Origin: Candidatus Omnitrophota bacterium
Lineage (GTDB): Bacteria > Omnitrophota > Gorgyraeia > Gorgyraeales > Gorgyraeaceae
Assembly (NCBI GenBank): GCA_043814965.1
Contig: JBDRJN010000014.1
Span: 3,084 to 67,083, forward strand
Direction of reading: 5' to 3'
Length of the DNA stretch: 64,000 nucleotides
In this document: positions 1 to 64,000 of the stretch, piece by piece
Position numbering within the stretch: position 1 is the stretch's first letter
Layout: every line of letters starts with the position of its first letter
The notes under the pieces: model-generated
What the model was told of the DNA's origin: nothing
Seen by the model: the letters and a program-made list of their open reading frames with translations, nothing else
Databases searched by the model: none
Translations under genes and position numbers: made by a program

Positions 1-390
1 GAGACCAGATATGGGGGGTTTCCTGTTGTTGATAAAAATAGAAAGATTATCGGTATGATCACAAAAGCGGAGATCCTTAGCGTATTACTGCCAGATTATT
101 TTGATCTACTGGGCGATAACATCATGTTTATAGATGATTTTGGTACATTGGATGAGGAGTTTGAGTCACTCCCGACGTTCGAACTGTTTATAGCAGAAGA
201 TATCATGAAAAAAGGCGCGGTTACGGTAGAAGAAGATGCCTCTCTTTTGAAGGTAGTCGCGATGATGAGAAAAAAGAATGTCCGCAGGATATTGGTCGAA
301 AAAGACGGAGTCTTAAAAGGGATAATAACAAGAAGTGATATATGTAAGGCCTTTTTTGAAAATGGAGATATGTTAAAAGATGATAAGTAG
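1..390 (+). CDS. CBS-domain protein, C-terminal part (5' end truncated by window edge)
   Basis: Frame is open from base 1 through to the ATG at 55. The PVVDKNRKIIGMITKAEIL and ILVEKDGVLKGIITRSDI segments are typical tandem CBS motifs. It overlaps the start of the downstream permease by 11 nt. Confidence 0.55.
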   Translation, partial: ETRYGGFPVVDKNRKIIGMITKAEILSVLLPDYFDLLGDNIMFIDDFGTLDEEFESLPTFELFIAEDIMKKGAVTVEEDASLLKVVAMMRKKNVRRILVEKDGVLKGIITRSDICKAFFENGDMLKDDK

Positions 391-1657
391 CATAATCGCA
401 TCATTAATAATGCTGGCAGCGCTTTATTTTATTGTCACTGAAAAACTGGACAAAGTGATAGCTGTCTCCAGCTGCGCGCTGCTTATGGTTATCACTGGGC
501 ATATACTGGGTTTTTACTCGCAGAGAAAAGCGCTAAGCGCAATAGATTTTAATACATTAGGCCTTATCTTAGGCATGATGATATTGGTCTCTGTCCTTAA
601 AAGAACAGGATTTTTTACATATCTTGCAATAAGCCTTGCAAAGCTATCAAAAGGAAAACCATTGAACCTTATGGTAATAATGGGCATATCTACCGCGTTT
701 TTATCTATGCTGGTAGACAATGTCACGACAATCGTTATTATAGGCCCTATCACTATCCTTGTCTGTGACATATTGGGAATAACGCCGTTACCGATCTTGA
801 TGGCAGAGATATTTTTGTCTCTCATAGGAGGAGTAGGGACATTGGTAGGGGATCCTCCTAATATGCTTATAGGTTCTGCGAGCGGGCATAGCTTTAATGA
901 TTTTTTGAAGAACCTTTTTCCCGTGACTTGTGTTACGATATTCTTTTCACTTTTTATACTTAGGTTTATCCACAGGAAGCATCTCTCTGAAAAATCCAGG
1001 AATTTTCAATCAGTTATGAAAATAGACCCCGGGAAGGCAATAAGGAATAAGGCTGGTATGAAAAGATGTTTGCTTGTCCTGGGGATAACATTTGTACTTT
1101 TTTTCTTACACGAGAAACTCCATCTTTACCCTTCATTTATAACTTTGTTTGGCGCAGGGCTTGCATTTGTGCTTTTGAGGCCGGATCCTGAAGAGATCTT
1201 CCATGATGTGGAGTGGCCGGTCCTTGTGTTCTTGGCATGTTTTTTTGTGATTGTCGAAGGCCTTCACGAGACGGGTTTACTTACTTTATTTGCAGAAAAG
1301 ACCTCAGGCCTTGCATCGGTAAACTTTAAGTTGTATAAGATAATGTTGCTATGGGTGACCGGGTTTTTATCTTCCATGATAGGCGCGGTACCATTTAGCA
1401 TGATAATGATACCTATCATAAAAAGCCTTAGCGTGTTAGGCATAGATATAAGTTCTCTCTGGTGGATCCTTGCCATGGGAGTAGGTTTTGGCGCTAATGG
1501 CCTTCCGGTCGGTCATACAGCAAGTATACTGGGCATAGCCATAAGCAAAAAATCAAGAAGCCCTATTGATATAAAGACATGGCTGAAGTCAGCTATTGTT
1601 ATAACAGTTGCATCACTGCTATTTGTGACAGTACTGATATTAGTAGGCATATTTTAA
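380..1657 (+). CDS. ArsB/NhaD-superfamily permease (anion/Na+ transporter family)
   Basis: 425 aa polytopic membrane protein. The GDPPNMLIG motif and the hydrophobic repeat pattern are characteristic of the ArsB/NhaD/CitMHS permease fold. A CBS protein sits upstream. Confidence 0.55.
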   Translation: MISSIIASLIMLAALYFIVTEKLDKVIAVSSCALLMVITGHILGFYSQRKALSAIDFNTLGLILGMMILVSVLKRTGFFTYLAISLAKLSKGKPLNLMVIMGISTAFLSMLVDNVTTIVIIGPITILVCDILGITPLPILMAEIFLSLIGGVGTLVGDPPNMLIGSASGHSFNDFLKNLFPVTCVTIFFSLFILRFIHRKHLSEKSRNFQSVMKIDPGKAIRNKAGMKRCLLVLGITFVLFFLHEKLHLYPSFITLFGAGLAFVLLRPDPEEIFHDVEWPVLVFLACFFVIVEGLHETGLLTLFAEKTSGLASVNFKLYKIMLLWVTGFLSSMIGAVPFSMIMIPIIKSLSVLGIDISSLWWILAMGVGFGANGLPVGHTASILGIAISKKSRSPIDIKTWLKSAIVITVASLLFVTVLILVGIF

Positions 1658-1663
1658 TATCCC

Positions 1664-2659
1664 ATGAAGATACTATATCTAGTTAAATATCTTTTTATAC
1701 CATTTTCCATAGTTTATTATCTAATAGTATCTCTTCGTAATTTTTTTTATGATACAAGTATTTTTAAAAGATATTCATTTAAGAATAAAGTAATAAGTGT
1801 AGGCAACATCACGTGGGGCGGGACAGGGAAGACCCCTCTGGCGATATATATAACCAGATTGCTTTTAGACAACAATAAAAAACCAGCAATACTTATTCGG
1901 GGTTATGGTGAGGATGAATACAAGCTTTTTTCTAGGCTGATACCGGATGTACCTGTAGGGGTGGGCAAAGACAGGATCAAGGAAGGAAAAAGATTATTAA
2001 CACATTCTTCTATAGATACATTTGTGCTAGATGATGGTTTTCAACATAGAAGGATCGATAGGGACTTGGATATAGTTTGCATAGACAGCCTGGATCCTTT
2101 TGGTAATGATCTATTGATCCCTGCTGGTTCAATGAGAGAGCCTCTCATGTCTCTTAGCAGGGGAGACATCTTTTTAATAACAAAAGTGGACCTCTGCGCC
2201 AGCAAAAAAAGATCGGATGATCTAGTAAAAAAACTAAAGAGTATAAATCCAAAAGCCATTATAGCAAAGGCTGTTTATAGGCTGGATTATTTTTATGACA
2301 TTAAAGATGGCTCAAAGATAGATGGATCTAAGCTGAGGAATAAAGAACTTGTCCTTGTCTCAGGCATTGCAAGCCCCAGGTCATTCGAAAATACTATATT
2401 GAACCTGGGGATGAAGATCAAAAAGCATTTTGCATTTAGAGACCATTATTTTTATAGCGGTATTAACCTGAAGAGGATAGAGGAGTTTTGCAGGGCTAAT
2501 AATATAGACGGTTTTATTGTCACGGAAAAGGATGCTGTCAAGATAAAGCCGATCGCAGAAAAAAGCAATGTAAAAATATACGTAGCTTCTATCTCGCTTG
2601 AGATCATTGAGAATAAAGATGAATTCCATAATAGACTTTTTACTATTTATAATAGTTAA
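1664..2659 (+). CDS. lpxK: tetraacyldisaccharide 4'-kinase
   Basis: The VISVGNITWGGTGKTPLAIYITRLL P-loop matches the LpxK signature GN(L/I)TxGGTGKTP. Length is 331 aa. Confidence 0.85.
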   Translation: MKILYLVKYLFIPFSIVYYLIVSLRNFFYDTSIFKRYSFKNKVISVGNITWGGTGKTPLAIYITRLLLDNNKKPAILIRGYGEDEYKLFSRLIPDVPVGVGKDRIKEGKRLLTHSSIDTFVLDDGFQHRRIDRDLDIVCIDSLDPFGNDLLIPAGSMREPLMSLSRGDIFLITKVDLCASKKRSDDLVKKLKSINPKAIIAKAVYRLDYFYDIKDGSKIDGSKLRNKELVLVSGIASPRSFENTILNLGMKIKKHFAFRDHYFYSGINLKRIEEFCRANNIDGFIVTEKDAVKIKPIAEKSNVKIYVASISLEIIENKDEFHNRLFTIYNS

Positions 2660-4589
2660 GGCGATCGGGCTGCTGTTGTCCTTTTTGCCTTTAGGCCTTT
2701 CTCTCTTTATAGGGCGAAGGCTGGGGGATATGGCATATCTTGTAAATTCAAAAAGAAGGTCTATCGCATATGCCAATCTAAAGGCTAGCTTCCCTGACAA
2801 AAAAAGAAAAGAGCTTAAAGAGATAGCCAGGTCCCATTACAGAAATCTGGGGATGAATATCATAGAGCTTTTAAAGTTTCCGCAGATGAGCCCTTCTTAT
2901 CTAAAAAGACATATTGAGTTTAGGGGCACGGAAAATACCGAAAAAGCGATTTCACAAGAAAAAGGCGTAATATTATTGACAGCTCACTTTGGAAATTGGG
3001 AGATATCTTCTCTTGCTTCAAATAGTCTTGGATACAAGATGAGCGTTTTTGCAAGGGAACAAAAATATAAAAAACTAGATAACCTGCTTAATCGATATAG
3101 GCAATTAACAGGATGTAAGGTTGTAACAAAGGGTTTTTCTGTAAGAGATATTATAAAAACGCTTAAAGATAATGGCATTGTCGCGATGCTGGCTGATCAG
3201 GATGCAGGAGCTAATGGAGTATTTGTTGATTTTTTTGGAAGAAGGGCTTCCGCGGCTACAGGCCCTATAGTCTTTGGCCAGAAGACGGGAGCAGTGATAC
3301 TGCCTTCTTTCGCAAGAAGAAAGGATGATCTTGATCATTTTGTAGAGATCAATAGACCCTTTGAGCTTATAGATACAAAAGATAAAGAAAAAGATCTCAA
3401 GGCAAATTTAGAAAACCTGAATAAGATCCTGGAGGGGTATATAACAAGATTTCCTGACCAATGGCTTTGGTCTCACAAGAGATGGAAGAGTTCTCCTGAC
3501 AGGAAAGTGCTTTTATTGAGCGATGGAAAGGCAGGGCACCTTAACCAGTCTTTGTCAGCAGCTGACCTGGTAAAGGACGCATTGCGTAGAAGACTCGATA
3601 GGAAGGGCATAAAAGAAAATGAGATCGTAGATATAAAAATCTGTGAGATTGAGTTTAAAAATAGGTTTACCAGGATATTTTTGGATATTGCAAGCGTATT
3701 TTCCGGCAGGCGCTGCCAAGGCTGTATGAGGTGTTTAAAGTTTTCCCTTACAAAAGAATCTTTTAAACGTGTCGCGGCCCAATATGCCGATATTGTGGTC
3801 TCGTGCGGGTCATCCCTGGCATCTGTAAATATATTTTTGAAATACGAGAACAATGCTAAAAACTGTATAATCATGAAACCAGGTTTCTATAATCGCGGCA
3901 AATTTGATAGGGTTATGATCTCAAAACATGATATGCCTTTTAAAAAGAGCCCTAACTTAGTTATTACAGAACTTCCGCTGAACAATATTACAAATATAGA
4001 GATGGATAAGAAAACCTCTGATGTGTTTGGGGAAGATATCGCTAAAGGCGGGGTAGGATTATTGGTAGGAGGCGATGCAAAAGGTTTTAGCCTGGATAAA
4101 GAATATACTGAAAGGCTCTTGGAAGCAGCCTTAAGGATATGCAAAGATAGATCACTAGGCTTATTTGTAACTACTTCTAGAAGGACCCCAGTCGAAATAG
4201 AAATGTATCTTAAAGACAAGCTTAAGGATGATGTATTATGTAGATCTCTTGTAATAGCTAACAAAGGTAATGTACAGGGCATAGTACCTGCGATATTAGG
4301 GGTAAGCGATATTATTTTGACAACACCAGATTCAGTATCTATGATCTCAGAGGCTGTCTCTTCAGGGAAATATGTAGTGGTTATAAAAGAGCATAAAAGT
4401 AAAATTAGACAGGGGCATGAGAATAAGTACGATAGGATCATAGCTAACTTGGAAAGAGACGGATACATAGAGACAGCTTATCCTTCTGGTATTTACGACA
4501 AGATAGCATATCTTCTAAAAAATAGGCCCAAGATCAAGGTTTTAAAAGATAGGGACATAGTGAGAGATTCTTTGGAATCAATATTATGA
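2598..4589 (+). CDS. lipid A biosynthesis acyltransferase (LpxL/HtrB family) fused to a C-terminal ELM1/DUF1022-like domain
   Basis: The N-terminal approx 300 aa carry ILLTAHFGNWE and MLADQDAG, as in LpxL/LpxM. From about nt 3500 the segment KVLLLSDGKAGHLNQSL matches the DGKAGhxNQslG start of the PF06258 (ELM1/DUF1022) family. The start is uncertain; 2598 overlaps the end of lpxK, and 2619 is an alternative ATG. Confidence 0.7.
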   Translation: MRSLRIKMNSIIDFLLFIIVKAIGLLLSFLPLGLSLFIGRRLGDMAYLVNSKRRSIAYANLKASFPDKKRKELKEIARSHYRNLGMNIIELLKFPQMSPSYLKRHIEFRGTENTEKAISQEKGVILLTAHFGNWEISSLASNSLGYKMSVFAREQKYKKLDNLLNRYRQLTGCKVVTKGFSVRDIIKTLKDNGIVAMLADQDAGANGVFVDFFGRRASAATGPIVFGQKTGAVILPSFARRKDDLDHFVEINRPFELIDTKDKEKDLKANLENLNKILEGYITRFPDQWLWSHKRWKSSPDRKVLLLSDGKAGHLNQSLSAADLVKDALRRRLDRKGIKENEIVDIKICEIEFKNRFTRIFLDIASVFSGRRCQGCMRCLKFSLTKESFKRVAAQYADIVVSCGSSLASVNIFLKYENNAKNCIIMKPGFYNRGKFDRVMISKHDMPFKKSPNLVITELPLNNITNIEMDKKTSDVFGEDIAKGGVGLLVGGDAKGFSLDKEYTERLLEAALRICKDRSLGLFVTTSRRTPVEIEMYLKDKLKDDVLCRSLVIANKGNVQGIVPAILGVSDIILTTPDSVSMISEAVSSGKYVVVIKEHKSKIRQGHENKYDRIIANLERDGYIETAYPSGIYDKIAYLLKNRPKIKVLKDRDIVRDSLESIL

Positions 4590-6721
4590 ATATACTGCAG
4601 ATCCTTCCAGCGCTTGAAGTAGGCGGAGTTGAGACAGGGACCATCGATCTATCCCGTGAACTTATGAAACGGGGCCACAATGTCATCGTTGTCTCTAATG
4701 GCGGTAAGATGGTAAAGCATCTTGTAGACATGGAAGCCCGCCATATCAAGCTGCCTGTACACAAAAAGTCACTAGTGACTATTATAAAGATGATAAAGAG
4801 ATTAAGGTATATTATACAAGAAGAAAATGTAGATATTGTGCATGCAAGATCCAGGGTCCCTGCCATAATAGCTTTTTTTGCTGCACGTTCTACAAGAGCG
4901 AACTTTATAACAACAGCGCATGGTTATTATTCTACGCATCTATTGAGCAAGGTGATGGGATGGGGTAAATTTGTGATCGTCGCATCAACTATCATGGGAA
5001 GGCACATGATAGAGAATTTTAAAGTCCCTCATGAAAGGTTAAGGTTTATACCCAGGGGCGTTGACCTTGAAGGCTTTAATTTTAATCCACCGGATCAATC
5101 AGATGCAAAATCGGAATATAAGATAGGTATAGTAGGCAGGATCACTCCGATAAAAGGGCATAGTTTTTTCTTGCAGTCTATCGCAAGAGTAATAAGGATA
5201 TTTCCTAAAGTAAAGATCCTTATCGTAGGCGACGCGCCTAAGGAAAAGCCTGAATACAGGCGTAATCTGGAACTTCTTATAAAAAAACTTGATATAGAAA
5301 GATTTGTTGAGTTCCTGGGCTCCAGGGATGACATGCCTAAAATTATGTCTTCTCTTGATCTATTGGTCTCTTCTTCTGTGGGGCAGGAGGCATTTGGAAG
5401 AGTAATAATTGAAGCAGGCGCAAGCGGTGTGCCTGTTGTGAGTACGCGTATAGGAGGAGTTGTAGATATAATCGAGGATAACAAGACAGGCCTTTTAGTA
5501 AAACCTGGTGATATAAAAGAGATGGTGGATGCTATATTAAAAGTTTTAAAGGACAGGAATCTTGCCAGGAACCTTGCAATCGAAGCAAGAAAAAAGGTAG
5601 AAAAGGAATACAATCTTAATGCTATGGCAGAGCGTACTATCAAAGTCTATGAAGAAGCGATAGATAAGAAGCGGATATTGGTCATAAAACTTGGGGCAAT
5701 AGGGGATGTCATACTTTCCGTCCCGAGCCTAAAACTCTTAAGGAATAATTTTCCCAATGCCTTTATAAGCGTATTAGTGGGGAATGAGTCCAGGCATATA
5801 TTGAAAAAGTGTCCATACATAGACGATATAATACTATATGACAATAGATCCAGCAGCAACATAAGGTCTCTTGTAAAGATATCCAATACAATAAGATCCA
5901 AGGGGTTTGATATGTCCATAGACTTGCAGAATAATAAAATAAGTCATTTTATAGCCTGGTTCAGTTTTATACCTATGAGATCTGGTTATGATAATAAAAA
6001 ACTCGGGTTTTTGCTTAATAATGGTATCAAGTATTTAAATATCGCTTCCGGCCCCATAGAAGAACAATTCAGGATCCTCAAAAAAGCGGGGTGTGATACA
6101 TCATCAGCCTCGAGGAGATTGGAATTATGGCCTTCCAGGGAAGATTTTCTGTATGTGGACAATTTTTTAAAAAGTGAATGGATAGGTGAGGGCCAGGTAC
6201 TCATCGGGATAAATATAGGAGGAAGCTGGAAGACAAAAAGATGGCCTAAAAGAAATATCGCAAGGCTTATTGATATGTTTGCTTCAAAACATATAAGAGT
6301 TGTCATAACTGGCGCGGAGAATGAAAAGGCCTTGGCAGAAGAACTCAAGTGTATCACAAAATCAAAGATCATAGATGCGGTCTCAAAGATAGACATATTA
6401 CAGCTGGCTAGCCTTATAAAAAGGTGTAAAGTATATATTACCGGAGATAGCGCTCCTATGCATATAGCTTCGGCTATGGGAGTAGAGTTTATAGCACTGT
6501 TTGGGCCGACAGACCCCAGGAGGCATGTTGAGCCAACAGCTAAGGCGGCTGTTATAAAAAAAGACCTGGCCTGTGCACCTTGCTATAGGTCAAAGTGCAA
6601 GAATATCATCTGTATGGATAAGATCAGCGTAGATGAGATATATAGATTGGTGATGGAAAAAATAGGAGATAATAAATCCGAAATCCGAAATCAGAAATCC
6701 GAAACAGATCCAAGATCTTGA
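4586..6721 (+). CDS. bifunctional glycosyltransferase: N-terminal GT4 (GT-B) domain fused to a C-terminal GT9 heptosyltransferase domain
   Basis: The N-terminus has ILPALEVGGVETGTIDL and the EAFGRVIIEAGASGVPVV EX7E-like region (GT4). From about nt 5670 it has ILVIKLGAIGDVILSVP and GDSAPMHIASAMGVEFIALFGPTDP, as in WaaC/WaaF/RfaQ-type GT9. The last 15 codons overlap a heptamer repeat. Confidence 0.7.
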   Translation: MNILQILPALEVGGVETGTIDLSRELMKRGHNVIVVSNGGKMVKHLVDMEARHIKLPVHKKSLVTIIKMIKRLRYIIQEENVDIVHARSRVPAIIAFFAARSTRANFITTAHGYYSTHLLSKVMGWGKFVIVASTIMGRHMIENFKVPHERLRFIPRGVDLEGFNFNPPDQSDAKSEYKIGIVGRITPIKGHSFFLQSIARVIRIFPKVKILIVGDAPKEKPEYRRNLELLIKKLDIERFVEFLGSRDDMPKIMSSLDLLVSSSVGQEAFGRVIIEAGASGVPVVSTRIGGVVDIIEDNKTGLLVKPGDIKEMVDAILKVLKDRNLARNLAIEARKKVEKEYNLNAMAERTIKVYEEAIDKKRILVIKLGAIGDVILSVPSLKLLRNNFPNAFISVLVGNESRHILKKCPYIDDIILYDNRSSSNIRSLVKISNTIRSKGFDMSIDLQNNKISHFIAWFSFIPMRSGYDNKKLGFLLNNGIKYLNIASGPIEEQFRILKKAGCDTSSASRRLELWPSREDFLYVDNFLKSEWIGEGQVLIGINIGGSWKTKRWPKRNIARLIDMFASKHIRVVITGAENEKALAEELKCITKSKIIDAVSKIDILQLASLIKRCKVYITGDSAPMHIASAMGVEFIALFGPTDPRRHVEPTAKAAVIKKDLACAPCYRSKCKNIICMDKISVDEIYRLVMEKIGDNKSEIRNQKSETDPRS

Positions 6722-6786
6722 TCTGCAAATGACAAGGATATTATTATTTAAAATTTTCGGATTTTGATATTCGAGTTTCGAATTTT
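6674..6786. repeat. inverted arrays of tandem GAAATCC heptamers (hairpin-forming element) overlapping the 3' end of the GT4-GT9 gene
   Basis: The 5' arm (AAATCCG)x2 AAATCAG AAATCCG AAAC (6674-6705) lies inside the last 15 codons. The central palindrome AGATCCAAGATCTTGATCT is at 6706-24. The complementary 3' arm TTTTCGGATTTTGATATTCGAGTTTCGAATTTT is at 6754-86. Confidence 0.7.
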
Positions 6787-6792
6787 AACTAT

Positions 6793-7902
6793 ATGCGTAT
6801 TTTATTATTGACTACACATCTGAATATAGGAGGGATCAGTAGTTATACTGTAAGCCTGGCTAAAATGCTTAAGGCAAACGGAAAAGAAGTCTATGTTGCT
6901 TCAAGCGGAGGAGTGTTGGTATCGGAATTGACGCAAGGAGGAGTATCCCATATAAAAATAGATATCCTGACGAAATCTGAATTAAGCTTGAAAGTATTTA
7001 AGTCCGCGCTTGAAATATATAAAATTGTCAAGACGCTGGGCATTGATATTGTACATGCTCAGACTAGAGTGACCCAGATAGTAGGTTTTCTTGTATCGAG
7101 GATGTCCAAGGTTAAATATATCTCTACATGTCATGGATTTTTCAATACTAACCTAGGAAGAAGGATTTTGCCTGCATGGGGGGATAGGGTTATAGCTATA
7201 AGCGAAGCTGTCAGTAAACACCTGAAAGATGATTTTAAGGTGGAGGATAATAGGATCTCCCTTGTATATAATGGCATAGATGTAAAAAGATTTGTGAGAA
7301 GTATAAGCGATGAGGAAAAGAATAACCTAAGAGAAAAATTTGGAATAAAAAAGGATGTCTTTATCCTGGGTACTATAGCCAGATTTACCCCTGATAAAGG
7401 CCATGACATCATATTATATGCCCTTATTAAAATACTTAAAGAGATCCCTAATGTTGTGGTTGTATTTGTTGGAGATGGTAAAGAGAGAGGCAAGATAATA
7501 GACTTAGCGCAGAGTTTCTATCTTTTAGACAAAGTGGTCTTTATAAAACCACAGATACATACTATAGGTATATTATCCATCATGGATATATTTATGTTTA
7601 CTCCCAGAAGAAAAGAAGGGCTGGGCCTGTCTTTACTTGAAGCCTTGGCCATGGGAAAACCTGCTGTAGCTACTAGCGTAGGCGGCATATGCAATGTAAT
7701 AGAAAATGGCGTCAATGGATTTTTAGTGGAGCCTTCAAGGCCGGAACTATTGGTCGAGCCTGTTGTAAGGCTTTTAACTGACAAAGAACTTTATAAAAAG
7801 ATGTCCCGTGCTGGCAGGGAGACGGTTGTGCAAAGATTTTCCATTAACGGGATGGTCAATAAGGTCGAGGCTATATACGATGAGGTAATAAGGGGATTTT
7901 GA
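6793..7902 (+). CDS. glycosyltransferase family 4 (GT-B)
   Basis: The MRILLLTTHLNIGGISSY start and the EGLGLSLLEALAMGKPAVATSVGG motif indicate GT4. Confidence 0.75.
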   Translation: MRILLLTTHLNIGGISSYTVSLAKMLKANGKEVYVASSGGVLVSELTQGGVSHIKIDILTKSELSLKVFKSALEIYKIVKTLGIDIVHAQTRVTQIVGFLVSRMSKVKYISTCHGFFNTNLGRRILPAWGDRVIAISEAVSKHLKDDFKVEDNRISLVYNGIDVKRFVRSISDEEKNNLREKFGIKKDVFILGTIARFTPDKGHDIILYALIKILKEIPNVVVVFVGDGKERGKIIDLAQSFYLLDKVVFIKPQIHTIGILSIMDIFMFTPRRKEGLGLSLLEALAMGKPAVATSVGGICNVIENGVNGFLVEPSRPELLVEPVVRLLTDKELYKKMSRAGRETVVQRFSINGMVNKVEAIYDEVIRGF

Positions 7903-8672
7903 TGAAAAAAAAGAATTCGGTTATTTTAGTATTGCTTGTGATTATGCTGGTGGTTTTTTTATGGGGTAGGGAGCAATATGCCGTACCTATCATCATGTAT
8001 CATAATATAGACCAGAATAGCGCTTCTTCCAGGCTTAGCGTATCCCCGGAAAACTTTGAAAGGCAGATGTCTTTTTTAAAAAGGAATGACTATAATGTCG
8101 TCGAACTCAGCAAGATATCAGATCTAATAAGAAATAACGAGGTACCTTACAAGACTATCGCTATAACTTTCGATGACGGATATGAAAATAATTATAAATA
8201 TGCATTCCCTATTTTAAAAAAGTATGGCTTACCTGCCACTATCTTTATAGCTCCTGGCGTGATAGGCAAGGAGGGCTATATGACCTGGGAACAGGTCATC
8301 GAGATGTCAGATAGCGATGTTGTATCTATAGGGAGCCATTCCATGAATCACGCGTATCTTCCGCATATCCAAAAGTATTATCTAGATCTAGAAATAAAAG
8401 GGTCTAAAGATTTAATAGAGAGGTATATAAAAAAGAAAGTATATTCGTTTAGTTATCCTGTTGGAGGTTTCAATGACTATGTAAGGAATCTTGTGGTCAG
8501 GGCTGGCTACAAGATAGCAGTAGCTACTAATCCGGGTAAAAAATATCCCAAGCATGATATATTTGCCATGAAAAGGCTTCGTATCTCAAATACATCTGAT
8601 AATCTGTTTGTATTTTGGATAGAGACTTCTGGTTTTTACACATGGATAAAAGAACATAGAGATGATGATTGA
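7899..8672 (+). CDS. polysaccharide deacetylase (NodB-homology domain)
   Basis: ITFDDGYENNYKYAFPILKKYGLPATIFI and GSHSMNHAYL match NodB motifs. An N-terminal TM helix is present. Confidence 0.7.
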   Translation: MMKKKNSVILVLLVIMLVVFLWGREQYAVPIIMYHNIDQNSASSRLSVSPENFERQMSFLKRNDYNVVELSKISDLIRNNEVPYKTIAITFDDGYENNYKYAFPILKKYGLPATIFIAPGVIGKEGYMTWEQVIEMSDSDVVSIGSHSMNHAYLPHIQKYYLDLEIKGSKDLIERYIKKKVYSFSYPVGGFNDYVRNLVVRAGYKIAVATNPGKKYPKHDIFAMKRLRISNTSDNLFVFWIETSGFYTWIKEHRDDD

Positions 8673-9669
8673 TCACATGAAACGTATTTTAGTAGTCAAT
8701 GTAAATTGGGTCGGAGATACTATATTTGCCACTCCTTTTATAAGATCTCTCAGGGAGACGTTTCCTCAGAGTTTTATTGCAGTGCTCACTCATCCCAGGT
8801 GCAAGGAGATACTTAGGGGAAACCCTAGCATAGACGAGGTGATATTGTTTGATGAAAAAAGTTGGAATCTTTTTAGAAGATTTTATATCATACCGCTTTT
8901 GAGGTCAAAAAAGTTTGATACCGCTTTTATATTGCGTAAGTCTTTGTCAAGGACGCTGCTGCTTAAATTATCCAGTATCCCCGAGAGGATAGGATATAGT
9001 AATAATAAAGCAGGTTTTTTATTGACAAAAAATGTCCCTGAACCAGGAAAGGTATTGCATAAGGTAGAGTATTTTTTAGGGCTTTTAAGGTCTATCGGCA
9101 TAAAACCAGGAAGCATAAGATATGAATTTTTTATAAATGAATCCGACAGAAAAGAGGCGTTGGAGCTGCTAAATTCTTTTGGGATAAAAGACAGCGAGGA
9201 TTTTATTGTTATCAATCCAGGCGGCAATTGGGATCTCAAGAGATGGCCGTTGGAATACTTTGCAGAATTAGGAGATGAGATATTCGATAGATTTCATATA
9301 AAAGTTGTCTTGAGCGGCGCATCAAAGGATATAGGATTATGCAATAAGATATCAAACCTGATGAAAACCAAACCTATCTTATTATGCGGAAAAACAAGCC
9401 TAAAGACACTAGGGGCGATCTTTGAAAGAGCAAAATATGTCATATCCGGCGATTCAGGGCCTATGCATATAGCAGTCAGCGCGGGTGCTAATGTAATAGC
9501 TTTGTTTGGCCCTACTTCCAGCGCTATAACAGGCCCTTATGGCGAGGGTAAGTATAAGGTCATTGAAAAGGAGATCGCCTGCAAAAAACCGTGTTATGAG
9601 CTTTCATGCAGTGATAATAGGTGCATGAAAGATATAACCGTAGAAGACGTTCTGAAGGAACTAAGGTAA
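8662..9669 (+). CDS. ADP-heptose:LPS heptosyltransferase (GT9)
   Basis: RILVVNVNWVGDTIFATP and GDSGPMHIAVSAGANVIALFGPTS match GT9. Confidence 0.75.
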   Translation: MMIDHMKRILVVNVNWVGDTIFATPFIRSLRETFPQSFIAVLTHPRCKEILRGNPSIDEVILFDEKSWNLFRRFYIIPLLRSKKFDTAFILRKSLSRTLLLKLSSIPERIGYSNNKAGFLLTKNVPEPGKVLHKVEYFLGLLRSIGIKPGSIRYEFFINESDRKEALELLNSFGIKDSEDFIVINPGGNWDLKRWPLEYFAELGDEIFDRFHIKVVLSGASKDIGLCNKISNLMKTKPILLCGKTSLKTLGAIFERAKYVISGDSGPMHIAVSAGANVIALFGPTSSAITGPYGEGKYKVIEKEIACKKPCYELSCSDNRCMKDITVEDVLKELR

Positions 9670-9741
9670 GCATGGCAGAGCTTAAGATCATGTCTGCCAG
9701 CCTTCGCGGGTAGATCAAGAAAGGTTTTTTACAGCTTATAT

Positions 9742-9906
9742 TGTTGTTAGCTGGCGAGGTTTGAAAAAAGCCTTTTTGTTTTGCGAAACAACTGATCATG
9801 CATTACTGTAGAGTTGGCCTGTCAAAACAAAACGGAGCGAAGCCCAACTTTACAAATCACTAATTTTGGCTGAGCGTCTTTTTGAAGACCTCGCCAGCTA
9901 ACAACA
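9742..9906. repeat. 165-bp element bounded by perfect 19-bp terminal inverted repeats (TGTTGTTAGCTGGCGAGGT / ACCTCGCCAGCTAACAACA)
   Basis: Direct reading shows an exact 19-bp IR. Pairing extends imperfectly to about 35 bp. The interior holds a small hairpin TTGTTTtgcgAAACAA. It is intergenic between two heptosyltransferase genes. Confidence 0.6.
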
Positions 9907-9988
9907 TGCCCGCTCGAAAGAAAAATGCCTCTCAAACAGCGCGCATAAGCAGGTAAAGCTGGTTTTAAAAAAGTCAGGTTGTTAATAT

Positions 9989-10975
9989 ATGAACGCTATG
10001 AAAATGGATAATATAAATAAGGTCCTATTTATCACGCTTAGCAATATCGGAGATGCGATACTGACATTGCCGGCATTGACATGCCTTAAGGATAATTTTA
10101 AGGATGCCAAAGTGGATGTAGTAGCAGGTCCAAGGTCAAAAGAGGTCTTCATAAAAGACCCCTCGATAAATAAAATATTTATATACGATAAACACGCTTC
10201 ATTAAAAGAAAAAATAGGTTTTGTAAAGAACCTGCGGAAGGAAAGATATGACCTAGCGGTGGATATGAAGACGAGCCTTATGCCGTTATTGGCGGGCGCT
10301 AGATATAGGAATAGTTTGATTAGCTTCAAACCCTCAGGCCTTAAACATAAAAGGCTTATTCATTTAAACAAGCTAAGGGGCCTTGGCCTGGCCTGTGGAA
10401 CCAGGAGGAATATTTATATAGATCAGGGCGATAGATCGAAGATAGATAACATACTTAAACAAAAAGGCGCCAAGGATACTGATACATTGATCGGTATCAG
10501 CCCAAGCTGTTTAAGCTTGACTAAAGAATGGAGAATGGATGGTTTTATAGAAGTAGTAAAAGGGCTGGTCAAAAAAGCCGATACCAGGATTATTTTAATA
10601 GGAGAAGAGACAAAAAAAGATGTATCAGGGCATATCTTAAAGAGTGTATCCAGCGCTAACATTATTGACTTAACAGGTAAAACCGATCTAGGCGAACTTT
10701 TTGCCGCTATAGAAAGGATGAAGATATTAGTTAGTTGTGACAGCGCATCTATGCATATAGCAAGTGATTTAGGGATCAGGGTAGTAAGCATCTTTGGCCC
10801 GACAGATCCTCTAGAATATGGGCCTGCTGGCAAATACAGTGTTGTGATACAGAAAAAACTTGACTGTGTTCCATGTAAAAGGCCTGCTTGCAGGTTCAAT
10901 AATGAATGTATGGATGAGATAAAGCCAGAAGAAGTGATCGAGGCGGTAAATAAATTACTTGAAAGCAATATGTAG
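9989..10975 (+). CDS. ADP-heptose:LPS heptosyltransferase (GT9)
   Basis: VLFITLSNIGDAILTLPAL and CDSASMHIASDLGIRVVSIFGPTDP match GT9. Confidence 0.75.
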   Translation: MNAMKMDNINKVLFITLSNIGDAILTLPALTCLKDNFKDAKVDVVAGPRSKEVFIKDPSINKIFIYDKHASLKEKIGFVKNLRKERYDLAVDMKTSLMPLLAGARYRNSLISFKPSGLKHKRLIHLNKLRGLGLACGTRRNIYIDQGDRSKIDNILKQKGAKDTDTLIGISPSCLSLTKEWRMDGFIEVVKGLVKKADTRIILIGEETKKDVSGHILKSVSSANIIDLTGKTDLGELFAAIERMKILVSCDSASMHIASDLGIRVVSIFGPTDPLEYGPAGKYSVVIQKKLDCVPCKRPACRFNNECMDEIKPEEVIEAVNKLLESNM

Positions 10976-11009
10976 TATTTAGTATATAGTATGTAGTTGG
11001 GAGAATTGC

Positions 11010-12044
11010 ATGTTGGAGTTATCAAAAATAAAGAACATCCTTATAATACGGACTGATAGGATAGGCGATGTGGTGCTTTCTACGCCTACTATTACCGCTG
11101 CTAGAAAGGCCTTTCCTAAAAGCAGGATCTCTGTAATGGCCGCGCCTATAGCAAAAGAGCTTGTAGAAGGGAATCCTTATATAGATGAGGTCATTATATA
11201 TGATAAGAAAAAAGGCTTTTTAAGTGATATGGACTTTATCAGTAAACTGAAAAAGAAAAGATTTGATCTGGCGTTGATACTGCATACGACAAAAAGAATA
11301 AATATCATCACATATTTAGCGCGTATACCAAATAGAGTCGGCTATAAAAGGGGGAAATTCGATCTCCTTCTTACGAAAGGCCTGGAGTATACCAAAAGAT
11401 TCGGAGAAAAACATGAATCTGAATATTCTTTAGATATTCTGAGAGAACTAGGCTTAAATATAGAGAGTTATCCTCTATTCGTACCGATAGATAAAAAAAA
11501 GCAGGACGAGATAATGGGGTTACTCTACAAGAATGGCTTAAAAGAAGGCAAAGGATTTATTGTTATACATCCCGGAGCGAGTTCTCGGTCCAAGATGTGG
11601 CCTTTAGAATATTTTGCAGCATTAAGCGATAAGATGATCGAAAAATTTTCCTCGGAGATCGTGATCATATCTAGCGAAGACCAGGCGGATATAGGCTCAA
11701 GAGTAAAGTCACTGATGAAACATACTTCTATATCCTTATGCGGGAAGACTTCTGTGGGAGATCTAGCGCCATTGTTTAAAAAAGCGCTCTTAATGGTATC
11801 AAATGATTCTGGGCCTGTCCATATAGCTAGCAGTATAGGCTGCCCGGTCATATCGATATTTTCCAGAAATGAACCAGGGTTGGATCCTGCAAGATGGAGG
11901 CCATTATCAGAAAAAAGCAGTGTTTTTCATAAAGATGCGGGATGCCCTGTATGCCTTGCGCATAACTGCAAGAAAGATTTTTTATGCCTTAGGTCAGTTA
12001 CTGTAGAAGAGGTTTTGTCAAAAGTAGAGGAGCTATTTAAATGA
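11010..12044 (+). CDS. ADP-heptose:LPS heptosyltransferase (GT9)
   Basis: ILIIRTDRIGDVVLSTP and NDSGPVHIASSIGCPVISIF match GT9. Confidence 0.75.
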   Translation: MLELSKIKNILIIRTDRIGDVVLSTPTITAARKAFPKSRISVMAAPIAKELVEGNPYIDEVIIYDKKKGFLSDMDFISKLKKKRFDLALILHTTKRINIITYLARIPNRVGYKRGKFDLLLTKGLEYTKRFGEKHESEYSLDILRELGLNIESYPLFVPIDKKKQDEIMGLLYKNGLKEGKGFIVIHPGASSRSKMWPLEYFAALSDKMIEKFSSEIVIISSEDQADIGSRVKSLMKHTSISLCGKTSVGDLAPLFKKALLMVSNDSGPVHIASSIGCPVISIFSRNEPGLDPARWRPLSEKSSVFHKDAGCPVCLAHNCKKDFLCLRSVTVEEVLSKVEELFK

Positions 12045-12865
12045 TATCAAATAGGATCAGATCGTTATATATTTTGGTATTTATTGTTTTTATATCAGGA
12101 TGCGGGATCATAGGCCAGTATAAGATCGTCAGGCCTACTGAGGAGATAAAGATAGCGCATCCTCTTAAAGGCTTTAATGTTGGAGAGAGGTTTACTTATA
12201 AAGCAGAATGGCTTGGTATGGATGTAGCAGAAGCTACTCTTAGCGTAGAGGGTATTGAAAACATGAATGGCCGCAAGGCATATCGTATAGTAGGTACTGC
12301 TGCTACGACCCCCATTCTCTCCAAACTATATAAAGTCGAAGATAAGATAACAACTTATGTAGACGTAGAGTATCTGTACCCCTTAAAGTATGAAAAGATA
12401 CAGAGAGAAGGCGGTTATAGATCCGATGAATATATAGACTTTGACCATAAAAAAGGCAAGGCGTCTTATTTTTCAAGATTGAATAAAGGCAGAAAGGAAT
12501 ATAATATCCCTTCCGGAGTGTTGGATCCTTTGAGTTCGTTATATTACTTTAGGCTGCAAGAGGCCAAGGTGGGCACCAGCGTATTTGCAAATGTAAATGC
12601 TGACGAGAAAAATTATCTTTTGGATGCAAGGGTTATAAAAAAAGGCGTATTGACTATAAAAAATGTGGGCGAGTGGGATGCGTTTATGGTAGAGCCTCTT
12701 CCATGGTTTGGCGGCAAAGTAGAGAGAAAGGCAAAGGCGACTATCTGGTTTTCCACTGATGATAGAAGGATACCCCTTCTTATGCACATAAAAAGCATAC
12801 CTCTAGTAGGTACTGTGGTGATAAGTTTAAAGAAAATAGAGCAGCTTGACACTAAGTCAAACTAA
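12041..12865 (+). CDS. putative lipoprotein (DUF3108-like)
   Basis: Signal peptide plus lipobox (FISGCG). Globular beta-rich protein; the family assignment is by overall resemblance only. Confidence 0.4.
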   Translation: MISNRIRSLYILVFIVFISGCGIIGQYKIVRPTEEIKIAHPLKGFNVGERFTYKAEWLGMDVAEATLSVEGIENMNGRKAYRIVGTAATTPILSKLYKVEDKITTYVDVEYLYPLKYEKIQREGGYRSDEYIDFDHKKGKASYFSRLNKGRKEYNIPSGVLDPLSSLYYFRLQEAKVGTSVFANVNADEKNYLLDARVIKKGVLTIKNVGEWDAFMVEPLPWFGGKVERKAKATIWFSTDDRRIPLLMHIKSIPLVGTVVISLKKIEQLDTKSN

Positions 12866-12998
12866 TGCTAAAATGCTACAAATCAAATAAATAAACAAGT
12901 TACGAAATCAAAGCGCCTAAATTCGTCATATACTTGATCCGCTGAACTTTGAAGGCTGTTTTATCAGATAGTTTAGTGCGTGACAGTGGATAAAGGGG

Positions 12999-13961
12999 TT
13001 GGAGGGGTTGAATATGCCAGGAGATAGATCAAAGATAGACCTTTCAAAATTAAAAAGCTACCCTATATCAAAGAGAAAAAGCAAGGTAAGATACCAGGAT
13101 TTTGCAAAAGCTCCTTCCAAGGGGATGTCTTTTTTAGACTTCTATAAGGGCTTGCCGGATATATTGGCAGGGTCTAATTTTAGAAATATAGTAAAGGCTA
13201 TCGCGGAGGCTTGCAGGAAGAAGAAGCCTGTTATGGTGATGATGGGTTCCCACGTTATAAAATGCGGGCTTAACCCAGTGCTTATAGAGCTTATAAAGAA
13301 AGGTGTGATCTCATCCATTGCGTTGAATGGCTCTGGCGCGATACATGATTTTGAGATAGCGCTTATAGGGAAGACATCCGAAGACGTGGAATGCGCGCTT
13401 CAAGAAGGAAGTTTTGGTATGGCAAAAGAGACAGCTTTGTATCTCAATGGCGCGTTTGGAGAAGCAGTTGAGAGGGAGATTGGAGCTGGTGAAGCCATAG
13501 GGCAGGTAATAGAAGAAGAAAAACTTCCTTTTAAAGATCAGAGCCTTTTATATAATTGTTATAAACAAAAGATCCCCGCGACTATCCACGTTGCTATAGG
13601 GACTGATATTGTGCATCAACATCCGAGCTGCGATGGCGCCAATATAGGCGAGGCATCATTAAGGGATTTTCACAGATTTATAGAGGTAGTCTCAGGCCTC
13701 GGCAATGGAGGGGTGGTCTTAAATATAGGTTCAAATGTCATATTGCCGGAAGTATTTTTAAAGGCTTTAAATGTTGCGCGTAATCTGGGATATAAAGTAA
13801 AAGACTTTACAGACTGTAATTTTGATATGATAAATCATTATAGGCCTTATCAAAATGTTGTAAAGCGCCCTATTGTGTCTGGCGGCGCGGGATATACGGT
13901 CATAGGCCATCATGAGATAATGATACCGCTTTTGGCTCAGGCTGTTACAGAGTGTATATGA
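12999..13961 (+). CDS. conserved hypothetical protein
   Basis: Clean 320-aa ORF with good coding statistics between the heptosyltransferases and hldE. I recognise no family motif. Confidence 0.5.
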   Translation: MEGLNMPGDRSKIDLSKLKSYPISKRKSKVRYQDFAKAPSKGMSFLDFYKGLPDILAGSNFRNIVKAIAEACRKKKPVMVMMGSHVIKCGLNPVLIELIKKGVISSIALNGSGAIHDFEIALIGKTSEDVECALQEGSFGMAKETALYLNGAFGEAVEREIGAGEAIGQVIEEEKLPFKDQSLLYNCYKQKIPATIHVAIGTDIVHQHPSCDGANIGEASLRDFHRFIEVVSGLGNGGVVLNIGSNVILPEVFLKALNVARNLGYKVKDFTDCNFDMINHYRPYQNVVKRPIVSGGAGYTVIGHHEIMIPLLAQAVTECI

Positions 13962-14950
13962 GGCTTGGAATAAAAATGTCAAAAAATACTTTAAAAAATA
14001 TTATTTGTAAATTTACCGGAATAAATGTACTAATAATAGGTGACCTGATACTGGATGAGTTTTTATGGGGAGAGGTATCAAGGATCTCTCCTGAGGCGCC
14101 TGTTCCTGTGGTATGGGTAAAGAACGAATCTTTTATGCCAGGCGGAGCCGCGAACGTAGCGAACAACATAAGTGCATTAGGAGGCAAGGCGTATCTTGCG
14201 GGTGTTATCGGAGACGATGAAAGAGGCAGGATATTGAAGGGCTTTCTTCAGTCTAAAGGCATGGATGTAGAAGGGTTATTTATAGATACAAAGCGGCCTA
14301 CTACTCTTAAGACCAGAGTTATTGCTCATCACCAGCAGGTCGTAAGGATAGATAAAGAAAAGATGGATTCGATCGATAAGAATATAATAGATAAGATCAT
14401 CGAATATGTCAAAGAGATCATAGACGAGATAGATGTCGTTATAATAGAAGACTATGGAAAAGGTGTCATCACCCCAAGGCTTATTGAGTATATGATCAGG
14501 CTTACAAAGGCCCACAAAAAGATCATAACAGTCGACCCTAAAGAAGAACATTTCCACTATTATAAAGGTATCACGGCGATCACTCCTAATCTCAGCGAAG
14601 CCTCCAAGGCGACTGGTATAAAGACAACAGATAAGAACAGCTTGGACAAGATAGGCAAGGCGTTGCTTAAAAAATTAAAATGTGAAGCTGCGTTGGTCAC
14701 TCTTGGGGAAAACGGCATGCAGTTATTTGAAAAAAAAGGTACTATAAGGTATATACCTACTGTTGCGCAGGATGTATATGATGTCTCGGGCGCGGGAGAT
14801 ACTGTTATAGGGACATTTTCATTGGCTCTAGGCGCGGGAGCTAAAATGATAGACGCGGCTATTATTTCTAATATTGCGGCAGGTGTAGTAGTGGGAAAGG
14901 TCGGAACAGGCACTGTGACTAAAGAAGAACTGCTTTTAAGGATAAAATAG
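13952..14950 (+). CDS. hldE: D-glycero-beta-D-manno-heptose-7-phosphate kinase (HldE domain I / RfaE kinase, PfkB family)
   Basis: VLIIGDLILDEFLWG..ISPEAPVPVV, GGAANVANNI and DVSGAGDTVIG match the RfaE domain I signature. No adenylyltransferase domain is fused. Start codon is ambiguous (GTG 13952, ATG 13958 or 13976). Confidence 0.8.
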   Translation: MYMRLGIKMSKNTLKNIICKFTGINVLIIGDLILDEFLWGEVSRISPEAPVPVVWVKNESFMPGGAANVANNISALGGKAYLAGVIGDDERGRILKGFLQSKGMDVEGLFIDTKRPTTLKTRVIAHHQQVVRIDKEKMDSIDKNIIDKIIEYVKEIIDEIDVVIIEDYGKGVITPRLIEYMIRLTKAHKKIITVDPKEEHFHYYKGITAITPNLSEASKATGIKTTDKNSLDKIGKALLKKLKCEAALVTLGENGMQLFEKKGTIRYIPTVAQDVYDVSGAGDTVIGTFSLALGAGAKMIDAAIISNIAAGVVVGKVGTGTVTKEELLLRIK

Positions 14951-14953
14951 ATA

Positions 14954-15703
14954 ATGAATGCGATAGGTATTATCCCGGCTAGATATGGATCCACAAGGTT
15001 TGAGGGCAAACTCTTGGCAGACCTTTGCGGAAAACCAGTGATACAGCACACCTGGGAGAATGCCAAAAAATCAAAATCCATAGAGGATCTGATAATAGCA
15101 ACAGATGATAAAAGGATCTATAATCTGGCAAAAGGTTTTGGGGCAAATGTAACATATACATCAAAGGCGCACAAGAGCGGGTCTGACCGGCTCACAGAAG
15201 TAGTCTCTACCATTGACACAAAGATAGTTGTTAATATCCAGGCAGACGAGCCTTTTATCCATCCTACAATGATCGACGAGGTTGTGAGTCCTTTATTGAA
15301 AGACAAATCTATCCATATGTCCACGCTTTGTCATAAGATTAAAAATAGAGAAGAGCTTTTGGATCCGAATGTAGTAAAGGTAGTAGTAGATAGGTCTGGC
15401 CTTGCGCTGTATTTTTCGAGATCCCCCATACCTTACGATAGGAATAACTCCCTAAAGACAACGGGTTATTATAAACATATAGGATTATATGCTTATACCA
15501 GGGATTTTTTGTTTACTTTTAAGAGCTTGCCTCAATCAAGGCTTGAGAAAATAGAAAGATTGGAACAGCTTAGGGCATTAGAGAATGGATATAACATCAA
15601 GGTCTCAGAAACCAGGTTTGACACTGTAGGCATAGATACGCCTGAAGACCTAGAAAGAGCATATGAACTTATAAGGGGCGCAAAACAGCTTAGTTTTTTA
15701 TAA
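14954..15703 (+). CDS. kdsB: 3-deoxy-manno-octulosonate cytidylyltransferase (CMP-Kdo synthetase)
   Basis: IGIIPARYGSTRFEGKLLADLCGKPVIQHTWENA matches KdsB. Length is 249 aa. Confidence 0.9.
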   Translation: MNAIGIIPARYGSTRFEGKLLADLCGKPVIQHTWENAKKSKSIEDLIIATDDKRIYNLAKGFGANVTYTSKAHKSGSDRLTEVVSTIDTKIVVNIQADEPFIHPTMIDEVVSPLLKDKSIHMSTLCHKIKNREELLDPNVVKVVVDRSGLALYFSRSPIPYDRNNSLKTTGYYKHIGLYAYTRDFLFTFKSLPQSRLEKIERLEQLRALENGYNIKVSETRFDTVGIDTPEDLERAYELIRGAKQLSFL

Positions 15704-15736
15704 TAAATGATATCCGGAAATTAAAAAGGCGAAAAA

Positions 15737-16558
15737 ATGGTTAAAGTAATAAATGTAAATAAAATAAAGATAGGAGACAAAAGATCTTTGGTCTTGTTGG
15801 CGGGGCCTTGTGTTATCGAAGATGAAAGATCTACATTGTACCATGCGAGGGAGATCAAGAAGATCTGTAAGAGGTTAGATGTCCCTTTTATATTTAAGTC
15901 CAGCTATGATAAGGCAAATCGTTCCAGCATGAAGTCTTTCAGGGGGCTGGGTATCGATAAAGGCCTGGAGATCCTGAAAAAAGTAAAAAAAGATCTTTCT
16001 CTTTCTATACTTAGCGATGTGCATGATATAGGAGATATAAAAAAGGTAAAGGACACCCTCGATATTATTCAAATACCTGCTTTTTTATGCAGACAGACTG
16101 ATTTTATAATAGAACTTGCCAAGACGAAAAAGGTAATAAATATAAAGAAAGGCCAATTTTTGGCGCCTTGGGATATCAAAAATATAATAGAGAAGATTGT
16201 AGCCGGGGGAAAAAACAAAAACATCATCATTACAGAGAGAGGCGTTAGTTTTGGCTATAATAATCTTGTGAGCGACATGAGGTCTCTACTCATCATGAGG
16301 GGATTCGGCTACCCTGTTATTTATGATGCGACCCATAGCGTTCAGCTTCCAGGCGGGAGGGGAAAGGACTCTGGAGGTGAAAGGATGTTTGTCGCTGGAT
16401 TGAGCCGTGCAGCAGTCGGTATGGGATGCGACGGCTTGTTTCTGGAAGTACATAAAGATCCCGACAAAGCACTTTGTGACGGGCCCAACATGATAGGCCT
16501 TAAGGAATTAGAGAAAATATTAAAAGATACAAAAAACATAAAGAGGATCGTCTCATGA
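15737..16558 (+). CDS. kdsA: 2-dehydro-3-deoxyphosphooctonate aldolase (Kdo-8-P synthase)
   Basis: LLAGPCVIEDE and the DAHP/KDO8P synthase fold motifs are present. Length is 273 aa. Confidence 0.9.
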   Translation: MVKVINVNKIKIGDKRSLVLLAGPCVIEDERSTLYHAREIKKICKRLDVPFIFKSSYDKANRSSMKSFRGLGIDKGLEILKKVKKDLSLSILSDVHDIGDIKKVKDTLDIIQIPAFLCRQTDFIIELAKTKKVINIKKGQFLAPWDIKNIIEKIVAGGKNKNIIITERGVSFGYNNLVSDMRSLLIMRGFGYPVIYDATHSVQLPGGRGKDSGGERMFVAGLSRAAVGMGCDGLFLEVHKDPDKALCDGPNMIGLKELEKILKDTKNIKRIVS

Positions 16559-17514
16559 TCAAAAAAATAGCCAAAGAAGTCTTAAAAGTAGAATCAGAAG
16601 CTATTAAAAAGATATCCTCTCATATCAATAAAGATTTTGAAAAAGCGGTAAATATTATCTTTAATTCAACAGGGAGGGTGGTTATAACAGGTATGGGCAA
16701 AGCAGGCATAATAGGAGAAAAGATCTCCGCAACTCTTGCCTCTACGGGAAGCCCTAGCCTGTATTTACATGCAGCTGAAGCTATACACGGAGACCTGGGA
16801 AGGGTTGTTAAAGAAGATGTTGTGATAGTCATGTCAAATAGCGGAGAAACGCAAGAGATAGTAAAATTGATACCGCATATCAAGAAAATAGGGTCCAAAC
16901 TTATAGCCATAACTGGAAATGTGCGTTCAACTCTTGCCAGAAATAGCGATGCTGTCCTGGATGTCTCTATTAAAATAGAAGCTTGTCCTCTAGGCCTTGC
17001 GCCTATGGCAAGCACGACTACAATGCTTGCCATGGGAGACGCGCTTTGCGCCGCATTGATGCATAAAAAAGGTTTTAAGGAAAAGGATTTTGCGTTTCTT
17101 CACCCAGGCGGAAGCCTTGGCAGAAAACTTCTTTTGACAGTAGAAGACATAATGAGAAAAGGAAAATCCAATCCTATAGTGAAAGAGGACGATCTTATAA
17201 AGGACGTGCTTTTGGTTATCACTGCATCACGTGCAGGCTCGGCAATAGTAGTAGATAGGTCCGGCAGAATAAAAGGCGTATTTACAGATGGTGACCTGAG
17301 AAGGAATCTGGAAATAGGCATGGATCTATTAAATACAAAGGTCAGCAAGGTAATGACCAAAAAACCAAAAACTATTAAAAGAGGCTGTTTAGCGGCAGAG
17401 GCGCTTAGGATATTAAAAGAATCCAAAATAGATGAGATACCTATTATAGATGAGAAGTCAAGAGTCATAGGCCTTGTAGATGTCCAGGATCTTTTGAAGG
17501 CAGGCCTTGTATGA
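16555..17514 (+). CDS. kdsD: arabinose-5-phosphate isomerase (SIS + tandem CBS)
   Basis: The SIS motif VVITGMGKAGIIGEKISATLASTGSPS is followed by CBS domains at the C-terminus. Confidence 0.85.
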   Translation: MIKKIAKEVLKVESEAIKKISSHINKDFEKAVNIIFNSTGRVVITGMGKAGIIGEKISATLASTGSPSLYLHAAEAIHGDLGRVVKEDVVIVMSNSGETQEIVKLIPHIKKIGSKLIAITGNVRSTLARNSDAVLDVSIKIEACPLGLAPMASTTTMLAMGDALCAALMHKKGFKEKDFAFLHPGGSLGRKLLLTVEDIMRKGKSNPIVKEDDLIKDVLLVITASRAGSAIVVDRSGRIKGVFTDGDLRRNLEIGMDLLNTKVSKVMTKKPKTIKRGCLAAEALRILKESKIDEIPIIDEKSRVIGLVDVQDLLKAGLV

Positions 17515-18026
17515 TAGAAGACAGGGCCAGGAAGATAAAACTATTGGTGCTGGATGTAGACGGTGTTTTGACAGACGGACGTATAATATATGATAACTTT
17601 GGGAATGAGATAAAATGCTTTAATGTATTGGACGGGTTTGGAATAAAGCTTTTAAAAGATGCTGGCATAAAACCAGCCATTATTACTGCAAAAAAGACAA
17701 AGATCGTCAAGCGCAGGGCAAAAGACCTAGGTATAGAGCATGTATATTATGGATTTGATAAACTTTCTCTCTATCAGTCTCTTATAAAGAGACTGAATAT
17801 TAAAGATGAAGAGGTATGTTTCATGGGGGACGACCTTTTCGATCTAGCAGTACTGAAAAAAGTTGGTTTTTCAGCATGTCCGCCAAATGCAGTAGAAGAA
17901 GTAAAGGAGACAGTTCATTATATTACGGAAAAAGAAGGCGGAAAAGGTGCTGTAAGAGAGCTTATTGAAGTTATTCTGAAGTCCAGGGATGAGTGGGGTA
18001 GTGTGGTCTCGAGCTATTCTATATAA
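17511..18026 (+). CDS. kdsC: Kdo-8-phosphate phosphatase (HAD-IIIA)
   Basis: LLVLDVDGVLTDGRIIYDNFGNE..KCFNVLDG matches the HAD motifs of KdsC. Confidence 0.85.
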   Translation: MIEDRARKIKLLVLDVDGVLTDGRIIYDNFGNEIKCFNVLDGFGIKLLKDAGIKPAIITAKKTKIVKRRAKDLGIEHVYYGFDKLSLYQSLIKRLNIKDEEVCFMGDDLFDLAVLKKVGFSACPPNAVEEVKETVHYITEKEGGKGAVRELIEVILKSRDEWGSVVSSYSI

Positions 18027-18036
18027 AAAGGCGTTC

Positions 18037-18064
18037 TTGACTACACAATATTATGATATATACT
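18037..18064 (+). promoter_or_regulatory. putative sigma70-type promoter for the response-regulator/kinase genes (TTGACT-16-TATACT)
   Basis: TTGACT at 18037-42, a 16-nt spacer, then TATACT at 18059-64. An AGGAGG RBS lies 6 nt before the ATG at 18103. Confidence 0.4.
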
Positions 18065-18102
18065 TTATATACGTAAGATAATATATATTCAGGAGGTGCG
18101 GT

Positions 18103-18474
18103 ATGGATAGAAAAGTAGTTCTAGGGGTAGATGATAACGATGATATCTTAAAGATGTTACAGATAAGGACTGAAGCGGAGGGCTATGAATTTATTCCTGC
18201 CCGCGACGGGGAGGATATGCTCAATCTTTTAAATAATGGCAAGAAGCCCGATATCATAATTTTAGATATCATGCTTCCCAAAATGGATGGGTACAGCGCC
18301 CTTAGAGAGATGCGGAAAGAGGACGCCTTTAAGGACATCCCTGTAATAGTACTTACTGCAAAAAAGAAGGAAGAAGTTGGAAGCTTGTTTGCTTTGGAAG
18401 ATATAGCTTGTTTTATGGAAAAACCTTTTAGATTTGATGAGTTATTTAAAAAGATAAAAGATATTGTAGGATAA
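18103..18474 (+). CDS. single-domain response regulator (CheY-like receiver only)
   Basis: 123 aa with the acidic pocket DD..D (VDDNDD, IILDIMLP), a conserved T (LTAKK) and a K. No output domain. An AGGAGG RBS is present. Confidence 0.8.
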   Translation: MDRKVVLGVDDNDDILKMLQIRTEAEGYEFIPARDGEDMLNLLNNGKKPDIIILDIMLPKMDGYSALREMRKEDAFKDIPVIVLTAKKKEEVGSLFALEDIACFMEKPFRFDELFKKIKDIVG

Positions 18475-18513
18475 ATTTTTTTCTATACTTTATTATATTT
18501 TAAGGAGGCAGTA

Positions 18514-18888
18514 ATGCTTGAAACCAAGAAGATCATGATAGTTGATGATGAAGAGGATATACGTAGATTGCTCAAGATAAGGCTAGAACGAGAAGGCTTT
18601 GAGCTTGTTATCGCTGAAGACGGAGAGATAGGCCTGAGATTGGCTGAGGCTGAAAAACCCGACTTGATCGTGCTTGATATCGTAATGCCCAATATGGACG
18701 GATATACATGTCTTAAAGAACTTAGAAAGCTCCCTACGACAAAAGACATCCCTGTTATTATGTTCAGCGGTAAAGAAGAAGATAAGGTAAGAGACTTGTT
18801 TGCATTCCAAAAGATAAGCGCATATATTGAAAAACCATTTGACCTAGAGGATTTGATCAATAAGATAAAAGAAATACTCAAGGTGTAG
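18514..18888 (+). CDS. single-domain response regulator (CheY-like receiver only)
   Basis: 124 aa with IMIVDDEED, IVLDIVMPNMDG and FSGKEE. It is a second receiver paralogue with an AGGAGG RBS. Confidence 0.8.
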   Translation: MLETKKIMIVDDEEDIRRLLKIRLEREGFELVIAEDGEIGLRLAEAEKPDLIVLDIVMPNMDGYTCLKELRKLPTTKDIPVIMFSGKEEDKVRDLFAFQKISAYIEKPFDLEDLINKIKEILKV

Positions 18889-18889
18889 T

Positions 18890-20917
18890 TTGAAATATCC
18901 CAGGTCTTTCAATATCACTACTAAATTTATACTATGGTTTTTAGTCATCGCGCTAGTTCCTCTCATCATAGCTATATCCATAAGCTATAATAGTTCCCAG
19001 GCCGCATTAAGAAAAGAAGTTGCTAATAGCTTGGTAGCAATCGCAAACAATAAGGCCTATCAGATAGAATCGTTTCTCATCGAAAAGAAAAAGAATGTAA
19101 GTTTGTTATCTTATGACTCGGATATTATCGAGATAATGGGGGATTTCAATGATGTATTAGATAGATCCGGCTTTGATTCAGAGGAGTATATAGCCATAGA
19201 AGAAGAGCATAGGTCTTTGCTTACTTATTATAATAAGACCTTAGGTTATGAAGATATCTTTCTTGTAAGGCCAAATGGCGATGTAGCCTTTTCAGTGAAT
19301 AAAACAAAAGATGTTGTCTCGCTTTATGAGATCGCTTTATCTAAAAAACCTTCTGAACTTGTAAACATATTCATAGAGTCTAAAAAATCTTTAAAGATAG
19401 AGACGTCGGATTTCGAATATAATGATATTACAAATAGAGCAGCCTTATTTATAGGCTCCCCGTTGTTCAGGGGCGCTGAGTTTATCGGAGTGCTTATACT
19501 GAAGATGGACAATAGCGATGTATCTAGGTTTGTCCTGGATTATAAGGGCCTTGGTAAAACAGCCGAGACTATAGTAGCCTCCAAAATAAATAATGAGATA
19601 GTCTGTATTACTCCCCTAAGATTCGATAAAGATGCAGCATTTAAGAGAAAACTCCCTTTAGGTTCTAGAAATATGCATTATCTGCAGGATGCTGTCGAGG
19701 GAAAAGACGGCATAGGTATATTTACTGACTATAGAAATAACGATGCCCTCACAGTATGGAGACATCTCCCGTCTTTTCGCTGGGGTATGGCTGTAAAAAT
19801 GGATAGCGTAGAAGTCTTTAAATCAGCAAAGGACTTGAGAGACAGACTGATAGAAATAAGCCTTATTCTTTTGCTAGTGGTCATGATAATGGCTGTTGTC
19901 ATTGCAAGGTCTGTATCCAGCCCGATAAAGAACCTTACTAGGGTTTCAAAGGTCATCAGCAGGGGCAATCTTCTTGCGAGGGCAAAGGTCAATACAAAAG
20001 ACGAATTAGGTGAACTGGCAGAGTCTTTTAACTATATGACTGACAAGCTTATTGAGGCCAAAGCAAAAGTAGAAGAAAAAAACAATCAACTGCAAGAACA
20101 GAAGATATTACTTGAAAAAGTAAACAAAGAACTGGACAGTTTTGTCTATACTGTTTCACATGATCTTAAGACCCCGCTCAATGGCATATACGGTTTTACA
20201 GACCTACTTGAAAAAGATTATTTTGATAAAGTAGGTAAAAATGGACAGGAATACCTCGGGAGGATACGCCATGGCGTGGAAAGGATGCGGAGGCTCATAG
20301 AGGACCTTTTGGCTCTTTCCAGGATCAGTAGGATAAAGAATCCATTTGAAGATGTTGACGTGAATCAATTATTAGAATCTGTTATGGATAGGATAGAATT
20401 CGAGATAAAAAAGAACAATGTGGAGCTTTCTGTTGCAAAAGGCCTGCCTATATTGCATTGTGACAGGATTAAAATGGAAGAGGTGTTTCTTAATCTGATG
20501 ACCAACGCGATAAAATTTTCCTCGAAAGACAGGTCCAATGTACCAAAGATAGAGATAGGATATCATGATAGGCAGGATGCTTATGAATTTTATATAAAAG
20601 ATAATGGCATAGGGATAGAAAAGAAATATCATAAAGAAATATTTGACATCTTTAGAAGGCTTCACCATCAGAAAGAATACGAGGGGACAGGAGCTGGGTT
20701 AAGTATAGTCAAAAGGGTAATAGATGACCATAATGGCAGGATATGGGTAGAAAGTGAGCTGGGACAAGGCACGACATTTTGCTTTACTATTCCTAAAAAA
20801 GGCATGAAGCGAAAAAAACTCGGAGAGATATTGTTGGCAGAAGGAACTATTTCCAAAGAAGACCTCAAAAAAGCCCTAGAAAAACAGGGCATAGATGATA
20901 TTAATGTCTCTAGTTAA
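18890..20917 (+). CDS. sensor histidine kinase (TM - periplasmic Cache-like sensor - TM - HAMP - HisKA - HATPase_c)
   Basis: TTG start 1 nt after the receiver gene's stop. Two TM segments flank a roughly 280-aa extracytoplasmic domain. A HAMP-like linker is followed by an H-box (VSHDLKTPLNGI), an N-box (LMTNAIKFS) and a G-box (GTGAGLSIVKRVIDDHNG). Confidence 0.8.
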   Translation: MKYPRSFNITTKFILWFLVIALVPLIIAISISYNSSQAALRKEVANSLVAIANNKAYQIESFLIEKKKNVSLLSYDSDIIEIMGDFNDVLDRSGFDSEEYIAIEEEHRSLLTYYNKTLGYEDIFLVRPNGDVAFSVNKTKDVVSLYEIALSKKPSELVNIFIESKKSLKIETSDFEYNDITNRAALFIGSPLFRGAEFIGVLILKMDNSDVSRFVLDYKGLGKTAETIVASKINNEIVCITPLRFDKDAAFKRKLPLGSRNMHYLQDAVEGKDGIGIFTDYRNNDALTVWRHLPSFRWGMAVKMDSVEVFKSAKDLRDRLIEISLILLLVVMIMAVVIARSVSSPIKNLTRVSKVISRGNLLARAKVNTKDELGELAESFNYMTDKLIEAKAKVEEKNNQLQEQKILLEKVNKELDSFVYTVSHDLKTPLNGIYGFTDLLEKDYFDKVGKNGQEYLGRIRHGVERMRRLIEDLLALSRISRIKNPFEDVDVNQLLESVMDRIEFEIKKNNVELSVAKGLPILHCDRIKMEEVFLNLMTNAIKFSSKDRSNVPKIEIGYHDRQDAYEFYIKDNGIGIEKKYHKEIFDIFRRLHHQKEYEGTGAGLSIVKRVIDDHNGRIWVESELGQGTTFCFTIPKKGMKRKKLGEILLAEGTISKEDLKKALEKQGIDDINVSS

Positions 20918-20949
20918 TTACAACCATAGTAAGGCGTTCCTATAAACTC

Positions 20950-21195
20950 AAGGTGAAATTTTTCCCTCGCAACATAGTATCATAAGAGTGTTACTCGGGA
21001 TCGTCTTTTAAGGAAGTATTTTTATATAGGGCTAAAAAAACTCGTCCGTCAATATGTGTGGCGGACTCAAACAGTAGTAGGGGGGCCTTAAGGCTCCCCT
21101 ACCGTAGAAAAGGTTTAGGCGAGAGCGAAAAAGAAAATAGAGTAACCCTGCACCGTACTGGTGCAGGGCACGCTGGGAAAATTTTACGTCCTCGA
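20950..21195 (+). repeat. structured repeat element copy A (about 245 nt; conserved hairpin core AAAAACTCGTCCGTCAATATGTGTGGCGGACTC; two further perfect stem-loops)
   Basis: Shares a 40-nt near-identical core, a similar 5' segment (GAAANTTTTCCC..ATAGT) and similar core spacing with the element at 38010-38263. It contains hairpins at 21041-21068, 21076-21103 and 21150-21172 and is bounded by an imperfect IR (GAAATTTTTCCC / GGGAAAATTTT). The overlapping ORF 21032..21223 is judged spurious. Confidence 0.5.
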
Positions 21196-21301
21196 AAGTA
21201 GTACACACAAAGCATGCTAGCAATAATATAGCTTAAACCAAGCTTAAACCGCCACAATTATATTGACTACTATACGCTATATATGCTAGTATATTTTCTC
21301 T

Positions 21302-22195
21302 ATGGCGAAGAAGAGGGCGAAAAGGCTTATTCTATTCTGGCTCTTTAGCTTTCTGAGTATCGTAATTCGGATCTTACCCCTAAGGTTTGCACTTTTTGTA
21401 GGAAAATTTTTAGGAAAGATATCTTTTTATCTACTCAAGAAAGAAAGAGATACAGCCTTAAAAAATCTTGATATTGCGTATGGCGATTCCAAGTCTTTAG
21501 AAGAGAAAAATGCCTTGATCAGGAAGGTATTCGAGAATCTCGGAAAGAACCTGATAGAGATAGTCTCTCTTCCAAAGTTCAATGCTTCTAACATAGATAA
21601 GTATATATCTTGCAGGGGGATCGAAGTTATAGAAGATTTCTTAAATAAAGGAAAAGGCGGAATAGCCCTTAGCGCTCATTTTGGGAACTGGGAACTGATG
21701 GCGCACTATTTTGGGATAAAAGGCTATTCGGTAAATGTAGTTGCCCGCCGTGTAAGGATGGAAGAATTTGAAAGGTTCCTTGTCAGTATAAGAAAAAGGA
21801 ACAATGTAAATGTACTATATCGAGATGGTTCTATAAAGGATATACTAGCCCTTCTCAAGAAAAATCAGTTTATAGGGATAATGCCTGATCAGGATATGGA
21901 TAGCGTATCGGGCGTATTTGTGGATTTTTTTGGGAAAAAGGCCTTTACGCCTAATGGACCGGCAATACTGCATTCTTTGATAAAAAGCCCTATTATACCA
22001 TGTTTCATGATAAGAAAAGGTTTTGGCCATGAAATATGCATAGATAGAGAATTAAGATTGGCTAGTACTGATAACAAAGAGAAGGATATCCTGGATAACA
22101 CCGCCAAATATACGAAAATCATAGAAAGTTATATCAGGAATAATCCAGAGCAATGGGTCTGGTTCCATGACAGGTGGAAGACCAGGCCGGATTAG
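21302..22195 (+). CDS. lipid A biosynthesis acyltransferase (LpxL/LpxM/HtrB family), second paralogue
   Basis: IALSAHFGNWELMAHYFG and IMPDQD match the LpxL family. Length is 297 aa. Confidence 0.75.
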   Translation: MAKKRAKRLILFWLFSFLSIVIRILPLRFALFVGKFLGKISFYLLKKERDTALKNLDIAYGDSKSLEEKNALIRKVFENLGKNLIEIVSLPKFNASNIDKYISCRGIEVIEDFLNKGKGGIALSAHFGNWELMAHYFGIKGYSVNVVARRVRMEEFERFLVSIRKRNNVNVLYRDGSIKDILALLKKNQFIGIMPDQDMDSVSGVFVDFFGKKAFTPNGPAILHSLIKSPIIPCFMIRKGFGHEICIDRELRLASTDNKEKDILDNTAKYTKIIESYIRNNPEQWVWFHDRWKTRPD

Positions 22196-22199
22196 CAAT

Positions 22200-23012
22200 A
22201 TGGAATCAAAAGGTTTAAAAAGGTTGAAGTTAAAAACAGGTATAGTCATATTTTTGACAGCATATTTTAGTTCAGCCTGCTTAGCCTTGACAGATAGCAA
22301 GGCAGGACAATCTCTGGATGGTTTTTCTCTTGTGCAGTATGAGGATAATGTAAAAAGAAAATGGCAGTTAGAAGGAAAAGAGGCCAATATCGAGGAAGAG
22401 CTGGCCAGGATAGATGAAGTATCAGCTATTGTATTTGGGAAAAAGGCCGCATTTAAATTAAAAGCCAAGAAAGGGTATTTCGACTTAAAAGAGCAGAAAG
22501 GGACGCTGCAGGAAGACGTAGTGATAAAGAGTACGGATGGTACAAGGGTAAGAGCGGACTATTTGGATTGGTATGGAAAAACCGATATTATATCAAGCGA
22601 TGGCCTGGTCAGTATACATAGAAGGGATTTTGATATCATAGGAAAAGGCGTATTCTACGACCTTAATCAGAAGATAGCCAGGTTCAAGGAAGATGTAGCG
22701 GTGAATAGTATTATGCCGGATGTGGATGTGGTAGTCACATGCGATGGCCCTTTCGAGATAGATTATGATAAAGGCTGGGCTACTTTTTACAATAATGTAG
22801 CCATCAAGGACAAAAGAGGAAATGTCTTTTCAAACAGGGTCGATTTGTATCTAGGAGAGGACAAAAAGGAATTGGAAAAGATAGTAGCCAGAGAAAATGT
22901 AGAGATTTCGGATAGGGATAACATTATAACAACTGATGAGGCGATATACATAGTAAAAGAAGAAAAACTGATCCTTCCGAATAAGCCGAGATTGGTGATG
23001 AAAAATGAGTAA
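22200..23012 (+). CDS. LptC/LptA-family (OstA-like) LPS transport periplasmic protein, membrane-anchored
   Basis: N-terminal TM anchor followed by two OstA-like beta-jellyroll-type segments. It sits immediately upstream of, and overlaps, lptB. The 271-aa length suggests an LptC-LptA-like tandem arrangement. Confidence 0.55.
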
Positions 23013-23748
23013 TTATGTGAACAGTGAACACCTGTTGGAAATAAAGGGCCTCGCTAAGTCCTATGAAGATAAAAGAGTGGTGGACGGCGTGGACATGAGT
23101 GTTAAACGGGGTGAGATAGTCGGCCTCTTGGGGCCTAATGGCGCTGGCAAGACCACGACATTTTATATGGTAGTTGGGATGCTTAAACCCGATAAAGGCA
23201 GGATCATATTCGATAATAAAGATATCACTAACTTGGCTATGTATAAAAGGGCCAGGAATGGCATAGGATATCTCTCTCAAGAGCCTTCTATATTCAGGAG
23301 ATTGACAGTAGAAGAAAATATCATGGCTATACTTGAAACCCTAGACCTTCCCAGGAGCATTAGAAAGAAAAGATTGGAAGAACTGTTGGATGAGCTTAGC
23401 ATATCTAATGTTGCAAAGAAAAAGGCATATCTGCTTTCAGGAGGAGAGAGAAGGAGGCTTGAGATAACAAGGGCGCTTGTTACCAATCCGCTTTTTATAC
23501 TTTTGGATGAGCCTTTTAGCGGAATAGACCCTATTGCAGTAGCTGATGCTCAGGAGATAATAGCTGATCTAAAAAGGAAGGGCCTGGGAATATTACTTAC
23601 AGATCACAATGTTAGAGAAACACTTGAAATAACCGACCGTTCGTATATAATGGCGGGAGGGCGTATCCTGATCTCAGGTACTGCAAATGAACTGATAAAC
23701 GACCAAAAGGCACGCGAGATATATCTCGGTGAAAAATTTAGGATGTAG
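23005..23748 (+). CDS. lptB: LPS export ABC transporter ATP-binding protein
   Basis: Walker A ([14 protein letters not shown]), ABC signature ([15 protein letters not shown]) and Walker B ([11 protein letters not shown]) are present. It follows an lptC/A-like gene. Confidence 0.85.
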
Positions 23749-23750
23749 AC

Positions 23751-24809
23751 ATGAAAATAAACGTGAAAAAACTTAAAAACTGTAAAAAGATAATAGAAGT
23801 AAAAATACCTTCTGAGAGAGTAAAGGATACATTTGATAAAGTCTATAATAGGCTTAAAAAGGTTGCCAGCGTGCCTGGATATAGAGTAGGCAATGCCCCC
23901 AGAGATCTGCTGGAAAAGCACTATTCAGAGACTGCAAAAGAAGAAGTAATAAAGCGCCTTATCCCAGAGAGTTACAAAGATATCTTGGAAGAGCACAAGC
24001 TGGATCCTATGGGGTATCCTGACATTAAGGATGTAAACCTGGAAATGGATGGGTCGTTTTCTTATGTTGCCAGCATTGAGACTAAACCGGGATTTTCTAT
24101 TAAAAATTATAAGGGGTTGAAACTTAAAAAGAAAAAACTGGAAGTCAAAGAAGAAGATATCAATAAAAATCTTGAATCTCTTAGAGAGATGAATGCAAGT
24201 AAAGTGCCCAAAGAGGATAGCGAGGAAAAGGAAAAGGTCCTGCCAAAACTAGACGATGAATTTGCGAAAGACATAGGTTTTGAAAGCTTAGAAAAATTAA
24301 AAGAAGAAATGCGCAATAATCTGAAGGCAAGGCTTGAGTCTGAGATACGGGTAGACCTTGAGATGCAGATCATAAATCAGCTTGTTGACAGCGTGGACTT
24401 TGATGTCCCGGAGTCTTTGATCGAGTCAGAAAAAACTAGGCTTGTAAAAGATGCTGAATCCAGGATAGCTTATATGGAGGCGATCCAAAAAAAGGAAGCC
24501 CCGGATAAAAAATTTGAAATGAGCGATAAAGATAAGGCTGAATTGAGGGAAAACGCTTCCAAGCAGGCTAATCGTCAGGTAAAGGCATTTTTTATTCTGG
24601 ATAAGATCGCACAAATCGAAAAGATTGACTTGAGCCAGGAGGATATGGATAGTAAAATAGAAGAGATGTCCAGGCAGTATAATAGGCCGAAAGAAGAGAT
24701 AGAAAAGTATCTCCAGGATTCGAATATGATAAATGAGATCGCAGTTAACATAAGAAATAAAAAGGTCATAGATTTATTACTAAAAGAAGCTAATACAAAG
24801 GAGGTATAG
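23751..24809 (+). CDS. tig: trigger factor (appears to lack the central FKBP-type PPIase domain)
   Basis: Has the N-terminal ribosome-binding domain with the [16 protein letters not shown] region (FRKGKVP-like) and a C-terminal chaperone arm domain. It is only 352 aa and passes directly from the N-domain linker into the C-domain. clpP follows. Confidence 0.7.
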
Positions 24810-24810
24810 C

Positions 24811-25416
24811 ATGTCTATGTTGATTCCTATGGTAGTCGAGCAGTCTGATAGAGGCGAGAGGGCATATGATATATATTCAAGGCTCTTAAAGGACAGGATC
24901 ATATTTATCGGTTCCGTTGTAAATGATGATGTTGCCAACCTTATTATAGCTCAGATGTTGTTTCTCCAGACAGAAGACCCTGATAGTGATATAAATTTCT
25001 ATATAAATAGCCCGGGCGGCAGCGTGACAGCCGGACTTGCCATATATGATACTATGCAGTTTGTAAAACCTGATGTGTGTACGTACTGCGTAGGCCAAGC
25101 AGCAAGTATGGGGGCAGTGCTGCTTGGGGCTGGGTCTAAGGGCAAACGATTTGTCCTTCCAAATTCGCGTGTTATGATACATCAACCCTGGGGAGGGGTA
25201 CAAGGCCAGGCTGCGGATATAAGTATACAGGCGAAAGAGATACTTAAGATGAGAGACAAGATAGACGAGATCCTCGCTAAACATACTGGACAAAAATTGG
25301 ATAAGATAAAGCAAGATACTGACAGGGATTATTTCATGTCAGCAGATGAGGCAAAAGAATACGGGATAGTGGATGAAGTACTTTCCGGAAGTATCAAAAA
25401 GAAGAAAAAGCAATAA
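24811..25416 (+). CDS. clpP: ATP-dependent Clp protease proteolytic subunit
   Basis: [16 protein letters not shown] and the catalytic Ser context [11 protein letters not shown], plus His and Asp, match ClpP. Confidence 0.9.
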
Positions 25417-25466
25417 GCATAACGCTAGTAACCTAAAATATCAAAAGAACAAGGAGAACTGATAAA

Positions 25467-26600
25467 ATGGAAAAGAAATATCTATTAACGCCTGGCCCTA
25501 CGCCTGTTCCGCCTGTTGCTTTGGAAGCCATGGCTAGGCCTATTATTCAACATAGGACATCGCAGTTCCAGGATATATTAAAAGAAGCAGAAGAAAACCT
25601 TCAATACGTATTTCAGACCAAGGAAAAGGTCTTTATACTGGCTTCTAGCGGCACAGGAGCTATGGAAGCCGCTGTCAGCAATGTGCTTTCTTCCGGAGAC
25701 AAGGCCTTAGTAGTGCGCGCTGGTAAATTCGGAGAGAGATGGGGCGAGATATGTTCTGCTTATAAGATAGACTTCGTAGCTATAGATGTGGAATGGGGAA
25801 GATCAGTAGATCCAGAGGATATAAAAAAGATATTGGATAAAGATAGCAAGATAAAGGCAGTATATGTGACTCTTTGCGAGACTTCAACTGGCGTTACAAC
25901 TGATATAAAGGCTATAGCTAACATCACAAAAGACAGGGATGTAATAATAGTTGTAGATGCAATAAGCGCCCTGGGAGCAGTACCTCTCAAGACCGATGAA
26001 TGGGGTATTGATATAGTGGTAGCTGGTTCTCAGAAAGGGCTCATGATACCTCCAGGGCTTGCTTTTATAAGTATGAGCCAAAAGGCTCTTAAGAGATTAG
26101 GAACATCCGATCTTCCAAAGTTCTATTTCGATCTGAAGGCCTATAAAAAATCTATCGATAAATGTGATACACCATATACGCCTTGTGTAAATCTTATTAT
26201 CGGTTTAAACGAGACCCTTAAGCTCATAAAAAAAGAAGGCATTGATAATGTCATAGCCGGCCATCAAAAAAATTCCCTAGCTGTGAGAAACGCAATGAAG
26301 GCATTAGGGCTGGAGCTTTTTAGCCCTGATTTCTATTCTGATGCCGTAACTTCAGTAAAGGTCCCGGATGGAATAGATGGCGGGAAGATAGTAAAGACGA
26401 TGAGAGATAAATATGGAGTAGCTATTGCTGGAGGACAGGGCTCTCTCAAGGGAAAGATATTTAGGATAGCCACAATGGGGTATATTACAAAATCTGATCT
26501 AGAAGTCGGTATAACAACGCTTGAGATAGTCTTGGCTGAGCTAGGTTATAAATTTGAAAAAGGCGTAGGAGTAAAGACATTTAAAGAAAGTTTGAAGTGA
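25467..26600 (+). CDS. class V aminotransferase (probable phosphoserine/serine-glyoxylate aminotransferase type)
   Basis: AGT class V fold. PLP-Lys region around GSQKGLMIPPGLAFIS. Adjacent to serA. Confidence 0.65.
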   Translation: MEKKYLLTPGPTPVPPVALEAMARPIIQHRTSQFQDILKEAEENLQYVFQTKEKVFILASSGTGAMEAAVSNVLSSGDKALVVRAGKFGERWGEICSAYKIDFVAIDVEWGRSVDPEDIKKILDKDSKIKAVYVTLCETSTGVTTDIKAIANITKDRDVIIVVDAISALGAVPLKTDEWGIDIVVAGSQKGLMIPPGLAFISMSQKALKRLGTSDLPKFYFDLKAYKKSIDKCDTPYTPCVNLIIGLNETLKLIKKEGIDNVIAGHQKNSLAVRNAMKALGLELFSPDFYSDAVTSVKVPDGIDGGKIVKTMRDKYGVAIAGGQGSLKGKIFRIATMGYITKSDLEVGITTLEIVLAELGYKFEKGVGVKTFKESLK

Positions 26601-26606
26601 TAAAAA

Positions 26607-26707
26607 CTCGAAATACTAAATTCGAAATCCGAAACTCGAAACAATGTCTAAATTTAAATTCGAATTTATAATTTGTTTCGGATTTCGGGTTTCGTGCTTC
26701 GAATTTC
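26607..26707. repeat. inverted arrays of tandem CGAAAYC heptamers (hairpin-forming intergenic element)
   Basis: The 5' arm CTCGAAATACTAAATTCGAAATCCGAAACTCGAAACA (26607-26643) is complementary to the 3' arm TGTTTCGGATTTCGGGTTTCGTGCTTCGAATTTC (26674-26707). The arms flank a 30-nt AT-rich spacer. The element starts 7 nt after the aminotransferase stop codon. Confidence 0.7.
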
Positions 26708-26739
26708 ATAAAATATATATTTAAACCAGGGAGATAGAT

Positions 26740-28323
26740 ATGTTTAAAATATTAGTAAGCGATCCAATGGCTGAAGAAGGCATTGATATACTGAAAAAAG
26801 TAAAGGACTTCGAGGTCGATGTCAAAACAAAGCTAAAGCCGGAGGAACTAAAGGAGATCATAAAGGATTACGATGTTTTATTAGTAAGAAGCGCGACCAA
26901 GGTCACAAAGGACGTAATAGAGAATGCCAAAAAGCTTAAGGTCATAGGCAGGGCTGGCGTTGGCCTGGATAATGTTGATCTACAGGCTGCTTCCAAGAGA
27001 GGTATTATTGTGATGAATACTCCAGGAGGAAATACCATCTCTACCGCGGAACACGCATTTTCTTTAATATTGTCTTTATCAAGGAATATCCCGCAGGCAG
27101 ATCTGTCTACAAAGAGCGGACAATGGGAAAGGAAGAAGTTTATGGGTGTTGAGCTTTATGGCAAGACCCTTGGGATCATAGGGCTGGGCCGTATTGGAAG
27201 CGAGGTTGCCAAGCGCGCTATAAGTTTTGAGATGAAGGTCATTGCATATGATCCGTTCCTGTCTTTAGAAAAGGCAAAGGAACTGGGAGTGGCCAGCGTA
27301 GAGCTTGAAAGGATATTTAAGGAATCAGATTATATAACAGTACATACTCCCATGACGGATGAGACAAGGCATATTATTGATAGGCATGCTATAAGCATGA
27401 TGAAAAATGGAGTACGCCTTGTAAATTGCGCGAGAGGCGGGATCATAGATGAAGAGGCTTTACTTGAAGGCATAAAAAGCAAAAAGATAGCTGGAGCTGC
27501 ATTGGATGTATATGAAAAAGAACCGCCAGACAAGAGCCCTCTTATGGAGTGTGATAATGTGATCCTTACCCCTCACCTAGGCGCTTCTACGGAAGAGGCG
27601 CAAGTCAATGTTGCTATTGATATAGCAAACAGCGCAAGGGACGCTATATTGGGATGCGGCATAAGAAACGCTGTAAATGTACCATGTATTGATGTGGAGC
27701 TATACAGGCTTCTTCAGCCTTATGTAGAGTTAGGTGAAAAGATGGGCCTATTAGCTGGCCAGATCGCTGAAGGAAGGATACAGGAGATAAACATAAGATA
27801 TTCTGGAGAACTGTCAAAGTATTCAGTGACTCCTTTGACGGTAGGTATTGTAAAAGGAGCCCTTACACCGATATTGCAAGACACTGTAAATTATGTAAAT
27901 TCTCTTATTGTAGCTAAAGAAAGAGGGATAAAGATAGGAGAATCAAAATCCATAGATGTAGAAGAATACGCCAATCTTATTACAGTAGAAGTAAAGACCG
28001 ACAAAAAGGATCTTTCGGTCATGGGAACCTTATTTACCAAGAAAGACCCCAGGATCGTAAAGATAGATGAATTTCATGTGGATGCTGTGCCTCAGGGATA
28101 TATGCTGGCAGCTTATAATATAGATGTACCTGGGATAATAGGCAAGATAGGTACTATCTTGGGAAATAACGGGATCAATATTGCAGCTATGAGTTTTGGC
28201 AGAAAAGAGGCTGGAGGAAAGACGCTTTCTGTTTTGAATGTTGATAGCGCTATACCAGAAAAGGTCCTTACTGAGATCAGAAAAGCCAAAAATATCCTTG
28301 ATGCAAAGTTAATAAAGCTGTAA
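26740..28323 (+). CDS. serA: D-3-phosphoglycerate dehydrogenase with C-terminal ACT domain
   Basis: Has the 2-hydroxyacid dehydrogenase NAD motif GLGRIGSEVAKRA and a C-terminal ACT domain. Length is 527 aa. Confidence 0.85.
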   Translation: MFKILVSDPMAEEGIDILKKVKDFEVDVKTKLKPEELKEIIKDYDVLLVRSATKVTKDVIENAKKLKVIGRAGVGLDNVDLQAASKRGIIVMNTPGGNTISTAEHAFSLILSLSRNIPQADLSTKSGQWERKKFMGVELYGKTLGIIGLGRIGSEVAKRAISFEMKVIAYDPFLSLEKAKELGVASVELERIFKESDYITVHTPMTDETRHIIDRHAISMMKNGVRLVNCARGGIIDEEALLEGIKSKKIAGAALDVYEKEPPDKSPLMECDNVILTPHLGASTEEAQVNVAIDIANSARDAILGCGIRNAVNVPCIDVELYRLLQPYVELGEKMGLLAGQIAEGRIQEINIRYSGELSKYSVTPLTVGIVKGALTPILQDTVNYVNSLIVAKERGIKIGESKSIDVEEYANLITVEVKTDKKDLSVMGTLFTKKDPRIVKIDEFHVDAVPQGYMLAAYNIDVPGIIGKIGTILGNNGINIAAMSFGRKEAGGKTLSVLNVDSAIPEKVLTEIRKAKNILDAKLIKL

Positions 28324-28378
28324 AAGACAAGTTAAACGTCAGACAGTAACGGAAGACATAGATAAACAAGGAGTCTTT

Positions 28379-29614
28379 ATGAAACGGAATAAAATTTATA
28401 TAATAGATGTTACAAATAGGGATGGGGTCCAAACGTCCAGGCTGGGTTTGGCAAAACTCCAAAAGACAATGATCAATATTTACCTGAACAATATGGGTGT
28501 TTACGGGAGCGAATTCGGGTTTCCAGTGACAAGGCACGAGACCAACTATATAAACGCAAATCTGGAGTTGGCGCGTAGAAAGGTCATCCATCCGCTTAAA
28601 CTAAGTGGATGGGTAAGGGCTATCAAAGAGGACATAAAGAAAGCAGTAGAAATGACAGATATAAAAAATATAAATATGTCTATTTCTACGTCAGAGCAAA
28701 TGACCTCGGGTAAATTCCAGGGGAAGAAAACCAGGGATGATGTATTGAAGCTGATGGTAGACGCATTGATCTATGCGAGAAAGCAAGACCTTAAGATAAT
28801 AGGAGTAAACGCAGAAGATGCTTCCCGTACGGATATGGAATATCTGATAAAGTTTGCCAAGGCTGCAAAAGAGTACGGTGCAGATAGATTCAGATACTGC
28901 GATACTCTAGGGTATGACGACCCTTTCACTATATATGACAGGATAAGAGAGCTTGCTGAAAATGTACATATGCCGATAGAGCTTCACTGTCATAATGACC
29001 TTGGTATGGTAGTAGCTTGTTCTGTAGCTGGCGCAAAAGCAGCTATTGACGCAGGATGCGACGCTTATATCAACACTACGGTAAACGGGATGGGTGAGCG
29101 GGCAGGTAATGCGGATCTAATATCTGTGATACTGGCTATTAAGTATTCTAGCGGTTTCAGCGGTAAATATGAATTGGATAGTAATATAAAGCTTGATCAT
29201 GCGTGGAAGATAGCTAAATACGCAAGCTATGCGTTTGGAGTGCCTATTCCTATAAATCAGCCTGGCGTAGGGTCCAATGCATTTGCCCATGAATCAGGAA
29301 TACACGCTGACGGCGCTTTAAAAGACAGGCGTAACTATGAGCTATATGATTTTGAAGAACTCGGAAGAGGAGAGGCTGAGATCGTAGAGACTGGAAGGCA
29401 GATAACCGCAGGAGAATATAGCGGAATAAAAGGTTTTAGAAATGTCTATGAGAGACTGGAAGTAAAGTTCAAGGACGATAAAGAAGCGACAAAGGTGTTG
29501 GAGCTGGTAAGATATGCTAACGTTCACACTCAAAAGCCTCTTACTAATGAAGAACTTAAATTTATATCAACATATCCTGATATAGCAAAAAAGATCTTTA
29601 CAATGAACCCGTAA
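28379..29614 (+). CDS. HMGL-like (2-isopropylmalate / homocitrate / citramalate synthase family) aldol-condensation enzyme
   Basis: DVTNRDGVQTS (a variant of the TLRDGEQ motif), LHCHNDLGMVVA and NTTVNGMGERAGNADL are present. The 411-aa length resembles short NifV/CimA-type proteins. Confidence 0.6.
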   Translation: MKRNKIYIIDVTNRDGVQTSRLGLAKLQKTMINIYLNNMGVYGSEFGFPVTRHETNYINANLELARRKVIHPLKLSGWVRAIKEDIKKAVEMTDIKNINMSISTSEQMTSGKFQGKKTRDDVLKLMVDALIYARKQDLKIIGVNAEDASRTDMEYLIKFAKAAKEYGADRFRYCDTLGYDDPFTIYDRIRELAENVHMPIELHCHNDLGMVVACSVAGAKAAIDAGCDAYINTTVNGMGERAGNADLISVILAIKYSSGFSGKYELDSNIKLDHAWKIAKYASYAFGVPIPINQPGVGSNAFAHESGIHADGALKDRRNYELYDFEELGRGEAEIVETGRQITAGEYSGIKGFRNVYERLEVKFKDDKEATKVLELVRYANVHTQKPLTNEELKFISTYPDIAKKIFTMNP

Positions 29615-29675
29615 TCACCTAGCCATTACTGAAAATATATTTTTAATGTATGATATATAAGAGGAGAATAGTGTT

Positions 29676-30908
29676 ATGTCTTGTAAAATAGTGGTCGGAG
29701 CGCAATGGGGAGACGAGGGGAAAGGCAAGATCATAGATATATTAGCCAAAGATGCGGATATCATAGCCAGATATCAAGGCGGTAACAATGCCGGACATAC
29801 GGTTGTGGTTGAAGGCAAGGAAGTGATCTTGCATATTATTCCCTCAGGTATTTTACATAAAGGAAAACTTTGCGTTATAGGCAATGGAGTTGTCGTGGAC
29901 CCTGAAGCATTTCTGACAGAGATAAAGATGCTTAAGAGTAAAGGCGTCAAACTCTATGATAATATAGTAATAAGTGAATCAGCGCATGTAATACTTCCTT
30001 ATCATAAAGTTATAGATAAAAGGCGAGGCGCAAGGATCGGTACTACAGGCAGGGGCATAGGGCCTTGTTATGTTGATAAGATGGCGCGCTGCGGGATAAG
30101 GATAATAGACCTGATAAACGAGGGCTTATTAAAGGAAAAGCTTAAAGCAAATCTTGAAGGTTCAAGCGAGTTTGATTTTGACGAGATATATAAGACGTAC
30201 CTTGATTATGGCAAAAAATTAAAAAAATATTTAGGCAATGTGTCTTTGATCTTAAATAAAGCAATTGATAAGAAAAAGGATATTCTTTTTGAAGGCGCTC
30301 AAGGGGCATTGCTTGACGTAGACCACGGGACTTATCCTTTTGTCACATCCAGCAATCCAACCGCAGGAGGCGCGTTGACCGGTACAGGTGTCGGGCCTAC
30401 AAAGATAGATAAGGTCATAGGGGTTGTCAAGGCATATTCAACAAGGGTTGGAGAAGGGCCTTTCCCGACAGAGTTTGAAGATGATCTTATGGAGAAGATC
30501 AGGTCAAAAGGAAAAGAATTTGGCGCTACGACTGGAAGGCCTCGCAGATGCGGATGGTTTGATGCGGTAATAGTGAGACATTCCGCAAGAGTCAATGGAT
30601 TGAGCGAGATAGCAGTGACAAAACTTGATGTGCTGGATGAGATGCCAAAGATCAAGATATGCACAGGATATAAATATAACAGCAGTATCTATAAAGAATT
30701 TCCTTCTGATATAGATGTCCTGCGTTATTCTAAACCTTTGTATGAAGAACACGATGGATGGATGCAGGATACGACGAGCGTTACAAGCTATAAGGGCCTG
30801 CCAAAAAATGCCAGGAGTTACCTTGAAAGATTATCAAGGCTTCTAGGCGTCAAGATAGGGATGGTCTCGGTAGGGGTCGAGAGAAAACAAGCTTTTAAAG
30901 TGAAATAA
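29676..30908 (+). CDS. purA: adenylosuccinate synthetase
   Basis: VVGAQWGDEGKGKIIDILA, GNNAGHTV and TTGRGIGPCY match PurA. Confidence 0.9.
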   Translation: MSCKIVVGAQWGDEGKGKIIDILAKDADIIARYQGGNNAGHTVVVEGKEVILHIIPSGILHKGKLCVIGNGVVVDPEAFLTEIKMLKSKGVKLYDNIVISESAHVILPYHKVIDKRRGARIGTTGRGIGPCYVDKMARCGIRIIDLINEGLLKEKLKANLEGSSEFDFDEIYKTYLDYGKKLKKYLGNVSLILNKAIDKKKDILFEGAQGALLDVDHGTYPFVTSSNPTAGGALTGTGVGPTKIDKVIGVVKAYSTRVGEGPFPTEFEDDLMEKIRSKGKEFGATTGRPRRCGWFDAVIVRHSARVNGLSEIAVTKLDVLDEMPKIKICTGYKYNSSIYKEFPSDIDVLRYSKPLYEEHDGWMQDTTSVTSYKGLPKNARSYLERLSRLLGVKIGMVSVGVERKQAFKVK

Positions 30909-30929
30909 TTAGAAAGGAGAAACATCAAG

Positions 30930-33020
30930 ATGTTATTTTTAGCTCCGATTGCTTCGATAGTAGCCATACTTTTTGCAATATCCCTTATTTATAAGATAAT
31001 GCGTTATAACGAAGGCACTGACAGGATGCGAGAGATCGCCGAATGGGTCAGGGAAGGCGCATACGCGTATATTAAAAGACAGTATATGGTAGTAGGGATA
31101 TTTTTTGCAGTTACTTTTTCTATCTTATTTATTTTATATTTAAAAGGATATCTTATAGTATTTGTCCCGTTTGCATTTATAACAGGAGGCTTGTTCTCAG
31201 GCCTTTGCGGGTATATAGGCATGAGCGTTGCAACGCGCGCTAGCGCAAGGACTACAGAAGCAGCAAGGACCAGTTTGAACGGCGCTTTAAAGGTTGCATT
31301 TTCAAGTGGAGCAGTAATGGGGCTTATGGTCGTAGGTTTAGGGCTTCTGGATCTAAGTATATGGTATTATTTCCTTAGTTGGTATTACAGAGGCCTTGAA
31401 GAGGCAATACGCATACAAAATATAACCAGCACAATGCTTAATTTTGGAATGGGCGCCAGCTCTATGGCGCTTTTTGCCAGAGTCGGAGGAGGTATCTTTA
31501 CAAAAGCAGCTGATGTAGGGGCTGACCTTGTCGGAAAAGTCGAGGCTGGCATACCAGAAGATGACCCCAGAAATCCCGCAGTTATAGCTGATAATGTCGG
31601 AGATAACGTAGGAGATGTAGCTGGTATGGGAGCTGATCTATACGAATCATACGTTGGTTCTATTGTTGCTACCATGGCGCTTGGTTCAGCCGCATTTATA
31701 AGTTACGGGAAAAGCTTAAGCGGCATTACAATACCTTTGGTCATGGCTGCTGTAGGAGTGCTGGCGAGTTTGATAGGTACTTTCTTTGTGAAGTCCGGAG
31801 AAAAGGCTGAGCAGGAAGAATTATTAAAGGCATTGAGAAAAGGCGTATTTGTCAGCGCAGGCCTAGTAGCAGTATCATCGTATTTTGTAATAAGGTTTGT
31901 TCTGGGTGTAGAGTTTATAGGAGTTTATGGAGCAGTCCTCTCAGGTTTGATAGCAGGGATAGTCCTTGGGCTTTCAACAGAATATTTTACGTCAGATAGA
32001 TATTCTCCAACAAGGGCAGTAGCAAAGTCCAGCGCAACCGGGCCAGCGACTGTTATAATATCAGGCCTTTCAGTGGGCATGCTTTCCACGATTATCCCTG
32101 TAATAGTCGTAGCAATAGCTATTTTAACAAGTTTCTATTTTGCAGGCGGGGCAAGGGATTTTAGTCTAGGGTTATATGGCGTGGGCATTGCAGCGGTTGG
32201 CATGCTCTCCACATTAGGTATTACTCTTGCTACAGATGCCTATGGGCCTGTTGCAGATAACGCTGGCGGGAACGCAGAGATGTCAGGCCAGCCCTCAGAA
32301 GTACGTAAACGCACAGATGCGCTGGACACGCTCGGGAATACTACCGCAGCTACTGGTAAAGGTTTTGCTATAGGTTCAGCCGCATTATCAGCCTTAGCTT
32401 TGATAGCAGCATACAGGGAACACCTCCATTTATTAGGAAGAGATGTTAATACGGATATAATGAACCCAAGGCTTTTGGCAGGGCTTTTAATAGGCGGCAT
32501 GCTTCCCTTTGCTTTTTGCTCCCTTACAATGAGCGCCGTAGGAAGAGCTGCTTCAGGCATAGTGGTCGAAGTGAGAAGGCAGTTTAGGGAGATCAAAGGC
32601 CTCATGGAAGGAAAGGCTGTTCCGGATTATGCAAAATGCGTAACCATTGTGACATCAAGCGCTCAAAAGGAAATGATACTTCCATCGCTTCTTGCAATAC
32701 TTGCGCCTATTGTGGTAGGGCTTTTGATGGGAATTGAGGCAGGCCTCGGGCTTCTGGTCGGATCCCTTGTGTCAGGATTTGTATTGGCGATCATGATGGC
32801 TAATTCAGGCGGAGCTTGGGATAATGCTAAAAAATATATTGAAAGCGGACATGAGGGAGGTAAAGGTTCTCCCGCGCACAAGGCAGCAGTCGTAGGAGAT
32901 ACTGTAGGAGACCCATTCAAAGATACAGCAGGGCCATCTTTGAATATACTCATAAAATTGATGTCAATGGTGTCTATAGTCTTCGCGTCTTTTATAATAG
33001 GCAATACTTTATTCAAATAG
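30930..33020 (+). CDS. hppA: membrane-bound proton/sodium-translocating pyrophosphatase
   Basis: GADLVGKVE, DNVGDNVGDVAGMGADL and the approx 16-TM topology match V-PPase. Confidence 0.9.
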   Translation: MLFLAPIASIVAILFAISLIYKIMRYNEGTDRMREIAEWVREGAYAYIKRQYMVVGIFFAVTFSILFILYLKGYLIVFVPFAFITGGLFSGLCGYIGMSVATRASARTTEAARTSLNGALKVAFSSGAVMGLMVVGLGLLDLSIWYYFLSWYYRGLEEAIRIQNITSTMLNFGMGASSMALFARVGGGIFTKAADVGADLVGKVEAGIPEDDPRNPAVIADNVGDNVGDVAGMGADLYESYVGSIVATMALGSAAFISYGKSLSGITIPLVMAAVGVLASLIGTFFVKSGEKAEQEELLKALRKGVFVSAGLVAVSSYFVIRFVLGVEFIGVYGAVLSGLIAGIVLGLSTEYFTSDRYSPTRAVAKSSATGPATVIISGLSVGMLSTIIPVIVVAIAILTSFYFAGGARDFSLGLYGVGIAAVGMLSTLGITLATDAYGPVADNAGGNAEMSGQPSEVRKRTDALDTLGNTTAATGKGFAIGSAALSALALIAAYREHLHLLGRDVNTDIMNPRLLAGLLIGGMLPFAFCSLTMSAVGRAASGIVVEVRRQFREIKGLMEGKAVPDYAKCVTIVTSSAQKEMILPSLLAILAPIVVGLLMGIEAGLGLLVGSLVSGFVLAIMMANSGGAWDNAKKYIESGHEGGKGSPAHKAAVVGDTVGDPFKDTAGPSLNILIKLMSMVSIVFASFIIGNTLFK

Positions 33021-33023
33021 ATG

Positions 33024-33052
33024 TTGACTTTGCTAGGTCGGAGTATTAGAGT
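33024..33052 (+). promoter_or_regulatory. putative sigma70-type promoter (TTGACT-17-TAGAGT, overlapping TATAAT)
   Basis: TTGACT at 33024-29 and TAGAGT at 33047-52, with TATAAT at 33052-57. An AGGAGG RBS lies 7 nt before the ATG at 33082. Confidence 0.35.
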
Positions 33053-33081
33053 ATAATATAAATAAAAATAGGAGGTTTTGC

Positions 33082-33813
33082 ATGCTTACCAAACGATCCC
33101 ATTTATCTTTCCTAGTAAGTATACTTGTGATTTCTTTTATCTTCTCAGGTTGTACCGTAACCCTTCAAAAAGGAAGACGCAGTGATATCGAAAAGATAGA
33201 CTCTCTCAATAAAGAGATAGAGATGCTTAATTCCAGGTTTGGTTCCCTGGAGCATGAGAAATCAAATGAGATAAAAGAGCTGGAAGAAGCAAAAAAACTT
33301 CTTGAAGAGAGATTGAGGCAGGAGATAGGAGATGACTCTATAAGGCTGGAGATGGCAGAAAAAGGCCTAGCCATTATATTTTTGACAGAGGTGTTATTTG
33401 ATTCAGGAAAAGATGTCATAAAAGAAGAGGCATTCAAGGCATTAGATAAGATCTCGAAAGTATTAGAGGAGAATGTCGGTAAAAGAAATATAGGTATAGA
33501 AGGCCATACAGATAATGACCCCATAAAGTACTCTGGCTGGAAATCCAACTGGGAGCTCTCCACTGCAAGGGCTACAAGTGTGCTTCATTATTTAGTAGAC
33601 GAAAAAGGCATTGATCCAACAAGAGTCTCTGCAACAGGTTATGGTGAGTATAGGCCTGTCGGTTCCAATGATACTGAAGAAGGGCGCAGGCAGAACAGGC
33701 GCGTAGAGATAGTGATCCTGCCTAAGAACCTGGAAAAGATACAAGCAGACATGCAAAAGATAGTCGAGAGAAAAAGAGAGATAGAAAAGAGGCTTGAGAT
33801 ATACAAAAAGTAG
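33082..33813 (+). CDS. OmpA/MotB-domain lipoprotein (peptidoglycan-associated, with coiled-coil linker)
   Basis: Lipobox FSGCTV. Coiled-coil region. OmpA_C motifs GHTDNDPI..NWELSTARATSV..RRVEIVI are present. Confidence 0.75.
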   Translation: MLTKRSHLSFLVSILVISFIFSGCTVTLQKGRRSDIEKIDSLNKEIEMLNSRFGSLEHEKSNEIKELEEAKKLLEERLRQEIGDDSIRLEMAEKGLAIIFLTEVLFDSGKDVIKEEAFKALDKISKVLEENVGKRNIGIEGHTDNDPIKYSGWKSNWELSTARATSVLHYLVDEKGIDPTRVSATGYGEYRPVGSNDTEEGRRQNRRVEIVILPKNLEKIQADMQKIVERKREIEKRLEIYKK

Positions 33814-33842
33814 CTGCTGCAAGAAAAAAGGAGAATAAGAAA

Positions 33843-34166
33843 GTGAAAAAACAACAGTTTTCCAACACAATAGCACCGGCAATAGTGATTATCATTTGTA
33901 TAGTTCTTGCAGTAAATACAACTATACTCAATGTTAAGCTTGGTAAAGCAGAGTCTAAGGCAGTTTTTGTAAAGAACCTGGAAGGCCAGGTCTTGGACCT
34001 ACGCTCTAAACTAGAAGAACAGCGTATCGCATCAGAAGAATTAAAAAAATCACTTAGTGAAGCTGATAAAGATCTTGAAGATTTCAGGGTGATAAATGCT
34101 GACCTTGAATCAAGGCTTAAAGGCGCCTTGGATGCATTGCAAGGGCCATCTGGAGAAGTAAAATAA
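33843..34166 (+). CDS. small membrane-anchored coiled-coil protein (FtsB/DivIC-like topology), function unknown
   Basis: 107 aa with one N-terminal TM helix followed by a heptad-repeat coiled coil. Homology is not established. Confidence 0.4.
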   Translation: MKKQQFSNTIAPAIVIIICIVLAVNTTILNVKLGKAESKAVFVKNLEGQVLDLRSKLEEQRIASEELKKSLSEADKDLEDFRVINADLESRLKGALDALQGPSGEVK

Positions 34167-34200
34167 AATATTTTTTTAATTTTTAAGGATCAATGGAAAG

Positions 34201-34243
34201 ACGCGAATAGCGTTTTAAGAATGACGCGTTCGCGTTTTTTTAT
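34201..34243 (+). terminator. candidate intrinsic terminator
   Basis: GACGCGAAtagCG pairs with CGcgTTCGCGT in an imperfect stem, followed by TTTTTTT at 34236-42. Confidence 0.4.
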
Positions 34244-34251
34244 AAATATTT

Positions 34252-34950
34252 ATGGATAATCCAGAGCATATAGCAATAATCATGGACGGTAATGGAAGGT
34301 GGGCCAAGGAAAGGCATCTTCCAAAACTGGCAGGCCACAAAAAAGGCGTAGAGACTGTAAGGAAAATAGTCGAATCCTGTATAAAATTCGATATAAGATA
34401 TCTTACGCTTTATGCCTTTTCAGCAGAGAATTGGGCTCGCCCTAAAGATGAAGTGAATGGGCTTTTTAAACTTTTAGATAATTTTCTTGATAGAGAGATG
34501 GCGCTTTTTCATGATAATAAAGTGAGGCTATGTATTATCGGAGAGAGGGATAGGTTAAGAGAGAATTTAAGAAAAAAAATAGAAAAATACGAGCTGGAGA
34601 CAAGAGGCTATAAGACGCTTACCACTAATATTGCATTGAGCTATGGCTCTAGGCAAGAGATCCTGGGAGCTGTAAAGTCCATTATAAAAGACGTAAAAGA
34701 CGGCGTATTGGATCCATCATGTATAGATGAAAAGGCCTTTGCCAGCTATTTATACACAAGAGATTGTCCTGATCCTGATCTCTTGATCCGCACGAGCGGA
34801 GAGATGAGAGTGTCCAATTTTTTATTATGGCAGATATCTTATAGCGAGTTATATGTCACTAAAAAATATTGGCCTGATTTTACAGGATCCGACCTTAAAA
34901 AGGCCATAGACGAATACAAGGCCAGGGAAAGAAGATTCGGCGGCAGATGA
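34252..34950 (+). CDS. uppS: undecaprenyl diphosphate synthase
   Basis: HIAIIMDGNGRWA and the cis-prenyltransferase fold match UppS. Confidence 0.9.
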   Translation: MDNPEHIAIIMDGNGRWAKERHLPKLAGHKKGVETVRKIVESCIKFDIRYLTLYAFSAENWARPKDEVNGLFKLLDNFLDREMALFHDNKVRLCIIGERDRLRENLRKKIEKYELETRGYKTLTTNIALSYGSRQEILGAVKSIIKDVKDGVLDPSCIDEKAFASYLYTRDCPDPDLLIRTSGEMRVSNFLLWQISYSELYVTKKYWPDFTGSDLKKAIDEYKARERRFGGR

Positions 34951-35753
34951 CCATGATCAAAAGAACTGTTTCTTCGTTGATACTTATAGCGCTTACCGCT
35001 CTTACCATATTCATCCTGCCTGTATGGACGTTTGGAGTAGTGTGTTCTTTATTCATAGGCATAGGGCTATCGGAGTTCTTCAAACTCGATTCAAAGAACG
35101 GCCTGCCTAAAAGTTTCATAATGTTCGGTATTGTGATGGGTATGCTCCTTCCTTATATCACATATTTCTGTAACCCTGAAGGCGGTATATGGGAAGCTGG
35201 ATTTTTTATATTTAGCCTTATCGTCCTGTTCTTGATCCAGTTCACAAGAAAAGATGACCAGTATGCGGTCATGCTGATAGCATCGACACTTTTTGGGATA
35301 TTTTATATAGGTTGGTTTTTTACATTTCTAGTAAAACTTAGGTTCCTGGAGGAAGGGCATAAAATAGTAGCATATCTATTATTGGTTACAAAGGCAGGAG
35401 ATATAGGGGCGTATTTGATAGGTTCCAGGTTTGGCAGACATTCCCTTATTCCACGCATAAGCCCCAAGAAATCCATAGAGGGCGCATTGGGAGGGTTTTT
35501 GTTCAGTATTATCTTTGCAATATTTGCCAGGGCATGTTTAAAAGATGTTGCCTTTGGACATATTGTAATAGGCGGGGTCTTGATAGGAGTATTTGCGCAG
35601 CTCGGAGATCTAGCAGAGAGCCTTGTAAAGAGGAATTACCAGGTAAAGGATTCAAGTCCATTTCTTCCAGGCCTAGGAGGCATGCTTGATGTAATAGACA
35701 GCATCCTTTTTACGGCGCCTGTCTTTTATATCTATCTAAGGATAATAATGTAG
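34947..35753 (+). CDS. cdsA: phosphatidate cytidylyltransferase
   Basis: The C-terminal signature SLVKRNYQVKDSSPFLPGLGGMLDVIDS matches CdsA. Confidence 0.85.
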   Translation: MTMIKRTVSSLILIALTALTIFILPVWTFGVVCSLFIGIGLSEFFKLDSKNGLPKSFIMFGIVMGMLLPYITYFCNPEGGIWEAGFFIFSLIVLFLIQFTRKDDQYAVMLIASTLFGIFYIGWFFTFLVKLRFLEEGHKIVAYLLLVTKAGDIGAYLIGSRFGRHSLIPRISPKKSIEGALGGFLFSIIFAIFARACLKDVAFGHIVIGGVLIGVFAQLGDLAESLVKRNYQVKDSSPFLPGLGGMLDVIDSILFTAPVFYIYLRIIM

Positions 35754-35770
35754 CTGGATAAAGGCATTGT

Positions 35771-36931
35771 ATGAAAAATATAGCTATTTTAGGTTCAACC
35801 GGGTCTATAGGCATAAACACGCTTGATGTTATATCTAGCCTGAGAAGCAGGTTTAAGGTGGATGCGCTTTCCTGCTATTCAAATATAGAGCTTTTATTAA
35901 AACAGGTTAAGTCATTCAAGCCAAGATATGTATGCGTAGTGGACCTCAAGAAAGCAAAGGAAGCTAAAAAAAGACTTTCCAGCAAGAATATAAGATTTTA
36001 TGAGGGTAAAGACGGCCTTCTTGAGATGGTGAATGATATTAAGCTCGATATAGTCATTGTAGCTATAGTAGGGTCTTCCGCGCTCTTACCTATTATGGCA
36101 TCTATAAAACATACAAAGAGGCTTGCGCTTGCAAATAAAGAAGCGCTTGTGATGGCAGGAAGTATTTTATTGGAGAAGGCAAAAGCGGACAATGTCGAGA
36201 TACTTCCTATAGATAGCGAACACAACGCGATTTTTCAATGTATAGGATCCGGAAAAGATACTGAGTTAAAAAAGATATACCTTACTGGTTCGGGCGGCCC
36301 ATTTTTACATATGCCAAAAAAACATTTTAACAGGATAACTCCCAAAGAAGCTATCAGGCATCCAAAATGGAGGATGGGCAAGAAGATATCAGTTGACTCA
36401 GCCACTATGATGAATAAAGGCTTAGAGATCATAGAGGCCCATCATCTTTTTGATGTACCTTCATCTAGCATAGAGGTTCTGGTGCATCCTGAGGCAGTTA
36501 TCCACTCGATGGTAGAGTTTTGCGATGGTTCCATATTAGCACAGCTGGGTAATTGCGATATGAGGCTTCCTATACAATATGCTCTTACATACCCGGACAG
36601 GTTATCTTCAAATGTACAAAAACTTAATTTTTCAAAGCTTCCTAGCATCAATTTTTATAAGCCTGACATTAAAAGATTCCCGTGCCTTGAGCTTGCATAC
36701 AGCGCTGCCAGGCATGGCAAGACATATCCTTGTGTCTTGAATGCATCTAATGAGATCGCTGTCAGGGAGTTTTTGAAAAATAAAATAAGATTTATGGATA
36801 TACCCAGGGCCATAGAAAAGGTCTTGAGCTTACATAAAAGCGTGAACGACCCTGGCTTGAACAACATATTAGAATCCGACAATTGGGCTAAAGAAAAAAC
36901 AAAGGAGATCTTAGGTGCTTTCAGCGGTTAG
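35771..36931 (+). CDS. dxr: 1-deoxy-D-xylulose 5-phosphate reductoisomerase
   Basis: IAILGSTGSIGINTLDVI and LANKEALV match Dxr. Confidence 0.9.
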   Translation: MKNIAILGSTGSIGINTLDVISSLRSRFKVDALSCYSNIELLLKQVKSFKPRYVCVVDLKKAKEAKKRLSSKNIRFYEGKDGLLEMVNDIKLDIVIVAIVGSSALLPIMASIKHTKRLALANKEALVMAGSILLEKAKADNVEILPIDSEHNAIFQCIGSGKDTELKKIYLTGSGGPFLHMPKKHFNRITPKEAIRHPKWRMGKKISVDSATMMNKGLEIIEAHHLFDVPSSSIEVLVHPEAVIHSMVEFCDGSILAQLGNCDMRLPIQYALTYPDRLSSNVQKLNFSKLPSINFYKPDIKRFPCLELAYSAARHGKTYPCVLNASNEIAVREFLKNKIRFMDIPRAIEKVLSLHKSVNDPGLNNILESDNWAKEKTKEILGAFSG

Positions 36932-38000
36932 TTTTATAGGCGTACTTAGTGTTTTGGTCATCGTACATGAATTCGGGCATTTTATTGTGGCAAAAAGGCT
37001 TGGGATATGTGTTGAAAAATTTTCTATAGGATTTGGGCCTGAGGTAATAGGTATTACAAAGAATGGAACGAGATACATTATCTCTCTCATACCTCTTGGA
37101 GGCTATGTCAAGCTTAAGGGGGAAAACGAAGCTGAAGGATTAAAAGGTGAAAGATCCGAATATCTTTCAAGGACAGTGGGAGAAAGGGCGAGAGTTATTT
37201 TTGCCGGGCCATTGCTTAATTATGTACTGGCATTTTTAGTCTTTTCTTTTGTCTTTATGGCCGGTTCCCCGACACTTACTTCCACTATTGGCAAAATATT
37301 ACCTGGTTATCCAGGAGAGACATCGGGCATTAAAGAAGGAGACCGTATATTAAAGATAAATGATATAGAGGTCAAATATTGGGATGATGTCACGCGAATT
37401 ATACATACTAATAAAGAAAGTGAACTTTATCTTCTGATAGAGAGAGGTCACGAGATATTGAATATCAAGGTATCCCCTAAGGAAGAGGATATGAATACAG
37501 TTTTTGGGACAAAGAAAAGAGTAGGCATCGTAGGTATTATGCCAAACGATGATATCGTATATATAAGATACGATTTTTTTAGATCATTCTATATGGGGGG
37601 TAAAAAATTAGTAGACCTCAGTTATCTGACAGTGAGAGCTCTATGGGCAAGTATAACAGGCAAGGTCCCTTTCAAACAATCCATCACAGGGCCTGTCGGC
37701 ATATTTTATATTACAGGAGAAGCAGCCAAGCTTGGTATAGTATATCTGCTTCAACTCATGGGGGTCTTGAGCATGTCTTTGGCTATATTCAATCTTCTGC
37801 CGTTTCCAGTACTCGACGGAGGGCATCTTTTTTTCCTTGCTATAGAAAAAATACGCAGAAAACCTATATCTATAAAAGTCCAGGAAAATGTGACCCAGGC
37901 TGGGTTTATATTTTTGATGGCGCTGATGCTTTTGGTTGTTTATAATGACCTTATAAGATTCGGCATATTCGATAAGATAGCGGGTTTTTGGCGGAAGTGA
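36915..38000 (+). CDS. rseP: RIP site-2 zinc metalloprotease
   Basis: HEFGHFIVAKRLG (HExxH), a PDZ domain and the LDGG motif are present. Confidence 0.85.
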   Translation: MLSAVSFIGVLSVLVIVHEFGHFIVAKRLGICVEKFSIGFGPEVIGITKNGTRYIISLIPLGGYVKLKGENEAEGLKGERSEYLSRTVGERARVIFAGPLLNYVLAFLVFSFVFMAGSPTLTSTIGKILPGYPGETSGIKEGDRILKINDIEVKYWDDVTRIIHTNKESELYLLIERGHEILNIKVSPKEEDMNTVFGTKKRVGIVGIMPNDDIVYIRYDFFRSFYMGGKKLVDLSYLTVRALWASITGKVPFKQSITGPVGIFYITGEAAKLGIVYLLQLMGVLSMSLAIFNLLPFPVLDGGHLFFLAIEKIRRKPISIKVQENVTQAGFIFLMALMLLVVYNDLIRFGIFDKIAGFWRK

Positions 38001-38009
38001 GATTTATTT

Positions 38010-38263
38010 AAAGCTAAAAAGGAGCTTGTTCACTCATGAGAAAACTTTTCCCCTATAGTGCCAGTATATATTTTGACACTTGGGGCCGCCTTTTATTCTG
38101 TGTTTTGCCGGGACTCGAAAAACTCGTCCGCCAATATGTGTGGCGGACTTCAGACAGTTTCGAGTCTTTTAGCCTCATAAAATGTGACATAGAAACCGCC
38201 AAAACACTTCATAAAAGGCTAAATTTTCTAATTCGCGAACAATCATCCTTTTTAGCTTAAATA
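38010..38263 (+). repeat. structured repeat element copy B (about 254 nt; terminal 13-bp IR AAGCTAAAAAGGA / TCCTTTTTAGCTT; conserved hairpin core at 38113-38155)
   Basis: The core GAAAAACTCGTCCGCCAATATGTGTGGCGGACTTCAGACAG is near-identical to 21035-21075. It is nested in a second IR (GACTCGAAA..TTTCGAGTC). The overlapping ORF 38036..38260 is judged spurious. Confidence 0.5.
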
Positions 38264-38315
38264 TATTTTAGCAAGTTTAATTAGGTTGAAAACATTATAT
38301 GCTACATACTAAAAA

Positions 38316-39401
38316 ATGACACGACAGATAAAAGTTGGAAAAGTTAAGATCGGCGGCGGGGCTCCTGTGTCAGTGCAGTCTATGGTAAAGACTGAAACGA
38401 CTAAGGTCCAGTCAGTCATTAAAGAGATAAAGGCCTTGGAGGATGTTGGGTGTGAGATCGTAAGGCTTGCAGTAAAAGATAATAAAGGAGCTTCTTGTTT
38501 AAAAAAGATAAAGAGTTCTGTCAATATACCCATTGTAGCTGATATTCATTATGACTATAGGCTCGCGCTTTTAGCTATTGAAAACGGGGTGGATAAGATC
38601 AGATTGAACCCGGGCAATATCTATAAAAAAGAACATGTCTTTGAGGTCGCTAGGCATGCTAAAAAGAATAGGATCCCTATTAGAGTAGGGGTGAATTCCG
38701 GGTCATTAAAGACACAAGACACAAGACACAAGACACAAGACACAAGACACAAGTCACAAGACACAAGTCACAAGTCACAAGTTGATATTATGGTGAAGTC
38801 AGCGTTAGATTATATAAAGCTCTTGGAGAAGGCTGGATTTTACGATATAATAGTCTCATTAAAGGCATCGGATGTGCTTATGACAATAGATGCTTATAGA
38901 AAGTTTTCTAAGGCATCAGATTATCCTCTTCACCTTGGCGTAACTGCAGCAGGCCCTAAATCATCTGGCCTGGTCAAGTCTTCTATAGGCATAGGGGTGT
39001 TATTACTAGAAGGCATAGGGGATACGATCAGGGTATCCTTGACAGGGAATTCTTCCAGCGAAGTCATGGCTGCGCAGAATATTTTGCAGGCTATAAACTT
39101 AAGGAGATTTTATCCCGAGATCATCTCTTGCCCAACATGCGGGAGGTGCCAGGTAGATTTGAGCCAGATAGTGGCTAAAGTAGAGGAACGGATTACGGAT
39201 TACGGGTTACGGGTTACGGGTAAAAAAAATCCGAAGATCGCTATAATGGGCTGTGAAGTCAATGGCCCGGGTGAAGCAAAAGAAGCTGATTTCGGCATTG
39301 CATTTGGCAAAGGGGCCGGAGTATTGTTCAAAAAAGGTAAGATTATAAAGAGAATCGAAGAAAAAGACACTATCAAGACACTCTTACGCTATTTAGGGTA
39401 A
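38316..39401 (+). CDS. ispG: 4-hydroxy-3-methylbut-2-en-1-yl diphosphate synthase (GcpE), carrying in-frame heptamer-repeat insertions
   Basis: KVGKVKIGGGAPVSVQSM and the C-terminal 4Fe-4S cysteines (CPTCGRC..GCEVNGPGE) match IspG. The 9 x ACACAAG tandem at 38711-38773 encodes TQDTRHK-type repeats in a surface linker. Confidence 0.9.
   Translation: MTRQIKVGKVKIGGGAPVSVQSMVKTETTKVQSVIKEIKALEDVGCEIVRLAVKDNKGASCLKKIKSSVNIPIVADIHYDYRLALLAIENGVDKIRLNPGNIYKKEHVFEVARHAKKNRIPIRVGVNSGSLKTQDTRHKTQDTRHKSQDTSHKSQVDIMVKSALDYIKLLEKAGFYDIIVSLKASDVLMTIDAYRKFSKASDYPLHLGVTAAGPKSSGLVKSSIGIGVLLLEGIGDTIRVSLTGNSSSEVMAAQNILQAINLRRFYPEIISCPTCGRCQVDLSQIVAKVEERITDYGLRVTGKKNPKIAIMGCEVNGPGEAKEADFGIAFGKGAGVLFKKGKIIKRIEEKDTIKTLLRYLG
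38711..38773 (+). repeat. 9 tandem heptamers (ACACAAG / TCACAAG) inside ispG, in frame (63 nt)
   Basis: Direct reading: (ACACAAG)x5, TCACAAG, ACACAAG, (TCACAAG)x2. A second array at 39186-39222 is (CGGATTA)x2(CGGGTTA)x2. Confidence 0.9.
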
Positions 39402-39426
39402 CTGTGAACGGGGTGCGGGATACAAA

Positions 39427-41157
39427 ATGCGTTGGTCAAAATATTTTATACCTACATTAAAAGAGATCCCTGCTGAAGCAGAGGCAGTAAGCCACAAGCT
39501 CATGATAAGAGCAGGCCTTATAAGAAAACTTGCTTCAGGAGCTTATACTTATTTACCGCTTGGCCTAAAGGTCTTAAAAAAAGTAGAGAATATTATACGG
39601 GAAGAGATGGATAAAAAAGGCGCGATAGAGCTTTTTTTGCCTTCCCTCCAGCCAGTTGAGTTATGGCATGAATCAGGTAGGTATAAGGCCTTGGGAGAGG
39701 ATCTTATAAAGTTTAAGGATAGACATGATCGCGTTATGGTATTCGGGCCTACACATGAAGAAGTTATAACTGACCTAGTCAGAAATCATATAAAAAGCTA
39801 TAGACAACTGCCCATAACATTGTATCAGATACAGACAAAATTTAGAGATGAGGTGCGCCCTAGATTTGGCGTGATGAGAAGCAGGGAATTCATAATGAAG
39901 GATGCGTATAGCTTTGATAGGGACACGCAAGGCCTTGATAAGAGCTATAAGTCAATGTATGAGGCATATGAGGCTATTTTTAAAAGGTGCGGCCTCGAGG
40001 TAATAGCAGTAGAAGCTGATTCAGGGGTCATGGGTGGAGATGTCTCTCATGAATTTATGATGTTAGCTGAAAGCGGTGAAGATAAATTAGCGCATTGCGT
40101 GTCTTGCGGTTATGCTGCAAGTTTAGATGTTGCAAGTTGCAAGACACCTGCCTGCCGGCAGGCAGGGCAAGACACAAATTGCAAGATGCAGGCGATGAAA
40201 GAAGTAGACACTCCAGGGGTGAGCACTATTGAGAAGGTCTCAGAACTCTTAAAGACAAAGCCAGATAAAATGGTAAAAACGCTTATATATATATCGGATG
40301 AGAAACCAGTCGCAGTGCTCATAAGGGGTGACCAAGAAGCAAATGAAGCAAAGATAAAAAAATATCTTAATACTACTTCATTAGAGATGGCAGGCGAGGA
40401 CACTATTAAAAAGGCAACAGGAGGTCCTCTTGGTTTTTCAGGGCCAGTAGGCCTCAAAGATATCAGGATAATAGCTGATAATTCCATAAAGGCCATGTCA
40501 AATTTTATAACAGGAGCCAATAAAAATGACAAGCATCTTTTGAATGTCAATCTGGAAAGAGACCTTAAGGTCAAAGAATATGGGGACCTCAGGATGGCTG
40601 GAGAAGGCGATATATGTCCTAAGTGTTCGAAAGCAATAAAGATAGAAAATGCTATTGAAATGGGGCATGTATTTAAATTGGGCTTAAAGTATTCAAAGGC
40701 AATGTCAGCTGAATTCCTGGATGAGGACAGTACGCTTAAGCCAATGGTAATGGGATGTTATGGCATAGGGGTCAATAGGATCATAGCAGCTTCTATAGAG
40801 CTGCATAATGATAGATCAGGCATAATATGGCCTAGGTCTATTGCGCCATTTGATGTAGTTATAGTTCCTATAAATTATGAAAAAGAGGCTGTTAAAACAT
40901 GCGCTGACAAAGTATATAACTTATTGAAAGAAAATAAGTTAGATGTATTGATAGATGATAGGGACCTGAGCGCTGGAGTAAAATTCAATGATACTGAACT
41001 TATAGGAATACCTCTTCAGGTAGTTATAGGCGAAAGAGGCCTTAAAAATAATACAGTTGAGATCAAGGAAAGACAGCAAGGCCAAGCAAAGCAAGTCAAA
41101 AACCAAGCCAAAGATATTCTAGCAGCAATCCTTAATCTATCGGATAAAGATCAGTAA
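39427..41157 (+). CDS. proS: prolyl-tRNA synthetase (bacterial type with INS editing domain)
   Basis: Class II aaRS motifs and the ProRS-specific anticodon-binding C-terminus are present. Length is 576 aa. It contains a palindromic repeat insertion at 40124-40192. Confidence 0.9.
   Translation: MRWSKYFIPTLKEIPAEAEAVSHKLMIRAGLIRKLASGAYTYLPLGLKVLKKVENIIREEMDKKGAIELFLPSLQPVELWHESGRYKALGEDLIKFKDRHDRVMVFGPTHEEVITDLVRNHIKSYRQLPITLYQIQTKFRDEVRPRFGVMRSREFIMKDAYSFDRDTQGLDKSYKSMYEAYEAIFKRCGLEVIAVEADSGVMGGDVSHEFMMLAESGEDKLAHCVSCGYAASLDVASCKTPACRQAGQDTNCKMQAMKEVDTPGVSTIEKVSELLKTKPDKMVKTLIYISDEKPVAVLIRGDQEANEAKIKKYLNTTSLEMAGEDTIKKATGGPLGFSGPVGLKDIRIIADNSIKAMSNFITGANKNDKHLLNVNLERDLKVKEYGDLRMAGEGDICPKCSKAIKIENAIEMGHVFKLGLKYSKAMSAEFLDEDSTLKPMVMGCYGIGVNRIIAASIELHNDRSGIIWPRSIAPFDVVIVPINYEKEAVKTCADKVYNLLKENKLDVLIDDRDLSAGVKFNDTELIGIPLQVVIGERGLKNNTVEIKERQQGQAKQVKNQAKDILAAILNLSDKDQ
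40124..40192 (+). repeat. heptamer/palindrome element inside proS coding sequence
   Basis: GTTGCAAGTTGCAAGACAC, then the CCTGCCTGCCGGCAGGCAGG palindrome at 40147-66, then GCAAGACACAAATTGCAAG. The same palindrome (1 mismatch) recurs at 49555-49574. Confidence 0.7.
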
Positions 41158-41174
41158 TATATTATCAGTATATA

Positions 41175-41203
41175 TTGACAGGAAAGCGGTTACATGGTAT
41201 ACT
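41175..41203 (+). promoter_or_regulatory. putative sigma70-type promoter of the giant gene (TTGACA-17-TATACT)
   Basis: TTGACA at 41175-80, a 17-nt spacer, then TATACT at 41198-203. A hairpin GCTACTTT..AAAGTAGC lies in the leader. An AAGGAG RBS lies 6 nt before the ATG at 41287. Confidence 0.5.
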
Positions 41204-41286
41204 TATAATAGCTACTTTCAAATACTTTTAAAGTAGCTTTAATAAGTCAAACAAACAGGTTAAATAGGAAAAGTAAGGAGATATTA

Positions 41287-44200
41287 ATGACAGTATGTTC
41301 TTTAAGGAAAACGTGTTCTGTCTTTTTAATAGTGATCTTTACTATTACTAATATTGCCTATGGAGCTCCCAGCGAAAGGTCCTTTTTTAAGAATAAAAAA
41401 GTAGATTATAAGAAATTAAGCACCCAAAGCCAAGAACAGCTCGAGAAGAAAAAGGCTGTTTTAAGCGGTGAAGATGTAAAAAAGACAAGTAAAAAACCTT
41501 CCAAGGCCAAGCAAATAGATTTTAGCGCCCATCTAAGCGATATATCAGAGATAAATATCCCCGGCGAATTAGGAAGAGTCGTTGAGGTATATAAAGCCCC
41601 TGATTCTGAAAAAGACAAGAACAGGCTTGTAGTACATATCCAGGACCTCCATGCCAATCCTGAGGCTACACTTAACCTGGCAAGTATATTGGAGATATTG
41701 GTAAAAGATTATAACCTGGATCTAATATGTTCTGAAGGCGCGGAAGGAGAGGTTGATACATCAAGCGTTTCCAGTTTTCCTGACGCTGAGATCAGGAAAA
41801 AGACAGCAAAGCTATTTGTAAATTCAGGAGAACTTACAGGAGAAGAATACCTTTCTATTACCAAATACCCGGATCTTCCTATATGGGGAATAGAAGATAA
41901 GGATATATATTTCAATAATATAGTCCAGTTCAATAAGATAATGCAGTTTTCCAACTCCAGTTATGTCTTTATCTCGCAGTGCACAAATGCGCTGGATGCG
42001 TTGAAGCCTTACATATACTCAAAAGAGATCCTGGAATTGGACCAGAAAGAATCCGAATACGATAATGGTAATCTGGAGACATCTTTGTACCTGGATTATG
42101 TCTTGCCTTATGTGGAGCAGTTCAATATATCGAAAGACAAATATAAAAATATCTCTCTTTTAACAGAGACGATGGCTAAAGAAAAGACTATTGACCAGCA
42201 AAAGGTGATGAAAGAATCGCAAGACCTTTTAATGGACCTTCAGAATATGCTTTCAAGAAAAGGCGGAGAATCTGACCTGGAAGCCCTGATAGCCAAGGCA
42301 GAGCTTTTTAAGAATAAGAAAATATCGCCATTCTCTTTCTATAATTACCTGAAGGGCCTGGCTCAGAAGCACCTGAAGGAGAAATCAGAGAGCTATACGT
42401 ATCTAAATGAATTTATAGATTATCTTACCAAGGTAAACGATCTTGATGCTTCAAAGCTTTTTACTGAGATCGGGGAATTAAGTTATGAGATAAAAGATAA
42501 TCTTGCCAAAAAAGACGAAGAAAAGCTTCTTACAAAGGTTATACGTAATGCAAAGTTCTTGACAGGGTTTTTTAGCCTCAAGATATCCAATGAAGAGCTT
42601 GACTACTACCTGGAAGACAAACCTTCTTTTGAAGTATCATTCTTTAAGGAATTCCTAGAGCCCAACCTTAAAAAATATAATATTACGAGTTACGTGGATT
42701 ATAACCCTGAATTTATAGACAATAAGTTCAGCGAAATAGAGGAGTTTTACGGTACTGTAAAATCGCGAGATTTTTCCATGTTCAATAATTCCATGTCTCA
42801 GATCGAAAGTAGAAGAGCAAAAGTCGCAGCCCTTATATCAGGAGGTTTTCATACCAGGGGCATAACAAAACTATTAAGAGAAAAAGGTTATTCTTATGTA
42901 GTTATATCCCCTTACTCTTCGCAGGAGACAGATGAAGAGAACTACCACTTCCTTCTCTCAGGACAGCGTAAACCAATAGAAGAGCTTATAAGGCAGCTAG
43001 ACGTAGAAGAGACAGTCGATAGATTATCTTCCAATGATAATCTGCGCAGTTTAATGCGTTTCGGGAATAATACAGTAGAGGCCTGGAATAATTCTGTAGT
43101 ACCTCAAAAGATAGCTGAGATATTGGGATTAAAAGTAGAAGACGTACAATTAGAGCCTTTATTGAATGATGCTGCAATTGTGCTGGGATTAAGCAGCGGC
43201 GCAGAAGCATGGCATAGTTCTCCGGTAGGTATGGAAGTAAGGTCTCCAAGAAAAGGAGAGATAATATTAAAGTTCGATGATAATAGTTATGTAAAGATGA
43301 CGAGCCTTGGAGAGGTAAAACGTGTAGATAAAAAAGAATTCAGAGGAAAGACCACTCTTAGCATAACTCCTAATGTAGACGGAACTATAAATGTAGCTGA
43401 AACTGATAGAGGCAAAGGTTCGCCCCTGGAGTTGTTAAAATTCATGGTGGATGGGACATATTACGAAGGGGAGTCCATATCTAAAGCAGATTTAGTAGCT
43501 GGAAGGTCTTTTTCTGTATCTACTATAGACCTAGAGATAAAAAGCCTTACAGAACTCGGACTATTAAAAAAGAATAGTGATGGGACATATGAACTTACGA
43601 GCTATATAGGCCTAGAGCAATATAATAATATTAAAGCAGTTACAGGTCCTATAGTACAAGTTAATGGTAAAAACGAGGGATTAAATCGTTATAGGATAGA
43701 CGACCTGTCAGAAGATAAAAAGAATGAATTTAAAAATGCCATAGACTTTGCTGTAACTTACCAAAAGACCCCATCAAACTTTCTAAAAAAATTAATCCTT
43801 GCAGGAGGCAAGCTTGATATCAAAGGTACCGGTGAATCTGGCGAGGCCCTTGCGCTTTATTATGCGGATCTAGCTGAGACTTTTGCAGGACCTACTGGAA
43901 TAGAATCTGTGGCATTGAGTAAAAATATTACATTTGCTGAGGCAGGGCTTATAGCAGATATTGTAGATCATGCCAGCGCGCTTAATATTACAGGAACCAG
44001 AAACAGCATAAGTCAAGCTTTTGAAACAGCAAAAAATCTTTCTGTATCACGAGAGGAGCCTAGATACAGTATAAAAGAGACGTCACTAAGTTCAGATTTT
44101 GAAATAGCAAGAAATCTTCCTGATATGTATAGAGATCTTTCCCCGGAAAAGATCAAAGACAAGATCATAATAGTACGAGGCAATTTAAACGCGCCTTTGG

Positions 44201-47200
44201 ATAAATCTGGAGAAGTAAGTGATCCTACCAGGCCGGATAATATTGATAAGGCTGTTACTTATATAATTGAAAATGGAGGTACACCTGTTGTCTATGGCCA
44301 TCTCATGAGGCGTGAAAATAATATATCTATGGAGCCAGTAGCTAGTTATTTATCAGATAAATACGGACAAGATGATGTAGTTTTTCATAAGGGTAGCATC
44401 ACTAAAGACGGATTAACGATCAGTCGAAATAATATTATAAGGGGTAAGATCAATATCCTTGAAAATATAAGGCTCGTAGACAAAGAAAATGAAGCAAAGC
44501 TTGGCAGGCAGATCGCATCTCTTTCTGAAGACAAGATATTAGTAGCTGACGCGCTTGGGGATGAAGGATCAAGCGATGTCGTACATGTCTATAATGCCGC
44601 TAGCGAGGTATATCAGGGGCCGGAAGAAAGAAGAGAATTTTCTGAATTGGAAGATACACTGAAAAATGGCGTTGATGTAGTATTGTTCGGTGGATTTAAA
44701 ATAGAAAAACTGGATCTTTTATTAAGGCTGGTCGATGCCCTGAGAGATGGCGGTGTTGTCTTATTGGGGTCAGGACCTTCAGACCACATCAGGAACGATC
44801 CTGAAATAAAAGAGCAATTAAAAGGCCTTATTGATGCAGGAAAGATCATCTTAGCTGAAGGGGATAAGTATTATTTTAATAAAGTAATGGGAAGGGACAT
44901 GCCAGGAGATATCTCTTCTCAGGATCTAGAGAGATACTCCAATATCCTTGATAACCTTAAACCAGGCCAGAGGGTCTTATTTAATGGGACAATGGGTTTT
45001 ATGGAGAAAAAGGATAGTAATGAAAATATAGAAATATCCTATAGAGAAGGTACTAAAAAGATACTCGAGAAAGTATCTGAGATCAGTGAAAAAGGCGTAA
45101 AAGGCCTTGGAGTCGGAGGAGATGGTACAAAATGGGCCAGGCATTATAGATTGAATAAGAAGGAAAATATAATGCTGTCTACAGGAGGTGGAGTTTCCCT
45201 AAGCCTTATTACGCATGAACCTTTAAAAGGTACTAAAGCGCTTTCCAATAGAGCGCAAACTCAGAAAATTGCAAAGCGAGATTTTTCATCTGAGTATGGC
45301 TATGTAGCTGAGGATTTAGTCGGTCCGCTAGCTAGCATGGCAAAAACTACCAGCCAGGATAATACACCTTACGCAAAATACGCATCAGATAGAGATAATG
45401 TAAGCCCCTCTACCATAAAGACACAACCTGCTATTGGCCGTCCGGAAGCGGTAGCGTATGAGGCAGATTCTCCTTATAATATAATAACGCAGTTACAAGA
45501 AGCTAAAAAAACTGACTATGCCCGAAACTTACAGGATGTAATGAGTGTCGCATTAAGGGATTATCCGGAATTGAGAGATATTTCTTTTAAGATAAAAATA
45601 ATCAGCAACAGCCAGGAAAACCTTGCTGAATATATGCCAGGCCAGGAAATGATAACAATAGATGAGTCTATACTCGCTAATTTTGAACTTATGCGCCAGG
45701 AGCTTATCTCGGAAGAATTCCGCCATATGCTATATAATAATCTTGTACGGTCAGTAAGAAATAAAGATGTAACGCCTAGGCAGAGACTTGTAGAAGAGGC
45801 TGCCACAGATATGCAGAAATTTAGGGACCTTCTTAGGATACAGACAGCCGAGGGAAGAGCTGCTCTTATCGGGCCTTTGATCTATTCTACTGATAAATTC
45901 AATTTCTACAGGCTGCTTTTGAGAACTATACCGCAGGGAAAAGAAAGGAACGATGTCCTGGATATTCTTCTTCGAGACCATTTTATATCAGAAGATTTTA
46001 GAAATAATTATAGTGAGCGTAAAGGGATAAGCGGAGATGAGGAAAGGCAGGTAGAGGCCTTAAATACTCATTATAAAAACAATTCTGTATTTTCTCCGGA
46101 ATTACAGCGCTTGATGATTAAACCTATAACGCTTGAAGAAGTGAAAGCTTATGAAACCGATTTCAATAATATCAGGCTAGAGTATAGAGCGCAGAAGATG
46201 GCTGAAAAGCCGGCATCAGCTGAAGATACATGGACAGAGGTTACTAAGAAGTTTACAGATAAGGCAGAACAATATGAACGTGCAATGATACTTACTGAGT
46301 TAGATAAGATCGCTAGCGGCGACTATGTGGCTGAGGATCTAATCGGTCCGCTAGCTATTAACCAGCTTCCTATAGATGTAAGTGATGATAGAGATACTGT
46401 AGGAATTCTTTTGTCAGCAGAAGGGTTACTTGGAAAAGGTTTTATTAGCGAGAGAAGAATAGATAATAACAATGATCTCGACAGGACCAATCCTTCTAAG
46501 CCAGCTTACTATATTGACCGCATGGAGAATGCATTAGAAGAGCACAGTACATATGATGAGATAATACTCGCAGTTATAGATGACAGGATGAAAACACAGG
46601 TCTGGAAAGAGATTAAAACTGCATTCCAGGGTACTGAATACGAGTTTCTTTTACGTAAGATTAGAGTAGTAAGCAAGATCAAACCTGATACAGGCAATCA
46701 TGATGCAGTAATTGAACTGCTTGATTCAGCTGTAGGTGTAGGAAAAAAGGAAGATAATGATAAAGGTCGTTTCCTTATTATACAGACTGCCGGAAGCGGA
46801 TCTAGGAACTATCCTTTAACAGCAACTGCTAAAGGCAATAAGGGCCTAGTACAGGTACCGGGAGATATTGATGGTAAGGCAGTGTTCAATAATATTATTC
46901 AGACTATCTGCCAATCACATCAGCTCCTTGATGATACCCCATCTGGGACAGTTACTGTGCTGGGATGTGACCAGCTTTGGGCTGTAGCTAATTCAGTAAA
47001 AGGTAGTGGTGCAGGCTTAGATATTCTTGGCAATAGTGTTAGCATGGATAATGTTATTAAAGAACTCGTAGATCTAGGGATTATAAATGGAGTAGAAAAC
47101 AGCAAAATTATTTCTGATCTAACTGAAGAAGAGATTGCTTTAAGAATAGACTATCTTTTTGACCCTAAGATCAGAACTGAAGAAGTAGGTCTAAAATGGA

Positions 47201-49509
47201 GAGGAAAGACAGTAGCAGCCCTAGCACCTAGTCTATATGAGATGTCTGAATTAGGTCATTTATGGTCAGGGGAAGGAACATACCTGGATAGCATGATAGA
47301 AAAACCCAATAACTGGGATATGTTAAAACCTATTCTAGAAAAAGGTTCGACAAATTTTAATTGGTGGAACCATCGTTATAGTATAAGCGGAGCAAAGAAA
47401 GCAGTTGAAATATATAAAGATCATATAGGAGAAGGCCTTGATATCTCCAATGATGTACTGCAGGTTGTAGGTAAAGAATATGAAGATTGGCGCGCTTTAA
47501 GGGTAATGCAGATTAAAAAATTAGCTAGTATTGAAGACGGCAGGAAAGTTAGATTACCCGACGAAGAAGAAACAAGACTGAAAAATATATATATGCTTGC
47601 TTCAGACTTTCATAAGGCATTGGGCAGCTCTATAGGTTATATTGACTTAGGGAAGGATTCAGTGTTTGCAGATACAGGAAAGAATACTGTTTTATTGGAG
47701 TCATATCTTAAAATCTTCAATAATACAAAAGAAGGAGAATTGCTGCGAAGACTTTGTAATATTAAAGAAAGGAATTTTCTTGCGCCCAATGTGCTTAGTT
47801 TTGGTTCACCCAAGTTAAACGAAGCTTTTAAAGCAGGCAAGATAAAAGTAGCAGAGAACGCAAAGGTAATATTTATTGACTCTGATAATGTGCTTGAGGC
47901 TGATATAAAAGCTGGAGGGAGCCTTATAATAGATTCTTGCATAGAAAAGCTTAATGTCAAAGGCAGCGGCCTTGTCTGTTATGTTCGCGAAGAAGGTGTA
48001 GTAGATTTAGAAGAGGGCAAAATTGTAGCTGATGTGGTTAATAAAAATAGTGAACTTGAGCGCATAGTAGAAGACCTAGCTGGAGATCCAAAGGCCAAAG
48101 GTGCCTCGCATCATAGATTTTCACCTGTTATTGAAACGCTAGGAGCTATTAAAGTGGCAAAGATATACGATGATGCCAAGAGATCATTTGAGGCTAGTGT
48201 TAGAGGTAAACAAGCGACAGGCCAGTCTCTCCTTGGCGGTATGGCAGAGGGGATAGGCGTAGATGAATATTCTAGTATAGAGACTAGCAGCCTTAGTGAA
48301 GCTGAAAAAGAGGCGATAACTAGAGAAGCTCTTTCGAATGCAATAGATAATTTTACAAACCTTGAATTATTCAATAAGGTCTTAAATAATTCTACCTCAA
48401 CATATATTACAAGAAACGGCCAGATAACTACTTCTGATGCTGGAGACCTTGGTGCAGCTTTCACGGATTCTGGATTATTGGACCTAGCCATAGAGGCTGG
48501 TATGGAGTTTCCTGTCAATGGTGTTGTAATATCCAAAAATGCCGGGTTAGAGAATGCCCCTATAGAGATAATAAATTCTGTAGCTAGGCATAGTGCTAAA
48601 AAAGATATATTCTTGAGCGCGCTACAGGATATTAAATCAGGCACATTAACTACAGATAATCTGACTCCAGTCGAACTTGAATTCTTATCAGCCGTAAAAG
48701 ACTTTACGGAACTTTCTATCTTTACAGGTTTATTTAGTGAAAATGGGCCTGATTTTATAAAGCTTGATCCAAATGGCTCGGTAAATACATCCGACCTTAT
48801 AGAGCTGAATCTAGAGTTTAGCGATTTAGGTATAATGGAATACGCCAATGATATTGGTCTAGAATTGGATGGAGTAGTGATTTCTGGAGATACTACTACT
48901 GCAGCAGCTGACATGAAGCAGGAATTCGGCCTTAGTTATCAAGATATTGTCTCAACTGACCTAGATGAAGTTGGTGGAGGAGAGGCATTAGGTATTGGCG
49001 GAGAAGAATATAATACTATAGAGACCAGTGGCTTTACTGAAGAAGATCCTATGATTAGTGCTGCTAAGGAAGAACTCAAAAAAGTGACAGAAGCAGTTTT
49101 AAGGCCAGCGCCAAGTTTAGAAACTAGGATGTCCGAACTTTATGATATTTCCTCTAAGGATAAGGTTGACAGTATGAGCCAGATCGATGCTGTATTTGCA
49201 GACAAAGTTATTGGTAATGAGGTAGAGTTCGAGGCATGGCTGCGTGATAAGCGTAACGGAGGCCATGCAGTAGTTATCATAGCAACCGAAGACGAATACG
49301 CTGATGTTGAAAAATATAAAGATATTGCTTACATAAAAGTCTTGGGTAGAGATATAAAAGGCCCAGGTTTTATTAAGAAATTTGAAGAACTAAGAGTATT
49401 GTGCGAATTTAAACAATTTGCGAGTTTTAACTTTGGTGATGTATTAGATGTCTCATCAAATGTTGATGAATACAAGGAAGCATTCGAAGCAGTAGCTGAC
49501 GACATGTAG
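41287..49509 (+). CDS. giant secreted multidomain protein (2740 aa): signal peptide; TraB/GumN-like region; phosphoglycerate-kinase-like domain; sugar-nucleotidyltransferase-like + LbH-like region; acidic repeat-bearing C-terminus
   Basis: Uninterrupted 8223-nt ORF with its own promoter, RBS and terminator. Signal peptide MTVCSLRKTCSVFLIVIFTITNIAYG/AP. Region nt approx 41570-42970 is TraB/GumN-like (LVVHIQDLH..DLICSEG; SGGFHTRGITKLLREKGYSYV). Region nt approx 44160-45230 is PGK-like (VRGNLNAPLD..DPTRPD; GHLMRRE; ILENIRL..KENE; VLFGGFKIEKLDLLLRLVDAL; VLFNGTMGFME; GVGGDGT; STGGGVSLSL). Region nt approx 46770-48040 is NTP-transferase-like (IIQTAGSGSRNYPLTATAKGNKGLVQV; VTVLGCDQLW) with hexapeptide-like repeats (VIFIDSDNVLEADIKAGGSLIIDSCIEKLNVKGSGLV). 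Confidence 0.8.
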   Translation: MTVCSLRKTCSVFLIVIFTITNIAYGAPSERSFFKNKKVDYKKLSTQSQEQLEKKKAVLSGEDVKKTSKKPSKAKQIDFSAHLSDISEINIPGELGRVVEVYKAPDSEKDKNRLVVHIQDLHANPEATLNLASILEILVKDYNLDLICSEGAEGEVDTSSVSSFPDAEIRKKTAKLFVNSGELTGEEYLSITKYPDLPIWGIEDKDIYFNNIVQFNKIMQFSNSSYVFISQCTNALDALKPYIYSKEILELDQKESEYDNGNLETSLYLDYVLPYVEQFNISKDKYKNISLLTETMAKEKTIDQQKVMKESQDLLMDLQNMLSRKGGESDLEALIAKAELFKNKKISPFSFYNYLKGLAQKHLKEKSESYTYLNEFIDYLTKVNDLDASKLFTEIGELSYEIKDNLAKKDEEKLLTKVIRNAKFLTGFFSLKISNEELDYYLEDKPSFEVSFFKEFLEPNLKKYNITSYVDYNPEFIDNKFSEIEEFYGTVKSRDFSMFNNSMSQIESRRAKVAALISGGFHTRGITKLLREKGYSYVVISPYSSQETDEENYHFLLSGQRKPIEELIRQLDVEETVDRLSSNDNLRSLMRFGNNTVEAWNNSVVPQKIAEILGLKVEDVQLEPLLNDAAIVLGLSSGAEAWHSSPVGMEVRSPRKGEIILKFDDNSYVKMTSLGEVKRVDKKEFRGKTTLSITPNVDGTINVAETDRGKGSPLELLKFMVDGTYYEGESISKADLVAGRSFSVSTIDLEIKSLTELGLLKKNSDGTYELTSYIGLEQYNNIKAVTGPIVQVNGKNEGLNRYRIDDLSEDKKNEFKNAIDFAVTYQKTPSNFLKKLILAGGKLDIKGTGESGEALALYYADLAETFAGPTGIESVALSKNITFAEAGLIADIVDHASALNITGTRNSISQAFETAKNLSVSREEPRYSIKETSLSSDFEIARNLPDMYRDLSPEKIKDKIIIVRGNLNAPLDKSGEVSDPTRPDNIDKAVTYIIENGGTPVVYGHLMRRENNISMEPVASYLSDKYGQDDVVFHKGSITKDGLTISRNNIIRGKINILENIRLVDKENEAKLGRQIASLSEDKILVADALGDEGSSDVVHVYNAASEVYQGPEERREFSELEDTLKNGVDVVLFGGFKIEKLDLLLRLVDALRDGGVVLLGSGPSDHIRNDPEIKEQLKGLIDAGKIILAEGDKYYFNKVMGRDMPGDISSQDLERYSNILDNLKPGQRVLFNGTMGFMEKKDSNENIEISYREGTKKILEKVSEISEKGVKGLGVGGDGTKWARHYRLNKKENIMLSTGGGVSLSLITHEPLKGTKALSNRAQTQKIAKRDFSSEYGYVAEDLVGPLASMAKTTSQDNTPYAKYASDRDNVSPSTIKTQPAIGRPEAVAYEADSPYNIITQLQEAKKTDYARNLQDVMSVALRDYPELRDISFKIKIISNSQENLAEYMPGQEMITIDESILANFELMRQELISEEFRHMLYNNLVRSVRNKDVTPRQRLVEEAATDMQKFRDLLRIQTAEGRAALIGPLIYSTDKFNFYRLLLRTIPQGKERNDVLDILLRDHFISEDFRNNYSERKGISGDEERQVEALNTHYKNNSVFSPELQRLMIKPITLEEVKAYETDFNNIRLEYRAQKMAEKPASAEDTWTEVTKKFTDKAEQYERAMILTELDKIASGDYVAEDLIGPLAINQLPIDVSDDRDTVGILLSAEGLLGKGFISERRIDNNNDLDRTNPSKPAYYIDRMENALEEHSTYDEIILAVIDDRMKTQVWKEIKTAFQGTEYEFLLRKIRVVSKIKPDTGNHDAVIELLDSAVGVGKKEDNDKGRFLIIQTAGSGSRNYPLTATAKGNKGLVQVPGDIDGKAVFNNIIQTICQSHQLLDDTPSGTVTVLGCDQLWAVANSVKGSGAGLDILGNSVSMDNVIKELVDLGIINGVENSKIISDLTEEEIALRIDYLFDPKIRTEEVGLKWRGKTVAALAPSLYEMSELGHLWSGEGTYLDSMIEKPNNWDMLKPILEKGSTNFNWWNHRYSISGAKKAVEIYKDHIGEGLDISNDVLQVVGKEYEDWRALRVMQIKKLASIEDGRKVRLPDEEETRLKNIYMLASDFHKALGSSIGYIDLGKDSVFADTGKNTVLLESYLKIFNNTKEGELLRRLCNIKERNFLAPNVLSFGSPKLNEAFKAGKIKVAENAKVIFIDSDNVLEADIKAGGSLIIDSCIEKLNVKGSGLVCYVREEGVVDLEEGKIVADVVNKNSELERIVEDLAGDPKAKGASHHRFSPVIETLGAIKVAKIYDDAKRSFEASVRGKQATGQSLLGGMAEGIGVDEYSSIETSSLSEAEKEAITREALSNAIDNFTNLELFNKVLNNSTSTYITRNGQITTSDAGDLGAAFTDSGLLDLAIEAGMEFPVNGVVISKNAGLENAPIEIINSVARHSAKKDIFLSALQDIKSGTLTTDNLTPVELEFLSAVKDFTELSIFTGLFSENGPDFIKLDPNGSVNTSDLIELNLEFSDLGIMEYANDIGLELDGVVISGDTTTAAADMKQEFGLSYQDIVSTDLDEVGGGEALGIGGEEYNTIETSGFTEEDPMISAAKEELKKVTEAVLRPAPSLETRMSELYDISSKDKVDSMSQIDAVFADKVIGNEVEFEAWLRDKRNGGHAVVIIATEDEYADVEKYKDIAYIKVLGRDIKGPGFIKKFEELRVLCEFKQFASFNFGDVLDVSSNVDEYKEAFEAVADDM

Positions 49510-49554
49510 AGACGTTTTCCAAGCCGTAAGGGAAACTGTCTCTAGCCCAATCGG

Positions 49555-49574
49555 CCTGCCTGCCGGTAGGCAGG
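49555..49574. repeat. 20-bp palindrome CCTGCCTGCCGGTAGGCAGG (copy of the proS-internal palindrome)
   Basis: Identical to 40147-40166 except for the central C/T. It lies 46 nt after the giant gene's stop codon. Confidence 0.8.
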
Positions 49575-49588
49575 GAAAGTGTACCCTA

Positions 49589-49631
49589 TAGGCCTTTTGT
49601 GTACTAAACCTACACAAAAGGCCTATTTTTT
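49589..49631 (+). terminator. Rho-independent terminator of the giant gene
   Basis: Perfect 15-bp stem TAGGCCTTTTGTGTA / TACACAAAAGGCCTA with a 7-nt loop and a T6 tract at 49626-31. Confidence 0.75.
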
Positions 49632-49807
49632 GTAATACTTAAATGCTTAAGTAACAAATCATATTATAGCCGTACCCGGCAAGCCTACGAAAAGACGCTC
49701 GATTGCCCCAGCGAGGCAATCTTTGCTCAGTGCTGCTTCTCGCTCCTCCCACCACTTTTATTAGCGTTGCCTATTATTGAAAGTATTGCAGTAAGTTTAT
49801 TTTTTTC

Positions 49808-49837
49808 TTGACATATTATAGTCTCCTATAGTATATT
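49808..49837 (+). promoter_or_regulatory. putative promoter of rimP-nusA-infB (TTGACA-18-TATATT)
   Basis: TTGACA at 49808-13 and TATATT at 49832-37. A GGGAGG RBS precedes the TTG start at 49872. Confidence 0.35.
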
Positions 49838-49871
49838 ATACATACTCTATTGAAAGGGAGGTGTTTGGATT

Positions 49872-50357
49872 TTGAAGTGGGTTAAGTTTTACCCACTTTT
49901 TTGTTTTATGCTAGACAGGCTCAACGATATCATCCAACCTATCATAAAAGAAGAAAATGCAGAATTAGTAGACCTTATCTATAGAAATGAATCCGGTAGG
50001 CGCATCCTTCGCCTTTTAGTAGATAAAGAAGGCGGGATCACCATGGAAGATTGCGTAAAGATAAATGAACGGATAAGCCAGGCCTTGGATGAAGCTGATA
50101 TTATAAATGAAAAGTTTTTTCTTGAGGTGAACTCTCCCGGGCTTGATAGGCCGTTTAAGAACAAAAGAGATTATGAAAAAGCAGTAGGGAGGTTAGTAAG
50201 AGTTACTCTAAACGCAAAGATCCCTGACAAGATGGAATATATAGCTATCTTAAAGGAAGTCTTGGAGGATAGTATAAAAATAGATGTAAAGAAAAAAGGT
50301 ATAATAGAGATACCTTTTGGGAATATTGTAAGGGCAAGACAGGAAATAGAACTATAA
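49872..50357 (+). CDS. rimP: ribosome maturation factor RimP
   Basis: ELVDLIY..ILRLLVDKEGGI..LEVNSPGLDRP matches RimP. Start is TTG 49872 with an RBS, or ATG 49908. Confidence 0.8.
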   Translation: MKWVKFYPLFCFMLDRLNDIIQPIIKEENAELVDLIYRNESGRRILRLLVDKEGGITMEDCVKINERISQALDEADIINEKFFLEVNSPGLDRPFKNKRDYEKAVGRLVRVTLNAKIPDKMEYIAILKEVLEDSIKIDVKKKGIIEIPFGNIVRARQEIEL

Positions 50358-50358
50358 A

Positions 50359-50399
50359 GGCACAATGTAGGTGGTCCTTAGGGGCCGCCTACATTGTGC
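50359..50399 (+). other. GC-rich stem-loop (12-15 bp stem) between rimP and nusA
   Basis: GCACAATGTAGGTGG, a loop, then GCCTACATTGTGC. No T-tract follows. It immediately precedes the conserved leader motif. Confidence 0.6.
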
Positions 50400-50437
50400 T
50401 GCGACAATACTGTAAGGCACACTTCAGTGCGCCAAAG
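50398..50437 (+). promoter_or_regulatory. conserved 40-nt leader motif copy 1 (upstream of nusA): CTGCGACAATACTGTAAGGCACACTTCAGTGCGCCAAAG
   Basis: 36/40 identical to 53768-53807 upstream of trpS. It contains the hairpin GGCACACT..AGTGYGCC. It ends 23 nt before the nusA ATG. Confidence 0.55.
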
Positions 50438-50459
50438 ACATTAAGATTAGGAGCTAGAC

Positions 50460-51677
50460 ATGAGTCAAGAATTATTAGCAATATTAGACAGCATCGAAAG
50501 AGACAAAGGTATTAAAAAAGAGATATTGATAAGCGCTATAGAGGCTGCTCTTATCAGTGCTGCGCGAAAGAAGGTAGGAAAACATGTTACTGATATAAAG
50601 GTTGAATTTCAGGCTGAGACAGGTGAATTCAAGGTATTCGGGCCTGAAGGAGAAGAACTCGCCGGAGACTTTGGGAGGATCTCTGCTCAGACAGCAAAAC
50701 AGGTCATCATACAAAAGATACGTGAAGCTGAAAGAGACGTGGTGTTTGAAGAATACAAGGGCAAGGTAAATGACATAGCGACAGGCAGTGTGCATAGATT
50801 TGAAAAAGGCGTTCTTGTGGTGGACCTTGGAAGAGCAGAAGGGGTTTTACCAAGGAGAGAGATACCACAAAAAGAAGAATACAGGCAGGGTGATAGGATA
50901 AAGGCCCTTATTTTGGAAGTAAAGAAGACGCCTAAAGGGCCTGAGATATTGCTATCAAGGACCAACCCGGGCCTTGTCAAAAGGCTTTTTGAGCTGGAGG
51001 TCCCAGAGATATATGAAGGCATAGTTGATATAAAAGGTGTTTCTAGAGAGGCTGGGGACCGCTCCAAGATAGCTGTATATTCCAAGGATGACAAGGTCGA
51101 CCCAGTCGGCGCATGCGTTGGTATGAGAGGTCAGCGTGTAAAGAACATTGTCAGGGAACTCGGAGATGAAAAGATCGATATCGTGCGCTGGAGTGTTGAT
51201 ATCGGAGAATTTATATGCGCAAGCCTTAGTCCGGCAGAGATATCTAGCATAAAAACAAACGAGACTTATAGAAAAGCAGAGGTTATAGTGGCAGATGACC
51301 AGCTTTCGCTTGCGATAGGTAAACGCGGCCAGAATGTAAGGCTTGCTGCAAAGCTGACAGGATGGAATATAGACATAAGGAGCAAATCCGAAATAGATAA
51401 ATTAAATTCTATCCCAGTAAAAGAGATAGCCGGTATAGGCCCTAAGACAGAAAAGGCGCTTATAAAATCAGGCTTTAAGACAATAGGAGATATTACAAAA
51501 CTTGATATAAAAGATATCACTGATGTAAAGGGTATTGGCAAAAAGACAGCTGAAAAGATCCTGGAATCAGCCAAGGAATTGATGAAGAGTAAGGTCCATG
51601 AGGCAAGAGAAGAGAAAAATAAAGAGAAAAAACTATCTAATGAGAAGGCAGAAGAAAAGGAGAAGTTAGAAGAATGA
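50460..51677 (+). CDS. nusA: transcription termination/antitermination factor NusA
   Basis: N-terminal domain, S1 and tandem KH domains (GMRGQRVKNIVRELGDEKIDIV; IGKRGQNVRLAAKLTGWNIDI) are present. There is a short C-terminal HhH region. Confidence 0.9.
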   Translation: MSQELLAILDSIERDKGIKKEILISAIEAALISAARKKVGKHVTDIKVEFQAETGEFKVFGPEGEELAGDFGRISAQTAKQVIIQKIREAERDVVFEEYKGKVNDIATGSVHRFEKGVLVVDLGRAEGVLPRREIPQKEEYRQGDRIKALILEVKKTPKGPEILLSRTNPGLVKRLFELEVPEIYEGIVDIKGVSREAGDRSKIAVYSKDDKVDPVGACVGMRGQRVKNIVRELGDEKIDIVRWSVDIGEFICASLSPAEISSIKTNETYRKAEVIVADDQLSLAIGKRGQNVRLAAKLTGWNIDIRSKSEIDKLNSIPVKEIAGIGPKTEKALIKSGFKTIGDITKLDIKDITDVKGIGKKTAEKILESAKELMKSKVHEAREEKNKEKKLSNEKAEEKEKLEE

Positions 51678-53719
51678 GCATAAGAGTCCACCAACTTGCT
51701 AAAGAACTGGGATTGTCCAGTAAAGACTTGATAGAGAGGCTTCATAAGCTAAAAGTAGAGGTTAAAGGCCATATGAGCGCTTTAGATGAAGATACTATCT
51801 TGTTGGTAAGGAAAGAGGCTTCTCCTAAAAAAGAAAAAAAGACTGTAGAGGCCAAGCCTAAGGTAATAAAAGAAGCAAAGAAAAAAGAAAAATCTCTTCC
51901 AGAGCCAAAGCAGGCTGAGATCGTAGAAGAAAAGGCTCCTCCGATCCAGAAAGAAAAACCTGCCCTAAAGATACTCAAGGTAGACCTTCCTATAAATTTA
52001 AAGGACCTTTCTGTAAAATTACAGGTCAAACCCAATGAATTGATAAAAAAGCTTCTTACGAAGAAGATACTTATCACTATAAACCAGAACCTGAATGAAG
52101 AGGTTGCTCAGTTGATAGCTAATGATTTTGGATACATGATAGAGAGGCTCCCTACCAAGGAAGAAGAGTTGATCACAGAACATGAAATAGATGACCCTAA
52201 GAGAATGAAGTTAAGGGCACCGATAGTTACTTTCATGGGGCATGTAGATCATGGTAAGACATCGCTTTTGGATATGATACGGAAGACAAAAGTAGTAGAT
52301 AAAGAAGCAGGTGGCATAACTCAGCATATAGGAGCGTATGAGGTAGTACTTCCAAAGGGAAGAGTTACTTTTTTAGACACCCCAGGCCATGCTGCTTTTA
52401 CTGCTATGAGGGCAAGAGGGGCAAATGTAACAGATGTCGTAGTATTGGTAGTAGCTGCCGACGATGGGATCATGCCTCAGACCATTGAAGCTATAGACCA
52501 TGCTAGGGCTGCAGATGTACCTATTGTCGTAGCTATAAATAAGATAGATAAGAATAATATTGATGTGGATAAGGTCAAAAAACAACTCGCAGAACATGAT
52601 CTTTTGCCAGAAGATTGGGGAGGCAAGACCATAACTGTCGGGGTATCTGCAAAGACAGGGCAAGGCATAGATGATCTACTTGAGATGCTTCTTTTGGAAG
52701 CAGAACTTTTGGAATTAAAGGCCAATCCTGATGCTCCTGCAAATGGTGTTATAGTAGAAGCTGAACTTTCAAAAGGCAAAGGCCCTGTTGCAACAGTCCT
52801 GATCTCCAGAGGCACTCTAAGGATAGGGGATATGGTCATAGTAGGGACTTCTTACGGTAAGATAAAGGCTATGCTTGATGATAAGGGCCATCGTGTGACT
52901 GAGGCTTATCCTGCAAAGCCAGTAGAGATATTAGGTTTGTCCGGGGTCCCTTTAGCTGGTGAAAAGTTTTATGTAGTGGATGATGAACAAAATGCCAAGA
53001 ATATAATAAATAAAAGGCGTCTTGACGAAGAAAAGAAAAAAATAGAACAAAAACCTCAGAAAATAACACTTGAGGAACTTTATAATAAAATACAAGAAGG
53101 CGAGATCAAGGAGTTAAAAGTAATATTAAAGGCTGATGTAAGAGGTTCTCTCGAGGCAATAAAGGATTCTTTAGAGAAGCTTAGCGCTGCTGAGATAAAG
53201 ATATCAATAATACACGCGCAGGTAGGAAATATAAATGAATCAGATGTCATGCTCAGCGCAGCATCAAATGCAGTAGTATTAGGGTTTCATGTTGATGTGA
53301 CGCCCAACGCTAAGGCGCTCTCGAAACAAGAAGGGGTAGATATAAGGCTTTATAATATAATCTATGAGGCTATAAATGATATAAAAGCTGCTATGGAAGG
53401 CCTTTTGGAACCTATAATAGAAGAGACTTTCTTGGGCCGCGCAGATGTTAGAGAAGTATTCAGGGTCTCCAAGGTAGGGACAGTAGCTGGTTGTTTTATC
53501 ACAAAGGGCAAGGTCCCCAGAGACGCTACTTGTAAGATCCTGAGAGACAAAGAGCCTGTATTTAAAGGTAAGATAACATCGCTCAAGCATTTCAAGGATG
53601 ATCTTAAAGAAGCCAAAGAAGGCAGCGAGTGCGGTATAAGTTTTAGTTTTAAGGATATTAAAAAAGGCGATGTGATCGAGGCAATAGAGATCAAAAAAGT
53701 AGCCCGACGTTTAAAATAG
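51674..53719 (+). CDS. infB: translation initiation factor IF-2
   Basis: G-domain motifs [17 protein letters not shown] and NKIDK, plus the C-terminal beta-barrels, match IF-2. Length is 681 aa. Confidence 0.9.
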
Positions 53720-53767
53720 GCAAAGGCTGGAATTGGCGCATTTTAATGTGCCTGTTTATGGAAGCCT

Positions 53768-53807
53768 TTGCGACAACACTGTAAGGCACACTTTAGTGTG
53801 CCAAAAG
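53768..53807 (+). promoter_or_regulatory. conserved 40-nt leader motif copy 2 (upstream of trpS): TTGCGACAACACTGTAAGGCACACTTTAGTGTGCCAAAAG
   Basis: See copy 1. It is preceded by the nested hairpins GCAAAGGC..GCCTTTGC and GGCGCAT..ATGTGCC. It ends 11 nt before the trpS ATG. Confidence 0.55.
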
Positions 53808-53817
53808 TCAATATCAT

Positions 53818-54798
53818 ATGAAAAAACGTATCTTAAGCGGCATGAGGCCTACAGGGCCACTTCATCTGGGACATCTATTTGGAGCGCTTTCGAATTGGGT
53901 AAAGCTCCAGGATGATTATGATTGCTTTTTTATGGTTGCGGACTGGCATGCGCTTATGAGTGAATATGAAGGCCCAAAGGACATGCCTCGATATACATTA
54001 GAATGTGTTGCTGATTGGATAGCATCTGGAATAGATCCTGAAAAAAGTGCTATATTTGTGCAATCTCATATAAAAGAGCACCTGGATCTATTTATGATAT
54101 TTTCAACATTTGTGCCGCTTGGGTGGCTTGAGAGGTGTCCTACGTATAAGGAGCAGCTTAGGGAGGTCACTACTAGGGAGCTTCATACCTATGGGTTTTT
54201 AGGATATCCTGTTCTCCAGGCTTCTGATATATTGCTGTATCATGCAGATATTGTCCCTGTAGGAAGAGACCAACTCCCGCACCTGGAACTTACTAATGAT
54301 ATAGGGGCAAAGTTCAACAATCTATACGGGAATACATTTAATGAGATAAAGCCGCTTCTTACTAATACTCCAAAACTATTAGGTACAGATGGACGGAAGA
54401 TGAGCAAATCCTATAGCAATTTTATTGCGCTCGGTGATACTGAAATAGATATTAAGAAAAAATGCTCCTCTATGTTTACAGACCCCAAGAGGATAAAGCT
54501 GACAGACAAAGGCCATCCGGATGAATGTAATCTTTATTCATATTTTGAGCTTTTTAAAAAAGATCGTTTAGAGGATGTATATGAATATTGCATAAATGCA
54601 AAAAAAGGCTGTACAGAGTGTAAAAGCGGACTAGCAAAGGTTATCTCGGATTACCTGTCTGATATAAGAAACAAGAGAGAAAAGCTCCTGAAAGATAAAG
54701 ATACGCTGATAGATATATTGAGAGAAGGAACCAAGAAGGCAAGTAAGGTAGCATCAGAGACGATAAAAGAAGTTAAGCAGAAAGTCGGTTTAACTTAG
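53818..54798 (+). CDS. trpS: tryptophanyl-tRNA synthetase
   Basis: The HIGH-type motif (PTGPLHLGHLFG) and the KMSKS motif match class I TrpRS. Confidence 0.9.
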   Translation: MKKRILSGMRPTGPLHLGHLFGALSNWVKLQDDYDCFFMVADWHALMSEYEGPKDMPRYTLECVADWIASGIDPEKSAIFVQSHIKEHLDLFMIFSTFVPLGWLERCPTYKEQLREVTTRELHTYGFLGYPVLQASDILLYHADIVPVGRDQLPHLELTNDIGAKFNNLYGNTFNEIKPLLTNTPKLLGTDGRKMSKSYSNFIALGDTEIDIKKKCSSMFTDPKRIKLTDKGHPDECNLYSYFELFKKDRLEDVYEYCINAKKGCTECKSGLAKVISDYLSDIRNKREKLLKDKDTLIDILREGTKKASKVASETIKEVKQKVGLT

Positions 54799-54900
54799 TT
54801 TATAGTTTATGGTTTATTGTTTATGGAAATAGATTTTGATCCTAAAACTCTAAACCCTTAATACGATCTATAAACTATATACTATCAACCATAAACTAAA
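54796..54900. repeat. inverted arrays of tandem GTTTATR heptamers (hairpin-forming intergenic element)
   Basis: The 5' arm TAGTTTATAGTTTATGGTTTATTGTTTATGG overlaps the trpS stop codon. The 3' arm CTATAAACTATATACTATCAACCATAAACTAAA is complementary. The spacer is 41 nt. Confidence 0.7.
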
Positions 54901-54903
54901 AAA

Positions 54904-55635
54904 ATGTCATATAAAGTAAAACTAGAGGTTTTTGAAGGGCCATTAGACCTGCTCTTATATCTTATCAAAAAGAACGAGATAGATATATACGATATCCCTA
55001 TCTCTACGATCACAGAGCAATACCTTGAATATATAGAACTTATGAGGATGTTGGACCTGAACATCGCAGGAGAATTTCTCGTGATGGCAGCTACTCTTAT
55101 ACATATAAAAAGCAAACTGCTGCTTCCTCCGGAGGAAAAAGAAGCCCTGATAGAAGAAGAGGAGGACCCGAGAGAAGAGCTTGTAAGGCGCCTTCTTGAG
55201 TATAAAAAATTTAAAGAAGTAGCAGGGGTATTGCAGGATCTGGAAGGCCAGCGAAAAAAGATGTTCACCAGAAGCTCTAATTTTGAACCTGGCGAGGGTG
55301 AGCCTGAAAAATTTTTCGAGGCGAGCCTATTTGACCTTATTACAGCATTGACCAAGGTCTTGAAAGACGTACCTAAAGAGATGTTTCAGGAAATAGTGAA
55401 AGATGAATTCACTGTTGAGCAAAAAGTCCATGACTTACTGCATATGCTGGTAGAAAAACCCGTGATCTATCTGATAGAACTTTTTAAGAAATCAAAGAAT
55501 AAGCTGGAGATAATCTCTACATTTTTAGCAGTATTGGAACTTATAAGGCTTAAAGAAATAGTCATAGTACAGAAGCATAGTTTTGGGGATATAGAGGTAA
55601 TACGCAACGAGAAGCATAGATTGAGAGTGGAATGA
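54904..55635 (+). CDS. scpA: segregation and condensation protein A
   Basis: VKLEVFEGPLDLLLYLIKKNEIDIYDIPIS matches ScpA. Confidence 0.8.
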   Translation: MSYKVKLEVFEGPLDLLLYLIKKNEIDIYDIPISTITEQYLEYIELMRMLDLNIAGEFLVMAATLIHIKSKLLLPPEEKEALIEEEEDPREELVRRLLEYKKFKEVAGVLQDLEGQRKKMFTRSSNFEPGEGEPEKFFEASLFDLITALTKVLKDVPKEMFQEIVKDEFTVEQKVHDLLHMLVEKPVIYLIELFKKSKNKLEIISTFLAVLELIRLKEIVIVQKHSFGDIEVIRNEKHRLRVE

Positions 55636-55648
55636 ACTAGGATCTATT

Positions 55649-56341
55649 ATGGACAAAGACCAAGCAAAAAGTATAATAGAGGCGATGTTTTTTGTAACTG
55701 ATAAACCTTTGTTTATAAATGAGATAAAAGGTGTATTGGAGGAATTTGACGCAGTCACTGTGAGGGGCATAATCGCTGATCTTGCAAAAGATTATGAAGA
55801 TACAAACAGGTCCTTCAGGATAAGAGAGATCGCAGGAGGATTTCAGATAGTAACAGACCCTAATCTGGCGCCATGGCTTAAGAGATTATACAAGACTTCT
55901 GGCGCTGACAGACTAACAGGGCCTAGCCTGGAGACCCTTGCGATAATAGCATATAAGCAGCCTGTCACGAAACCGGAAATAGAAGCAATAAGGGGTGTTA
56001 ATGTAGATGGTGTCTTAAAGACATTGGTCGAAAAGAACTTAGTAAAGATAGCAGGCAGAAGAGAGACTCCAGGTCGTCCTATTTTATATGGGACTACTCA
56101 GGAGTTTTTGCAATATTTCGGGCTCAACTCTCTTGAAGAGCTGCCGAGACTTGAAGAATTCCATGTGACAGAAGAAGATATAGAGCTCCCAGAGCACCTC
56201 AAGAAAGATAAAGAGGAAGTTTTTCAGATGGAGCCTAGCGCTGGACCAGAAGTGGATAATATAGATATAAAAGAAGAAAGCACACAAGATCCGGAAGGAT
56301 CAAATAAGGAGAATGGAAATGAAACTATCTTTCCTTCGTAA
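55649..56341 (+). CDS. scpB: segregation and condensation protein B
   Basis: IIEAMFFVTDKPLFINEI matches the winged-helix ScpB. It follows scpA. Confidence 0.8.
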   Translation: MDKDQAKSIIEAMFFVTDKPLFINEIKGVLEEFDAVTVRGIIADLAKDYEDTNRSFRIREIAGGFQIVTDPNLAPWLKRLYKTSGADRLTGPSLETLAIIAYKQPVTKPEIEAIRGVNVDGVLKTLVEKNLVKIAGRRETPGRPILYGTTQEFLQYFGLNSLEELPRLEEFHVTEEDIELPEHLKKDKEEVFQMEPSAGPEVDNIDIKEESTQDPEGSNKENGNETIFPS

Positions 56342-57383
56342 AAAAATAGATTCTATTGATAGCGAACTGATCAGTCTTTTGAATAAAAGAGCTGATCTAG
56401 CAAAGGATGCCGGAAAGATCAAAGACCGTAGCGGAAGCGGAGTATATGTACCTAACAGGGAAGCAAAGATCTATTCTAATATCTTGAAAAAAAATAAAGG
56501 CCCTCTTTCAAACGATGCTCTTAAAGCTATATATAGAGAGGTCATGTCAGGTTCTCTTGCGCTTGAAAAAGACCTTAATATTGCATACCTTGGGCCAGAA
56601 GCGACATTTACTAATCTAGCAGCAATAAAAAAATTCGGAAGCCAGGTAAAGTACTCTCCTTGCAATAGTATTACCGGAGTCTTTAGAGATGTCGAAGTCG
56701 GCAAGTCCGATTATGGTGTGGTGCCTGTAGAGAACTCAGTGGAAGGAGCAGTAAGCCATACCTTGGATATGTTTATAGATTCTGATTTGAAGATATGTTC
56801 CGAGGTCTTACTGGATATATCCCATAATCTTATAGGGAAAAGCAGCATAAAGGCTGTAAAAAGGGTCTATTCAAATCCTAATGTCTTTGGCCAATGTAGA
56901 ATTTGGCTTGATTCACACTTGCCTTATGCAGAGCAAGTGGAAGTCCCTTCTACAAGCAAGGCCGCAGAGATAGCGTCACGGGAAAAAGGCAGTGCAGCTA
57001 TTGCCAGCATCCTGGCCGCGGAAAAATACAAACTAAGGGTCTTGGAAAAAGATATAGAAGATAGCGCTAACAATATTACCCGCTTTCTTGTTATAGGCCA
57101 ACACATACCTTCTCCTACGAAGAATGATAAGACATCAGTGATGTTCTATGGAAAAGAAAGAATAGGCGCTCTTCACGATATGCTGGGGCCTTTCAAAAAG
57201 AACAAGATAAATTTGACCAAGATAGAATCACGTCCTTCTAAAAAGAAGGTCTGGGAGTATTATTTCTTCGTGGACATGGAAGGGCACTATGAAGATAAAA
57301 GCGTCAAAAAAGCATTGAAAGAACTTGAAAATTTAAAAGGGATCTATCTAAAGATATTAGGTTCTTATCCAATAGGTGTATAA
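56313..57383 (+). CDS. pheA: bifunctional chorismate mutase / prephenate dehydratase (with ACT domain)
   Basis: Has the CM helix LRKKIDSIDSELISLLNKRADL, the PDT motif IAYLGPEATFT and a C-terminal ACT domain. Confidence 0.85.
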   Translation: MEMKLSFLRKKIDSIDSELISLLNKRADLAKDAGKIKDRSGSGVYVPNREAKIYSNILKKNKGPLSNDALKAIYREVMSGSLALEKDLNIAYLGPEATFTNLAAIKKFGSQVKYSPCNSITGVFRDVEVGKSDYGVVPVENSVEGAVSHTLDMFIDSDLKICSEVLLDISHNLIGKSSIKAVKRVYSNPNVFGQCRIWLDSHLPYAEQVEVPSTSKAAEIASREKGSAAIASILAAEKYKLRVLEKDIEDSANNITRFLVIGQHIPSPTKNDKTSVMFYGKERIGALHDMLGPFKKNKINLTKIESRPSKKKVWEYYFFVDMEGHYEDKSVKKALKELENLKGIYLKILGSYPIGV

Positions 57384-57385
57384 TT

Positions 57386-58462
57386 ATGGTACCACGTAAA
57401 GCGATAGTAGATATAAAACCCTATCAACCAGGAAAACCTATAGAAGAGGTAAAGAGGGAACTAGGTTTGAGGGACGTCATAAAGATGGCTTCGAATGAAA
57501 ATCCTTTCGGGCCTTCCCCCAAGGCTGTTTCTTCTATCAAAAGACACCTCAACACCATAAACAGGTACCCAGAAGGAAGCTGTTTTTACCTCAGACAAGC
57601 TGTTTCTAAAAGGTTAAAGATAAAACAGGAACAGCTTATTTTTGGTAATGGTTCGGATGAGCTTATAGTCTTGGCTTGCCGGGCTTTTTTAAATGAAGGT
57701 GATGAAGTAATAGTAACAAGCCCTAGTTTTTTGATATACGAGATAGCCTCTTTGGCGCAAGGGGCAAAGGTCAAAAAGATACCAACAAGGTATTTTAAAT
57801 ACGACCTTCCAGCCATGAAAAAGGCTATATCAAAGAATACCAAGATCTGCTTTATTGCAAATCCGGATAATCCCAACGGTACTTATGTCTCGAAGATAGA
57901 GCTAGAGATCTTCTTAAAGGACTTACCGGAAGGAGTCCTTGTTTTTATAGATGAGGCGTATTCTGATTTTGTTGAAGAAAAAGACTATCCAAATGGCCTG
58001 GATTATATATCGAGGGGAAATGTGGTTGTAACGAGAAGTTTTTCAAAGTCATACGGGCTTGCAGGCTTAAGAATAGGCTATGGAGTATCAAGCCCTGAGA
58101 TCATTAAATACATGGAAGCTGTAAAAGAGCCGTTTAATATTAATTCCATTGCTCAGGCAGCAGCGCTTGGGGCATTGAAAGATAAAGAGTTCCTCTCTAA
58201 GGTAAAGAGGCTTACAAGGATAGGCCGGAAGTTTTTATATGAAGAGATAAAGAAAATGGGTTTGAGATATATCCCCAGCGTTACCAACTTTGTATTGGTC
58301 GAGATAGGCCAAGATAGCGATCTAGTCTGCAAGAAGCTTTTAAAAAAAGGCATTATTATAAGGGATATGAATGCCTGGAACATGAATGGCTTTATAAGGG
58401 TCACTGTTGGTACTGATAAGGAAAACAAGAGATTTATTAAAGAGCTAAAAAAGATAGTATAA
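57386..58462 (+). CDS. hisC: histidinol-phosphate / aromatic aminotransferase (class II)
   Basis: KMASNENPFGPSP and the PLP-Lys context SFSKSYGLAGLRIGY match HisC-type aminotransferases. It sits in an aromatic amino acid gene cluster. Confidence 0.8.
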   Translation: MVPRKAIVDIKPYQPGKPIEEVKRELGLRDVIKMASNENPFGPSPKAVSSIKRHLNTINRYPEGSCFYLRQAVSKRLKIKQEQLIFGNGSDELIVLACRAFLNEGDEVIVTSPSFLIYEIASLAQGAKVKKIPTRYFKYDLPAMKKAISKNTKICFIANPDNPNGTYVSKIELEIFLKDLPEGVLVFIDEAYSDFVEEKDYPNGLDYISRGNVVVTRSFSKSYGLAGLRIGYGVSSPEIIKYMEAVKEPFNINSIAQAAALGALKDKEFLSKVKRLTRIGRKFLYEEIKKMGLRYIPSVTNFVLVEIGQDSDLVCKKLLKKGIIIRDMNAWNMNGFIRVTVGTDKENKRFIKELKKIV

Positions 58463-58603
58463 AAAATCAAAAATAAAAATGCAAAATGACAAATTAAAGT
58501 TAAAAAATAAATAGCCCAACATATAGACAAGCTATAATTTTATATTTTGATTTGTAATTTTGATATTTAATCTTTAATTTTTAATTAAAAAAGAGGTGTT
58601 TAT

Positions 58604-59617
58604 ATGATAGTTGTCTTAAAACCAGGCGCAAAGAAAAAAGATATAGACCATCTCATAGAAAAGATAAAAAAGCTCGGACTCAAACCAATGGTCTCGCGCG
58701 GAGTAGAGAGGACTATTATAGGGATTATTGGCGAGGAAGATATATTAAGGGTCCAGCCTCTTGAGGTGTATCCAGGAGTTGAAAAAGTAGTTCCGATATT
58801 AAAGCCTTACAAGCTTGTTTCCAGGGAATTCAGGGCTGAAGATAGCATAGTTGATGTAGATGGGGTAAAAATAGGAGGCAAAAAAGTTGTAATAATGGCC
58901 GGGCCTTGTTCGGTAGAGAGTTTTAAAGGGCTTTTGACCATTGCTAAAAAAGTAAAAGATTCCGGGGCAGTTATATTGAGAGGGGGGGCTTTTAAACCAA
59001 GGACTTCTCCTTATAGTTTCCAAGGGCTCGGAGAAGAGGGGCTTAAGTATTTAAAGGAAGTAAAAGAAAAAACAGGATTAAAGATAGTCACTGAGATAAT
59101 GGATACGCGTGATGTAGAGCTTGTCGAGAAATATGCTGATATATTGCAGGTAGGAGCAAGGAATATGCAAAATTTTAATCTCTTAAAAGAAGTAGGGCTT
59201 TCTAAAAAACCGGTACTTCTTAAAAGAGGCATATCAGCGACTATAAAAGAATTATTGATGTCAGCAGAATATGTGCTTGCGAATGGAAATTTCAATTGCA
59301 TGTTATGCGAAAGAGGTATAAGGACGTTCGAGACTTCTACTAGATTTACTTTGGATCTTAATGCAGTGCCTCTTATAAAGAAGATGACTCATCTGCCTGT
59401 GATAGTCGATCCAAGCCACGGTACTGGAAAATACTCCCTCGTGCCTAGCATGGCAAAGGCTGCTATAGCTGCTGGTGCAGATGGTTTGATAGTGGAAGTG
59501 CATGATAGTCCGGAAGAGGCGTATTCAGATGGAGAGCAGTCGCTTGTACCTAAGAAATTCAACAAGATGATGAAGGAATTAGAGGCTGTGGCCAAGGCAG
59601 TGGGCCGAACAATATGA
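58604..59617 (+). CDS. aroF: 3-deoxy-D-arabino-heptulosonate 7-phosphate synthase (type I-beta, with N-terminal ferredoxin-like regulatory domain)
   Basis: [11 protein letters not shown] and the KDO8P/DAHP synthase I-beta core are present. The N-terminal approx 75-aa regulatory domain resembles that of Thermotoga-type DAHPS. Confidence 0.8.
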
Positions 59618-59630
59618 AAGGTGAATAGAA

Positions 59631-59681
59631 TGGGCTGCAAGTTACACGTTACATGTGTCTTGTGTCTTGAAACTTATGACC
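59631..59681. repeat. ACAAGNC-family heptamer hairpin element ending in CTTGAAACTTATGAC
   Basis: GCAAGTTACACGTTACATGTGTCTTGTGTCTTGAAACTTATGAC begins 14 nt after the aroF stop codon. Confidence 0.65.
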
Positions 59682-59702
59682 CCATGTATATTTAATGGAA
59701 TC

Positions 59703-60539
59703 ATGTTTAAGCGTATAACAATAATCGGTCTTGGGTTGATCGGCGGATCGCTCGCGAAGGTCATAAAGGCCAAACACCTGGCAAAACAAGTTGTAGGTGT
59801 TTCCCGCAGGAAAAGTACTATCCAGAAGGCAAAGTCTCTTAAGATAGTGGATCTTGCAACATTAGACCTTAAAGAAGGCGTAAAGGATTCAGACCTTATT
59901 ATCTTATGTTCGCCTGTTTTGACCATAATCGATCTAGCTAAAAAGATAGCGCCTTTTTTAAAAAAAGGCGCTATAGTAACTGACGCAGGCAGCACAAAAG
60001 AAAATATTGTAAAGGAAGTGAAAAAGGTACTCGGAGGAGAAAACTACTTTGTAGGGTCACATCCTATAGCAGGCTCTGAAAAATCAGGTATCATATACGG
60101 AAATAAAGAGCTTTTTAGGGACGCGTATTGCGTGATAATAAGAGCCAAGAATACAAATAAAATGGCTTTTAACAAGGTAGAAAGATTCTGGAAGGCTGTT
60201 GGCATGAAGACAAAAAAGATGACAGCCAAAGAGCATGATCGTATCGTCTCTAGGCTTAGTCACCTGCCTCATATTGTTAGCGTAGCATTAGTGAATAGTT
60301 CCGGTGATCTAGGACTATCTCTTGCAGCGGGTGGATTTAAAGATACTACAAGGATAGCTTCAGGGAGCCCTGAGCTATGGGGAGATATATTCGTTACCAA
60401 TAGAGCCAATATAATAAAAGATATAAGGTCTTTTAAAAAAGAACTCAAAAAACTAGAGAAGTCTCTTATTAAAAATAACGAAAAGGATCTAAAGAGGCTC
60501 TTAGAAAAAGCAAAAAAATTTAGGGATTCTATTTTGTAA
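59703..60539 (+). CDS. tyrA: prephenate dehydrogenase
   Basis: ITIIGLGLIGGSLAKVIK is a Rossmann motif at the N-terminus. The ATG at 59703 is preferred over the track's 59655, which would run through the repeat element. Confidence 0.8.
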   Translation: MFKRITIIGLGLIGGSLAKVIKAKHLAKQVVGVSRRKSTIQKAKSLKIVDLATLDLKEGVKDSDLIILCSPVLTIIDLAKKIAPFLKKGAIVTDAGSTKENIVKEVKKVLGGENYFVGSHPIAGSEKSGIIYGNKELFRDAYCVIIRAKNTNKMAFNKVERFWKAVGMKTKKMTAKEHDRIVSRLSHLPHIVSVALVNSSGDLGLSLAAGGFKDTTRIASGSPELWGDIFVTNRANIIKDIRSFKKELKKLEKSLIKNNEKDLKRLLEKAKKFRDSIL

Positions 60540-61171
60540 TGTTCTATTCGTTCGCAGTAGCTTTATTATATTTTTTATTCAAGGCATTTTTTCGCTTAAA
60601 GATATCTGGCCAGGAGAATATTCCCAGAGAAGGGGCCTTGATCATAGCCTCAAATCATGTTAGTTTTTTTGATCCTGTGGTCGTAGGAATAAGTTCTCCC
60701 AGAAAATTGAATTTTATGGCCAGAGAAAGCCTATTTGAGAACAAGCTCTTTGCCAAGATAATAACAGCCCTTAATACTTTTCCAGTAAATAGGGATGGTT
60801 CTGATCCGAGTGCTTTTAAGACAGCATTGGATAAGCTTATAAATCAGAATGCATTGCTTTTATTTCCGGAAGGGACCAGGTCTCCTGATGGGTCTCTTCA
60901 AGCACCAAAAAAAGGGATAGGTTTTTTGGTATCAAAATCTAAGGCAAAAGTACTGCCTTGCTTTATAAAAGGCACAGATGAAGCCTGGCCTAAAGATTTA
61001 AGTTTTCCAAGGCCTAAACCTATAACTATACATTTTGGTAAAGTAATAGATTTTAATGGGAGCCAGCTAGAAGAGGAGCTGGATAAAAAGAAAGCTTATT
61101 CGTATATAGCCAATAAAGTCATGGAAGCAATAGGTGAGTTGAGAAAAGATGCAGATAGAAGTAGCGGGTAA
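60539..61171 (+). CDS. plsC: 1-acyl-sn-glycerol-3-phosphate acyltransferase
   Basis: The H(X)4D motif (IIASNHVSFFDPVV) and FPEGTRS match PlsC. Confidence 0.8.
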   Translation: MFYSFAVALLYFLFKAFFRLKISGQENIPREGALIIASNHVSFFDPVVVGISSPRKLNFMARESLFENKLFAKIITALNTFPVNRDGSDPSAFKTALDKLINQNALLLFPEGTRSPDGSLQAPKKGIGFLVSKSKAKVLPCFIKGTDEAWPKDLSFPRPKPITIHFGKVIDFNGSQLEEELDKKKAYSYIANKVMEAIGELRKDADRSSG

Positions 61172-61955
61172 AATAGGTTTTTGTTTTGGGGTGAAAAGGG
61201 CTATCAAAATAGCCGAAAGGACTATTCGGGGATCCAGAGATAAAAAAAATATATATTCTCTGGGAGCCATTATCCATAATCCTCAAGTCGTAGAACAGCT
61301 TTCGAAAAAAGGGCTTGAAGTAATAAAAGACCCTAAGATAATAAAAAGCGGGACAGTTATAATATCAAGCCACGGTGCACCAAAACGTATAATAGAAGAA
61401 CTTAGGGTAAGGAATATATCTATAGTCGACGCTACTTGCCCTTTTGTAAAATATGCTCAGGAGATAGTAAAGGGCCTAAAGAAAAAAGATTATAAGATAG
61501 AGATAGTGGGTGATAAACATCATCCTGAAGTAAAGGCCCTTTTGAGTTTGGCTGGAAATAGGCCTAAAGGCAAGAAGATAGGCATTGTATCGCAGACAAC
61601 ACAGAATAAGTACAATTATCTTAACCAGATACAGTGTATATTACAAAAAGATTTTACGGAAGTAAGGATATTTAACACTATCTGCAATGACACGTCGCAA
61701 AGGCAAGTACTTGCGCGCGATCTTCTAGCAAGATGCGACGTGATGATAGTGATTGGTGGCAAGAACAGCGCGAACACCAAGAGGTTATGGCAAATCTGCA
61801 AGGAAAGAGGGGTGGATAGTTATCACATAGAACTTGATTCAGAACTTAAAAGAAGTTTTTTTAAAAATAAAAGACGTGTAGGAGTAGTAAGTGGAGCTTC
61901 TACGCCGAATAGTATGGTAGAAAAGGTAGTAGACAAAATAAAAAACATTAAATAA
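61149..61955 (+). CDS. ispH: 4-hydroxy-3-methylbut-2-enyl diphosphate reductase
   Basis: MQIEVAGKIGFCFGVKRAI and the conserved Cys residues match IspH. It is immediately upstream of rpsA. Confidence 0.85.
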   Translation: MQIEVAGKIGFCFGVKRAIKIAERTIRGSRDKKNIYSLGAIIHNPQVVEQLSKKGLEVIKDPKIIKSGTVIISSHGAPKRIIEELRVRNISIVDATCPFVKYAQEIVKGLKKKDYKIEIVGDKHHPEVKALLSLAGNRPKGKKIGIVSQTTQNKYNYLNQIQCILQKDFTEVRIFNTICNDTSQRQVLARDLLARCDVMIVIGGKNSANTKRLWQICKERGVDSYHIELDSELKRSFFKNKRRVGVVSGASTPNSMVEKVVDKIKNIK

Positions 61956-61959
61956 CAAT

Positions 61960-62000
61960 GGTCACAAGTCACATGCGGCTTGTGGCTTGAAACTTGTGAC
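61960..62000. repeat. ACAAGNC-family heptamer hairpin element ending in CTTGAAACTTGTGAC
   Basis: GTCACAAGT at 61961-69 pairs perfectly with ACTTGTGAC at 61992-62000. The 5' arm is GTCACAAGTCACA. It starts 5 nt after the ispH stop codon. Confidence 0.7.
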
Positions 62001-62024
62001 TTAATAAGAGGGGAGTTTTAGATC

Positions 62025-63617
62025 ATGGTAAAGAACACAGATGAACAAGAAAAGGCAGCTAGCACGGAAGAGATATTTGATCTAAAGTCAGCTTACGAAA
62101 AGACATTCCGCAGGATCGCTGAAGGCGATATAGTAAAAGGCAAGGTTATTGCTATAGGCAAGAAGGAGGTTTATGTAGATCTTGGCTATAAGTCCGAAGG
62201 GATGATACAACTATCAGAATTCGATGAATCAAATAGCGTTAATATCGGAGATGAATTTGAGGTTTTGGTCGAGTCTAAGGAAAACGAAGATGGTCTGATA
62301 GTCGTTTCCAAGAAAAAGGCAGAAAAGACCCAGGGATGGACCAAGCTTGTCAATAGGTATAAAGAAGAGGACTTTATCGAAGGCAAGGTCGTACGAAAAG
62401 TAAAGGGCGGCCTCATGGTAGATATAGGGATGGAGGCCTTTCTTCCAGCGTCTTTGGTGACCCTGAAAGGTTTTGGCAATGTAAATCAGATCATTGGCCA
62501 GAATATGATGTTCAAGATAGTCAAGATGAATAAACTTAGAAAAAATATAGTCCTTTCCAGGAAAGACGCTATATTAAAGGAAAGAGAAGAATCTAAGAGT
62601 AAGATCATAAATGAATTAAAGGTAAACGAGATCAGGAAAGGCACTGTTAAAAATATCACTGATTTTGGCGCATTTATCGATCTTGGAGGGATTGACGGAC
62701 TCCTGCATATTACTGACATGAACTGGGGAAGGATATCTCATCCCAGCGAGATGTTAGCTATAGGAGACAGCGTAGAGGTCATGGTGCTGAGCTTTGATAA
62801 GGAATCTTCAAAGGTCTCTCTTGGCCTTAAACAAAAGAGCGAAAGCCCATGGAAAGATGTTGATGCAAAATACTCGATAGGTTCAAAGGTCAAAGGCAAG
62901 GTCGTAAATATAGTCCCATACGGAGCTTTTGTAGAATTAGAAAGAGGAGTGGAAGGGCTGGTCCACATATCAGAACTTTCATGGACAACCAGGATAAACA
63001 ATCCAAGCGAGGTCCTTGCAATAGGTGATATAGTAGAGGCTATAGTGTTGAGCGTAGACAAAGACAATCAAAAGATATCTCTTGGTATAAAGCAGATCGA
63101 GTCTAATCCCTGGCTCGAGGTAAAGGAAAGATTTTCTTCTGGCACAAAAGTGGAAGGCAAGGTCAGGAATCTTACTGACTATGGAGCTTTTGTAGAGCTA
63201 GAAGGAGGTTTTGAGGGTTTCGTCCATATAAGTGATATGTCATGGACAAAAAAGATCAATAGCCCTAAGGATATCCTGAAAAAAGGGCAGAAGGTTGAAG
63301 TAGTGATCCTTTCTGTTGATTCTGAGGCTCAGCGGATATCTCTTGGGATAAAACAGCTTACCTCTGATTCTTGGCCTGAGATATTAAAAAAATATAGCCT
63401 TGGTACTAGCTGTGAAGGAGCAATATCAAGCATTACTAACTTTGGCCTATTCGTAGATCTGGAAGAAGACCTTAAAGGGCTGGTCCATATATCAGAGCTG
63501 GAGCTTGAGCCATCAAAGACCCTTGAAGAGTCTTATAAGGTAGGAGATAAAGTTGAAGTAATAGTCATAAAGATAGATGACGTGGAAAGAAAAATAGGAT
63601 TGAGTTTAAAAAAATAA
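62025..63617 (+). CDS. rpsA: 30S ribosomal protein S1 (multiple S1 domains)
   Basis: Six S1-like repeats are present (GxV..I..fGaFV.L..g.eGLvHiS pattern, repeated). Confidence 0.85.
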
Positions 63618-63618
63618 A

Positions 63619-63675
63619 CATGACACAAGCCACAGGCCACAAGATACATGGGTCATGTGTCTTGAAACTTGTGAC
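63619..63675. repeat. ACAAGNC-family heptamer hairpin element ending in CTTGAAACTTGTGAC
   Basis: CATGACACAAGCCACAGGCCACAAGATACATGGGTCATGTGTCTTGAAACTTGTGAC begins 2 nt after the rpsA stop codon. Confidence 0.65.
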
Positions 63676-63684
63676 GGGTATATT

Positions 63685-64000
63685 ATGGACATTAAAAAAC
63701 AATTAGACCTTATAAAGCGCGGCGTGGTTGAGGTGATCTCCGAAAAGGAGCTTATCAAGAAGCTGGAAAAAAATAAACCTTTGATAATAAAGGCTGGTTT
63801 TGATCCCAGCGCGCCGGATTTACATCTAGGCCATACAGTGCTTTTGCGTAAGCTCAGGCACTTTCAGGACCTCGGGCATATAGTTTATTTTCTTATAGGG
63901 GATTTTACCGGCATGATAGGTGACCCAACTGGTAGGAGCGAGATAAGAAAGCGCCTTACTGAAAAAGAGGTCAAGGAAAATGCCAAGACCTATCAAAAAC
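63685..64000 (+). CDS. tyrS: tyrosyl-tRNA synthetase (3' end truncated by window edge)
   Basis: The HIGH-type motif ([12 protein letters not shown]) and [10 protein letters not shown] match class I TyrRS. Confidence 0.8.

Follow-up and report, generated by a model that had tools for sequence, protein, structure and literature searches.

The window, by which we mean the whole 64-kb stretch of Omnitrophota DNA analysed here, contains proS, a giant ORF and two copies of a short palindrome (Table 1). It is also rich in heptamer arrays, which occur both in coding and in intergenic DNA. The first copy of the palindrome, CCTGCCTGCCGGCAGGCAGG, is a perfect 20-nt palindrome (C variant) lying on the + strand inside the proS ORF. 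The translation across it, ..ASLDVASCKTPACRQAGQDTNCKMQ.., agrees with the in-frame reading given in the first-pass annotation. The second copy, CCTGCCTGCCGGTAGGCAGG, is the one-substitution form (C13->T) that the same annotation had placed beyond the giant ORF, and we located it 46 nt past the TAG stop codon. A G at position 49554 precedes it, giving the common 21-nt form in which G is followed by the palindrome. With up to 3 mismatches allowed, the window holds exactly these two matches, and none was found in 100 dinucleotide-preserving shuffles. No further copy appeared within the 64 kb at up to 6 mismatches. The recurrence of the palindrome in the window is beyond chance, the expected number of copies being none. 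Copy density is low, with 2 copies per 64 kb here and about 7 extra copies per Mb in other loci.

Table 1. Features of the window that bear on the two palindrome copies
Feature	Position	Strand	Remarks
(AAGACAC)x10 heptamer array inside ispG	38709..38781	+	Context; same heptamer family as the proS flank
proS, bacterial-type ProRS, 576 aa	39427..41157	+	Pfam tRNA-synt_2b, tRNA_edit, HGTP_anticodon
Left heptamer units CAAGTTG CAAGACA	40133..40146	+	Abutting the insert
Copy 1, C variant, CCTGCCTGCCGGCAGGCAGG	40147..40166	.	Stop-free in all six frames, as read from the sequence
Net 21-nt insert, palindrome + G	40147..40167	+	ProRS codons 241-247, PACRQAG
Right heptamer units CAAGACA CAAATTG CAAGATG	40168..40188	+	Abutting the insert
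Giant ORF, 2740 aa	41287..49509	+	Copy 2 in its 3' untranslated region
First hairpin, 3' untranslated region of giant gene	49507..49544	+	Folding of the region
Copy 2, T variant, CCTGCCTGCCGGTAGGCAGG	49555..49574	+	Non-coding
Intrinsic-terminator-like hairpin, 16 pairs, followed by a T run	49588..49632	+	13 nt downstream of copy 2

The product of proS is 100% identical to a protein from an NCBI Omnitrophota MAG. The insert is found in the variable linker that joins the catalytic core (..CGYAAS) to the editing domain (Pfam tRNA_edit, residues 262-376). The palindrome is flanked at this site by heptamer units and not by inverted arms, and removal of 40147-40167 gives back a perfect CAAGACA-CAAGACA dimer, whose heptamer recurs at other places in the window. 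The peptide PACRQAG was present in none of the 119 other Omnitrophota ProRS orthologues; these 7 codons are thus a lineage-specific insert, and the linker that holds them is hypervariable. The closest ProRS relative is 79% identical and has, at the corresponding junction, a GC-rich element of another kind. Aligned with P0047, the ProRS P0089 shows a gap of exactly 7 residues. The P0089 gene has a degenerate 21-nt copy between two heptamer units, at a place where the locus L170 has an uninterrupted (AAGCGAC)3, and the copy in L122 is flanked by AAGCGAC and AAGGGAC.

The 21-nt form occupies one and the same codon in 8 of 120 Daviesbacteria-like TrpRS orthologues, and these 8 have a scattered distribution on the tree. 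For 6 of these 8 proteins, the nearest neighbour (80-90% identity) has no insert. In the TrpRS of L094 the insert adds exactly 7 residues, GLPAGRQ, relative to PDB 1yi8. Comparison of filled and empty TrpRS DNA revealed a 21-nt insert with no target duplication, at a site that is a small hairpin and not a heptamer array. Codon identity at shared amino acids reaches 52/60 (87%) inside the insert versus 317/984 (32%) outside it. Inserts in conserved enzymes always have the frame-preserving length of 21 nt, sit at the same codon and come from assemblies of independent projects; natural variants among them comprise C, T and one G->A. Instead of repeated insertion, a single old insertion that was lost precisely and more than once, or gene conversion across lineages, could account for the shared TrpRS codon. 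The unit is defined to the base: the module measures 20 nt, or in many cases 21 nt owing to an additional G, and its insertion is precise and without target-site duplication.

The palindrome is confined to the two sites described above only within the window: elsewhere, at least 120 species genomes contain the exact 20-mer. Among these matches listed, record titles assign 42 to Bacteroidota, 29 to Patescibacteria, 9 to Planctomycetota/PVC, 8 to Omnitrophota and 4 to Nitrospirota, plus others, although some of these host labels are unreliable (L094 is titled Gammaproteobacteria and has a Daviesbacteria-like TrpRS); no cyanobacterium was found by title among the same matches. The carriers include isolate genomes, such as Winogradskyella, Flagellimonas, Olivibacter, Longitalea and Flavivirga in the Bacteroidota, and assemblies released as a chromosome or as complete sequence. 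Scanning viral contigs for the C and T forms together returned 47 stretches with the palindrome, as against 0 for each of two composition-matched control palindromes (arms exchanged in one, T->A in the other). At uniform base composition, about 1.6 matches are expected by chance in 596 Gb, and chance matches should be even rarer because the carriers have mostly 35-48% GC. Most of the 319 copies collected have unique flanks. About one third lie inside ORFs, in differing frames and in unrelated proteins; all three reading frames are used, with in-frame copies in ProRS, TrpRS, FtsK-like, RfbB-like and histidine-kinase ORFs, and the palindrome is carried by coding and non-coding DNA alike. Two tRNA matches (L021 and L052), which served only as examples of a 20-nt insertion, were not called by ARAGORN and resemble 5' fragments or split genes.

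The surroundings of the copies depart from those of control positions in two respects. Period-7 flanks were detected at 5.6% of copies versus 0.3% of control positions (about 19-fold), and complementary flanks of at least 6 bp at 5.5% versus 0.6%, so that under these strict thresholds each of the two contexts, heptamer or hairpin, covers only about 5-6% of copies. Moreover, five loci (L020, L026, L059, L065 and L109) contain self-nested copies of the form cctgcctgccg[20-mer]gtaggcagg, two (L149 and L213) have copies at hairpin tips, and L167 holds a tandem array in which a 21-nt palindrome-like unit, CCATGCCTACCGGCAGGCAGG, is present at least 11 times. Period-7 tandem repeats, the tips of other hairpins and the middle of other copies of the element are places where copies are enriched. 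Regarding sequence variation, position 4 is changed in 116 single mutants (G->A 79, G->T 26, G->C 11), while the pair formed by positions 4 and 17 is altered at both ends in only 4 doubles, 3 compensated and 1 uncompensated. The compensated A8-T13 form was found in 1 viral stretch, as opposed to 47 for the C and T forms together. The T variant showed no orientation bias with respect to transcription (6 same and 6 opposite in co-directional intergenic regions), nor was there a bias with respect to GC skew (25 versus 26 and 26 versus 20). These tests were aimed at an RNA-level or a strand-specific mechanism; orientation being unbiased, the latter receives no support.

We also searched for a parent element or a dedicated enzyme. 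When all ORFs of 169 loci were clustered, no protein family recurred beside the copies and no RAYT-like ORF was found near them; the clusters comprised phage structural genes and ordinary bacterial families only. The palindrome could not be explained as the abutted ends of a larger transposon, as its half-sites bound no unit of consistent size. Likewise, the search for a parent through common flanks gave small clusters only, the largest of which (12 copies) corresponds to a different structured element with the palindrome at its hairpin tips. In the literature searched, the 20-mer, its sub-strings and the peptides LPAGRQ and PACRQAG were not found in a relevant context. No two near-identical genomes were found to form a filled/empty pair, and for this reason we infer recent movement rather than see it.

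The 3' untranslated region of the giant gene, whose syntenic counterpart in L170 encodes 5732 aa, folds at -59.4 kcal/mol (z = -7.25), and Rfam families gave no match over 37500-51000. Copy 2 is placed between the stop codon and the terminator. We considered whether this copy is itself an intrinsic terminator, but it is followed by GAAAGTG, with no T run, and the real terminator is the next hairpin.

Altogether, we consider it likely that both sites are copies of an ultra-small, GC-rich, palindromic and non-coding insertion module, dispersed within genomes and between phyla. The module is best read as non-autonomous, and new copies seem to begin with the consensus sequence and to decay later through point mutation. 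One copy would have split a (CAAGACA)n array encoding the variable ProRS linker, and would have survived because it added exactly 7 codons, stop-free in frame, to a surface linker. The other copy would fold into a stem-loop within the giant gene's 3' untranslated region, immediately ahead of the terminator. Mobilisation may be provided in trans by some factor, and the phage-like contigs with copies are plausible vehicles between hosts. Insertion may favour DNA that forms slipped-strand or hairpin structures, for instance through a hairpin oligonucleotide captured at a break at a hairpin tip or, alternatively, through a single-strand transposition reaction. A more far-reaching version holds that the 20/21-nt element is actively mobile in hosts of several phyla, inserted into hairpin or slipped DNA without duplication by a trans-acting, possibly phage-borne activity, and that it serves as a general supplier of 7-residue insertions to essential proteins in Patescibacteria, Omnitrophota, Bacteroidota and others. 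We regard this version as possible rather than probable.

In the most serious competitor of the insertion module, the palindrome would be no element in its own right but a 21-nt (3 x 7) variant cassette of the heptamer repeats, formed and spread along with the arrays by replication slippage, template switching and gene conversion. The in-frame form equals three heptamers, the copies respect exact heptamer unit boundaries in two ProRS lineages, deletion restores a perfect array, and the L167 array, the period-7 enrichment and the abundance of heptamer arrays in the window point in the same direction. However, period-7 flanks are missing from about 94% of copies at the threshold applied, and the TrpRS site offers a small hairpin in place of an array. 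Moreover, the palindrome stays the same across phyla, in contrast to the heptamers, which vary between loci, and slippage cannot yield the same 20-mer independently in many phyla, the controls having given 0 matches. We therefore find a heptamer cassette unlikely. Even less probable, in our judgement, is a selected functional hairpin, that is, a protein-binding site or a signal for RNA stability or processing, inherited mostly vertically and made patchy by loss. Copy 2 does form a stem-loop directly before a terminator in a highly structured region, C13->T would by sequence retain a G-U pair in the transcribed orientation, and the DNA is conserved well beyond the need of the encoded peptide. 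Nevertheless, the T variant is evenly split in orientation, the copies within ORFs use differing frames in unrelated proteins, Rfam gave no match, and the variants are mostly uncompensated single changes, with the A8-T13 form being rare. The same sequence in unrelated phyla and at unrelated loci makes vertical inheritance impossible.

The idea that the recurrence is coincidental, stems from protein convergence or is an artefact of sequencing or assembly has hardly any credibility left and is effectively refuted already. It is true that (CCTG)2CC/GG(CAGG)2 is a low-complexity repeat and that short identical sequences across phyla typically signal contamination. Against this, the window is expected to hold 0 copies and the same-composition controls gave 0, while isolate genomes and chromosome or complete assemblies carry the element, and independent projects recovered the frame-preserving 21 nt at one and the same codon, natural variants included. 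Convergence at the protein level is excluded by the non-coding copies and the use of three frames. The first-pass annotation was right to see a dispersed module at the DNA level and not a convergent protein, and its assignment to REP, RPE or Correia-like elements did not hold.

If actively mobile, the palindrome of the insertion module would be about the smallest mobile DNA known. Because 20 nt can neither encode their own mobility nor have been vertically inherited, an unrecognised but widespread insertion activity or a new horizontal route would be needed. The element shows one way in which ProRS and TrpRS gain short lineage-specific loops. It also affects alignment and annotation of uncultivated bacteria, as translated palindromes (LPAGRQ, PACRQAG) can mimic protein motifs. 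In addition, heptamer arrays with embedded small repeats are now found in several non-cyanobacterial phyla, including cultured Bacteroidota open to experiments.

Several known systems share part of these features. Yeast mitochondrial GC clusters are mobile, family-specific organellar sequences of 30-50 bp, and we know of no link between them and heptamer repeats. The palindrome resembles them in being a short GC-rich palindrome that spreads in AT-rich genomes, coding sequence included, but it is bacterial, 20-21 nt long and associated with heptamers. PARCELs are likewise coding DNA with dyad symmetry, found sporadically among distant microbes in a manner suggesting horizontal spread. They are 25-residue tandem units in ORFs of unknown function defined at the protein level, whereas the palindrome comes as one 7-codon module, is defined by its DNA and has non-coding copies too. 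Ogata and colleagues reportedly described in 2000 RPEs of about 100-150 bp that add 30-50 residues and occur in Rickettsia only. The palindrome shares with RPEs the character of selfish palindromic DNA located in frame in conserved genes at permissive surface positions; it differs in its hosts (Omnitrophota and many other phyla) and in an insert of 21 nt or 7 residues, RPE and Correia elements measuring 100-155 bp. Correia elements generate a TA duplication. With Correia/NEMIS and other MITEs, the palindrome has in common that it is non-autonomous, forms stem-loops in transcripts and is often near gene 3' ends. MITEs are 70-300 bp long with terminal inverted repeats of 15-30 bp (PMC3733652). 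Unlike them, the element consists of a single 20-nt palindrome from end to end, lacks a core framed by inverted repeats and left no target duplication at the TrpRS site.

A REP bears a terminal tag, GTAG or CGTC, that is left unpaired; REPs are described as extragenic, and many of their families belong to one species (PMC3733652). Like REP/REPIN sequences (RAYT/TnpA-REP), the palindrome is short (REPs have 20-40 nt), GC-rich, dispersed, non-autonomous and presumably mobilised in trans. It is not a REP, since it has no terminal GTAG/CGTC tag (the GTAG of the T variant is central) and is not restricted to extragenic DNA, about a third of the copies lying in ORFs. Its identity across phyla and its low density also set it apart, and no RAYT-like ORF was seen beside copies in the 169 loci.

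The closest described kind, not named in the first-pass annotation, would be the small dispersed repeats (SDRs) of cyanobacteria, to which the palindrome can be likened by description and not by sequence. In 2008, Elhai and colleagues are said to have described SDRs as non-coding, hairpin-forming, dispersed sequences of 21-27 nt, often located in tandem heptamer repeats, nested in their own copies and with no associated transposase. Compensatory changes reportedly support the secondary structure of SDR4-6. To our knowledge, heptamer arrays with embedded small dispersed repeats have been described only in filamentous cyanobacteria. Like SDRs, the palindrome is very small (20-21 nt), non-coding, hairpin-forming, dispersed and precisely inserted, and it shares their embedding in tandem heptamers, their self-nesting and a transposase-free neighbourhood. 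Features of SDR1-8 are also given in papers that cite the original work (PMC5861425, PMC4390886, PMC3116915). The SDRs of Nostocaceae are described as very small mobile repeats with precise insertion at defined points, SDR5 inserting within HIP1 (PMC5861425, PMC4390886), and SDRs are reported only from the Nostocaceae lineage (PMC5861425). For the palindrome, the compensatory support reported for SDR4-6 was not reproduced, the 4 double mutants at positions 4/17 being too few for a covariation test. In contrast to SDRs, the palindrome is perfect, provides a documented 7-codon in-frame insert in aminoacyl-tRNA synthetases, and extends beyond Nostocaceae to Bacteroidota, Patescibacteria, Omnitrophota, Planctomycetota, Nitrospirota and phage contigs.

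Two copies of the palindrome are present in the window (see the table). No other match was found there at up to three mismatches, none was found at that threshold in 100 dinucleotide-preserving shuffles, and the window yielded no additional copy even at six mismatches. The ORF that holds copy 1 encodes a bacterial-type prolyl-tRNA synthetase (ProRS), in which Pfam recognises the core, the editing domain and the anticodon-binding domain; a 'Candidatus Omnitrophota' MAG at NCBI encodes a protein of 100% identity. The first-pass annotation had described an in-frame palindrome in proS and a one-substitution copy 3' of the giant ORF, and both are confirmed: copy 1 plus the following G (40147-40167) constitutes exactly ProRS codons 241-247, PACRQAG. 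Copy 2 is the central hairpin of three, the third resembling a terminator, with a stem and a T run. As read from the sequence, all six frames of the perfect palindrome (C variant) are free of stop codons, and the T variant (position 13 C->T) would create TAG in the proS frame. This fits the presence of C in the coding copy and T in the non-coding one. The window has a GC content of 39%, and all ORFs judged to be real genes lie on the + strand. The giant ORF (2740 aa) matches phosphoglycerate kinase in Pfam at residues 955-1151 and no other family; the syntenic gene in the retrieved stretch L170 encodes 5732 aa.

In an alignment of the best 120 Omnitrophota orthologues, the ProRS stretch from ..CGYAAS to KEVDTPG is hypervariable in length and sequence. 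This linker is made up of peptides with a seven-residue period, such as SDKRQATSDKAKQK, encoded in L170 by (AAGCGAC)3, and also holds assorted peptides from GC-rich palindromes. The proposal that the 20-25 aa segment is lineage-specific is borne out, as the region is variable and PACRQAG occurs in no other of these 120 orthologues. At the same junction, the closest relative among those aligned (P0002, 79% identity) carries a different 30-nt GC-rich element, flanked by AAGACAC and AGGACAC. A more distant orthologue (P0089, from L122) carries CTGCCTACCGGCAAGGCAGGC, a degenerate copy of 21 nt, in another reading frame; it is bounded by the heptamers AAGCGAC and AAGGGAC and corresponds to an exact seven-residue gap against the orthologue P0047 in BLASTP. 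Against Pseudomonas aeruginosa ProRS (5ucm), the insert region aligns to the variable linker preceding the editing domain, and the window linker region is only 5 residues longer. Altogether, these comparisons indicate a lineage-specific segment at a permissive site that has received inserts repeatedly. Copy 1 lies in a surface linker, most likely as a neutral passenger. The 30-nt element of the closest relative (L121 3107-3136, CCTCCTTCGCCAAGGCTACGGAGGGCAGGC, peptide SFAKATEGRQ) has kin in viral contig L149 at 3036 and 9047, which suggests a second widespread mini-element family.

The heptamers flanking copy 1 (CAAGTTG CAAGACA / 21 nt / CAAGACA CAAATTG CAAGATG) are direct units, not inverted arms, and deletion of 40147-40167 in silico leaves a perfect CAAGACA-CAAGACA dimer. 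The split heptamer has 12 matches in the window against 0.31 expected, and is also found in intergenic DNA at 59656, 63619 and 63651. Heptamer arrays are unusually abundant in the window; at the ten-unit array, IspG has a 17-residue insertion relative to the closest available orthologue (L121). Oppositely oriented arrays, for example (AAATCCG)n ... (CGGATTT)n, form the arms of intergenic hairpins, an architecture also seen in the Stahlbacteria contig L112 (830-930, 1630-1870). Two further motifs recur. The 39-nt motif, which includes a GTCCGCCA/TGGCGGAC hairpin, lies upstream of the ORF at 21302 and of ispG, and neither site has an Rfam match. The 37-nt motif sits 12-24 nt before two start codons (50460 and 53818) and is possibly a leader or promoter element common to both.

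Palindrome copies, repeat arrays and other motifs (window positions unless a retrieved stretch is named)
Feature	Sequence	Position	Context
Copy 1	CCTGCCTGCCGGCAGGCAGG	40147-40166	within ORF 39427..41157 (proS)
Copy 2	CCTGCCTGCCGGTAGGCAGG	49555-49574	non-coding, 46 nt past stop codon of ORF 41287..49509
10-unit array of proS-insert heptamer	(AAGACAC)x10	38709-38781	in frame inside neighbouring ispG (GcpE)
Heptamer array	(ACGGGTT)x5	39188-39221	in frame inside ispG
Hairpins with opposed heptamer-array arms		6674-6786, 26604-26706, 54796-54902, 58459-58586, 59640-59680, 61960-62000, 63613-63675	intergenic
39-nt motif	AAAAACTCGTCCGYCAATATGTGTGGCGGACT	21029-21067, 38111-38149	two sites 90% identical
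37-nt motif	TGCGACAAYACTGTAAGGCACACTTYAGTGYGCCAAA	50400-50436, 53769-53805	two sites 92% identical
Isolated GC-rich hairpin	CCCTGCACCGTACTGGTGCAGGG	21146-21168	9-bp stem, 70% GC, in intergenic 20917-21302 of 39% GC genome
Tandem array, at least 11 copies of 21-nt palindrome-like unit	CCATGCCTACCGGCAGGCAGG	L167 3915-4142	extends to end of viral (phage) contig
Structured element, ~230 nt	GTGAAGCTCCCCGCCCACAGGGCGGGGCTTCCGGG	L213 1100-1420	bounded by 35-nt inverted repeats (sequence given is that of the repeat)

The first-pass annotation had considered that the palindrome might occur at these two sites only. This is true within the window, yet when a single genome from each GTDB species was scanned with CCTGCCTGCCGGYAGGCAGG, the 20-mer was found in at least 120 genome stretches, and IMG/VR holds it in 47, with at least six palindrome copies on one 29-kb contig. 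By our own calculation, 596 Gb of uniform composition should hold about 1.6 matches by chance; the expectation falls at 35-48% GC, the range of most carriers among the matches listed. Control palindromes in IMG/VR, namely the arm-swapped GGCAGGCAGGCCTGCCTGCC and a T->A version, gave 0 matches each. According to record titles, the 120 matches listed comprise Bacteroidota (42), Patescibacteria (29), Desulfobacterota/Bdellovibrionota (11), Planctomycetota/PVC (9), Omnitrophota (8), Nitrospirota (4) and, for the remainder, other groups. Bacteroidota isolates with the 20-mer include Winogradskyella echinorum, Flagellimonas yonaguniensis, Olivibacter oleidegradans, Longitalea luteola and Flavivirga sp. 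Some titles are unreliable for carrier taxonomy. The stretch L094 (CAZFVS010000055.1) is titled 'uncultured Gammaproteobacteria', and its best tryptophanyl-tRNA synthetase (TrpRS) matches are from Candidatus Daviesbacteria (72-84% identity); mislabelled Patescibacteria may thus stand behind several 'Gammaproteobacteria' TPA titles among the matches.

Most of 319 copies have unique flanks. The 179 exact copies divide into 122 C and 57 T variants; the element is preceded by G or A, with G at 75% of the T-variant copies, and followed by G or T. About one third of copies fall inside an ORF of 100 aa or more; some of these ORFs, in GC-rich DNA, are spurious. The clear coding cases are seven-residue inserts, xLPAGRQ, in TrpRS (L094), FtsK-like, RfbB-like and histidine-kinase proteins and other ORFs. 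Period-7 repeats occur in the flanks of 5.6% of copies versus 0.3% of controls, and flank complementarity of at least 6 bp in 5.5% versus 0.6%. Several copies are nested at the centre of another, cctgcctgccg[20-mer]gtaggcagg, and some form hairpin tips within larger repeats. The ~230-nt element of L213, also present in L086, L217, L231, L244, L252, L269 and L272, has one or two internal hairpins tipped by the palindrome, and L167 holds more degenerate copies at 3500 and 3770. In two Patescibacteria (L021 4021-4070, L052 2105-2150), the 20-mer lies exactly between TAGA and GC in the D-arm of a tRNA-like 5' sequence; ARAGORN called no tRNA at either, and in L021 a matching tRNA-like 3' half follows ~150 nt downstream, past an intact tRNA-Met.

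TrpRS offers evidence of gain and loss. GLPAGRQ in the L094 protein is an exact seven-residue insertion relative to the solved Deinococcus structure 1yi8, and xLPAGRQ is found at the identical codon in 8 of its 120 closest orthologues. These eight are scattered over a neighbour-joining tree, the nearest neighbour lacking the insert for six of them. At the DNA level, five filled and two empty genes define a 21-nt insert, GCCTGCCTGCCGG(C/T)AGGCAGG, that splits a Val or Ile codon after its first base and is accompanied by no target duplication in these seven genes; where it is absent, the site forms a small hairpin, GGAA GTT TTCC or GGAATATTCC. Codon identity at shared L, P, A, G, R and Q is 52/60 (87%) inside the insert versus 317/984 (32%) outside, and the insert codons are minority codons in the carrier genes. 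Such high identity implies either that the insert is far more recent than the genes that carry it or that its DNA sequence is kept constant. Position-4 variants, which alone occur in at least 120 metagenome stretches, nearly always carry a single change, transitions being favoured, and seldom a compensating second one. This spectrum is the pattern of a copied consensus that then decays.

The palindrome is a defined unit, inserted precisely and without duplication at independent, non-homologous sites. Enrichment is seen in heptamer repeats, at the tips of hairpins and in the middle of the element itself; copies are tolerated as 21 nt in coding DNA and are present on phage-like contigs. We found no transposase-like ORF adjoining the copies in 169 loci, no longer unit delimited by palindrome half-sites, no orientation bias relative to transcription or GC skew, and no Rfam family matching the palindrome region. 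In our judgement, the palindrome is quite probably a dispersed insertional module. Together, these features and null searches lead us to read it as a putative non-autonomous mini-insertion, which would be mobilised in trans and would favour DNA capable of non-B structures. The insertion might proceed by capture of a hairpin oligonucleotide where the tip of a hairpin has been broken, by an HUH-type single-strand reaction, or by an RNA-templated route, reportedly proposed by Elhai and colleagues for the small dispersed repeats (SDRs) of Nostocaceae; any one of these chemistries, taken singly, is rather unlikely to be the right one. With copy 2 the 3' untranslated region of the giant gene gains a GC-rich stem-loop, which might affect mRNA stability.

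The closest described kind is the SDRs, which are reported to be 21-27 nt long, often inside tandem heptamers, capable of self-nesting and precisely inserted. Papers citing that work describe them as very small, precisely inserted mobile repeats (PMC5861425; PMC4390886), and our account also draws on another such paper (PMC3116915). Unlike the SDRs of Nostocaceae, the palindrome spans phyla, has perfect dyad symmetry, lacks clear covariation, and is documented as seven-codon inserts in aminoacyl-tRNA synthetases. PARCELs share dyad symmetry and a sporadic distribution with it, but are 25-residue tandem repeats at the protein level (PMC2996958). The first-pass interpretation is supported in part: a mobile mini-palindrome stands as probable, whereas the REP/RPE/Correia class is not supported. 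REPs carry a terminal GTAG/CGTC tag and are extragenic (PMC3733652); the palindrome has no such tag and its copies are not confined to extragenic DNA. RPE and Correia membership is rejected on size and the absence of target duplication. Neither the 20-mer nor its peptides were found in a relevant context in the literature searched. We read the palindrome as an SDR-like element distributed across phyla: the kind would be a known one, and its distribution across phyla the new part.

Follow-up and report, generated by a model that had tools for sequence, protein, structure and literature searches.

A giant protein of Omnitrophota with a predicted signal peptide and a constant head and tail around interchangeable enzyme-like cargo

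Omnitrophota are ultra-small bacteria, abundant and uncultured, whose life is thought to depend on that of other cells; their giant proteins, in which cytosolic-type enzymes stand behind signal peptides, are a recognised puzzle. The stretch of DNA analysed here (the window, 64,000 nucleotides of a Candidatus Omnitrophota contig) raises the question of what one polypeptide might do that joins a putative hydrolase, a phosphoglycerate kinase (PGK)-like domain and a sugar nucleotidyltransferase-like domain behind a signal-peptide-like N-terminus. We would give an even chance to reading the gene product as a modular, Sec-exported multi-enzyme protein from an Omnitrophota-wide family.

Is this one protein at all? 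The frame (41287..49509, + strand; 2740 aa) is the sole long ORF at the locus, and every element of the autonomous unit that the earlier note had described, a promoter, a ribosome-binding site (RBS), a Sec-like signal and a terminator, is found as claimed (Table 1). The gene is indeed wedged into housekeeping surroundings, with uppS-cdsA-dxr-rseP-ispG-proS upstream and rimP-nusA-infB-trpS/tyrS downstream; no secretion-system genes were found near it, and an Rfam search of the whole window gave no match. The same protein (100% identity, 100% coverage) stands in NCBI as 'MAG: phosphoglycerate kinase [Candidatus Omnitrophota bacterium]' (P0001), an entry deposited from a 69-kb MAG contig. The metagenome-assembled source, together with a middle of 2,000 residues that has no close homologue, might suggest a misassembled chimera or a pseudogene in decay, whose domains are not one protein. 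Against this, the frame stays open for 8.2 kb, neither GC content nor GC skew changes between the gene and its neighbours, promoter, RBS and terminator bracket the ORF, and domain X and the nucleotidyltransferase type found here adjoin each other in other proteins as well, such as the unrelated P0091 and P0092. At its two ends the protein matches syntenic orthologues from other assemblies, in the head and in the tail, which argues against chimeric assembly. The open frame, the even composition, the expression signals and the synteny of head and tail lead us to reject an artefact, for which the earlier note had allowed, and we regard it as scarcely credible.

Table 1. Features of the giant gene and its flanks, in positions of the window and residues of the encoded protein
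Feature	Residues	Position	Strand	Basis or remark
Sigma-70-like promoter, TTGACA-17-TATACT, TG extension		41175..41203	+	11/12 positions match
RBS, AAGGAG		41275..41280	+	6 nt ahead of ATG, read in sequence
Signal-peptide-like N-terminus	1-27	41287..41367	+	Hydropathy and flank analysis
Lysine-rich linker with SFFKNKKVDYKKLS motif conserved in close subfamily	28-84	41368..41538	+	
Conserved head, EreA/ChaN/TIKI/TraB fold, alpha/beta core	85-570	41539..42996	+	
Region between head and PGK-like domain	571-950	42997..44136	+	
PGK-like domain, both lobes	955-1325	44149..45261	+	Pfam, alignment to solved PGKs
35-nt direct repeat copy 1, encodes YVAEDLVGPLA	1339	45300..45334	+	Linker after PGK-like domain
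Conserved domain X, motif LLDxPxLLxQELxSEEFxHxL	~1394-1640	45466..46206	+	
35-nt direct repeat copy 2, encodes YVAEDLIGPLA	1680	46323..46357	+	
NDP-sugar pyrophosphorylase-like domain with C-terminal left-handed beta-helix	~1730-2300	46474..48186	+	
68-nt repeat copy 1, encodes GIGVDEYSSIETS		48234..48301	+	Start of acidic segment
68-nt repeat copy 2, encodes GIGGEEYNTIETS		48975..49042	+	
Conserved C-terminal tail domain	~2615-2740	49129..49506	+	
Intrinsic-terminator-like hairpin, then T tract		49588..49632 (hairpin 49588-49626)	+	16 pairs

The TraB/GumN/TIKI-like segment that had been proposed upstream of the PGK-like domain is confirmed through its fold, and its motifs would agree. This head has the alpha/beta core fold of the TIKI/TraB/ChaN/EreA superfamily; its invariant residues are Q119, D120, H122, E150, E203, R494, G519, G520 and H522, and H122, E150, R494 and H522 are unchanged in all of 21 aligned head sequences. 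The order of these H, E, R and H residues would agree with the superfamily pattern of two His-containing motifs and a conserved Glu and Arg. The head is best read as a putative hydrolase of EreA/ChaN/TIKI/TraB fold, a protease or esterase, with a catalytic-type His/Glu/Arg/His set that appears intact. It differs from the superfamily (TIKI/TraB/PrgY/GumN, ChaN and the erythromycin esterase EreA, including the effectors HopBA1 and RRSP) in that a helical insert of ~300 aa splits its core, in that the head has no Pfam match (TraB, GumN, Cofac_haem_bdg), PF04187 being matched weakly by 3 of the 21 head homologues (best E=0.0025), and in that heads of this type always follow a signal peptide and are fused to, or lie directly upstream of, enzyme arrays. 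A literature search for a link between TIKI/TraB and giant proteins returned nothing relevant.

Searched against Pfam and NCBIfam, the whole protein and four sub-segments gave PGK alone, with no family in residues 571-950, 1321-1830, 1831-2330 or 2331-2740. PF00162 matches in two stretches (E=1.1e-27, 97.5 bits, cutoff 27), and both lobes align with solved PGKs, spanning residues 25-391 of the segment, at about 25% identity to the best canonical PGK. The landmarks listed in the earlier note are all in these alignments: the domain shares with phosphoglycerate kinase the two-lobed form, N-lobe Arg/His, GGxKxxxK, NG.MG..E, GGD and the STGGG hinge. The residues for nucleotide binding and phosphoryl transfer read FGGFKIEK, FNGTMGFME, GGDGT and STGGGVSL, and the domain retains equivalents of R38, H62, R65, R122, K215, K219, N336 and E343. 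The altered catalytic segment is equally real. GTAHRAH, including R170, is replaced by GDEGSSD and D23 by N, which leaves the 3-phosphoglycerate basic patch incomplete, and because of these replacements the acceptor site differs. Judged from these residues, PGK activity is doubtful and the domain may be inactive. P0020, another family member with a PGK Pfam match, retains the H-R pair. Unlike phosphoglycerate kinase itself, the copy here is embedded in a 2740-aa protein that is predicted to be exported. A word-indexed homology search with the PGK segment found one canonical PGK and missed the parent protein, which we take to be a limit of the tool for sub-sequences.

For the nucleotidyltransferase with hexapeptide beta-helix that had been claimed further downstream, the sub-segment profile searches came out differently from those for PGK: residues 1831-2330 match no Pfam family, including NTP_transferase and UDPGP, even at E<=10, and phmmer with the same residues against the PDB gave no match. 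The claim is supported by motifs, profile and predicted fold instead. GSGSRNYPLT lies at residue 1836, and in an alignment of homologues G1836, G1838, R1840, K1852 and D1895 are invariant, conservation reaches 90% or more at P1843, K2006, D2129 and G2131, and EKP and D2129-x-G hardly vary. Against the PDB, the profile of these homologues matched only ADP-Glc PPases and RmlA (E 5e-4 to 0.02; best ADP-Glc PPase E=5e-4, RmlA 0.007). The AF2 model of the region (pLDDT 86.4, pTM 0.88) shows a left-handed beta-helix behind a Rossmann-like core, and its best Foldseek match is 9iis, the FKP GDP-fucose pyrophosphorylase (E=1.8e-8), followed by ManC and AGPases; sugar nucleotidyltransferases make up all of the top 19 matches and 22 of the top 23, at TM-scores of 0.45-0.48 with large insertions. 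With FKP and the ADP-glucose and mannose-1-phosphate nucleotidyltransferases the domain shares GxGxR...K, the catalytic-region Asp, EKP, D-x-G and the core plus beta-helix; unlike them, it belongs to an unannotated family of its own, often with domain X ahead. The region between the head and the PGK-like domain is common to the closest relatives in part, to ~820, and holds a weak winged-helix-like match near residues 729-772 (HVO_A0261_N, E=0.13 only). A word-indexed search with residues 1331-2740 found nothing and missed even the parent, which we likewise take to reflect the limit of the tool with sub-sequences rather than an absence of homologues; an exhaustive HMMER search did recover homologues that it had missed.

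The protein is not the isolated oddity for which it had been taken, since hundreds of paralogues and orthologues have its head. Omnitrophota genomes contain the head family in at least 572 copies, and 88 relatives have only residues ~85-570 in common with our protein, always at their N-terminus (45-67% identity in 40 proteins, 20-33% in a further 47). The family hallmark, an N-terminal hydrophobic signal, the invariant QDxH...E...R...GGxH and a variable body, is present in our protein. At 19 of 78 genome loci a gene of ~530 aa codes for the head by itself; elsewhere the head is fused to variable enzyme arrays. The arrays behind a separate head, themselves bearing signal peptides, include PFK-aldolase-GAPDH-PGK, and some other head-bearing proteins have SecA or methyltransferase domains. 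The search for orthologues and their synteny that had been proposed found relatives in the same slot with swapped cargo: the arrangement of proS, giant gene and, in part, rimP is kept at ten loci, where the relatives between proS and rimP have the same head and tail and different cargo. These syntenic proteins align with ours only in the head (52-75%, close syntenic orthologues) and the tail (34-59%); among the other syntenic proteins, blocks from the middle reappear in displaced positions. The tail domain stands at the extreme C-terminus of at least 8 family members; it has no Pfam match, and its profile gave nothing significant against the PDB.

How cargo might be exchanged is perhaps suggested by the two motif pairs that the earlier note had pointed out, YVAEDL[VI]GPLA and GIGxxEYxxIETS (residues 2322 and 2569), each of which does occur twice. 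The 35-nt copies are 91% identical in nucleotides and lie exactly 1023 nt apart, and the 68-nt copies are 72% identical; self-BLAST and TRF found no internal or tandem repeats beyond these two short pairs. We read them as probable cassette-boundary repeats, flanking two cassettes in this gene. The idea that the two motifs are protease sites of the family was rejected, as neither is in any of the 88 relatives. The family is large and little studied, with a constant head and tail and with enzyme cargo swapped between species.

Where, then, would such a protein act? Export is a prediction from the signal-peptide-like N-terminus, for which hydropathy and flanks bear out the Sec-type claim: there is one hydrophobic segment (residues 9-27), with a basic n-region (R7, K8), a short core and AYG|AP, and hydropathy reveals no second TM-like segment anywhere in the 2740 aa. 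The source organism has an LPS-containing diderm envelope. Let us assume, however, that the N-terminal segment is an uncleaved anchor, or that the topology prediction is wrong. [quoted passage not shown] Several observations lend themselves to this arrangement. Reactions of the PGK and nucleotidyltransferase types depend on ATP/NTP and sugar phosphates, which are unexpected in the periplasm or extracellularly, and all cargo chemistries require such cytosolic cofactors. The relatives contain near-canonical PFK, GAPDH, PGK, TIM and FBPase domains (PGK 371 bits, FBPase_3 315 bits), in pathway order in L037, and these look like working housekeeping enzymes, which counts against export. The housekeeping neighbours and the sigma-70-like promoter of the gene's own point in the same direction. 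In our protein's subfamily the basic charge is greater after the hydrophobic segment than before it (+4 vs +2), and the lysine-rich stretch that follows would be unusual for an exported mature N-terminus and speaks against export too. More distant members have ~3 TM segments immediately after the head, so that their cargo would be cytoplasmic, and West-Roberts et al. 2023 are themselves doubtful about the extracellular call for glycolytic domains. Set against these points, a hydrophobic core of only ~9-12 residues followed by a conserved small-x-small site is typical of a cleaved signal peptide, and both features are conserved family-wide, even in relatives at 25-30% identity. All 15 downstream body genes inspected have a basic-hydrophobic-AxA N-terminus of their own, and the separately encoded bodies L037, L038 and L062 have strongly basic n-regions and then AxA sites; our protein has no further TM segment that would return the chain to the cytoplasm. 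Among relatives of the head fold, TIKI, PrgY/TraB and ChaN are membrane or periplasmic proteins that hold the domain outside the cytoplasm. Weighing these, we consider a cytoplasmic metabolon unlikely, though a serious competitor.

Export would not by itself make the cargo catalytic. The enzyme folds might instead be modules that bind sugars, nucleotides or molecules of the host surface as ligands, in a mainly non-catalytic surface adhesin or scaffold, resembling surface-displayed moonlighting glycolytic enzymes. The divergence of the PGK-like domain from its best relative, with GTAHRAH/R170 lost and D23 changed, the escape of the nucleotidyltransferase from Pfam and the acidic, repetitive C-terminal part would fit such a role, and adhesion has been proposed in the literature for giant Omnitrophota proteins. 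What is invariant across distant homologues, however, is catalytic signature (nucleotidyltransferase: GxGxR, K, D, EKP; head: H, E, R, H), the PGK-like domain keeps the K215, K219 and E343 equivalents and GGD, and searches of the protein found neither adhesin-type repeats nor lectin domains. A non-catalytic role therefore appears to us quite improbable.

We return to the exported multi-enzyme reading, for which the following scenario may be proposed. Synthesis would be driven by the gene's own promoter and the protein would cross the inner membrane, with the order, seen in many members, of signal peptide, constant head, variable enzyme cargo and constant tail. The cargo here would comprise three units, a divergent PGK-fold kinase keeping its nucleotide and phosphoryl-transfer residues around a remodelled acceptor (3-phosphate) pocket, domain X, and an NDP-sugar pyrophosphorylase of FKP type in which no signature residue is missing. 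Once in the envelope or beyond it, the protein would work as a hydrolase with sugar-phosphate and nucleotide-sugar enzymes tethered to it in an array, most plausibly where the bacterium meets a host or prey cell, or on glycans of the envelope. Evolution of the cargo might proceed by cassette exchange between the short linker repeats, with head and tail retained. More speculatively, and we would call it a long shot, head and tail might form a delivery and processing chassis by which metabolic enzymes are exported into the junction with the host or prey, or into its cytoplasm, the head processing or releasing the modules. Cargo such as PFK-aldolase-GAPDH-PGK strings, FBPase, enolase, PGM and, here, the PGK-fold kinase with the FKP-like nucleotidyltransferase would turn the partner's sugars into ATP, nucleotide sugars or phosphorylated intermediates for uptake by the nanobacterium, whose metabolism would thereby be outsourced.

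The earlier note knew of no described protein that exports a glycolytic-kinase fold together with a sugar-nucleotidyltransferase fold on a giant polypeptide; as far as exported glycolytic folds are concerned, this has been overtaken. Two preprints already describe giant proteins of Omnitrophota whose glycolytic-like domains are apparently exported. West-Roberts et al. 2023 (bioRxiv 10.1101/2023.11.21.568195) describe TPI, PGI, FBPase, PGM and FBA-like domains located in predicted extracellular parts of such giant proteins, and a 2026 preprint (10.64898/2026.06.07.730766) defines a 'multi-enzyme metabolic cluster' class with signal-peptide-only members and, by DeepTMHMM on larger Omnitrophota proteins, signal-peptide-only and SP+TM classes. 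With these Archaeovorins and metabolic clusters, as presented there, our protein shares Omnitrophota origin, divergent central-carbon and sugar enzymes on one polypeptide (including a glycolytic-type domain in a predicted exported region), an N-terminal signal peptide with enzyme parts predicted outside the cytoplasm, poorly conserved middles and a proposed tie to a predatory or host-dependent lifestyle. It is, on the sizes they give, 10 to 50 times smaller (2.7 kAA vs >=10 kAA in the 2026 preprint and >30 kAA in West-Roberts et al.), and Archaeovorins as characterised there exceed 30,000 aa with many TM helices, SecA-DEAD and glycosyltransferase/methyltransferase/NUDIX domains. Apart from the signal peptide our protein has no TM helix, and it has none of the SecA-DEAD, C39/S8 peptidase, glycosyltransferase, HEAT or dockerin content reported for them. 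It is defined instead by the TIKI/TraB-fold head and the conserved tail, neither of which we found mentioned in the accessible text, and, unlike the giants described there, occupies a conserved housekeeping slot. A functional analogy can be drawn with MARTX toxins and polymorphic effectors, large secreted proteins in which conserved termini bracket central enzyme modules that recombination varies from strain to strain, and the MARTX effector RRSP has the same fold as our head. The cargo here consists of metabolic-enzyme folds rather than known toxins, and delivery into another cell would be an extension by analogy. Membership among MARTX toxins was rejected, as Pfam detected neither RTX repeats nor a cysteine protease domain nor a type I secretion signal, and there are no tandem repeats.

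Names of the 'Phosphoglycerate kinase' type, and pathway calls made from such proteins, may mislead annotation. At the same time, this protein and its relatives are a tractable, expressible version of the giant-protein puzzle: because head and tail are constant, cargo is interchangeable at one locus and natural split genes exist, the questions of export, of activity and of the function of the head become testable by ordinary biochemistry and fusion reporters.

The giant gene is a single unbroken ORF of 2740 codons at 41287..49509 (+) in the ORF scan of the window, and its product, the query to which residue numbers refer here, is 100% identical to the NCBI entry 'MAG: phosphoglycerate kinase [Candidatus Omnitrophota bacterium]' (P0001) from a 69-kb contig. 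The promoter, ribosome-binding site and terminator that the earlier note had ascribed to this ORF are present around a continuous frame (see the table), and the gene is like those flanking it in GC content and GC skew. These observations show that one real gene, equipped with expression signals of its own, encodes the giant protein. The remaining window genes cover lipopolysaccharide (LPS) biosynthesis, OmpA, H+-pyrophosphatase and other housekeeping functions; from these genes it follows that the organism is a diderm. The LPS cluster also contains two fused genes, one combining a lipid A acyltransferase with an ELM1-like domain (window 2598-4589) and the other a GT4 glycosyltransferase with a GT9 heptosyltransferase (4586-6721). 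On the downstream side, the 360-nt spacer 5' of rimP (window 49510-49900), for which Rfam returned no match, holds several hairpins, a second strong promoter-like site (TTGACA-18-TATATT, 49808-49837) and a terminator-like hairpin (49874-49899) overlapping the annotated TTG start of rimP. It is possible that this spacer serves the rimP-nusA-infB operon as a leader or attenuator and that rimP really starts 3' of the annotated TTG.

Expression signals, neighbouring genes and internal repeats of the giant gene, in window coordinates
Feature	Position	Strand	Details
Sigma-70-like promoter TTGACA-17-TATACT	41175-41203	+	11/12 positions match, TG extension
Ribosome-binding site AAGGAG	6 nt 5' of ATG of giant ORF	+	sequence read
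Intrinsic-terminator-like hairpin and T tract	49588-49626	+	16 pairs
Upstream neighbours			uppS-cdsA-dxr-rseP-ispG-proS
Downstream neighbours			rimP-nusA-infB, then class I tRNA synthetase
35-nt direct repeat	45300-45334 and 46323-46357		91% nucleotide identity; spacing exactly 1023 nt (341 codons); codes for the YVAEDL[VI]GPLA pair; flanks the X domain
Second direct repeat			68 nt, 72% identity, 741 nt spacing; codes for the GIGxxEYxxIETS pair

A hydropathy scan located a hydrophobic segment at residues 9-27, with a basic n-region (R7, K8), a core of ~9-12 residues, a polar c-region and AYG|AP, and no second TM-like stretch in the 2740 residues. Judged from these classical n/h/c features and their conservation across the family, the N-terminus looks like a cleavable Sec signal. 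It is followed by the head (residues 85-570), the only region of the query common to all 88 relatives in the first homology search, where it always stands at their own N-terminus; 8 of the 88 additionally match the last ~110 residues. In an alignment of 21 heads, with identity down to 21%, the invariant positions are Q119, D120 and H122 (HIQDLH), E150, G181, G185, G201, E203 and Y208, followed by R494, G519, G520 and H522 (GGFH) and P542. The AlphaFold2 model, a confident one (pLDDT 88.9, pTM 0.81), has a small alpha/beta core split by an all-helical insert of ~300 residues. Pfam matched PF04187 (ChaN family, Tiki superfamily) weakly in three of the 21 members. The TraB/GumN/TIKI-like assignment made in the earlier note is therefore correct at the level of fold and motif, the sequence being too divergent for Pfam.

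The second fold that had been proposed, a phosphoglycerate kinase (PGK) with an altered site, is borne out by a PF00162 match to residues 955-1325 (E=1.1e-27), by alignments to solved PGKs that span both lobes and by the loss of GTAHRAH, the segment bearing R170 of the 3-phosphate pocket, in place of which stands GDEGSSD. Compared with E. coli PGK, the domain keeps equivalents of R38, H62, R65, R122, K215, K219, N336 and E343 together with the GGD motif and the STGGG hinge, and has D23 changed to N. In P0020, the other member with a PGK Pfam match in the first homology search, the H-R pair is retained. The top database relative is a canonical PGK at 25% identity in a word-indexed protein search, whose negatives for segments are unreliable, since internal-segment queries missed their parent P0001 despite 100% identity. 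In our reading the domain is a phosphotransferase of the PGK fold whose acceptor site has changed and which may be inactive as a PGK. In the gap between head and PGK, window 43471-43602 (residues ~729-772) gave a weak winged-helix-like match (Pfam HVO_A0261_N, E=0.13).

An exhaustive HMMER search of 1.84 billion representatives found 26 relatives, which match the query in two blocks. The first, a conserved domain that we call X (~1394-1640), carries the motif LLDxPxLLxQELxSEEFxHxL. It lies directly upstream of block 2 (~1730-2300) in the relatives P0091 and P0092, and because of this adjacency we regard the two as a recurrent cassette, apparently an undescribed one, of X and a nucleotidyltransferase. 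In a further relative, P0105, X was seen ~430 residues upstream of a Pfam NTP_transferase domain. These three proteins are labelled Aminicenantes and Elusimicrobia and annotated hypothetical, an annotation given to all the named homologues, among them some from the same two groups. Pfam found nothing in block 2 of the query or of ten homologues. In a 14-sequence alignment, G1836, G1838, R1840, K1852 and D1895 are invariant, and P1843, the K of the EKP motif and D2129-x-G2131 nearly so; the block 2 profile matches only ADP-glucose pyrophosphorylases and RmlA in the PDB (E 5e-4 to 0.02), with three collinear motifs. The AlphaFold2 model (pLDDT 86.4, pTM 0.88) ends in a beta-helix, and Foldseek places first the GDP-fucose pyrophosphorylase part of FKP (E=1.8e-8, 547 aligned columns), then mannose-1-phosphate guanylyltransferase and many ADP-glucose pyrophosphorylases. 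Motifs, profile and predicted fold thus confirm the nucleotidyltransferase and hexapeptide repeats noticed earlier. Taken over these alignments, the query is shown to contain three enzyme folds, with signature residues under selection.

Beyond an acidic stretch (residues 2300-2615) comes the tail (~2615-2740), which can be aligned to the very C-terminal end of eight relatives; 18 positions are invariant, and neither Pfam nor the PDB gave a match. Two short motifs occur in pairs, YVAEDL[VI]GPLA at residues 1339 and 1680 and GIGxxEYxxIETS at 2322 and 2569. Both are absent from all 88 relatives and therefore are not family-wide recognition sites; our reading is that they are duplicated linkers where cassettes meet, and the 35-nt pair around X resembles an intragenic joint, either a cassette boundary or a site of recombination. 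Across the family, 26 of 89 proteins have isolated exact repeats (7-31 residues long, with >100 residues between copies), against none in the shuffled controls. Linker or cassette duplication may be a general trait of these proteins.

Head-encoding stretches numbered at least 572 when one genome was scanned per GTDB species; the best 80 of these come almost exclusively from Omnitrophota, some under the wrong label 'Planctomycetia', with several copies per genome, and the protein search added weaker members labelled Elusimicrobia, Endomicrobiaceae and Chlamydiota. The genomes with family members include complete ones from Omnitrophota, such as CP070780.1 and CP070655.1. The bodies attached to the head differ widely in Pfam content. 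Enzymes of sugar and central carbon metabolism are represented by enolase, PFK, PGM/PMM, PGI, UDPGP, class II aldolase, GlpX, transaldolase, glutamate dehydrogenase and mannose-6-P isomerase, and other domains include CMP kinase, methyltransferases, ABC1 kinases, M48 peptidases, DUF89 and SecA. At 19 of 78 loci a separate gene of ~505-700 aa encodes the head, its signal-like N-terminus kept, mostly with a body gene a few to ~260 nt downstream that has its own ribosome-binding site; all 15 body genes inspected have their own basic-hydrophobic-AxA N-terminus. In the Omnitrophota MAG STD1_220 (L037, JAQUPI010000003.1, 9917-18932), a 507-aa gene for signal peptide and head overlaps the start of a 2500-aa body gene with a separate signal-peptide-like N-terminus, encoding PFK, a GatZ/KbaZ-like aldolase region, GAPDH and a near-canonical PGK (371 bits) in pathway order. 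Directly 3' of other stand-alone heads, and likewise with signal-peptide-like N-termini, lie body genes for TIM plus GAPDH (L038:11395-16416), an archaeal-type FBPase_3 (L051:11121-14213, 315 bits) and a DeoC/LacD-type aldolase (L053:1934-5866).

The slot between proS and rimP is filled by a head-bearing giant gene in ten loci. Only head and tail of the syntenic proteins can be aligned with the query, the head at 52-75% identity among the close orthologues and the tail at 34-59%; other syntenic pairs have large middle blocks in common but displaced, for example 618-1355 against 1682-2432 at 57% identity. On these alignments, the orthologous slot is one of constant head and tail with shuffled cargo. 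A chimeric assembly was also considered; the match of both head and tail to the syntenic proteins shows that the ends of the query ORF come from one gene and so speaks against it. At one locus (L001:19096-28865; GCA_026387235.1, JAPLMD010000069.1) the proS slot holds four family-type genes rather than one, of 2954 aa, 577 aa (a stand-alone head), 1537 aa and >1897 aa, the last with PGI and FBPase.

As to how such a protein might work, the likeliest reading is that it would cross the inner membrane and act in the envelope or beyond, the array perhaps forming a kinase and a nucleotide-sugar synthase tethered to a hydrolase head. Outside the cytoplasm one would not expect to find ATP, NTPs or sugar phosphates, and for this reason we give substantial weight to the main alternative, a membrane-tethered cytoplasmic metabolon, which also draws support from the canonical glycolytic domains of relatives, the lysine-rich stretch just after the signal and the TM segments after the head in distant family members. 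A non-catalytic adhesin or scaffold is less likely, because the positions kept invariant in head and nucleotidyltransferase are the catalytic-signature ones. That cargo varies while the locus stays fixed points to selection where the cell meets other cells, which fits the predatory or host-dependent lifestyle that the literature proposes for Omnitrophota.

The overall anatomy drawn in the earlier note was correct, its claim to novelty only partly so; giant Omnitrophota proteins with such domains are already known as a kind. Archaeovorins were described as Omnitrophota proteins of >30,000 aa with many TM helices and SecA-DEAD domains, in which TPI, PGI, FBPase, PGM and FBA-like domains are predicted to be extracellular, a localisation the authors themselves doubt (West-Roberts et al. 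2023, 10.1101/2023.11.21.568195). A 2026 preprint sorts proteins >=10 kAA into classes including 'multi-enzyme metabolic clusters', with signal-peptide-only topologies at 9-13% (10.64898/2026.06.07.730766). Compared with these giants, the query appears as a miniature of the kind, but without their defining size, TM and SecA features. Neither source, in the parts examined, refers to a TIKI/TraB-fold head, to a conserved tail, to the slot between proS and rimP or to split head and body genes. MARTX toxins likewise would offer a parallel in their conserved ends, exchanged central enzyme modules and an effector, RRSP, with the fold of the head; however, the query has no defining MARTX feature, and the resemblance is an analogy only. 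We consider the query to be a new form of a known, barely understood protein kind, with function, localisation and activity at the level of prediction. As such, it is a small, testable entry point to the question of why Omnitrophota put cytosolic-type enzymes behind signal peptides.

Follow-up and report, generated by a model that had tools for sequence, protein, structure and literature searches.

What would a glycolytic enzyme do outside the cytoplasm? The question is raised by a single 8.2-kb ORF (41287..49509, on the + strand, as are all features described below) in the window, i.e., the whole 64,000-nt stretch of Omnitrophota DNA analysed here. The ORF encodes a protein of 2740 aa that is identical to NCBI MFH1478974.1. 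The protein begins with a signal-peptide-like segment and contains a domain resembling phosphoglycerate kinase (PGK), which is its sole Pfam domain, its sole recognisable enzyme domain, and only 15% of its length. An earlier note on this DNA had pointed to the paradox of an exported PGK fold. The paradox is real and recurs across the protein family, in which a signal-peptide-like start precedes an ATP-dependent enzyme.

The giant gene is predicted to be a transcription unit of its own. A sigma-70-like promoter candidate, TTGACA-17-TATACT with TG ahead of the second hexamer, lies at 41175..41203; it is the top + strand site upstream of the ORF and matches at 11 of 12 positions, as a consensus match only. 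A Shine-Dalgarno-like AAGGAG (41275..41280), read from the sequence, stands 6 nt 5′ of the ATG, and a hairpin resembling an intrinsic terminator, with a stem of 16 bp and then a run of T, is found downstream of the ORF (49588..49626).

The PGK-like domain extends from aa 940 to 1340 (~44104..45306), with the N-lobe at about aa 955–1130 and the C-lobe at about aa 1131–1320. By fold and by family it is a genuine PGK, and both lobes are complete. Pfam PF00162 matches aa 955–1151 and a second stretch with 97.5 bits (E 1.1e-27; gathering cut-off 27). PDB PGKs align with both lobes, 3zlb and 4dg5 over their full length; in the 3zlb alignment, query residues 17–383 correspond to aa 956–1322. An AF2 model of aa 940–1345 has a pLDDT of 86.6 and a pTM of 0.82, and when it was compared with the PDB by Foldseek, the best 50 matches were all PGKs (E 3e-22, TM 0.65–0.74, ~410–440 columns). 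The earlier note had recognised a two-lobe PGK fold with correct motif order and spacing and had proposed alignment and structure prediction as checks; both bear the assignment out, and the motif matches are not spurious. The range that it gave, 44160–45230, is about right but short at both ends, and its 3′ limit cuts the last conserved motif, STGGGVSLS...LKG.

Membership in the family does not make the domain the organism's housekeeping PGK, the role implied by the NCBI title, 'MAG: phosphoglycerate kinase [Candidatus Omnitrophota bacterium]', and compatible with the significant PF00162 match. The domain is only 24–27% identical to ordinary PGKs and lies inside a protein with a signal-peptide-like start, rather than forming a free protein of ~390–400 aa. 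The sole NCBIfam match, to the PGK/TIM bifunctional model PRK13962, reaches 73 bits against a cut-off of 883, far below the equivalog level for a housekeeping enzyme, and the basic patch of the substrate site is incomplete. Moreover, all 176 of 176 complete Omnitrophota genomes were reported as PGK-positive at a strict threshold, a count that does not distinguish stand-alone from embedded genes. We regard a housekeeping role as very improbable.

Mapping of the active site, also proposed in the earlier note, was carried out with reference residues in human PGK numbering. The residues for phosphotransfer and nucleotide binding are all in place: R982 (Arg38), K1138 (Lys215), K1141 (Lys219), N1233 (Asn336), E1240 (Glu343), G1277-G1278-D1279 (Gly372-Gly373-Asp374), and G1300–1302 (Gly394–396). 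On the substrate side, His62, Arg65, Arg122, and Asn25 are present. The loop GDEGSSD (aa 1091–1097; 44557..44577) stands at the position of the canonical GTAHRAH: aa 1087–1097 read A-D-A-L-G-D-E-G-S-(gap)-S-D where the canonical enzyme has N-D-A-F-G-T-A-H-R-A-H. Thus, Thr167 is replaced by Asp1092, His169 by Gly1094, and Arg170 by Ser1095, and His172 is deleted. Further changes are Asp23 to Asn, GGG to GSG, Pro338 to Thr, and Thr375 to Gly. The basic patch and the Asp23/Asn25 pair are therefore incomplete in the query. The AHRAH segment had been described before as substituted by an acidic Gly/Ser-rich stretch, and so it is; the segment was also called catalytic, which it is not, as it belongs to the 3-phosphate site. 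Three arginines bind the substrate 3-phosphate; Arg170 is among them and also aids the closed, active state, and Asp23 binds the 2-oxygen of the substrate (PMC7729029, sections 3.1–3.2). With both residues lost, normal PGK turnover may be impaired.

The altered loop is no one-off substitution: it recurs as a conserved hallmark throughout a group of embedded PGK-like domains. An exhaustive HMMER search of 1.84 billion representatives returned about 26 relatives of the query domain, at 31–41% identity and 103–228 bits over the whole domain, whereas free ordinary PGKs (~390 aa) scored at most 72 bits. Almost all of the relatives sit at varied positions inside proteins of 0.5–6.6 kaa, with one representative just 414 aa long, and they come from Omnitrophota and from lineages close to it, namely Auribacterota, Elusimicrobiota, and one MAG labelled Planctomycetia. 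In a neighbour-joining tree, the embedded PGK-like domains form one branch with a long stem. Residue counts over 27 sequences, query included and at most 50% identical, show Asn25, Arg38, His62, Arg122, Lys215, Lys219, and Glu343 kept in 27/27, Arg65 in 21/27, Asp374 in 22/27, and Gly394–396 in nearly all. The changes are as regular as the retained residues: Arg170 is Ser in all 27, Thr167 is Asp in 26, and Asp23 is Asn in 25. The group consensus loop is DAFGD(V/I)GSKGASVE, and when the 9-mers of the group are ranked by conservation, the loop is in the top ten (3.45 and 3.22 bits, compared with 2.56 on average). The presence of some 26 relatives on one branch, with a conserved alternative loop and retained catalytic residues, argues that, at the level of the group, the loop change is not decay.

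The query carries the whole set of signature residues, namely Asn23 (N966), Asp167 (D1092), Ser170 (S1095), G-S-G at 236–238, Thr338 (T1235), and an acidic residue at 218 (E1140). It is nevertheless an atypical, deep-branching member and has the longest branch of the group. The full group motifs GD(V/I)GSKGASVE and FTGGGV appear in it as GDEGS--SDVV, with a two-residue deletion, and STGGGV. Given the long branch and the deletion in a loop that the group conserves, the query itself could be in decay, even if the type as a whole is functional.

These observations bear on whether the domain is a pseudo-enzyme, i.e., a ligand- or protein-binding unit or a surface adhesin of the kind known from moonlighting PGK. 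The loss of Arg170, His169, His172, and Asp23, the extra loop deletion and long branch of the query, and the presence of a signal-peptide-like export signal are all compatible with such a role, and surface-exposed PGK with non-glycolytic functions is documented (PMC7729029, section 6). Yet the nucleotide-binding and phosphoryl-transfer residues have been retained across ~27 sequences of such low identity. Per-column conservation is as high as in canonical PGKs (overall information content 2.56 for the group versus 2.63), with peaks at the same functional motifs, and neighbouring cassettes in related proteins keep their catalytic motifs as well. We therefore consider a pure binding role quite unlikely. 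The rebuilt 3-phosphate site should alter affinity, anion regulation, or domain closure without abolishing the chemistry.

The neighbouring cassettes are those of relatives of the query. The PGK-like domain occurs together with GAPDH in P0095, P0108, and P0111, with PPDK in P0096, with FBPase in P0097, and with PGM in P0107 and P0113; in P0118, a protein of 4,729 aa, the order is PPDK-GAPDH-TIM-PGK-enolase. ASCTTN is kept in three of the four GAPDH cassettes and SHRSGETED in the enolase cassette. The adjoining GAPDH, TIM, enolase, and PPDK keep their catalytic motifs, which favours a domain still active as a PGK-type kinase among a glycolysis-like set of enzymes. The earlier note had suggested a repurposed binding or phosphotransfer module; the cassettes of the relatives speak against mere binding. 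For the query protein, this pathway context is borrowed from its relatives.

The remainder of the protein is organised around conserved end modules. The N-terminal module (aa ~80–575; 41524..43011), which defines the protein family, has a putative alpha/beta core with a large helical insert; the core is likened to the hydrolase-type erythromycin-esterase/TraB/ChaN/Tiki superfamily. His122, Glu150, Arg494, Gly519-Gly520, and His522 are invariant, the His/Glu/Arg/His set in 20 diverse members, and His122, Glu150, Arg494, and His522 may be equivalents of the catalytic residues of EreB/EreC. Relatives with the same module reach 4.7 kaa and carry one to nine enzyme Pfams each. The C-terminal module (aa ~2620–2740; 49144..49506) is common to many family members (E down to 2e-18), and a search among known families gave no match to it. 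Between these modules, two copies of YVAEDL(V/I)GPLA, one directly 3′ of the PGK-like domain (45301..45333) and one at 46324..46356, bracket aa 1350–1679; the repeat was found in 0 of 88 relatives. A pattern match, AGSGSRNYPLTATAK (46792..46836), resembles the GxGxRxxPL signature of sugar-1-phosphate nucleotidyltransferases, an assignment without support in the Pfam or PDB searches.

Where, then, would the kinase act? The first 26 residues, MTVCSLRKTCSVFLIVIFTITNIAYG (41287..41364), followed by AP, have the n/h/c layout of a signal peptide: the n-region is basic (R7, K8), the uncharged stretch of ~21 residues includes a hydrophobic core of ~13, and A-Y-G|A-P comes next. This is the sole strongly hydrophobic segment of the protein, and the two lipoprotein signal peptides encoded in the window have similar n- and h-regions. 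The same layout is conserved in ~70 members of the N-module family and in most hosts of the PGK group; the call of a signal-peptide-like start, made earlier for this protein, is borne out by heuristics and by this family-wide conservation. Sec targeting by such a signal peptide would place the kinase outside the producer's cytoplasm. A point against export is that neither ATP nor ADP should be present in the periplasm or extracellularly. Another comes from the charge after the predicted cleavage site. In the close subfamily of the query this region reads RSxFKNKKVDY, with a net charge of +4 over the first 18 'mature' residues in the query, and in Gram-negative bacteria such a charge at the mature N-terminus disfavours export through Sec.

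The same strongly basic segment could mean that the N-terminal stretch only tethers the protein to the inner membrane, so that the same enzyme and its neighbours would be part of a glycolytic or gluconeogenic scaffold facing the producer's cytoplasm. The cargo found across the wider family fits this arrangement, as domains such as PFK, PGK, CMP kinase, ABC1 kinases, methyltransferases, receiver/HATPase, and SecA depend on cofactors of the cytoplasm. West-Roberts et al. doubted their own extracellular prediction for related proteins (10.1101/2023.11.21.568195), and for long proteins of the TM-only class a 2026 preprint prefers a position on the cytoplasmic face. Against the scaffold, the core is short (~12–14 residues), preceded by two to five basic residues and followed by an AxA-type c-region, the pattern of a cleaved signal peptide rather than of an N-out anchor, and the residues after the site are neutral or acidic in distant family members and in most hosts of the PGK group. 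To keep the bulk of the protein inside, moreover, the basic N-terminus would have to be translocated, which contradicts the positive-inside rule. Membrane tethering is possible but, in our view, doubtful.

The reading that we prefer, and hold with evenly balanced confidence, treats the cassette as a divergent paralogue of PGK, catalytically competent and remodelled at the 3-phosphate site, that forms part of a Sec-targeted host protein and acts outside the cytoplasm. The N-terminal signal peptide would direct the protein, with its EreA/TraB/Tiki-like hydrolase-type module at the start, into the Sec pathway. The C-lobe most likely still binds Mg-ADP/ATP, and the N-lobe would hold a three-carbon acid whose carboxyl or acyl-phosphate accepts or donates the phosphoryl group; 1,3-bisphosphoglycerate/3-phosphoglycerate, or something closely analogous, is the probable substrate. 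At its far end the substrate site is rebuilt, with a Gly/Ser/Asp loop for Arg170, His169, and His172 and with Asn for Asp23. The kinase might act in the periplasm, at the cell surface, or at or inside a partner cell. A wider proposal, which we think improbable as it stands, is that Omnitrophota and related ultra-small bacteria deploy signal-peptide polyproteins with active GAPDH, TIM, PGK variant, enolase, and PPDK at or in a host or prey cell, converting intermediates of the partner, with the ATP taken up by the epibiont. If this is true, the rebuilt phosphate site of the PGK would be an adaptation to the contact-zone setting.

Several known systems share parts of this design. Canonical PGK (EC 2.7.2.3; e.g., T. 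maritima 1VPE and human PGK1) has in common with the query the two-lobe fold, the motif order and spacing, and Arg38, His62, Arg65, Arg122, Lys215, Lys219, Glu343, Asp374, and the Gly loops; it is, however, a free cytosolic monomer of ~400 aa, whereas the query is an internal domain of a much larger, signal-peptide-like protein. In the Thermotoga PGK-TIM fusion (NF010569), which keeps the full basic patch, and in the PAS-PGK and PGK-like proteins of kinetoplastids, PGK is joined to other domains, as in the query. Unlike the query, these fusions are cytosolic or glycosomal and have a full basic patch; their partner domains number one or two, and they lack a signal peptide. The kinetoplastid variants are reviewed in PMC7729029. 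In pathogenic bacteria, moonlighting PGK is exposed at the surface and so presents this fold beyond the cytoplasm (PMC7729029, section 6), a likeness that applies if the query is exported. Moonlighting PGK, however, is the ordinary cytosolic enzyme; it lacks a signal peptide and its active site is unaltered, whereas the query belongs to a dedicated paralogue group with a signal-peptide-like host.

Also close are the Archaeovorins (West-Roberts et al. 2023, 10.1101/2023.11.21.568195, section 8), Omnitrophota giant proteins with glycolytic-like domains that are predicted to be extracellular, and the Omnitrophota 'multi-enzyme metabolic cluster' class of giant proteins in the 2026 preprint. Both unite TPI, PGI, FBPase, PGM, FBA, and PPDK-related domains on one polypeptide. 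The query resembles them in its Omnitrophota origin, signal-peptide-like or membrane-associated character, glycolysis-related domain, and localisation paradox; it differs in size and composition, as the catalogued proteins have at least 10 kaa and are tiled by many enzyme Pfams, compared with 2.74 kaa and one Pfam domain. Neither preprint mentions PGK/PF00162 or the GDxGS-type group, examines catalytic residues, or reports the conserved N-terminal EreA/TraB-like and C-terminal modules; one of them says of the N-terminal regions that they 'generally lack identifiable domains'. Domains of the glycolytic type are already on record for giant proteins of Omnitrophota, and the PGK variant group is an addition to these.

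The domain under study belongs to the phosphoglycerate kinase (PGK) family. It matches PF00162 in two stretches at 97.5 bits (E 1e-27; Pfam cut-off 27), and solved PGKs align with it over both lobes, 3zlb covering residues 17-383 of the segment aa 940-1356. An AlphaFold2 model of aa 940-1345, built with the alignment of relatives as input, reaches a pLDDT of 86.6 and a pTM of 0.82. Every one of the best 50 PDB matches that Foldseek returns for this model is a PGK (E about 1e-22 to 1e-19, TM 0.65-0.74, over ~410-440 columns). Thus, the earlier note's proposal of a genuine PGK family member with a two-lobe fold is borne out by both the family match and the predicted structure. The domain extends from ~44104 to 45306, and the range first proposed is slightly short at both ends.

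The same note held that the segment carrying AHRAH had been substituted. An alignment that includes both canonical PGKs and human PGK1 confirms this: canonical N-D-A-F-G-T-A-H-R-A-H corresponds to A-D-A-L-G-D-E-G-S-(gap)-S-D in the query. The key residues of the human PGK1 sequence used match the literature numbering, which supports its accuracy, and that numbering is used here. The query keeps Arg38, Lys215, Lys219, Asn336, Glu343, Gly372-Gly373-Asp374 and Gly394-396, which we take to be the nucleotide-binding and phosphoryl-transfer residues; all of this kind are retained. On the substrate side of PGK, Arg65, Arg122 and Arg170 are ligands of the 3-phosphate, His62 contacts the bridging oxygen, Asp23 and Asn25 hold the 2-oxygen, and in the closed state Asp218 is paired with Arg65 and Arg170 (PMC7729029, sections 3.1-3.2). 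At these and adjoining positions the query keeps His62, Arg65, Arg122 and Asn25 and changes Arg170 to Ser1095, His169 to Gly1094, Thr167 to Asp1092 and Asp23 to Asn966, with His172 deleted. To describe the loop as a replaced catalytic segment therefore goes too far, as it is part of the 3-phosphate site and the phosphotransfer and nucleotide residues are intact.

The query is not alone in this. When 1.84 billion representative proteins were searched exhaustively with HMMER, ~26 matched over the full length of the domain (31-41% identity, 103-228 bits); ordinary PGKs of ~390 aa score at most 72 bits against the query domain. In almost all of these matches the domain is internal, at a varied position, in hosts of 0.5-6.6 kaa; one representative has only 414 aa. 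In a neighbour-joining tree the embedded domains fall on one long-stemmed branch, of which the query is the deepest and longest twig. Named sources are Omnitrophota, Auribacterota (Ca. Theseobacter exili), Elusimicrobiota and one MAG labelled Planctomycetia. Word-index searches missed this group: with the domain alone four ordinary PGKs were retrieved (24-27% identity) and none of the embedded relatives, and with the group profile, again, ordinary PGKs only.

Across the 27 members, query included, position 170 is Ser throughout, 167 is Asp and 172 is Gly in all but one, and 23 is Asn in 25. Arg38, His62, Arg122, Lys215, Lys219 and Glu343 are each invariant; Arg65 is retained in 21 and Asp374 in 22. 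The alternative loop, (I/F)DAFGD(V/I)GSKGASVE, lies within the group's ten most conserved 9-residue blocks. The conservation peaks of the group match the classical PGK motifs one-to-one, and mean conservation per column is 2.56 bits, versus 2.63 in canonical PGKs; a decayed, pseudogene-like domain was rejected on this equality. Read from sequence, the conservation pattern is that of a functional enzyme family in which the substrate-phosphate site would have been remodelled. The query differs from its own group in a loop shorter by 2 residues, and this deletion calls for caution about the query copy specifically.

Other unusual PGKs were encountered. A second, separate group embedded in long proteins (P0123, P0129, P0137, P0148, P0173, P0233 and others) has the loop FDAFGTAERVHAST, with His169 changed to Glu and with Arg170 and His172 retained. 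In P0130 (797 aa) two ordinary PGKs stand in tandem, as a duplication. The stand-alone P0142 (389 aa) is intermediate, with Asp23 to Asn, Thr167 to Asp, His169 to Ala, Arg170 to Lys and Pro338 to Thr, and is placed with ordinary PGKs in the tree. P0020, the other protein with the query's N-terminal module that is flagged with PF00162, was rejected as a carrier of the same cassette, being of the ordinary type with His169 and Arg170 kept.

The domain is enclosed in a single 8.2-kb ORF on the + strand (41287-49509; 2740 aa), the product of which is identical to NCBI MFH1478974.1, 'MAG: phosphoglycerate kinase [Candidatus Omnitrophota bacterium]'. An exact-sequence search for contigs with the giant protein gave no match. 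That the protein is a housekeeping PGK, as the NCBI name has it, is highly improbable. A near-consensus promoter-like site (41175-41203) lies upstream of the ORF, AAGGAG stands 6 nt ahead of the ATG, and a terminator-like 16-bp hairpin with a T run (49588-49626) lies downstream; from these signals the gene appears to be transcribed separately, as a unit of its own. The upstream neighbours are the housekeeping genes uppS-cdsA-dxr-rseP-ispG-proS, and downstream come rimP-nusA-infB and a gene for a class I (Trp/Tyr-type) aminoacyl-tRNA synthetase. The gene and those around it have a uniform GC content. An assembly chimera was rejected on the continuous ORF, this uniformity, the gene's own expression signals, and an architecture common to many independent relatives. 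A link to the neighbours was likewise rejected, the surroundings being housekeeping genes with a lipopolysaccharide cluster further upstream.

That lipid A/LPS and Kdo cluster (1664-25400) contains lpxK, two lipid A acyltransferases, several GT9 heptosyltransferases, kdsA/B/C/D-like genes, lptC and an ABC ATPase, as well as two fused ORFs, acyltransferase + ELM1-like (2598-4589) and GT4 + GT9 (4586-6721). Such a cluster marks the organism as a diderm. Almost every ORF of 150 aa or more in the window is on the + strand, and GC skew is positive throughout, with a monotonic rise of the cumulative skew to 6.2; the pattern fits a segment of the leading strand, with neither origin nor terminus in the window.

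A homologue search with the full protein gave 88 relatives of 1.5-4.7 kaa, mostly labelled Omnitrophota, with a few Elusimicrobia, Endomicrobiaceae and Chlamydiota. What they share is confined to the N-terminal ~570 residues and, often, the C-terminal ~115. The variable middles carry PGM, PFK, PGI, class II aldolase, FBPase, enolase, transaldolase and UDP-glucose pyrophosphorylase, and also glutamate dehydrogenase, aminotransferases, CMP kinase, ABC1 kinases, methyltransferases, DUF89 and SecA. The N-terminal module (aa ~80-575) also heads P0094, P0097, P0101 and P0115, hosts of the embedded PGK-like group. In its AF2 model (pLDDT 87.8) a helical insert of ~300 residues interrupts a small alpha/beta core; in Foldseek EreC and BcR135 ranked first, with non-significant scores, and 20 diverse members all carry His122, Glu150, Arg494 and His522. 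These features suggest that every family member is headed by a hydrolase of the erythromycin-esterase/Tiki type, a putative enzyme that might process the polyprotein. The acidic C-terminal module of ~115 residues (49144-49506, aa ~2620-2740), common to many family members (E down to 2e-18), matches no known family and could be a sorting or assembly domain.

Pfam scans of the query found no recognisable enzyme domain other than PGK; aa 571-954, 1341-1700, 1690-2260, 2250-2625 and 2600-2740 gave zero matches at E <0.1. A PDB sequence search found no match for the N-terminal module or aa 1690-2260, and homologues of aa 1341-2260 are absent among the fetched proteins. At ~43470-43600 (aa ~729-772), between the N-terminal module and the PGK-like domain, lies a weak winged-helix-like match (PF25213 HVO_A0261_N, E 0.13). 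Self-BLAST found no internal repeats except two short copies of YVAEDL(V/I)GPLA (45301-45333 and 46324-46356), which bracket aa 1350-1679, the first directly after the PGK-like domain. The motif was not found in the 88 relatives, and the copies may be linker or processing sites. The motif AGSGSRNYPLTATAKG (46792-46836) resembles the GxGxRxxPL signature of sugar-1-phosphate nucleotidyltransferases, and ~350 residues further on (~47800-48060) a stretch reads like a left-handed beta-helix; Pfam and PDB gave no support for this tentative reading.

In 12 hosts of the group that were scanned with Pfam, the following cassettes accompany the PGK-like domain: GAPDH in P0095, P0108 and P0111, PPDK in P0096, FBPase in P0097, PGM in P0107 and P0113, and adenylate kinase in P0120. 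In P0118 (4,729 aa; locus L001 of GCA_054039695.1, 10001-24190) the order is PPDK-GAPDH-TIM-PGK-enolase. This protein, with a signal-peptide-like start, places most of lower glycolysis in one polypeptide, and its gene has housekeeping neighbours (ftsH, folP, pdxJ, ATP synthase). Catalytic ASCTTN is retained in 3 of 4 GAPDH cassettes, and SHRSGETED in the enolase cassette. By analogy with these relatives, the neighbouring cassettes argue that the PGK-like cassette would still handle 1,3-BPG/3-PG or a close analogue. The earlier note had argued from export, away from the usual cytoplasmic substrates, for a repurposed binding or phosphotransfer module; a non-catalytic binding or adhesion module is improbable, as residue pattern and neighbouring cassettes point elsewhere.

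The query begins MTVCSLRK-TCSVFLIVIFTITNIAYG/APS, with predicted cleavage before APS, and has no strongly hydrophobic segment beyond this N-terminus. The signal-peptide-like start reported earlier stands, its layout (2-5 basic residues, a hydrophobic core of ~12-14, a polar c-region, small residues at -3 and -1) being shared by ~70 members of the N-module family and by most complete hosts of the PGK-like group, P0118 included. The n- and h-regions resemble those of the window's two lipoprotein signal peptides. By ordinary rules, this N-terminus would act as a Sec signal peptide that is cleaved off, with most of the protein exported. After the predicted cleavage site, at aa 27-45 (41365-41420), comes the highly conserved basic motif AP-x-(S/D)-(R/K)-S-x-FKNKKVDY-x-K, restricted to the query and its close relatives P0002-P0034; distant members are neutral or acidic there. 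A strongly basic early mature region is unfavourable for Sec export in Gram-negative bacteria, and the first 18 'mature' residues of the query, with RSxFKNKKVDY, carry net +4, a charge seldom seen in exported proteins. This is a counter-indication to export in the close subfamily. The same enzyme tethered at the cytoplasmic face is accordingly an alternative of some weight, though unlikely beside the conserved signal layout. The reading that we favour, with middling confidence, is that of a divergent PGK paralogue cassette, catalytically competent and with a rebuilt 3-phosphate site, which would be carried by a Sec-targeted multi-enzyme protein and act outside the producer's cytoplasm.

Few known enzymes are as conserved as PGK, whose Arg/His 'basic patch' is regarded as a family hallmark. 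Here a whole group retains the chemistry residues while a conserved Gly/Ser/Asp loop stands in for some of the patch, which offers enzymologists a natural experiment on how the enzyme binds its substrate and closes its domains. The group is almost confined to cassettes in long export-signal proteins, sometimes beside a full lower-glycolysis set, which sharpens the question for Omnitrophota of whether such metabolic domains are active and on which side of the membrane. As the 400-residue domain is small enough for expression and assay, the question is directly testable. Naming the whole 2740-aa protein 'phosphoglycerate kinase' can inflate pathway-completeness calls when genomes are surveyed; several relatives are likewise named after whichever single enzyme domain is present.

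Omnitrophota 'Archaeovorins' hold TPI-, PGI-, FBPase-, PGM/PMM- and FBA-like domains and PPDK, predicted to be extracellular, a prediction that the authors doubt (West-Roberts et al., 10.1101/2023.11.21.568195, section 8). For proteins of 10 kaa and above, a 2026 preprint defines a class named 'multi-enzyme metabolic cluster' (10.64898/2026.06.07.730766, sections 8 and 21) and allows both extracellular and cytoplasmic-face readings. In neither preprint is PGK or PF00162 named for the giant proteins, and neither speaks of catalytic residues or pseudoenzymes or describes the N-terminal module; according to one of the two, N-terminal regions are generally without identifiable domains. Thus, glycolytic-like domains in Omnitrophota giant proteins are a known general phenomenon, and the PGK-variant group, its conserved alternative loop and the 2-5 kaa host family are, within the literature searched, new.
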